Of a DNA stretch of 64,000 bases, positions 1 through 64,000 are shown in pieces (within the stretch, counting starts at the first letter, position 1; each line of letters starts with the position of its first letter). The notes under the pieces are model-generated. The model saw only the letters and a list, made by a program, of their open reading frames with translations, ran no database searches and was not told the DNA's origin. The stretch is taken from NCBI RefSeq assembly GCF_041886205.1, contig NZ_CP169029.1; one strand, 5' to 3'. Source of the stretch: Escherichia coli (lineage in GTDB: Bacteria; Pseudomonadota; Gammaproteobacteria; Enterobacterales; Enterobacteriaceae). The position numbers and the translations under genes were made by a program.

Positions 1-1582
1 CCCCAACCACCGCCACTTCGGCAACGCCCGGATGACTGGAGATACTCTCTTCAATCTCGCGCGTCCCCAGCCGATGCCCGGCAACGTTAATTACATCGTC
101 AGTGCGCCCGAGAATAAAGTGATAACCGTCAGCGTCACGGATGCCCCAGTCAAAGGTGGCGTACACCGGGCGGGAAAACAGCGACCAATACGTCTTCACA
201 AAGCGGTCGTCGTCGCCCCAGATGGTCTGAATACAGCCCGGCGGCAATGGCCCTTCCACCACCAGCATCCCTTTCTCATTGACGCCGCACGGTTCGCCGG
301 TGACTTCATTAAGCAACTGCACGTTATAGCCATACATCGGCACGCCGGGGCTTCCCAGACGCGTCGGCCTGTCGTCCAGACCGCGAGCAATCGCCATAAT
401 CGGCCAGCCGGATTCGGTCTGCCAGTAGTTGTCGATGACCGGCACATCCAGCGTATTGCTCACCCAACTGGCGGTCGGCTCGTCCAGCGGTTCTCCAGCC
501 AGATAGAGCACTTCCAGCGACGAGAGATCGTGTTTACGAATTTCAGCGGTAGGGAATTTTTTCAGCACGCGAATGGCAGTCGGCGCTGAGAACATCCGGC
601 TCACCTGATATTTCTCGACGATTTTCCACCACACGCCGCAGTCCGGCCAGGTCGGTAATCCTTCGTAAACGATAGTCGCCATCCCCGCCAGCAGCGGCGC
701 GTAGACGATATACGAATGCCCCACCACCCAGCCGATATCCGAAGCACAAAAGAACACACCGCCCGCTTTGCCGCCAAAAATGGTGTCCATCGAGGTCGCC
801 AGCGCCACCGCATATCCGCCGACGTCACGCTGCACGCCTTTAGGTTTGCCGGTCGTGCCGGAGGTGTAGAGAATGCAGGAGGTTTCGTTGGATTCCAGCC
901 ACGCCACCGGTACCCGCGCGCCGATGTGTTGATGGCGCAACGACGCGAAATCGACATCCCGCCCGCTGACGCGTGCCATTTTCGCCAGCCCGCGATCCAC
1001 CAGCAAAACATGGCGTGGCTGGTGCTGCGCCTGACTTATCGCATCGTCGAGCAATTTTTTATAGGGAATGATTTTGCCACCGCGCGCTCCGGCATCAGCC
1101 GAGACAATCAGCACCGGGTTAGCATCATCAATTCGCGCCGCCACGCTGTGCGAGGCAAATCCACCAAACACCACCGAGTGAATAGCGCCAATGCGCGCGC
1201 AGGCCAGCAGAGTAATATGCGCTTCGGCAATCATCGGCATATACACCAGCACCCGATCGCCACGCTGCACGCCCAGCGAGCGCAGCATTGACGCCACCGC
1301 ATTCACTTCGTCATGCAGCTGACGAAAGGTAAAGGTGCGCTCTTCTTCTGTTTCCGAAGAGACGGCAATCAGCGCCAGCGCCTCTGGCTGTTTCTCCAGC
1401 CAGCGGTCGATAGCGTTGTGACACAAGTTGGTTCGGCCTTCACAAAACCAACGGGCAAATGGCGGATTACTGTGGTCGAGCGTTTGCGTAAAGGGCGTCT
1501 GCCAGTCAATACGCCGGGCCTGCTCGGCCCAGAACTGCTCCGGTTCGTTAATCGAACGCTGATAAAATTCGCTAAAAGACAT
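1..1582 (-). CDS. prpE: propionate--CoA ligase PrpE, partial (about 527 N-terminal codons; 3' end lies beyond window start)
   Basis: Minus-strand frame open from ATG (complement of 1580-1582) to the window edge, translating MSFSEFYQRSINEPEQFWAEQARRIDWQ...; acyl-CoA synthetase-like; absent from ORF track because there is no stop in the window; follows prpD. Confidence 0.9.
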   Translation of the reverse strand, partial: MSFSEFYQRSINEPEQFWAEQARRIDWQTPFTQTLDHSNPPFARWFCEGRTNLCHNAIDRWLEKQPEALALIAVSSETEEERTFTFRQLHDEVNAVASMLRSLGVQRGDRVLVYMPMIAEAHITLLACARIGAIHSVVFGGFASHSVAARIDDANPVLIVSADAGARGGKIIPYKKLLDDAISQAQHQPRHVLLVDRGLAKMARVSGRDVDFASLRHQHIGARVPVAWLESNETSCILYTSGTTGKPKGVQRDVGGYAVALATSMDTIFGGKAGGVFFCASDIGWVVGHSYIVYAPLLAGMATIVYEGLPTWPDCGVWWKIVEKYQVSRMFSAPTAIRVLKKFPTAEIRKHDLSSLEVLYLAGEPLDEPTASWVSNTLDVPVIDNYWQTESGWPIMAIARGLDDRPTRLGSPGVPMYGYNVQLLNEVTGEPCGVNEKGMLVVEGPLPPGCIQTIWGDDDRFVKTYWSLFSRPVYATFDWGIRDADGYHFILGRTDDVINVAGHRLGTREIEESISSHPGVAEVAVVG

Positions 1583-1621
1583 AATGCTCTCCTGTTGAAC
1601 TTACGCCTTACCGCTGTTTGC

Positions 1622-3073
1622 TTAAATGACGTACAGGTCGAGATACTCATTGACCGGCATCTGTTCCAGGCGAGTTCTGTCGAGAGAAACCTCCAGAATG
1701 CGCTGCTGTTGGCGAGTCGGGAACTGGCGCGCGAGATTGATTTTGAATTTATCGATCAGTTTCGGAATACCATCCTGACGGCGGCGAGCATGACCAATTG
1801 GGTACTCCACCACCACTTCTTCAAATCGTGTGCCGTCGGTGAACTCAAGGGTAATGGCATTGGCGATGGCGCGTTTTTCCGGGTCGTGGTAGTCAGCGGT
1901 AAATGCCGGATCTTCAAAGCAATTGATCTTCTCGCGCAGGGCGTCAATGCGTTTATCTTGCGCAACGTTGTCCTCGTAATCTGCCGCCGTTAAGCGCCCG
2001 AATAACAGCGGGATCGCCACCATGTACTGAATGCAGTGGTCGCGGTCTGCCGGGTTATTGAGCGGCCCTTTTTTGTCGATGATGCGAATACAGGCTTCGT
2101 GGGTGCGAATGGTCACTTTTTCGATATCTGCCGCCGTTTTGCCTGCGGCCTGCATCTGTTCATAGAGCGTCATCGCCGCTTCAACTGCCGTCTGGGAGTG
2201 GAACTCCGCCGGGAAGGAGATTTTGAACAGCACATTCTCCATGACGTAAGAACCGTACGGGCGCTGGAAGCGGAACGATTCACCTTTGAAGGAGACGTCG
2301 TAGAAGCCCCACACCGGCGCAGTCAGGGCTGACGGGTAACCCATTTCACCCGTTTTCGCCATCAGTGCCAGACGTACCGCGCGGGAAGTGGCATCGCCCG
2401 CCGCCCAGGATTTACGCGTGCCGGTGTTCGGCGCATGGCGATAGGTACGCAGCGACTGACCGTCCACCCACGCCAGCGAAACAGCGTTGAGAATTTCCTC
2501 GCGGGTCAGGCCGAGCATTTCGGCGACCACGGCGGTGGAAGCCACTTTCACTAACAGAACGTGGTCGAGGCCGACGCGGTTAAAGGAGTTTTCCAGCGCG
2601 ATGCAGCCCTGAATTTCATGGGCTTTGATCATTGCGGTCAGCACCTGTTTCATGGTCAACGGCGCTTTGCCGCTGGCGACCGCATTGCGCGAAAGCCAGT
2701 CCGCCGTTGCCAGAATGCCGCCGAGGTTGTCGGAAGGATGGCCCCACTCCGCCGCCAGCCAGGTATCGTTGAAATCGAGCCAGCGGATCATCGCGCCAAT
2801 GTTAAATGCCGCCTGGACGGGGTCGAGCTGGAACTGAGTTCCGGGGACGCGCACGCCGTTAGGTACGACGGTGCCAGGAACAATTGGCCCCAGCAGTTTT
2901 TTACAGGCCGGGTATTCAAGAGCTTCAAGACCGCAGCCGAGAGTGTCGAGCAGGCAGTAATGTGCGGTGTCGTAGGCTACTTTGGAGCTAATTTCGTAGT
3001 TCATCACGTAATCGACGATATCAACGATTTCACGATCAAATTCCGGGCGGATGTTGTTGATTTGAGCTGACAT
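1622..3073 (-). CDS. prpD: 2-methylcitrate dehydratase
   Basis: 483-aa ORF ([22 protein letters not shown]...), MmgE/PrpD family; prpBCDE gene order. Confidence 0.95.
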
Positions 3074-3106
3074 TGGGTACGTTTCCTTATTGTTATTCGT
3101 AGAGGT

Positions 3107-4276
3107 TTACTGGCGCTTATCCAGCGCGACAAACGGGCGGTCTTCCGGTCCAACATAATTGGCGGAAGGACGGATAATTTTGTTGTCCTGACGTTGTTCG
3201 ATAATGTGCGCCGCCCAGCCGGTGACGCGGGCGATAACAAACAGTGGTGTGAACATCTCGGTGGGAACGCCCATCATGTTGTAGGAAACGGCGGAGAACC
3301 AGTCGAGATTGGGGAACATTTTTTTGCTCTCCCACATCACTGTTTCCAGGCGATCGGCGATGTTGTACATCTTCAGCGAGCCGCCGTCCTGCGAGAGCTG
3401 CTTCGCCACGCGTTTGATCACCTGATGACGCGGGTCGGCGATGGTGTAAACCGGATGACCAAAACCAATGACCACTTCTTTGTTTTCCACGCGCTTGCGG
3501 ATATCGGCTTCGGCTTCGTCCGGCGTTTCGTAGCGTTGCTGGATCTCCAGCGACACTTCATTCGCCCCGCCGTGTTTCGGCCCGCGCAGTGCGCCAATCG
3601 CGCCAATAATCGCGGAATACATATCAGAGCCAGTGCCCGCAATCACCCGGCTGGTAAAGGTGGAAGCGTTAAACTCGTGTTCGGCGTACAGCACCAGCGA
3701 AATATGCATCGCCTTTTCCCAGCTTTGCGATGGCTTTTCGCCATGCAGCAGATGCAGGAAGTGACCTCCGATGGAGTCGTCATCGGTTTCCGGCTGGATG
3801 CGTTCGCCGTTGTGGCTGTAGTGATACCAGTAGAGAAGAATCGAGCTAAGTGACGCCAGCAGTTTGTCGGCAATATCCCGCGCGCCAGAGACAGTATGCC
3901 CCTCTTTTTCCGGCAGCGTGCAGCCGAGCGCGGAAACGCCGGTGCGCATAACATCCATCGGGTGCGACGCCGCGGGTAAGGCTTCCAGCACGGTACGCAC
4001 GTTAGCCGGTAAACCGCGCAGGGCTTTCAGTTTTGTTTTGTAAGCGGCGAGTTCGTCACGGGTCGGCAGTTTGCCGTGGATCAGCAGATGCGCCACTTCT
4101 TCAAATTCGCAATGTTCCGCGAGGTCAAGAATATCGTAGCCGCGGTAATGCAGGTCATTGCCGCTTTTACCCACGGTGCAGAGCGCCGTATTGCCCGCCG
4201 GAACGCCGGAAAGTGCTACCGATTTTTTCGGTTTAATGACATGGGTACTGTTTTGCAGGATCGTTGTGTCGCTCAT
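3107..4276 (-). CDS. prpC: 2-methylcitrate synthase
   Basis: Track frame 3107..4402; start placed at internal ATG ([18 protein letters not shown]...) giving a 389-aa citrate-synthase-family protein. Confidence 0.93.
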
Positions 4277-4320
4277 GTTGTCCTCGTCATTGTTATCATT
4301 TGTAGGGTCGAGATTGTTGT

Positions 4321-4403
4321 CGGATGCGACGCTATGCGTCTTATCCGACAGTTCAGTGCATCCCGTAGGCCTGATAAGTCGCGTCAGCGGCGCATCAGGC
4401 ATC
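4321..4403. repeat. REP-like palindromic elements in prpB-prpC intergenic region
   Basis: cggatgcgacgctatgcgtcttatccgac and gtaggcctgataagtcgcgtcagcggcgcatcaggcatc resemble REP consensus. Confidence 0.5.
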
Positions 4404-4432
4404 GGTTGTCAAATACAACCAACGGGCGTTTT

Positions 4433-5323
4433 TTATTTCGCCTGGTTACGGGCAAACAGGTCGTCGAGCTTCTCTTCGTACTGGTAATAGTTGATGCTTT
4501 CGTACAGCTCGTTGCGGGTTTGCATGGTGTCGATGACGCTTTTCTGCGTGCCTTCCTGACGCAGGACGTTGTAGACATGTTCAGCGGCGCGGTTCATGGC
4601 GCGGAACGCTGAAAGCGGGTACAGCGCCATTGCGACATGGGCGCTGCGTAATTCGTCGGTGGTAAACAGCGGTGTTGCGCCAAATTCGGTAATGTTGGCG
4701 AGGATTGGCACCTGCACCGCATCGGCAAACTGGCGGTACATGGCGAGTTCGGTAATCGCCTCCGGGAACAACATCTCGGCACCCGCTTCAACATAGGCCT
4801 GCGCACGCTCGATCGCCGCATCCAGCCCCTCTACCGCCAGCGCATCGGTGCGCGCCATGATCACAAAATCAGGATCGGTTTTCGCATCCACCGCCGCGCG
4901 GATCCGATCCACCATCTCTTCTTTCGAGACGATCGCTTTATTCGGACGATGACCGCAGCGTTTCGCACCAACCTGATCTTCAATATGCAATCCTGCCGCA
5001 CCGGCTTTAATCATCGATTTCACCGTACGCGCCACGTTAAAGGCCGAAGAACCAAAACCGATATCCGCATCCACCAGCAGCGGCAGCGAACAAACGTCGG
5101 TGATACGGCGAATATCGGTCAGCACGTCATCAAGGGTAGAAATACCGAGATCCGGCAGCCCCAGCGAACCTGCCGCCACGCCACCGCCGGAAAGATAAAT
5201 TGCCTGATATCCGGCACGCTGCGCCAACAGCGCATGATTAGCGTTGATGGTGCCAACAATCTGCAATGGATTTTCTTTAGACAGTGCAGCGCGAAACGCT
5301 TTACCTGGAGAGTGTAGAGACAT
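4433..5323 (-). CDS. prpB: 2-methylisocitrate lyase
   Basis: 296-aa ORF ([24 protein letters not shown]...), isocitrate lyase/PEP mutase family. Confidence 0.95.
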
Positions 5324-5370
5324 AGCCCATCCTTTGTTATCAACTTGTTATTTTCGTTGATAAAGACAAA

Positions 5371-5386
5371 GCAAGGGGTGTGCCAC
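5371..5386 (-). promoter_or_regulatory. sigma-54 (-24/-12) promoter candidate for prpBCDE
   Basis: Minus-strand reading GTGGCACACCCCTTGC = TGGCAC-N5-TTGC, about 50 nt upstream of prpB start, divergent from the sigma-54 activator gene prpR. Confidence 0.65.
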
Positions 5387-5561
5387 AATTGCCTTATTAG
5401 AATTAAATGTTTAATTTCAATTTGTTATAAATAAAGTCATGAAGTAATCTGCAAATATGCGTTTCAGTTAACGTTTCAGGCAATGTTTCACCGCGTTTCA
5501 TTGCAACAATTATGAAACAAGACTAAACCCAATATTCGGTTTCTTAACTTTGCGGTGCGCT

Positions 5562-7148
5562 ATGGCACATCCACCACGGCTTAATGACGACAAACCGGTT
5601 ATCTGGACGGTATCTGTAACGCGCCTGTTCGAGCTGTTTCGCGATATCAGCCTCGAGTTTGATCACCTGGCGAACATTACCCCTATCCAGCTTGGCTTTG
5701 AAAAAGCAGTGACCTATATCCGCAAGAAACTGGCAAACGAACGGTGCGACGCCATCATCGCCGCTGGATCTAACGGCGCGTACCTGAAAAGCCGCCTGTC
5801 AGTGCCAGTTATTTTGATTAAACCGAGCGGCTACGATGTGTTACAGGCACTGGCAAAAGCCGGAAAACTCACCTCTTCTATCGGCGTTGTCACCTATCAG
5901 GAAACCATTCCAGCGCTGGTGGCGTTTCAAAAAACCTTTAATCTGCGCCTCGATCAACGTAGCTACATTACCGAAGAAGACGCGCGCGGGCAGATTAACG
6001 AGCTGAAAGCTAACGGCACTGAAGCGGTGGTCGGCGCGGGGCTGATTACCGATCTGGCAGAAGAAGCCGGAATGACCGGAATTTTTATCTATTCCGCCGC
6101 CACCGTGCGCCAGGCGTTCAGCGATGCGCTGGATATGACGCGCATGTCGTTACGCCATAACACTCACGATGCCACCCGCAACGCCCTGAGAACTCGTTAC
6201 GTGCTGGGCGATATGCTCGGTCAATCACCACAGATGGAACAAGTACGGCAGACTATTTTGCTGTATGCCCGCTCCAGTGCAGCGGTGTTGATTGAGGGGG
6301 AAACGGGGACGGGCAAAGAGCTGGCGGCCCAGGCGATTCATCGGGAATATTTTGCCCGCCACGATGCGCGACAGGGCAAAAAGTCGCATCCGTTTGTTGC
6401 CGTCAACTGCGGGGCGATAGCCGAATCGCTGCTGGAAGCGGAGCTGTTTGGCTATGAGGAAGGGGCGTTTACCGGCTCGCGACGCGGAGGTCGCGCCGGG
6501 CTGTTCGAAATTGCCCACGGCGGTACGCTGTTTCTGGATGAGATTGGCGAAATGCCGCTACCTTTGCAGACTCGCCTGTTACGGGTGCTGGAAGAAAAAG
6601 AGGTCACCCGCGTCGGCGGGCATCAGCCTGTTCCGGTAGATGTACGGGTCATTAGCGCCACTCACTGCAATCTGGAAGAAGATATGCAGCAAGGACGTTT
6701 TCGCCGTGATCTGTTTTATCGGCTGAGTATTTTGCGTCTGCAATTGCCACCACTGCGCGAGCGGGTGGCGGATATTCTTCCGCTGGCGGAAAGCTTTTTG
6801 AAAGTGTCTCTGGCGGCGCTCTCCGCCCCGTTTTCTGCCGCATTACGCCAGGGATTACAGGCAAGCGAAACCGTGCTGGTGCACTACGACTGGCCAGGTA
6901 ATATTCGTGAACTGCGCAATATGATGGAGCGACTGGCGCTATTTTTAAGTGTGGAACCGACGCCGGATTTAACGCCGCAATTTTTGCAGCTGCTACTGCC
7001 GGAACTGGCGCGCGAGTCGGCGAAAACTCCCGCTCCACGCTTACTGACACCACAACAGGCACTGGAGAAATTTAATGGCGATAAAACAGCAGCGGCGAAT
7101 TATTTAGGCATCAGCCGGACGACGTTCTGGCGGCGGCTGAAAAGCTGA
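5562..7148 (+). CDS. prpR: sigma-54-dependent propionate catabolism activator
   Basis: Track ORF 5550..7148; start placed at ATG 5562 ([15 protein letters not shown]...); AAA+ sigma-54 interaction domain ([13 protein letters not shown]) and C-terminal HTH. Confidence 0.93.
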
Positions 7149-7245
7149 ACTGCCGAATGCAGCGCGAACGCTTTATCCGGCATAAATTTCAATAGATGAT
7201 CGCCGATAAACTTACGCATCGGGCATGTTTATATAGGGTTCAGAA

Positions 7246-7521
7246 TTACTTCTTCTTATAAATATCCGCCGTGCCGTGGATCTTATTGTCAGTCTGACCG
7301 GAGGTCAGCACCAACACATCAGCCCCTTTTTCATCGGCTTTTTTGATCAGATCTTCTTTCGCATCTGCGGTCGACATTTCATTACTGGTTGAAATATCAC
7401 CTATTTTTTCATATTGCGATGCAACTTTTTCAAATTCCGCTTTGGTCATTAATTCTGCGGCATAGATATTGGTAACGGCAAACGCTAACGCACCGACTAA
7501 CATTTTAGAGATTATTTTCAT
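7246..7521 (-). CDS. yahO: small periplasmic protein YahO (DUF1471-like)
   Basis: 91-aa ORF with signal peptide [23 protein letters not shown]... Confidence 0.85.
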
Positions 7522-7667
7522 ATTACGGCTCCAGAGTTGTTATCACACTATCACCCACCCACATTATTGGGTTGATTAATAATTAGTTCAGTCAGGGCAT
7601 AAACGCCAGTAACCGGAAATAAGACACTTTGTGATCTCTCTCGCACCCGATTATTTTTGGTAGAAAT

Positions 7668-8339
7668 ATGATGCAGTTAGTTCACTTATTTATGGATGAA
7701 ATCACTATGGATCCTTTGCACGCCGTTTACCTGACCGTAGGACTGTTCGTGATTACTTTTTTTAATCCGGGAGCCAATCTCTTTGTGGTAGTACAAACCA
7801 GCCTGGCTTCCGGTCGACGCGCAGGGGTGCTGACCGGGCTGGGCGTGGCGCTGGGCGATGCATTTTATTCCGGGTTGGGTTTGTTTGGTCTTGCAACACT
7901 AATTACGCAGTGTGAGGAGATTTTTTCGCTTATCAGAATCGTCGGCGGCGCTTATCTCTTATGGTTTGCGTGGTGCAGCATGCGCCGCCAGTCAACACCG
8001 CAAATGAGCACACTACAACAACCGATTAACGCACCCTGGTATGTCTTTTTTCGCCGCGGATTAATTACCGATCTCTCTAACCCGCAAACCGTTTTATTTT
8101 TTATCAGTATTTTCTCAGTAACATTAAATGCCGAAACACCAACATGGGCTCGTTTAATGGCCTGGGCGGGGATTGTGCTCGCATCAATTATCTGGCGAGT
8201 CTTTCTTAGTCAGGCGTTTTCTTTGCCCGCTGTGCGTCGTGCTTATGGGCGTATGCAACGCGTTGCCAGTCGGGTTATTGGTGCAATTATTGGTGTATTC
8301 GCGCTACGCCTGATTTACGAAGGGGTGACCCAGCGGTGA
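7668..8339 (+). CDS. yahN: LysE/RhtB-family amino-acid exporter
   Basis: 223-aa hydrophobic ORF; synteny. Confidence 0.85.
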   Translation: MMQLVHLFMDEITMDPLHAVYLTVGLFVITFFNPGANLFVVVQTSLASGRRAGVLTGLGVALGDAFYSGLGLFGLATLITQCEEIFSLIRIVGGAYLLWFAWCSMRRQSTPQMSTLQQPINAPWYVFFRRGLITDLSNPQTVLFFISIFSVTLNAETPTWARLMAWAGIVLASIIWRVFLSQAFSLPAVRRAYGRMQRVASRVIGAIIGVFALRLIYEGVTQR

Positions 8340-8355
8340 GCAGATAATTTACTCT

Positions 8356-8601
8356 CTACGTAATCAACCTGATTTGCCGAATCCCGACCATCGGCGATGA
8401 TAGCCCCCGTAATGCGTGGTCCTTATTTCCGATAAGTTTACTTGAGTCTTTAGCTTCCCATTTCAGCCCACTCTCCCCTGTGTGGGCTTTTTTCATTGGT
8501 CTGCCCCATCCTGAATAGCCAAACAATGGCAATGTTCCACTTTGCAGGGATGATAATAAGGGGATCTGATTCAGAAGAGTTTTGAAAAGTTGGACCGCCA
8601 T
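8356..8601 (-). CDS. yahM: small hypothetical protein YahM
   Basis: Track ORF 8356..8631 begins at a TTG; internal ATG at 8601 (MAVQLFKTLLNQ...) gives 81 aa; synteny only. Confidence 0.55.
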   Translation of the reverse strand: MAVQLFKTLLNQIPLLSSLQSGTLPLFGYSGWGRPMKKAHTGESGLKWEAKDSSKLIGNKDHALRGLSSPMVGIRQIRLIT

Positions 8602-9013
8602 CGAGGCCTCGAACCCCGTACCATACAACAATCCTGGTTGTCGTCTGCTCTTCCTGATGAGCTAATGGCGGTTTTTGATATGAGCCTTACAGCATATTTT
8701 CTGTCAGGCTTGAGTGCGATGCGTAAGATACAGAAAAGACCCCACACAAACATGATGGAATTATGATTTTTTTCATATGAATGTCAACCCACACATTCAC
8801 AAAACATCTGCATGAGATCATTTTTTATACACCGCATGGCTGCGAAACCACTACTGGTGCTTTTTTAAGCGAAGTGTCGCCGATCACAACAAAATATAGG
8901 CGAAAAAAGAGATGGAATGCCTGTTGGCATACAGATATACAGATGAAATGATTACCTGCATTGCGATTCACTCTCAGGTGGAATAACAATTTGCAGGTGG
9001 AACCCTTTCTGAA

Positions 9014-9829
9014 CTAAAGAGTGTAGCGGATTTTAACGTGCTTATTTACAGGATAATATCTGTCACCTAATTCCTGCACTCTATTAGATATCCATTCATT
9101 TAATCGCGCATCATCTCTGTATGTTTTTACGTCCAGAACAGAGAGCAATAACATCACCAGTGATTCAGGAAAAACAGGGTAGATATTTTTTAAGTGTAAT
9201 AATAATCCATGCGCAAGCGCCTGCTTAATGGGCGCGTCTGTCTCCGGAATAGACGACATTTCGCGAAGCCATTTTTCCACATGCATACACTCTTTCCCTT
9301 TAGGGAAAATTTTCAGCAAAGGCATATGGTGTTCAAGAAGAATACATTTGCAATCTGTTCGCACTGAATCGATAAACTGCACTAATTTCTTAAGCCCGGT
9401 AAAGCGTCCAGCCTGCACGTTTGCTTTAATATCAAGAAACGCATCATCCTGGTCATATACCCAAACTGTCCCTTTTTGATTTTCAAGTATGTGAAAAACA
9501 AACTTAACCGGGTGATCAGGGTAATCCATCCAGTCATAAAATCCAGGGAAATCATTAAACTGCACATTTATGGTGAGTGCGTTATCGTCTGACCACTCAC
9601 AGTCTCGTACGGCAGCCATGAGATGAATGAGTTTGTCGTCATCGACTAAATCATCACGACAATCATAAGGATAATCATAATATTGTTTAATCAAAACCTT
9701 GAATATATCGACACAGGAAACCAGGGAGCTTTTGATATCCTCTGGTAACTGATTGTTTTTAACCGTATTAAGTATGCTTTGTTGCGTATATGGCATCAAA
9801 TTATTGTGCGGAGCTTTTAATGATATCAT
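9014..9829 (-). CDS. yahL: hypothetical protein YahL
   Basis: 271-aa ORF; synteny; no recognisable motif. Confidence 0.8.
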   Translation of the reverse strand: MISLKAPHNNLMPYTQQSILNTVKNNQLPEDIKSSLVSCVDIFKVLIKQYYDYPYDCRDDLVDDDKLIHLMAAVRDCEWSDDNALTINVQFNDFPGFYDWMDYPDHPVKFVFHILENQKGTVWVYDQDDAFLDIKANVQAGRFTGLKKLVQFIDSVRTDCKCILLEHHMPLLKIFPKGKECMHVEKWLREMSSIPETDAPIKQALAHGLLLHLKNIYPVFPESLVMLLLSVLDVKTYRDDARLNEWISNRVQELGDRYYPVNKHVKIRYTL

Positions 9830-10071
9830 CGCGATCTCTCTTAAATAAAAATAAACGTCGCAGATAATAAAGCTCTGATTAAACCAGGCACTATCAGAAA
9901 TCGCTCATAACTAACGTGTGAAGTATTGTGTACTGGAGGGCGTTAATTTAACAATTTAAATTTACGTTATAGGTTTTACTGCTACTTTGATATTATTTCG
10001 CTCTCCTTAACTAAAAAGTTAAGTGGAGAGCGAAGTTAATATGTTAAACCACAGGGTATTTATTAATTTTT

Positions 10072-11121
10072 TCAGTCTGTTAGTGTGCGATTATCGATAA
10101 CAAAACGATATTTCACATCACCGCGCAGCATTCGCTCATAGGCTTCATTAATTTGATCGGCCCGAATCATCTCTATATCAGCCACGATGCCATGTTCGGC
10201 GCAAAAATCGAGCATCTCCTGAGTTTCTGGAATGCCGCCAATCATAGAACCGGCTATCGCACGGCGTTTCATGATCAGGTTGAAAACTTCCGGCGATTTA
10301 TGCGGTGTCGCAGGCGCACCAACCAGCGTCATGGTGCCATCACGCTTCAGCAAGGTGGTAAAATCGTCGAGATTATGTGGCGCAGCTACTGTATTCAAAA
10401 TGAAATCGAAACTCTTCAGATGAGCCGCCATCTCATCGGCATTGCGTGAGTTAACAACTTCATCGGCCCCCAGGGCTTTTGCCGCTTCGCGTTTTGCCTC
10501 AGAAGTGGTAAATGCCACCACATGTGCCCCCATCGCGTGGGCCAGCTTAATCCCCATATGTCCCAGACCGCCGATGCCGACCACGCCCACTTTTTTACCC
10601 GGCCCGGCCTGCCAGTGACGTAGCGGCGAATACGTGGTGATCCCTGCACACAACAAAGGAGCCACCGCCGCCAGCTGCTCTTGCGGGTGACGAATACGCA
10701 GAACATATCGCTCATGAACGACGATCTGTTGTGAGTAGCCGCCCAGAGTATGGCCCGGTTCGTCCGGCGTCGGCGAGTTATAGGTGCCGGTCATGTGATC
10801 ACAGTAGTTTTCCAACCCGTCTTCACACTCTTCGCAATGTTTACAACTGTCGACAATGCAGCCGACACCGACCAGATCGCCCGGCGCATATTTTTCTACC
10901 TGATCACCAACGGCTACCACACGCCCCACAATTTCATGACCCGGCACGCAGGGGTAAACCGTCCCCGCCCACTCGGAACGGACCTGGTGGAGATCGGAAT
11001 GGCAAACGCCACAGTAAGCGATTTCGATTTTGACATCATTCGGTCCCGGTTCACGCCGGGTGATATCCATCGGTTCAAGTGGTTGTTTAGCGGAATATGC
11101 ACCAACAGCTTTGATCTTCAT
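10072..11121 (-). CDS. yahK: NADPH-dependent aldehyde reductase (Zn-dependent alcohol dehydrogenase family)
   Basis: 349-aa ORF with GHEIVG zinc-ADH motif and GVGGLGH Rossmann motif. Confidence 0.93.
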   Translation of the reverse strand: MKIKAVGAYSAKQPLEPMDITRREPGPNDVKIEIAYCGVCHSDLHQVRSEWAGTVYPCVPGHEIVGRVVAVGDQVEKYAPGDLVGVGCIVDSCKHCEECEDGLENYCDHMTGTYNSPTPDEPGHTLGGYSQQIVVHERYVLRIRHPQEQLAAVAPLLCAGITTYSPLRHWQAGPGKKVGVVGIGGLGHMGIKLAHAMGAHVVAFTTSEAKREAAKALGADEVVNSRNADEMAAHLKSFDFILNTVAAPHNLDDFTTLLKRDGTMTLVGAPATPHKSPEVFNLIMKRRAIAGSMIGGIPETQEMLDFCAEHGIVADIEMIRADQINEAYERMLRGDVKYRFVIDNRTLTD

Positions 11122-11207
11122 TGTGTTTACTCCTGATTAGCTATGTGTATTTGGCAACGCCTGATATGTCATCGCGGCAAAACGCGTCCATTGAATATAG
11201 CCAATAT

Positions 11208-12164
11208 TTAAACCACCCGATCCAGCCCCAACATGCCGCGAGCCTGAATGAAACAGAGCAGCAACGTTCCCCATAAGGCCATCGTCAGGTAGGGGCTTAT
11301 ACCGAGAATATTGAAGCCGCTTTCAATAATTTGCAGAAGAAACAGCGCCAGCACCATACCAATTATCCGCCCGCTGCCGCCGTCCGGATTAACCCCGCCG
11401 AGTACTGCCGCGAGGATTGACACCAGCAAGTACGATTCGCCATAAGAGGCCTTAGCCGAGTTGAGTTTCGACATCATCAAAAATGCCGCTACCGCACAAA
11501 GCAAGGCGGAAATGACATAAACCCAAATCAGCACCCGACGAGTGTTAATGCCGGAGTAAAGTGTTGCTCGTTCGTTAGACCCAATCAGGTAAATGGCTTT
11601 ACCGAGCGGCGTTTTCTCCAGCAATATCCACAGCCCCAGTGCCACTGCGGCAAACAACCACATCGGTAGCGGAATACCGAACCATTGCGCATGATTCAAC
11701 CACAGCACCCATGAGGGATAATTGGCAATGGCGCTACCACCTGTCACCAGAATATTTATCCCTTTGAGCAACGTCATCATCCCAAGCGTTGCAAGAATTG
11801 GCGACACTCGAATACCAGCAATCAATACGCCGTTACATAAACCGATTATCACCGCCGCGCCAGCGCCCGCCAGTAACGTAGCGACAACCGTAGCAATACC
11901 CGGTGGATACTGAGTCGCCACCCACGCCATCACCAGTGAACAGGCGTTAGCAGTGGCTATAATTGACAAGTTAATGCCACCGCAAAGCATGGTCACCGCC
12001 ATAGCCAACGCCAGAATGCCCAGCACGGGCATTTGCGAAGCGACGGACTGGAAATTACTTATCGACCAGAAAATCTCCGGCATAGTAATGCTGAACGCGG
12101 CAACAGTTAGCACCAGCAGGCCGATCAAGTAAAACTCAACGTTATTACGCCACGATTTTTTCAT
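11208..12164 (-). CDS. sugar ABC transporter permease (second membrane subunit)
   Basis: Hydrophobic ORF; start placed at ATG 12164 forming an ATGA overlap with the upstream permease stop. Confidence 0.85.
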   Translation of the reverse strand: MKKSWRNNVEFYLIGLLVLTVAAFSITMPEIFWSISNFQSVASQMPVLGILALAMAVTMLCGGINLSIIATANACSLVMAWVATQYPPGIATVVATLLAGAGAAVIIGLCNGVLIAGIRVSPILATLGMMTLLKGINILVTGGSAIANYPSWVLWLNHAQWFGIPLPMWLFAAVALGLWILLEKTPLGKAIYLIGSNERATLYSGINTRRVLIWVYVISALLCAVAAFLMMSKLNSAKASYGESYLLVSILAAVLGGVNPDGGSGRIIGMVLALFLLQIIESGFNILGISPYLTMALWGTLLLCFIQARGMLGLDRVV

Positions 12165-13132
12165 AGCAGACTCCGGTTCTGATGCTGACTCCACGCCGTG
12201 GCACTAATGCTGGCAACGATGATGATGCCGGTGATCAATGTTTGCCAGTAAGACGAGACTCCCAATAAATTTAGCCCGTTTTGCATCACTGCCAACAACA
12301 CCACGCCGAGCAAAGTACCGGTTAACGTGCCGCGCCCGCCGAGCAAACTAGTGCCGCCAAGCACCACCGCAGCCAGTACTGTCAGCTCATAACCCAGAAG
12401 AGAATCGGGGGCGACAGTCATCACCGTCCACGACTGCACTACACCCGCAGCGCCAGACATCAATCCCATATAGCCATAGACGAAAAGTTGCAGTTTCAGC
12501 ACGCTAAAGCCGATGCGACTGGCTGATTCGCGGTTCCCGCCAAGGGCATAAATTTTGCGCCCTACACTGGTGAAATTCATGATAAACGCTGTTAGCAGCA
12601 CCACCGTAATCATGGCGATCAGCGGCAGACCAAGGCCATAGTCATAGCCATCAGCATCGGTATACTTGAACAACATAACCCCCTGCTCAAACCACGGCGG
12701 AAAGTCGTACAGCCACACACCTTTACTCAACCATAACAGCAGGCCATAGAAAATATTCAGCGTCGAGATAGTGATGATGATAGAAGGCACCCGTAGGCGA
12801 TTAACCAGTAAGGCGTTAATTAAGCCAAGTAAAATGCCGATGCAGCCCGCCAGTGCAAACGCGACAGCGAAGTTGCCACCAATTTTTTGCAGCAACAGCA
12901 CCATGCCGTATTGCGCAATGATGGTCATTGCTGGAAACGAAATATCAATTCCACCGGAAATCAACACCACAAACAAACCACAGGCGAGAATAGTCAACAT
13001 GGCATAGTTATTGGCGAGATCGTACAAATTACCGAATGTCAGAAACTCGTCGCTGCGCCAGGCAAGGCCAACAAACATCACCACAATCAGTAATGCCAGC
13101 CAGAATTCATGGCGTTTTTTCAGTTCAGCCAT
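12161..13132 (-). CDS. sugar ABC transporter permease (first membrane subunit)
   Basis: 323-aa hydrophobic ORF, RbsC/LsrC-like; overlaps ATPase gene 3' end. Confidence 0.85.
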   Translation of the reverse strand: MAELKKRHEFWLALLIVVMFVGLAWRSDEFLTFGNLYDLANNYAMLTILACGLFVVLISGGIDISFPAMTIIAQYGMVLLLQKIGGNFAVAFALAGCIGILLGLINALLVNRLRVPSIIITISTLNIFYGLLLWLSKGVWLYDFPPWFEQGVMLFKYTDADGYDYGLGLPLIAMITVVLLTAFIMNFTSVGRKIYALGGNRESASRIGFSVLKLQLFVYGYMGLMSGAAGVVQSWTVMTVAPDSLLGYELTVLAAVVLGGTSLLGGRGTLTGTLLGVVLLAVMQNGLNLLGVSSYWQTLITGIIIVASISATAWSQHQNRSLL

Positions 13133-14624
13133 TTACCACCTCCGCAATCCTGGCCTGAGAACTGCTGTCAGGCAGGAAGCTATGGGTGATCTGACCTTTT
13201 TGCATTACCAAAATCCGGTGGCTTTGATACCACGCTTCTTCAATTTCATCGCAGATCATCAATACCGCAATGCCATGAGCCGCCAGATCGCTGATAATGC
13301 CGTATATTCCTGCTTTGTTGGCGATATCAACACCGACTGTCGGGCTATCGAGAATCAACAGTCGTGGCCCAATCGCCAGCCATTTGGCGATCGATACTCG
13401 CTGCGCGTTACCACCAGAAAGCGTATTCACCGGAAGATGAGGATCAGAGACTTTGATGGTCAATGCCTTGATTAGCCTGTCCACCAGGTCACGCACTTTA
13501 GTTTCACTCAGAAAGCCGAAGCGATCTTTTACCTTGTGAAAAACAGTGCTAATGATGTTGTCTTCAATAGATTGCGCCATCACCAAACCGCGCGACATGC
13601 GATCTTCCGAAACATAACCAATACCGTGGCGGATGGCGTCCTGGTTACTATGCAGTGTAACCGGCTGGCCGTTGATGAGGATCTCGCCAGCATCCGGTCG
13701 GGTCATACCAAACAGACTCAGACATAATTCCGTGCGCCCCGCACCAAGCAGGCCAACAATCGATACCACTTCGCCCGCTTCCACCCGCAAGTTAATATTT
13801 AGATATTCCCCATGACGACTTAAATTACGCACCTCCAGCACCGGGGTGCTGGATTTTCCCTGCCACAACTCTCGCACCTGATATTCAAACTCCTGGCCGG
13901 TCATCAGGAAACCGAGTTGTTTTGTGGTCATCTCTGCAGCCGGAAAAGTCCCGACCAGCTCACCATCTTTCAGCACTGAAATACGGTCGGAAACTTCCAT
14001 CACTTCTTCCAGACGATGACTGACGAAGACCACGCAGATCCCGCGTTCACGCAATTGATGCACCACCTGTAATAACCCTTGCACTTCCTGATGGGTCAGC
14101 GAAGCGGTTGGTTCATCCATCACGATCAACCGTGCGTCCTGCGCCAGTGCACGGCAAATTGCCACCAGCTGACAGCGGGCAATTGAAAGCTCAGAAACGA
14201 GCGTATCCAGTGGCAATGTGACGTTAATACTAGTCATTGCCGCCTGCGCCACCTCACGCAGACGACGGCGGTTAACAAACAGACCGTGGTGATAGTGATT
14301 CACGGCGATATTCTCCCAGACACTCAGGTTAGGAAATAAAGAGAGGTCCTGATAAATCACCTGAATCCCCTGCGCCACCGAAGCGGCTGGTGTCAGCTTT
14401 GACCAGTTTTTCCCACCAAGCGTAATTTCCGCTCCCTCATCCGGGCGATAAACACCGGACATAATTTTAATCAACGTCGATTTACCACAGCCGTTTTGTC
14501 CGGCAAGGCAGTGCACTTCACCCGACATAAAGTCGAGAGAAACATCGCGCAGCGCTCGCGTGGCATGAAACGTTTTGTTGATATGACGAAGGGAAAGGAA
14601 GGTTTCCATAACATCCCCTGGCAA
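13125..14624 (-). CDS. sugar ABC transporter ATP-binding protein (duplicated ABC domains)
   Basis: 499-aa ORF with two Walker A motifs (GQNGCGKST, GLLGAGRTE) and two LSGG-type signatures, as in CUT2-family ATPases. Confidence 0.9.
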   Translation of the reverse strand: MPGDVMETFLSLRHINKTFHATRALRDVSLDFMSGEVHCLAGQNGCGKSTLIKIMSGVYRPDEGAEITLGGKNWSKLTPAASVAQGIQVIYQDLSLFPNLSVWENIAVNHYHHGLFVNRRRLREVAQAAMTSINVTLPLDTLVSELSIARCQLVAICRALAQDARLIVMDEPTASLTHQEVQGLLQVVHQLRERGICVVFVSHRLEEVMEVSDRISVLKDGELVGTFPAAEMTTKQLGFLMTGQEFEYQVRELWQGKSSTPVLEVRNLSRHGEYLNINLRVEAGEVVSIVGLLGAGRTELCLSLFGMTRPDAGEILINGQPVTLHSNQDAIRHGIGYVSEDRMSRGLVMAQSIEDNIISTVFHKVKDRFGFLSETKVRDLVDRLIKALTIKVSDPHLPVNTLSGGNAQRVSIAKWLAIGPRLLILDSPTVGVDIANKAGIYGIISDLAAHGIAVLMICDEIEEAWYQSHRILVMQKGQITHSFLPDSSSQARIAEVVNG

Positions 14625-14657
14625 TAAGAATCGGGGCTTTCGCCCCGAAGAAATGGA

Positions 14658-15644
14658 TTAATAAAGTGAGTCGATATTGTCTTTGTTGACCAGTAATACC
14701 TTATGGAAACGGATAATTCGCTTATCCATATCTACGTCGGCCTTACCCAGATTCTGCATTTCTAATCCAGGTTTGATCTCTTCACCCTTCAGCAACGTGC
14801 TGGCGACGGCTGCGAGTGCGTAACCTGCAGAGGCCGGATCGTAAGTAATCCCTTCGGTGATATCACCACTTTTAATCAGTGATGCCGCCTGTGAAGGGAT
14901 CATCATGCCATAGACTGCGACTTTATTTTTCGCCCGTTTCTCTTTCACCGCACGTCCCGCGCCAATCGGACCGTTTGAACCAAAGGAGACAACCGCTTTC
15001 AAGTCAGGATAGGTTTTCATCAGGTCCAGTGTGGTACGACGTGAGTCATCCACACTCTCGGCAACCGGCATGCGGCGGGTAACTTCATGCATATCCGGGT
15101 AATGCTCTTTCTGGTATTTCACCAGCAAGTCAGCCCATAAGTTATGCTGCGGCACGGTCAAACTACCCACGTAAATCACATAGCCGCCCTTGCCCCCCAT
15201 GCGTTTCGCCATATGCTCAACATATTCAGCGGCAAATTTTTCGTTATCAATGATTTCGATATCCCAGTTAGCACTTGGCTGACCGGGGGATTCGTTGGTC
15301 AGAACCACAATTCCGGCATCTCGCGCTTTTTTGAATACCGGTTCCAGCACGTTGGCATCGTTTGGCACGATAGTAATTGCATTAACCTTACGGGCGATTA
15401 AATCCTCAATAATTTTAACTTGTTGCGGAGCATCAGTACTTGAAGGCCCCACCTGTGAGGCATTAACACCAAAGGCTTTACCCGCCTCAACCACACCTTC
15501 GCCCATGCGATTAAACCACGGCATACCATCGACTTTAGAAATATTCACCACGATTTTTTCCGCTGCCTGGAGCGGCGCAGAAATTAGCGCAGCGCCTAAT
15601 AACAGCGAAGACACCATATTGATAACAAAACGTTTATTCATCAT
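14658..15644 (-). CDS. periplasmic sugar-binding protein, LsrB-like
   Basis: 328-aa ORF with signal peptide; C-terminal ...HKVLLVNKDNIDSLY and internal TYPDLKAVV resemble what I recall of LsrB (from memory). Confidence 0.8.
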   Translation of the reverse strand: MMNKRFVINMVSSLLLGAALISAPLQAAEKIVVNISKVDGMPWFNRMGEGVVEAGKAFGVNASQVGPSSTDAPQQVKIIEDLIARKVNAITIVPNDANVLEPVFKKARDAGIVVLTNESPGQPSANWDIEIIDNEKFAAEYVEHMAKRMGGKGGYVIYVGSLTVPQHNLWADLLVKYQKEHYPDMHEVTRRMPVAESVDDSRRTTLDLMKTYPDLKAVVSFGSNGPIGAGRAVKEKRAKNKVAVYGMMIPSQAASLIKSGDITEGITYDPASAGYALAAVASTLLKGEEIKPGLEMQNLGKADVDMDKRIIRFHKVLLVNKDNIDSLY

Positions 15645-15876
15645 TTCAGCCTCATTGCAGGGTAGTCAGGAAGTGTTCGCCCAAATTAGCGCGCTGGAGA
15701 GAATAAGAATTTTCGAATATTTTTATGCAGAATAAACAGCTCTATTTCAGGCAGCTATTAAAAATATGGTTATAAATATGGACAAAACGGGCAGCAATAA
15801 TAAGTGTGACATTCATCACGTAAAAAACAGCAAAATAAACAAAATTAGCGATATTTTATGTTTGTGAGCTTATTTC

Positions 15877-15900
15877 GTGTAGATAAATAGTTATCTACAC
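15877..15900. promoter_or_regulatory. perfect 10-4-10 palindrome GTGTAGATAA-ATAG-TTATCTACAC (candidate operator or hairpin)
   Basis: Perfect inverted repeat overlapping the ASCH-gene stop codon and lying in the region upstream of the ABC transporter operon. Confidence 0.35.
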
Positions 15901-16305
15901 AACGTCAATAAGGGCATATTCTTCAAAGATAACGTCCATTTCTGGTGAATAGCTTCCTTCTGCCTGGAAAAAACGACGGTGTTCATTACGCCAATATTCA
16001 AGACTGAGGTCACCTTCACCTTCCTTACGGGCAAGCTCCGCGGTGACATCAGAAAAGCGCAGTAAATGCAGGCCAATCACTCTGATAACACATACAGGCT
16101 CACCACAGCTATTTTCTACAATCTTATACTCACCAATCATCGGAAATGCGTTGTCTTCAATACATCCCGCCAGCGAACCACAGGAAGCTGTTTTAACACC
16201 AGTCGCAATCAACGTTGCGAGGTGATCGGCCAACGCGGCTGAATCGCCAAAAGTACAAAAGGAAGCATGGGGATATTTTTGTGAGAATTTTTCTTTTATG
16301 GTCAT
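15895..16305 (-). CDS. ASCH-domain-like (PUA-fold) protein
   Basis: Track ORF 15895..16335 begins at TTG; start placed at ATG 16305 (MTIKEKFSQKYPHASFCTFGD...); ASCH call by eye. Confidence 0.6.
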   Translation of the reverse strand: MTIKEKFSQKYPHASFCTFGDSAALADHLATLIATGVKTASCGSLAGCIEDNAFPMIGEYKIVENSCGEPVCVIRVIGLHLLRFSDVTAELARKEGEGDLSLEYWRNEHRRFFQAEGSYSPEMDVIFEEYALIDVV

Positions 16306-16603
16306 GGAAATATTTTTGCGATTACGGAAAAACAAATCACATCTTAATTACTGTTGGTAACCATCAGCAAGAGTATCATTGGTTTTTCGATACTGAATCT
16401 TTTTTATCCGAAGCAGGTCACATTTATGGCCTGATAAATACCTTTGTTAAAACTCACTTTTGTGTATTTCTCTCAAATAATCCCCTGGAAATTATGCCGG
16501 GAGATTATAAAGTTCAGGATCATTCATTAGCAAACCATTCCCGCCCCACTCCCTGGGGCTTAAATCTCTTACCGTTCACCGTTGCAGACATATCAAATGC
16601 GCA

Positions 16604-17986
16604 TCAACCTGCCACACTCCCCCACACCAGTTGCCCTTTATGGAACGTTGCGGTTCTCGGCGAGATACGCGCCACCGCCTCGGCGGAACAGGAGGCGTCC
16701 ACCAGCACAAAGCTGGCGTCATCCTGCGCTTTTGGCCATACACGCTCGCCTTTTTCATTCAGCGGCAATACATCGCCAGTGGCTAAAAACAGCGAACGGG
16801 AGAGGTTCTGTTCGTTAGGACGAATATAGAGCTGCGCGTAGAGATTGGCTTTTTCCAGCATGCCGCCCAGACCATAAGGCGACCAGTGGTCGATAACGCT
16901 GTCAGTGCCAGTCATCACTTTTACGCCTTTGTCGTGCAGCTGTTTGAGCGGCATATGCAGCGTGCCAATCGGCACCGTCGAGGCGATAGAAATTTGCTGC
17001 GCCGCCATCCGGTGCGCCAGCGCATCGACCTGTTGTTCGTTGAGCGTTGCCAGCGCAAAGGCGTGGCTGATGGTCAGCTTACCTTTCAGTTGTGGCGTTT
17101 TCTCCACTGTTTCAACCATATAATTGATGGCCGCCACGCCCGCCGGAGTGGTTTCGTGCAGGTGAATATCGACGCCTTTGTCGTAGTCCAGCGCAATCTG
17201 AAACATGGTGTCGAGGGATTTTTCCATCGCGCCATCGACACTGGTCGGGTCCAGACCGCCGACGTAATGCGCGCCCGCCTGCATTGCTTCACGCATTAAG
17301 GGTTCCGATTTCGACAGCAGCAAACCGTGCTGCGGGAAGGCGACGATTTCACACTCGAAGCCCGCCTGACGCCGCGCCAGCACCGCCTGCAAATTTTGCA
17401 GATTTTTCAGGCCGGAAACCGGTTCGATATTGCAGTGGCTGCGGGCAATGGTGGTGCCTTTCGACTGCAATAGTTCGATCAGTTTTTCCGCCCGCTCCTG
17501 CGTGTACGGTTGTAACTCCGGCAGCATTTTCTGCTCGAGTTTGATCATGTCCTGGATGGTGGTGCCTGCCGGGCGATTGAGCGAGCGCCACGGCCCGCCG
17601 TAGAAGGTTTTGTCGAGATGAATATGCATGTCGCGAGTGGTGGGCAGCATCAGCTTACCGCCAGCATCATAGTGCGGTAGCGTGGCGTCCGGATGCTGCT
17701 TGTTCTCGCGCAGAGCAACAATTTTGCCGCTCTGAATCTCTACGGTCTGGTGCGCCGTGCGGGTCTGTACCGCCACACCGTTTTCGTAATCAAATCCGGT
17801 TTCCAGCAGCACGTTGTCGAGATAGTAGTGCGGGTCAGTGATTTTCATGGTGTTATTTGCCTCGCAGTGGGTTGTGCCAGAGACTGCCGCATGGGCGAGC
17901 GGCACAGAGGTACCAAACAGCGCGGCGGCAGTGACCATCTTACCGCTCTGGCTCAGAAACTCACGGCGGCTATTGTTTTCTTTCAT
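16604..17986 (-). CDS. yahJ: amidohydrolase-family deaminase with twin-arginine (Tat) signal
   Basis: 460-aa ORF; N-terminal SRREFLS...AHA Tat-type signal; metal-dependent hydrolase-like. Confidence 0.88.
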   Translation of the reverse strand: MKENNSRREFLSQSGKMVTAAALFGTSVPLAHAAVSGTTHCEANNTMKITDPHYYLDNVLLETGFDYENGVAVQTRTAHQTVEIQSGKIVALRENKQHPDATLPHYDAGGKLMLPTTRDMHIHLDKTFYGGPWRSLNRPAGTTIQDMIKLEQKMLPELQPYTQERAEKLIELLQSKGTTIARSHCNIEPVSGLKNLQNLQAVLARRQAGFECEIVAFPQHGLLLSKSEPLMREAMQAGAHYVGGLDPTSVDGAMEKSLDTMFQIALDYDKGVDIHLHETTPAGVAAINYMVETVEKTPQLKGKLTISHAFALATLNEQQVDALAHRMAAQQISIASTVPIGTLHMPLKQLHDKGVKVMTGTDSVIDHWSPYGLGGMLEKANLYAQLYIRPNEQNLSRSLFLATGDVLPLNEKGERVWPKAQDDASFVLVDASCSAEAVARISPRTATFHKGQLVWGSVAG

Positions 17987-17995
17987 CTTACGTCC

Positions 17996-18946
17996 TTACG
18001 TTTTAATAATATGAGTGCCCGTTTCGCCACGCAGCGCCGCTGGCAGGCATTCCGGCGTGGTGATAATCACTTCTTTACCGCCCTGTTCCAGGAACGTCAG
18101 GCTGGCGATGATTTTTGGCAACATGCTGCCGGGCGGGAAATGTCCTTCCTGCATATAGCGAGTCATGGTGGCAATATCCACCCGATCCAGCGCCTGCTGC
18201 TCGAGTTTGCCAAAGTGAATACACACTTTTTCGACGCCGGTGGTGATCACCAGAATGTCGGCGTGAATTTCACGGGCCAGCAGCGCGGTAGAGAGATCTT
18301 TGTCGATAACCGCGTCCACGCTTTGGTAATCCCCCGCTTCAGTACGCACTACCGGAATTCCGCCGCCGCCCGCGCCAATTACGACAAAACCTTGTTGGAT
18401 CAGCGCCTTAATGGCAGGTGCCTCGACAATACGTTTCGGTTCCGGCGAGGCGACCACGCGGCGATAGCCCCGCCCGGCATCTTCAACAAAACACCAGTCA
18501 GGGTTTGCCTTTTGTAGTTCGTCACGCTGACTTTCACTAAAGAATGCGCCGATGGGCTTGGTGGGATGAGCAAAACCCGGATCGTTTATATCCACTTCCA
18601 CCTGAGTCACCACGGTGACGGCTTTTTTCTCGCCGTGACGCGCCAGTCGGTTGTTCAGCGCCTGTTGGATCAGATAGCCAATGCCGCCTTGCGTATCCGC
18701 TACACAGTTCGCCAGCGGCGTTAATGGCAGCCCTTCGCGCTCGTGGGCAATCTCCGCACGGCGTAAATCCAGCCCGACCTGCGGCCCGTTGCCGTGGGTC
18801 AGCACAATGTCGTAATCGGAAGCCAGCATTTCCAGCAGCGTATCGGCGACGGCTTTCACCGCCTCCGCCTGATGCTCAATCGACTGGCTGGCGTTATTTT
18901 TGATAATGCTGTTGCCACCAATGGCAACGACCACAAGCTCTTTCAT
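17996..18946 (-). CDS. yahI: carbamate kinase-like protein
   Basis: 316-aa ORF MKELVVVAIGGNSII...; amino-acid kinase fold. Confidence 0.9.
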   Translation of the reverse strand: MKELVVVAIGGNSIIKNNASQSIEHQAEAVKAVADTLLEMLASDYDIVLTHGNGPQVGLDLRRAEIAHEREGLPLTPLANCVADTQGGIGYLIQQALNNRLARHGEKKAVTVVTQVEVDINDPGFAHPTKPIGAFFSESQRDELQKANPDWCFVEDAGRGYRRVVASPEPKRIVEAPAIKALIQQGFVVIGAGGGGIPVVRTEAGDYQSVDAVIDKDLSTALLAREIHADILVITTGVEKVCIHFGKLEQQALDRVDIATMTRYMQEGHFPPGSMLPKIIASLTFLEQGGKEVIITTPECLPAALRGETGTHIIKT

Positions 18947-18996
18947 GTTGTTATGTCCGCTACAGAGGGTGATGAGGTTATGACCAACGCCAGACT

Positions 18997-19075
18997 GCCT
19001 GATGCGCTACGCTTATCAGGCCTACAATTCTCGGGCCATTCGTAGGCCGGATAAGGCGTTCACGCCGCATCCGGC
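18997..19075. repeat. REP-like elements between yahI and yahG
   Basis: gcctgatgcgctacgcttatcaggcctac and gtaggccggataaggcgttcacgccgcatccggc. Confidence 0.55.
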
Positions 19076-19088
19076 ATAAACATGTAAG

Positions 19089-20507
19089 TCAGACGCCGTA
19101 ACGTTCGCACCAGCCGAGAATGGCTTTCTCGAAGCAGGCGAATGGTGGATGCACAATGCCCGCGCCAATCATGCCGACGCCCGCATCTTTATGGGCGATG
19201 GCGGTGTTGATCACCGGCAGAATGCCGCTGCTACCCACGCGGGTGATGTCGATTGCCGACGGCACGCCCATAAAACCGAGCAGCGGAATGGTGACGTTGG
19301 GGTTTTCACCGAGGGTGATTTCGCGCATCTGACGAGAGAAATCGATAGCCTCTTCCACCGTACCGCCCACCAGCGCGACGATAGCGGGCGCGGTCGCCAT
19401 AGCAAATCCGCCAATACCGTAGGTTTCGGTGATGGCGCTGTCGCCGATATCCAGCCCTGAATCTTCCGGCTTATAACCGGCAAACATCGGGCCGATCACC
19501 TGTTGCGCCGGGCCGGTAAACCATTGCCCCGGCAGGCCGCTGACCCGCAGGCCGAACTCGACGCCGTTACGCGCCATGGTGGTGACCACGGTGCTGTATT
19601 CGATGCCGTGCGCCGCATCCATCGCCGCTTTACACATCGCCATCCACGTCGGGCCGGAGAAGTAGTCGCTGCTGGCGACAAACTCGAACACTTCGCGCTG
19701 TTGCTCGACGGAATAGCCTGCCTGAATGATCCCCGGCGTCAGTGCCTGAATCAGCAGCGTCGTCCCGGCGTTATTGCGGTTATGGCACTCATCGCCCATA
19801 TGCAGCGCCTGCGCCAGCATTAAGCGCAGATCGATTTCGCCGATAATTTTCATCGCGTCGCGCAGCATTGGCCCCTGCACATCGCGCATCCAGTTGAGGC
19901 GGTCGATCACGCTCTGATCGTTGGCACCCATACGCAAAATCTTCGCCATCTGCTCGCTCATATTGGTGTAAGCGATGTTGCCGTAGGTTTTGTTTTTCAC
20001 GATGTGCATAAACATCGAGGCCGAGGTAACGCCCGCCATCGATCCCACACAGTCGTGTTCGTGGCACGGCGAGAAGGTGATCTCCCCGGAGGCCGCCAGT
20101 TCAGCCGCCTCGTCGAGATCTTTCGCCAGTCCTTCGAACACCAGCGCTCCGGTGACCGCGCCTTTCATCGCGCCGCACATTTTTTCCCAGGTGATCGGCG
20201 GCCCGGCGTGAAGAATGGTTTTCGGCGTCATGCCCGGCACCACGTTAATCGCCTGATCAAAACCAATCAGCACCGGATGCGACTGGATAATGCGCTCCAG
20301 CGCCTGCTGGTTAGCGGCGGCGATTTTGTCTGCCAGCGGCGAATCGGCAATGTTATCCAGCGCCTGCACCACCTGCATATTGCCCTGCCCCGGCGGCGTC
20401 CAGTCGAGTTGAGTCACTTCTACATGCTGCTTTTTCAGGTCATCGCTAAACATGGCGATGCCGACGTTAATAACGTTCAATGGTTGGCTAAACAGTGACT
20501 GGCTCAT
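19089..20507 (-). CDS. yahG: DUF1116-family protein
   Basis: 472-aa ORF; 1-nt overlap with yahF; synteny. Confidence 0.88.
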   Translation of the reverse strand: MSQSLFSQPLNVINVGIAMFSDDLKKQHVEVTQLDWTPPGQGNMQVVQALDNIADSPLADKIAAANQQALERIIQSHPVLIGFDQAINVVPGMTPKTILHAGPPITWEKMCGAMKGAVTGALVFEGLAKDLDEAAELAASGEITFSPCHEHDCVGSMAGVTSASMFMHIVKNKTYGNIAYTNMSEQMAKILRMGANDQSVIDRLNWMRDVQGPMLRDAMKIIGEIDLRLMLAQALHMGDECHNRNNAGTTLLIQALTPGIIQAGYSVEQQREVFEFVASSDYFSGPTWMAMCKAAMDAAHGIEYSTVVTTMARNGVEFGLRVSGLPGQWFTGPAQQVIGPMFAGYKPEDSGLDIGDSAITETYGIGGFAMATAPAIVALVGGTVEEAIDFSRQMREITLGENPNVTIPLLGFMGVPSAIDITRVGSSGILPVINTAIAHKDAGVGMIGAGIVHPPFACFEKAILGWCERYGV

Positions 20508-22054
20508 CAGGCTTCCTCCCCTTTGCAGATAAATTCACGCGCCAGCAATCCGGTATTGGTGCTGCTGCTCGCCAGAATCACTCCGGCATCAAGCAGCATC
20601 TGGCTTTGTTGTTCTAATGATGGCGTATCGAGATCGGTGCCCAGCACATAGGCGAGAATGATCAACTCGCGTCCTTCGGCAGCGGCGATCGCTTTCGCTT
20701 CTTTGATCGCCTCGATGGTGGAGCCGACCGGATCTTCATGCGATCCAAATCCGAGCACAAAATCCATCACGATCACCGCCACTTCTGGATCGCGCGCTTC
20801 TTCGATCAAGCGACTGATGCGGTTGGTAGGATCAATCATTGGATGCGGCTTGCCGTTGGTGAAGTCGTCATCGCCAAAGTCGAGGAAGGTGTGTTTGATG
20901 CTGCGGTTGATATCTTGCAGGCGGAATTCCGGATCGGGCTGAATGTTGCTGTAGACATCGCCATGTTTTTCCATCACCGCGAACATGGTTTCGTCACACA
21001 GCGTGCCGCCGCAGAACAGGCCACGAATGTATTTCTGCTGCGGTTGCAGACGCGCACGCACATCCGCAATTAACGGCTGGTTCAGCGTATGCAACTCGAG
21101 ATGTTCTTGTTTCACGCCGGAGAGCATCACCGCTTTTAGCGCCGCCTCTTTGGTGCCGCGGGCAAACTGTAGCCCCTGCTCATCCACTGGCGTTTCGCCA
21201 CGACCAAGGAAGCAGACCACCACCGGCTTGCGGCAGGCACGTGCGCGTTCCAGCACTTTGCGGGCCACCGCAGGCGCGGGAGGTTTTGAAATCAGCGCGA
21301 TAATTTCAGTTTGCGGATCGTTTTCCAGCATCCCGATGGCGTCGAGCATCATCAGGCCGCCGATTTTCTCGCTCAGGTCGCGCCCGCCGGTGCCAATCAG
21401 TTGTGAAACACCGCCACCAAATTCATGAATGCGGACGCTCAGCTCCTGGCTGCCGGTGCCGGATGCGCCAACAATACCGATATTGCCGCGACGCACGGCG
21501 TTACCAAAACAGAGCGCCGCGCCGTTAATAATCGCCGTGCCGCAGTCCGGCCCCATCATCAGCAGCCCTTTTTCGTGGGCCAACTGCTTGAGCGCCAGTT
21601 CATCTTCAACTGAGACGTTATCGGAAAACAGAATCACGTTGAGATCGTTTTGCAGCGCCTGACGCGCTTCGCGAGCGGCAAACAGACCGTTGACCGAAAT
21701 CACCGCCAGGTTACTTTCCGGGATATGCTTTTTGGCGCTGGCAATAGTGGCGTAACGCGCCTCGTGCGAGCCGCTTTGCGCTTTGCTATTGAACAGTTCT
21801 TCAATCTCCACCAGCAACTGCTCATTGTCCGCACCCGATTTACCATTGATGACAATCATCAGATCGCCGTTTTTCGCCTGCTCCAGCTCCGGCGTCAGCA
21901 GTCCTAAATTTTTCAGTACACCTTTGTTCATTTCGGTCGCCATCGCCACAAATGCCTGCTCGACGCCGTCGAGTTTATTTGCACGCGTGGAGATAGACAT
22001 CAGCGAGACAGAATCAAAATAGGTATTCGGTTTAATGACTATTTTAACTGACAT
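20507..22054 (-). CDS. yahF: FdrA-like CoA-binding protein (succinyl-CoA synthetase alpha-like)
   Basis: 515-aa ORF; overlaps yahE and yahG (translational coupling). Confidence 0.88.
   Translation of the reverse strand: MSVKIVIKPNTYFDSVSLMSISTRANKLDGVEQAFVAMATEMNKGVLKNLGLLTPELEQAKNGDLMIVINGKSGADNEQLLVEIEELFNSKAQSGSHEARYATIASAKKHIPESNLAVISVNGLFAAREARQALQNDLNVILFSDNVSVEDELALKQLAHEKGLLMMGPDCGTAIINGAALCFGNAVRRGNIGIVGASGTGSQELSVRIHEFGGGVSQLIGTGGRDLSEKIGGLMMLDAIGMLENDPQTEIIALISKPPAPAVARKVLERARACRKPVVVCFLGRGETPVDEQGLQFARGTKEAALKAVMLSGVKQEHLELHTLNQPLIADVRARLQPQQKYIRGLFCGGTLCDETMFAVMEKHGDVYSNIQPDPEFRLQDINRSIKHTFLDFGDDDFTNGKPHPMIDPTNRISRLIEEARDPEVAVIVMDFVLGFGSHEDPVGSTIEAIKEAKAIAAAEGRELIILAYVLGTDLDTPSLEQQSQMLLDAGVILASSSTNTGLLAREFICKGEEA

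Positions 22055-64000: not shown

Follow-up and report, generated by a model that had tools for sequence, protein, structure and literature searches.

A four-gene operon between yahK and yahJ of Escherichia coli is very probably an intact copy of the Aau importer for D-ribulose

The operon at positions 11208-15644 (minus strand) of the Escherichia coli DNA analyzed here, a stretch of 64,000 nucleotides referred to as the window, is very probably an intact copy of the published Aau importer (AauABCD, Z0415-Z0419). The Aau system is already known from EHEC O157:H7. It was described by Cottam et al., Nat Commun 2024 (PMC11127945), in which the composition of the Z0415-Z0419 operon is given, and in Nat Commun 2025 (PMC12307932), which reports the crystal structure of the binding protein AauA with D-ribulose (PDB 9I1M). 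The window holds a four-gene operon between yahK and yahJ without a cognate kinase or regulator, at the same position as in EHEC genomes (e.g., O103, O111, and O157 strains), and shares with Aau of EHEC the gene order and content, the ligand residues, and the promoter region in addition to the chromosomal position. The window strain is distinct from the EHEC reference; positions 9900-18100 (8.2 kb compared) are identical to a 4.65-Mb bear-faeces isolate.

Gene content and intactness of the operon

The genes and adjoining elements of the locus are as follows:

10072-11121: yahK, flanking gene
11208-12164, minus strand: aauD, permease 2, 318 aa (ORF open to 12194)
12161-13132, minus strand: aauC, permease 1, 323 aa (matches AraH, RbsC, and LsrC permease models)
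13125-14609, minus strand: aauB, ATPase with two fused NBDs, 494 aa, intact (likely ATG at 14609)
14631-14648, minus strand: GC-rich hairpin TCGGGGCGAAAGCCCCGA, then TTCTTATT, in the aauA-aauB gap (terminator-like scan and sequence)
14658-15644, minus strand: aauA, periplasmic substrate-binding protein with signal peptide, 327-328 aa (ORF list)
15895-16305, minus strand: ASCH-domain gene, 136 aa (Pfam PF04266, E 6e-22)
16604-17986: yahJ, flanking gene

In the ORF list, aauB and aauC overlap by 8 nt, and aauC and aauD by 4 nt. By full-length NCBIfam alignment, all four transporter proteins fall within the CUT2 group of monosaccharide transporters; they match AraG, XylG, RbsA, AraH, RbsC, and RbsB/RhaS/LsrB-class models; the ATPase aligns over its full length with the AraG, YtfR, XylG, and LsrA models. 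The locus has the components of a CUT2 system, namely two NBDs in a single polypeptide, RbsC/AraH-type permeases, and a PBP type I sugar-binding protein. The initial annotation had described four co-directional, partly overlapping genes encoding a CUT2-type importer, and the ORF list and NCBIfam agree with it, all four genes being on the minus strand. The order it gave (binding protein, ATPase, permease, permease) is likewise borne out by the ORF list and the annotation, and no kinase or regulator was found beside the operon among the window ORFs or in the annotated neighborhood. From that interpretation the CUT2 monosaccharide importer is retained; the unknown substrate, the likeness to LsrB, and the polarity of the insertion are revised below.

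Two further elements accompany these genes. The hairpin between aauA and aauB is possibly a partial terminator or an mRNA stabilizer, which would favor excess binding protein; the terminator-like scan was overall not enriched relative to shuffled sequence. The ASCH-domain gene merely neighbors aau: it co-occurs with the operon in E. coli (2,213-2,218 of 5,426 complete genomes, the same number as aau), is unlinked in other genera (beside aau at 0 of 79 loci outside E. coli proper), and is assigned a promoter-like site of its own, 16504-16533, by a promoter scan.

It is very unlikely that the window copy is a decaying, non-functional locus. Such decay is documented in the EDL933/TUV93-0 lineage, where a premature stop in the ATPase gene marks pseudogenisation in one EHEC lineage (PMC11127945), and the RefSeq annotation of the identical genome lists a shortened ATPase of 467 aa. 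In the window, however, the ATPase is intact: the aauB ORF (13125-14624, minus strand) stays open up to a TTG for 499 codons, the ATG start yields 494 aa, and the EDL933/TUV93-0 stop is absent. The 467-aa product is a matter of start-site choice and not a lesion. AauB is identical at 491 of 494 residues to the 494-aa protein of APEC E18006 and carries Walker A, Walker B, and LSGG motifs, with one consensus ATP site (Walker A GQNGCGKS and Walker B LIVMDE of the N-half, LSGG of the C-half) and one degenerate site. All other aau genes are full length as well, and each of the four ORFs shares at least 99% identity with its counterpart in another strain.

Ligand of AauA and relatives of the importer

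AauA of the window is identical to PDB 9I1M at 326 of 328 residues over the full length (E 5e-214), and both substitutions, I31V and D201V, are called conservative. The six D-ribulose contact residues listed in PMC12307932 (K37, W43, E118, H167, E196, and S223) are all present and are invariant across 80 relatives, the best 80 of 151. The initial annotation had left the substrate unknown and had set beforehand, as the finding that would count against it, a binding pocket identical to that of a transporter of known substrate; AauA and 9I1M are such a pair, and the substrate is accordingly assigned as D-ribulose. The published dissociation constants of AauA are 1.98 µM for D-ribulose and 598 µM for L-arabinose (PMC12307932).

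A search of the genome collection yielded 151 relatives, of which the best 80 loci were kept for comparison. Among known systems, Rbl of Citrobacter rodentium (RblABCD-RblK-RblI, ROD_24811-61) has the same four-gene transporter layout, with components about 60% identical to those of Aau, and all six D-ribulose contact residues of Rbl-type binding proteins are identical to those of AauA. The two types differ at position 166, which is Gln in Aau-type and Leu in Rbl-type proteins, and in their inducers, which are L-arabinose for Aau and D-ribulose, not L-arabinose, for Rbl. Directly downstream of the Rbl-type transporter lie an FGGY D-ribulokinase (20/20 loci) and a KpsF-like isomerase (19/20), both of which are missing from the window. 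An ortholog of AauA (E 5e-188) is PDB 3D02 of Klebsiella pneumoniae, a structural-genomics entry titled 'putative LacI-type transcriptional regulator', for which no paper was found in the literature search. At the K. pneumoniae locus this ortholog is about 92% identical and belongs to the same four-gene operon, and the flanks differ: upstream lie genes for a tryptophan-tRNA ligase paralog and a protein of HlyD type, downstream those for an oxidoreductase and a LysR regulator.

The possibility that the locus is an LsrB-type autoinducer-2 uptake system is extremely remote. The RefSeq product name of the binding protein is 'autoinducer 2 ABC transporter substrate-binding protein', AauA is distantly similar to the LsrB structures 5GTA, 3T95, and 1TJY (E 1e-21 to 1e-24), and its best NCBIfam matches are RhaS and, in second place, LsrB. 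Both matches are nevertheless far under cutoff, the LsrB equivalog NF011937 giving 112 bits where its curated cutoff is 384. AauA is 28% identical to the LsrB chain of 5GTA over 295 aligned residues, and functional LsrB receptors have more than 63% identity to LsrB of S. Typhimurium (PMC3386761). Of the autoinducer-2 residues K35, D116, D166, Q167, P220, and A222, one in six is kept, the first-strand lysine K35 (K37 of AauA), and the others are E118, Q166, H167, F221, and S223. The genes lsrK, lsrR, lsrF, and lsrG are absent from the neighborhood, the gene order is not that of lsrACDB, and the ligand in the AauA crystal structure is D-ribulose. On identity, autoinducer-2 residues, HMM score, context, and the D-ribulose structure, the assignment of AauA as LsrB was rejected for practical purposes. 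The resemblance to LsrB noted in the initial annotation is therefore distant and at family level: Aau and LsrACDB belong to the same CUT2 family, and their binding proteins to the same periplasmic-binding-protein fold class.

A further comparison is AraFGH, also a CUT2 importer and, like Aau, dependent on AraC and L-arabinose (PMC11127945). For the Aau ATPase and permeases, the AraG and AraH models rank first or second among the NCBIfam matches; AauA, however, is not AraF-like, and the high-affinity ligand of Aau is D-ribulose. It has been implied by the original name, accessory L-arabinose uptake, that Aau serves L-arabinose, and it could be argued that the system is physiologically mainly a scavenger of this sugar, perhaps through its minor furanose form, D-ribulose binding then being a secondary property that counts for little ecologically. 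L-arabinose acting via AraC is the only inducer, and the defect of an araE mutant on L-arabinose is partly relieved by overexpression of aau (PMC11127945). Several families carry Aau-type operons within ara clusters (araC, araB, araA), and in Chelonobacter the operon runs straight into araB. We nonetheless consider this role unlikely. It runs against the weak binding of L-arabinose by AauA and the sharing of ligand residues with Rbl, a D-ribulose-specific system, and published deletion of aau leaves growth on L-arabinose alone unimpaired while the benefit from D-ribulose is lost. In Budviciaceae, moreover, canonical araG and araH (above NCBIfam cutoffs) adjoin the Aau-type operon, with a binding-protein gene ahead in the araF position that gives a weak match only; the presence of araG and araH beside the operon argues for a distinct role of Aau.

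Promoter module and proposed mechanism

Upstream of aauA, the following candidate elements were located:

15805-15820, minus strand: CRP-like site CGTGATGAATGTCACA, its start lying 27 nt upstream of the start of the AraC-like half-site
15756-15793, minus strand: araI-like AraC operator, with I1-like TGCCCGTTTTGTCCATA at 15777-15793, spacer TTTA, and I2-like TAACCATATTTTTAATA at 15756-15772
15729-15734, minus strand: -10-like TATTCT, 21 nt downstream of the araI-like element

The layout is the same as that of PBAD, that is, a CRP site, I1, a 4-bp spacer, I2, and about 20 nt to the -10 element, although the gap from CRP site to I1 is 11 nt in aau and 13 nt in PBAD; the PBAD sequence used was verified to lie between araC and araB. 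The single CRP-like match, taken alone, is not significant. The I1-like half-site in E. coli has 2 mismatches to TAGCN7TCCATA, being degenerate at the TAGC end, and such single matches are no commoner in the window than expected by chance (42 found, 44 expected). The CRP-like and araI-like sites derive their credibility solely from cross-genus conservation: GTGA-N6-TCACA is invariant in the cross-genus promoter alignment, and the pair occurs at fixed spacing in 44 of 60 Aau-type loci, in none of 20 Rbl-type loci, and in 8e-5 of shuffles. From this sequence pattern, AraC and CRP probably act directly at the candidate sites in 15756-15820. The published Aau work established AraC dependence of the promoter (PMC11127945). 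The main text of PMC11127945 and PMC12307932 makes no mention of an AraC site or CRP, and the searched text of either paper contains neither the conserved CRP/araI-like module nor an operon adjoining araC and araB.

In the proposed mechanism, AauA would capture alpha-D-ribulofuranose in the periplasm with micromolar affinity, L-arabinose being bound about 300-fold more weakly, and hand the sugar to the AauC/AauD permease pair, with transport powered by the fused ATPase AauB. The operon, which has no regulator of its own, would be transcribed through the core-genome activator AraC bound to L-arabinose, and the imported D-ribulose would be phosphorylated by the L-ribulokinase AraB and so enter the pentose phosphate pathway. 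D-ribulose use would be limited to the presence of L-arabinose because of this AraC/L-arabinose-dependent transcription and phosphorylation by AraB. For EHEC, AraC- and L-arabinose-dependent transcription of aau has been published (PMC11127945), as have ligand binding, the structure, AraB kinase activity, and growth and gut-fitness phenotypes (PMC11127945, PMC12307932); D-ribulose uptake with AraB-dependent utilization has been published for EHEC ZAP193 and TUV93-0. By sequence, the non-reference strain of the window would be expected to behave like ZAP193. The araC and araBAD genes are outside the 64,000-nt window and are assumed to be present in its genome because they are nearly universal in E. 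coli, the PBAD region being found in 5,398 of 5,426 genomes.

Distribution and origin of the locus

The aau operon is present in 2,213-2,222 of 5,426 complete E. coli genomes (~41%). In K-12-type genomes the operon is missing and the gap between yahK and yahJ is 376 nt, so the expectation that these genes are adjacent in K-12 and that the locus is strain-variable was confirmed by the synteny comparison. When the K-12 gap was aligned to the window, by BLAST and by local alignment, two missing segments were delimited:

11280-15800: deletion 1, the core promoter and all of aauABCD except its final 72 nt
15945-16541: deletion 2, the greater part of the ASCH gene with the region upstream of it

The K-12 gap thus keeps 72 nt of the 3' end of aauD (11208-11279, a pseudogene fragment) together with roughly 50 nt from the 3' end of the ASCH gene; since these ends are retained, K-12 lost the locus by deletion. 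The operon had been described as inserted between yahK and yahJ; the polarity is the reverse, the K-12 site carrying the aauD and ASCH remnants as deletion scars.

The Aau papers call the locus an O-island or horizontally acquired (PMC11127945, PMC12307932), and a recent island inserted between yahK and yahJ, with K-12 as the ancestral empty state, would fit its patchy distribution and the enrichment in phylogroups B1, E, and D reported there. No other Escherichia species is found among the best 80 of 151 relatives, in a scan not aimed at those species, and the closest non-Escherichia relatives among these 80 (Klebsiella and Franconibacter, ~92%) have different flanks. A recent island is nonetheless improbable. 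The empty sites of K-12 and B2 carry aauD and ASCH remnants with identical junctions, which weakens the acquired-island reading because an empty ancestral site could not hold such remnants. The G+C content of the operon (0.49-0.53) is like that of the surrounding core, no integrase, tRNA, IS, or direct repeats were seen at the borders at the level of the ORF list and annotation, alleles within the species are 95-100% identical, a core-gene-like divergence, and aau likewise stands beside yahK in a divergent Escherichia genome (L029). The locus accordingly displays, at this level of inspection, none of the mobility signatures, atypical composition, or clean empty site of a genomic island. The ancestor of E. 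coli may have acquired the locus at an earlier time.

On balance, we lean slightly toward the reading that Aau-type transporters are a long-standing branch of the gammaproteobacterial AraC regulon and not a pathogen-specific 'hijacking' acquisition, so that the E. coli ancestor had aau and the co-use of L-arabinose and a pentulose is ancestral. This reading is based on the CRP-like/araI-like module kept at fixed spacing from Escherichia to Aeromonas and Pasteurellaceae, on operons adjoining araC, araB, araA, or araFGH in several families (physically next to araC and araB in Providencia, Budviciaceae, and some Pasteurellaceae), on the invariant ligand pocket, and on the old two-part deletion allele carried by aau-less E. 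coli (including K-12 and many B2 strains). If the transporters are indeed such a branch, Gln166 of Aau-type proteins versus Leu166 of Rbl-type proteins would be a candidate specificity switch.

The Aau operon, its substrate and its ATPase start

The four-gene ABC transporter described in the initial annotation agrees with the ORF list. Its genes, the ASCH-domain gene and the two flanks of the aau/ASCH block are as follows.

Features of the yahK-yahJ interval (window positions)
10072-11121, yahK, flanking gene
11208-12164, minus strand, aauD, permease 2, 318 aa
12161-13132, minus strand, aauC, permease 1, 323 aa
13125-14624 (open to a TTG), minus strand, aauB, duplicated-domain ABC ATPase, 494 aa from the likeliest ATG at 14609
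14658-15644, minus strand, aauA, periplasmic binding protein with signal peptide, 328 aa
15895-16305, ASCH-domain gene, 136 aa (Pfam PF04266, E 6e-22)
16604-17986, yahJ, flanking gene

In the ORF list aauB and aauC overlap by 8 nt and aauC and aauD by 4 nt, and an AT-rich spacer of 250 nt separates aauA from the upstream ASCH gene. The G+C content of the operon (0.49-0.53) is similar to that of adjacent core genes; that of the spacer and the ASCH gene is about 0.38-0.42. The ATPase and the permeases align over their full length to NCBIfam CUT2 importers (AraG/AraH, RbsA/RbsC, XylG, YtfR, LsrA/C/D), which confirms the transporter class first proposed, and neither the ATPase nor the permeases reach an equivalog cutoff of these models. 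The early remark that no kinase or regulator is adjacent is also correct, as only yahK, the ASCH gene and yahJ flank the operon.

A PDB sequence search matched AauA at 326 of 328 positions to chain 9I1M_A ('sugar-binding protein', 328 aa). AauA is the binding protein of the EHEC 'accessory L-arabinose uptake' transporter; D-ribulose is its high-affinity substrate (KD 1.98 uM), and L-arabinose is bound weakly (KD 598 uM) (Nat Commun 2025, PMC12307932). In the crystal, Trp43 and His167 sandwich alpha-D-ribulose, and hydrogen bonds come from Lys37, Glu118, Glu196 and Ser223 (PMC12307932). All six contact residues are present in the AauA of the window, so that the substrate cannot be called unknown, as it had been: the pocket is identical to that of a D-ribulose transporter. 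The same search matched 3D02, a Klebsiella pneumoniae structural-genomics entry (E 5e-188), and a literature search found no paper describing it.

By its sequence, the operon is the published and already experimentally characterised Aau system, whose locus comprises Z0415 for the binding protein, Z0416-7 for the ATPase and Z0418/Z0419 for the permeases (Nat Commun 2024, PMC11127945). L-arabinose is the sole inducer of the aau promoter, and its activity is abolished in an araC mutant (PMC11127945). D-ribulose does not induce aau; it improves growth only with L-arabinose present and only when both aau and araBAD are available, and it is phosphorylated by purified AraB (PMC12307932). Aau opens gut D-ribulose to E. 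coli and contributes to the colonisation fitness of EHEC; it is also a clear example of a transporter relying on a regulator and a kinase from elsewhere in the genome. Since all of this has been published, the present finding adds no new biology; what remains of value is a pair of annotation corrections, the deletion scars, and the conservation of a CRP/araI-like module together with the linkage to ara clusters seen in other families.

The first correction concerns the name. RefSeq calls AauA an 'autoinducer 2 ABC transporter substrate-binding protein' across E. coli genomes, and the initial annotation likewise considered it LsrB-like. Functional LsrB proteins are defined by an identity above 63% with the Salmonella protein and by the conservation of K35, D116, D166, Q167, P220 and A222 (PMC3386761). 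AauA is 28% identical to LsrB (5GTA) over 295 aligned residues, and K37, E118, Q166, H167, F221 and S223 occupy the AI-2 positions, so the lysine alone is conserved (1/6). Its top NCBIfam models are RhaS (137 bits, cutoff 342) and LsrB (112 bits, cutoff 384), both far under threshold, and no lsr accessory genes are found at the locus. With D-ribulose in the crystal as well, an LsrB-type system is rejected; the likeness is at family level only and the RefSeq name is wrong.

The second correction concerns the ATPase start. All four aau ORFs in the window are full length, differing from the APEC E18006 copy at 1/327, 3/494, 2/323 and 3/318 positions (AauA, ATPase, permease 1 and permease 2, respectively). 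One ATP site of AauB is consensus, combining Walker A (GQNGCGKS) and Walker B (LIVMDE) of the N half with LSGG of the C half, and the second is degenerate, the usual arrangement for CUT2 ATPases. A premature stop is known in the ATPase of EDL933/TUV93-0 (PMC11127945). In the 100%-identical genome NZ_AP045833.1, RefSeq gives an ATPase of 467 aa starting at 14528 (window 14528-14624 affected), which drops the N-terminal strand ahead of Walker A. Truncation is rejected on comparison with the 494-aa ortholog and on the motif check. In the long ORF, the NCBIfam models align from residue 6-10 onwards, and 494 aa are annotated in another strain, which points to a start-site error, not a lesion; the RefSeq start is probably too far downstream and the ATG at 14609 is favoured.

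A candidate AraC/CRP element upstream of aauA

The main texts of PMC11127945 and PMC12307932 make no mention of an AraC binding site, araI or CRP. The spacer upstream of aauA, read on the coding strand, contains the following elements.

Elements of the aau promoter region (window positions, coding-strand reading)
15820-15805, CRP-like site CGTGATGAATGTCACA, 11 nt before the I1-like half-site
15793-15777, I1-like half-site TGCCCGTTTTGTCCATA, then a TTTA spacer
15772-15756, I2-like half-site TAACCATATTTTTAATA, then 21 nt
15734-15729, -10-like TATTCT

The arrangement resembles that of PBAD, TTTGCACGGCGTCACA - 13 nt - TAGCATTTTTATCCATA - AGAT - TAGCGGATCCTACCTGA - 20 nt - TACTGT, whose sequence was confirmed by perfect (100%) matches in E. 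coli genomes, located between araC and araB. The gap between the CRP and I1 sites is 13 nt in PBAD and 11 nt here, and the distance from I2 to the -10 element is 20 and 21 nt, respectively.

Single motifs are not enriched in the window: the AraC half-site TAGCN7TCCATA with at most two mismatches occurs 42 times (44 expected) and the CRP consensus alone twice (1.7 expected). A generic promoter/terminator scan also gave no enrichment over shuffles; the weak features kept from it are a hairpin between aauA and aauB and a promoter-like site of the ASCH gene's own (16504-16533). The CRP and I1 sites were accepted on a cross-genus alignment and on a fixed-spacing pair test against shuffles and Rbl-type loci, the latter resembling the Citrobacter rodentium D-ribulose system RblABCD-RblK-RblI. 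In the upstream alignment of Escherichia, Klebsiella, Franconibacter, Mangrovibacter and Symbiopectobacterium, GTGA-N6-TCACA, TTnTCCATAT and TAnC of I2 are invariant, and conservation elsewhere is poor; the Klebsiella I1/I2 equivalents are TAGTATTATTATCCATA-TTTA-TAGCTGAATATTACCTG. The pair test, applied to the best 80 of 151 relatives, required a CRP-like site and, 27-28 nt after it, an I1-like site, each with at most two mismatches; Aau-type was defined by a binding-protein identity of at least 68%. Of the Aau-type upstream regions 44/60 have the pair, against 0/20 of the Rbl-type, and its frequency in shuffled sequence is 8e-5. A perfect TAGCN7TCCATA is found in many Pasteurellaceae.

From this conservation we infer that AraC and CRP would act directly at the aau promoter sites. 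The candidate cis-element plausibly accounts for the AraC dependence of aau, and its conservation reaches far beyond E. coli, which questions the framing of Aau as a horizontally acquired island that hijacks AraC. At the other end of the operon, the 86-nt gap between aauD and yahK (window 11122-11207) has no terminator-like structure, and arabinose-induced transcription from the aau promoter may therefore continue into yahK; K-12 keeps the same 86 nt and 72 nt of aauD upstream of yahK.

Distribution in E. coli and the K-12 allele

Among 5,426 complete E. coli genomes searched, 2,205 cover the whole 8.2-kb interval, 2,213-2,222 match the aau operon interior and 2,213-2,218 the ASCH interior; the others match the yahK and yahJ flanks only. 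These counts indicate that about 41% of the genomes have the locus, strain-variable as first supposed, and that aau and the ASCH gene travel together. Allele divergence of aau within E. coli reaches about 5%, in keeping with long residence there. The operon and ASCH interior were also matched in two plasmid records, and the wider interval in ten plasmid places.

The operon is absent from K-12, as the initial annotation supposed, but its 376-nt yahK-yahJ gap contains remnants of aauD and the ASCH gene. BLAST and local alignment to the window resolve the gap as follows.

Composition of the K-12 yahK-yahJ gap
Gap nt 1-158, window 11122-11279, 100% identity, including the last 72 nt of aauD
Gap nt 159-167, filler of 9 nt
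Gap nt 168-293, aligned with indels to window 15801-15944
Gap nt 294-315, filler of 22 nt
Gap nt 316-376, window 16543-16603
Deletion 1, window 11280-15800, about 4.5 kb
Deletion 2, window 15945-16541, about 0.6 kb

The central segment (168-293) starts inside the CRP-like site and reaches the 3' end of the ASCH gene; the CRP-like site retains its TGTGA half, and its remainder has diverged. The RefSeq annotation of a K-12 derivative has, adjoining yahK, a fragment of 75 nt marked 'incomplete, missing N-terminus'. The remnants give the proposed insertion the wrong polarity for the comparison with K-12: judged from these two scars, K-12 is a deletion mutant that has lost the locus and does not represent the ancestral state. 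PSS-16 and ATCC 25922 have the same 376-nt allele with identical junctions and SNP differences only, and APEC O1:K1:H7 has the complete aau locus; we take ATCC 25922 and APEC O1:K1:H7 to be phylogroup B2. A divergent genome labelled E. coli (NZ_JAATUR010000022.1, 1-14700; YahL 79% identical) has the order ykgEFG-like genes, pdeL(yahA), aauABCD, yahK, yahL, without the yahB-yahJ block and the ASCH gene. Among the best 80 of 151 relatives in the genome collection, no other Escherichia species occurs, and yahK/yahJ flanks lie beside aau in no other genus.

A functional role of the ASCH gene in Aau is rejected because, among the best 80 relatives, it is absent beside aau in every other genus and in the divergent genome NZ_JAATUR010000022.1; it is treated as a neighbour, lost by the second K-12 deletion. 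A perfect 10-bp inverted repeat, GTGTAGATAA-ctat-TTATCTACAC (15877-15900), overlaps its stop codon and is kept in the K-12 scar with one mismatch in the left arm (AGATAA to AGACAA); as no T-run follows, it does not qualify as a typical intrinsic terminator. The yah region has a second presence/absence difference: the yahI-yahG spacer (window 18947-19088) is 142 nt here versus 421 nt in K-12, where it holds the annotated small ORF yahH (7017-7313 of the K-12 locus L002).

Relatives and their genomic contexts

The four-gene order is conserved in all of the best 80 of 151 relatives, and the six D-ribulose contact residues are invariant in 80/80 of them, down to 58% identity. Three architectures are found: Rbl-type, stand-alone Aau-type, and Aau-type within or beside arabinose genes. 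Rbl-type loci differ in a binding protein about 60% identical to AauA and in an FGGY pentulose kinase and a KpsF-like isomerase directly downstream, as in C. rodentium. Residue 166 of AauA (window 15147-15149), beside the ligand-contacting His167 and aligned with the AI-2-contacting Asp166 of LsrB, is Gln in 60/60 Aau-type and Leu in 20/20 Rbl-type proteins, and is a candidate specificity determinant.

Stand-alone Aau-type operons occur in Escherichia, Klebsiella, Yersinia and others. Arabinose genes adjoin the operon in Providencia (aauABCD, araC, araB-araA), in Limnobaculum, Budvicia and Leminorella (araB ... araC-aauABCD), and in Chelonobacter and Testudinibacter (araC-aauABCD-araB); in Limnobaculum, araG and araH lie between araB and araC, with a binding-protein gene of weak match in front of them. 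This adjacency, together with the promoter module, suggests an old link of the Aau-type transporter to AraC and AraB, and on balance we lean slightly towards this over an EHEC innovation, both kinds of evidence being indirect.

In other Pasteurellaceae (e.g., loci L048 and L050), an AraC-family regulator lies upstream of the Aau-type operon and a different FGGY kinase downstream. The regulator of Actinobacillus indolicus, the one scored among them, is above the AraC HMM cutoff. Its operon (L042, 6033-16014) lies between this regulator and a non-AraB FGGY kinase, in the surroundings of yiaK/sgbH-like, ulaD-like, IclR-type and 3-dehydro-L-gulonate 2-dehydrogenase genes, a context that hints at a different pentulose, e.g., L-xylulose. 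Unlike the regulator and kinase, these further neighbours were not observed in the other Pasteurellaceae. A 'Bacteroidales bacterium' MAG contig (SFEK01000152.1, all 4748 nt) encodes proteins 99-100% identical to E. coli AauABCD; most likely it belongs to E. coli and was mis-binned.

Follow-up and report, generated by a model that had tools for sequence, protein, structure and literature searches.

A palindrome at positions 15877-15900 of the Escherichia coli DNA analyzed here (a stretch of 64,000 nucleotides, hereafter the window), lying at the end of a gene for an ASCH-domain protein, may well represent a stem-loop that forms at the 3′ end of the ASCH mRNA and lacks a U-tract, a reading that we hold with moderate confidence. 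As RNA, the hairpin is more stable than expected by chance for AT-rich sequence, its pairing is conserved on one strand, namely that of the ASCH message, and it is retained in genomes devoid of the neighboring transporter operon. This reading is better supported than that of a DNA operator for the transporter, which is unlikely. The significance beyond annotation is small, in that one likely 3′-end stem-loop is added at the variable locus between yahJ and yahK.

A hairpin at the end of the ASCH gene

The sequence-only reading had described a perfect 10-bp inverted repeat with a 4-nt spacer that overlaps the ASCH stop codon, sits in an AT-rich region upstream of a binding-protein gene and is no canonical intrinsic terminator, and each of these observations held up. 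The plus strand reads GTGTAGATAA-ATAG-TTATCTACAC, with the stop codon TAG and the last sense codon GTG (GUG in the mRNA, 15900-15898) both falling within one arm. The two flanking genes, ASCH and binding-protein, are on the minus strand, the latter starting at 15644, and the order in the direction of transcription is ASCH, a hairpin beginning at the last ASCH codon, an AT-rich spacer of 233 nt and the binding-protein gene. In ASCH-sense RNA, the core stem-loop is 5′-GUGUAGAUAA-CUAU-UUAUCUACAC-3′ (Table 1). Its 5′ arm starts at GUG and contains UAG, and its 3′ arm is made up of the first 10 nt past the loop, as part of the 3′ UTR. Since the stop codon lies within the stem, pairing of the arms has to await the departure of the terminating ribosome. 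Two further pairs, of UU (15902-15901) with GA (15876-15875), extend the stem to 12 bp and are lost in the cryptic-clade alleles. An outer 6-bp helix predicted for the allele of the window is absent or broken in K-12, SCPM-O-B-8794, E2593 and three further alleles (loci L008, L019 and L023); as it is unconserved, we left it out of the element.

Within the window, this is the sole perfect inverted repeat of at least 10 bp with a loop of at most 10 nt. Simulated sequences (first-order Markov) contained a mean of 0.85 such repeats per 64 kb, with at least one in 53% of the simulated windows, and as a DNA palindrome the element is thus not above chance. As an RNA hairpin in AT-rich sequence, it exceeds chance: at −13.2 kcal/mol it is the most stable among 2632 minus-strand 36-nt windows with a GC content of at most 36%, just 0.15% of these AT-rich windows reach −12.8 kcal/mol, and the z-score against shuffles of its own 36 nt (overall GC content 31%) is −5.6.

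On neither strand is the stem followed by a run of T, the sense strand continuing with GAAAUAAGCUCAC and the antisense strand with AACGUCAAUAAGG, and a scan of positions 15500-16500 returned no terminator-like site. Given the missing U-tract and a stem with three G-C pairs, the hairpin is not a canonical intrinsic terminator. Nor does any other terminator-like site occur between ASCH and the next gene. Scanning positions 15000-17000 against Rfam with E-values up to 10 gave chance-level matches only, the best one overlapping the palindrome being CopA-like (18.3 bits as compared to a gathering score of 60; E = 4.8).

Table 1 Features of the palindrome region, in coordinates of the window.
Feature	Position	Strand	Basis and remarks
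Core stem-loop	15877..15900	-	10 bp, 4-nt loop, 3 G-C pairs; sequence, inverted-repeat search, fold
Extended 12-bp stem	15875..15902	-	Adds U-A and U.G pairs; folds
Outer 6-bp helix, CUUAUU (15912-15907) with AAUAAG (15874-15869)	15869..15912	-	Fold, this allele only
ASCH stop codon UAG	15895..15897	-	Within 5′ arm; ORF list and RefSeq annotation of the identical locus
ASCH-domain gene (YhfF-like, PF04266), 136 aa	15895..16305	-	Stem-loop at its 3′ end
Predicted aau (Z0415-9) control region	15756..15820	-	Consensus scan; apart from the hairpin
CRP-like site CGTGATGAATGTCACA	15820-15805	-	Consensus scan
AraC I1-like site TGCCCGTTTTGTCCATA	15793-15777	-	Consensus scan
AraC I2-like site TAACCATATTTTTAATA	15772-15756	-	Consensus scan

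Pairing is retained on the sense strand across alleles

The perfect dyad, searched for as the exact 34-mer, occurs in 46 of ~5030 E. coli records, and the common alleles deviate from it at one to three positions, in one arm only. On the ASCH-sense strand, the 5′ arm reads GUGUAGAUAA in all alleles but one, and the alleles can be told apart by their 3′ arms: UUAUCUACAC in the allele of this window (46 records); UUAUCUACGC, with one asymmetric position, in the commonest allele that accompanies the island (1197 records); UUAUCUACAU in the O157:H7 allele; UUGUCUACGU in the K-12-type remnant allele (about 2800 genomes); UUAUCUGCGC, together with a UUAAU loop, in the cryptic-clade allele (E2593 and E1V33); UUAUCUGCAC in the single strain SCPM-O-B-8794; and UUUUCUACGC in an allele with a mismatch (475 records, the type strain ATCC 11775 among them). 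In the remaining, compensated allele, found in 4 records from unrelated sources, the arms are GUGUAGAAAA and UUUUCUACGC.

We counted pairs in nine allele rows, representing eight allele types, from 19 loci of E. coli and the cryptic Escherichia clades. On the sense RNA, 89 of 90 cells were paired, versus 77 of 90 on the antisense RNA. Positions 3′, 7′, 9′ and 10′ of the 3′ arm vary by A/G or C/U transitions, all four of which interchange Watson-Crick and G.U pairs in the sense RNA and create mismatches in the antisense RNA or in the DNA dyad. The sole transversion, from A to U at position 3′, yields a U.U mismatch, which in a small clade is repaired by a U-to-A change in the 5′ arm, such that pair 8 passes from U-A through U.U (475 records) to A-U (4 records). 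In total, four of the six arm substitutions are compatible with G.U pairing on one strand, one is disruptive, and one compensates exactly. The earlier proposal of an RNA hairpin fits this variation, with sense pairing kept through G.U pairs and one compensatory double change. All alleles fold into one common sense-strand hairpin of −7.4 to −14.2 kcal/mol, with weaker antisense folds for each allele (−3.0 to −11.8 kcal/mol); the K-12 form reaches only −7.4 kcal/mol (z-score −1.95). Loops of CUAU, UUAU and UUAAU are tolerated.

A covariation scan found one pair changed on both sides and five extra pair types, values that were reached in 102-104 of 500 column shuffles and are hence not significant. 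Of the ten transitions that the 3′ arm could undergo, six would be G.U-compatible in any case, which puts the chance probability of four compatible ones at ~0.13. Selection for RNA pairing is therefore suggested by the allele series but not proven: the substitution events are few and essentially confined to one species, and the mismatch allele persists in a large lineage. The U-A, U.U, A-U series nevertheless provides a small, clean example of what would be compensatory evolution in a 3′ UTR hairpin within one species.

Hairpin and CRP-like site are separated by 56 nt (15821-15876), compared here with loci L002, L004, L005 and L006. This segment differs by roughly 30% between the K-12-type and island-type haplotypes, and the stem pairs are kept. 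As compared to this hypervariable segment, the remnants of the ASCH 3′ end and of the permease gene in K-12-type genomes are ~93-95% and 99-100% identical to the window, respectively.

The element is confined to E. coli and the cryptic clades

The locus lies on the E. coli chromosome between yahK and yahJ and is identical in strain 6EVA, where it is annotated as yahK, two ABC permeases, an ATPase, an 'autoinducer 2' substrate-binding protein, the ASCH domain protein and yahJ. The full locus is present in 2208 of 5426 complete E. coli genomes. A further ~2800 E. coli genomes, including that of K-12 MG1655, have retained 66-72 bp of it (window 15873/15879-15944), consisting of the palindrome and the last ~15 ASCH codons and situated between yahJ and a 75-bp piece of the last permease gene. 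Two deletions mark the K-12-type genomes, one of aau and one of the 5′ part of ASCH, the latter with ~22 nt of filler. In K-12 MG1655, the hairpin remnant resides in the unannotated yahJ-yahK spacer (positions 2434-2650 of the extracted locus, L002), with window equivalents of about 11279, 15873-15944 and 16543.

Two more gene arrangements were observed. In Escherichia sp. E2593, an intact ASCH gene is followed directly by the permease remnant and yahK, and the transporter is absent; in SCPM-O-B-8794, ASCH is truncated and the transporter present. The hairpin is found in all four arrangements. We considered that deletions might repeatedly have spared the hairpin, and rejected this idea, as the deletion endpoints of K-12 and of the cryptic-clade Escherichia sp. 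E1V33 are identical. Common endpoints imply a single deletion event rather than several, and a deleted haplotype that is either old or the product of exchange among clades.

Neither ASCH nor the palindrome accompanies the homologous transporter cassettes of a metagenome contig, of Atlantibacter and of Providencia, all in unrelated contexts, which argues that the hairpin travels with the ASCH 3′ end and not with the transporter. Contigs searched with ASCH peptides contained two Escherichia remnants only. An ASCH homologue in Yersinia canariae occurs in another context and has a different, GC-rich 3′ hairpin; since this 3′ end differs, it is uninformative on the present element, which is limited to E. 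coli and the cryptic clades. Two copies of IS1 were seen at related loci. In strain ECCNB12-2, one is inserted exactly after GTTGTG within the 5′ arm of the hairpin, with everything downstream replaced (L017, about 300-330), and in the metagenome contig another lies ~280 bp upstream of the aau homologue (L011, 3384-3720).

The sequence-only reading had named many copies scattered over the genome, as of a repeat-element fragment, as an outcome that would speak against it. Such copies did not turn up: the window holds no extra exact half-site, searching it with the core dyad and the half-site returned scattered matches with one to three mismatches, mostly in coding sequence, and no second copy, and the 34-mer matched a median of one place per genome across 5027 genomes, any extra places being weak partial matches. 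Compared by eye with the motifs of CRP, FNR, Fur, DnaA, EvgA, LacI-family regulators, LysR (T-N11-A) and H-NS nucleation, the palindrome seems to fit none in both spacing and sequence. For the DnaA box, TTATCCACA agrees with TTATCTACA at 8 of 9 positions and misses the conserved C, the K-12 form being TTGTCTACG. Literature matches of the arm sequences to Cas12a crRNA scaffolds (GUGUAGAU) and to primers were rejected as coincidence, and so was the Shewanella HipB operator GTGTA-N6-TACAC, which has the outer 5 nt in common with the palindrome but a gap of 6 nt as compared to 14 nt.

The Aau transporter and its control region

The four-gene ABC transporter at 11208-15644 of the window (minus strand) corresponds to Z0415-Z0419 of EHEC, named Aau for accessory L-arabinose uptake by Cottam et al. 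2024 (PMC11127945); the RefSeq product name 'autoinducer 2' binding protein is misleading here. That study demonstrated promoter activity for a ~300-bp upstream fragment; L-arabinose induces this activity, and mutation of araC abolishes it (PMC11127945). The primers given there for the P_Z0415 reporter map to 15950-15643 of the window, placing the palindrome inside a fragment that its authors left undissected (PMC11127945).

We scanned positions 15641-15960 on both strands for the AraC half-site consensus, with a cut-off of at least 7 of 10 matching positions. This consensus (araI) spans 17 bp, TAGC-N7-TCCATA, and is arranged in direct repeats 21 bp apart. The I1-like and I2-like sites were the only ones to reach the cut-off, and they too form direct repeats 21 bp apart; the palindrome stays below 7 of 10. 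Together with the CRP-like site, these sites occupy the stretch 57-121 bp downstream of the palindrome, so that the control region of the transporter, through these predicted sites and the published AraC dependence, appears to be accounted for without the palindrome. As far as its text shows, the Aau paper leaves AraC- and CRP-like sites unmapped (PMC11127945). The same layout recurs in the metagenome contig, upstream of an 86%-identical binding-protein gene, and in SCPM-O-B-8794; in both, it agrees better with the consensus, the half-sites are conserved and the spacers vary.

Just past the binding-protein gene and ahead of the ATPase gene, the operon has a GC-rich hairpin, UCGGGGCGAAAGCCCCGA, with a T-rich tail (14631-14648, minus strand); it looks like an intercistronic attenuator or stabilizer that would favor expression of the binding protein. 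In the RNA-seq table of the Aau paper, fold changes are uneven along the operon, at 26.5-fold for Z0415, 43-fold for Z0417 and 7-fold for Z0418 (PMC11127945). The adjoining locus tag Z0414 is listed as 3.7-fold up with L-arabinose in the supplementary RNA-seq table (PMC11127945). Z0414 is possibly the ASCH gene, in which case arabinose or catabolite status would have some influence on ASCH expression. About 200 nt upstream of the ASCH start, we noted a promoter-like sequence, TTGCTA-18-TATAAT (10 of 12; 16504-16533, minus strand), which suggests that ASCH has a promoter of its own, separate from the yahJ operon.

Candidate function and alternative explanations

A stem-loop at this position would most likely act after transcription. 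Transcription of ASCH would continue past the gene into the spacer, 233 nt of AT-rich and untranslated sequence, in which either factor-dependent termination, perhaps involving Rho, or cleavage of the RNA could take place. Exonucleases working from 3′ to 5′ would then trim the RNA back to the stem-loop, which would thereby set the mature 3′ end and protect it. In K-12-type genomes, the same may apply to transcripts running out of yahJ. Where the island is complete, the ASCH transcript could in this manner be insulated from the AraC/CRP-controlled aau operon, which would start ~60-120 bp further on. The hairpin is also kept where there is no transporter, i.e. in E2593, with ASCH present and aau absent, and in the ~2800 K-12-type remnants. 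Downstream of the stem, a bias of C over G is absent (C/G of 0.9-1.1 in the first 100 nt of a region with 73% A+T), and there is thus no rut-like signature. Neither yahJ nor yahK has an entry in the supplementary tables of RNA 3′ ends of Adams 2021.

The palindrome could also lack any selected function, being an AT-rich repeat that arose by chance at a gene end and is now drifting, with its perfect symmetry owed to a recent G-to-A change. We regard this as credible, though less likely than the stem-loop at the mRNA 3′ end. It would agree with the ~0.85 such repeats expected per 64 kb, with a perfect form that is a rare derived allele (46 records) alongside a common mismatch allele (475 records), with covariation statistics that fall short of significance, and with an element restricted to E. 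coli and the cryptic clades, the Yersinia ASCH homologues ending differently. Yet drift fits less well with arm substitutions of which four of six are compatible with G.U pairing on one and the same strand and another exactly compensates the one that is disruptive, with a stem that stays intact beside a spacer diverged by ~30%, and with a fold energy that is extreme for AT-rich windows. That the stem-loop is more than a passive cap, namely an autonomous RNA element under selection, either a hairpin recognized by the ASCH protein in autoregulation or the working 3′ end of the yahDEFGIJ operon transcript, strikes us as quite improbable. The ASCH-domain fold is generally proposed to bind RNA, and bearing on the same question is the remnant in ~2800 K-12-type genomes, which has kept its pairing between two deletions.

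The structure and its strand-specific conservation would serve a non-canonical pause or termination hairpin equally well, i.e. one that acts co-transcriptionally to cut read-through from ASCH (or yahJ) into aau. This hairpin is the sole stable structure between ASCH and the promoter that depends on AraC, and the P_Z0415 fragment (15950-15643), which contains it, is inactive without AraC; however, that fragment includes no upstream promoter, and its silence in the araC mutant therefore says nothing on termination. Hairpins without U-tracts terminate poorly in E. coli, and with no U-tract, only three G-C pairs and a failed terminator scan, we deem co-transcriptional termination improbable. As for the DNA itself, the sequence-only reading had raised the possibility of an operator for a dimeric regulator; bound at the dyad, such a protein would control the aau operon or ASCH. 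Most island strains show symmetry in the inner 7-8 bp of each arm, and the setting is AT-rich, 57 bp upstream of the CRP-like site and within the published promoter fragment. The dyad is, however, imperfect in ~99% of genomes, with changes that are one-sided; the element is kept where the transporter has been deleted (K-12 type, E2593) and is absent upstream of the aau homologues of the metagenome contig, Atlantibacter and Providencia; the island contains no regulator gene; and at the sensitivity used, neither the window nor the 5426 genomes hold a second copy. Moreover, AraC already explains the regulation (PMC11127945), the palindrome matches the AraC half-site at fewer than 7 of 10 positions, and any plausible transcription start lies more than 100 bp downstream of its center. 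Loss of the dyad, co-occurrence, copy number and the known AraC control hence all disfavor an operator, which we hold to be very improbable; a palindrome beside the Aau promoter need not count as one, as AraC-like and CRP-like sites can be placed downstream. A fragment of repetitive or mobile DNA (REP/BIME, MITE or IS end), or a scar at an insertion boundary, would suit a locus that is a hotspot of gain and loss, with four gene arrangements and, in one strain, IS1 inside the left arm. We nonetheless consider such an origin exceedingly improbable, in view of one copy per genome (median of one place), no match to an Rfam family, and deletion endpoints (about 11279, 15944 and 16543) that do not coincide with the palindrome.

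Comparison with known systems

With a canonical intrinsic terminator, the stem-loop at the ASCH 3′ end shares a hairpin at or near the upstream stop codon, a loop of 4 nt and a stem of 10-12 bp; it differs in having a U-tract on neither strand, an AU-rich stem and no success in the consensus scan. The REP hairpins of malE-malF are intercistronic stabilizers that bring about differential expression within operons. Like these, the present stem-loop lies between two genes on the same strand and could protect the upstream message from 3′ exonucleases, but it is single-copy, AU-rich and not a REP element, and the downstream operon appears to have an AraC/CRP-dependent promoter of its own, for which the activity is published (PMC11127945) and the sites are predicted. 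With regard to AraC/CRP-controlled regions such as those of araBAD, araFGH and araE, the palindrome shares the intergenic region and the published P_Z0415 fragment, but does not match an AraC half-site.

For Rho-dependent transcripts of E. coli, steady-state 3′ ends were found directly behind stable stem-loops that have no U-rich tails and by which these ends are marked and protected, with a mild enrichment of C over G downstream (Dar and Sorek 2018, PMC6061677). Likened to this class, the ASCH element differs in its AU-rich stem (3 G-C pairs) and a C/G ratio of about 1.0, and agrees in combining a stable hairpin at the 3′ end of a gene with the lack of a uridine tail or upstream A-tract and with untranslated sequence thereafter. 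The element is of an ordinary known kind, beside a transporter that is already characterized, and by analogy its closest described counterpart would be the U-tract-less stem-loop of Rho-dependent transcripts (PMC6061677).
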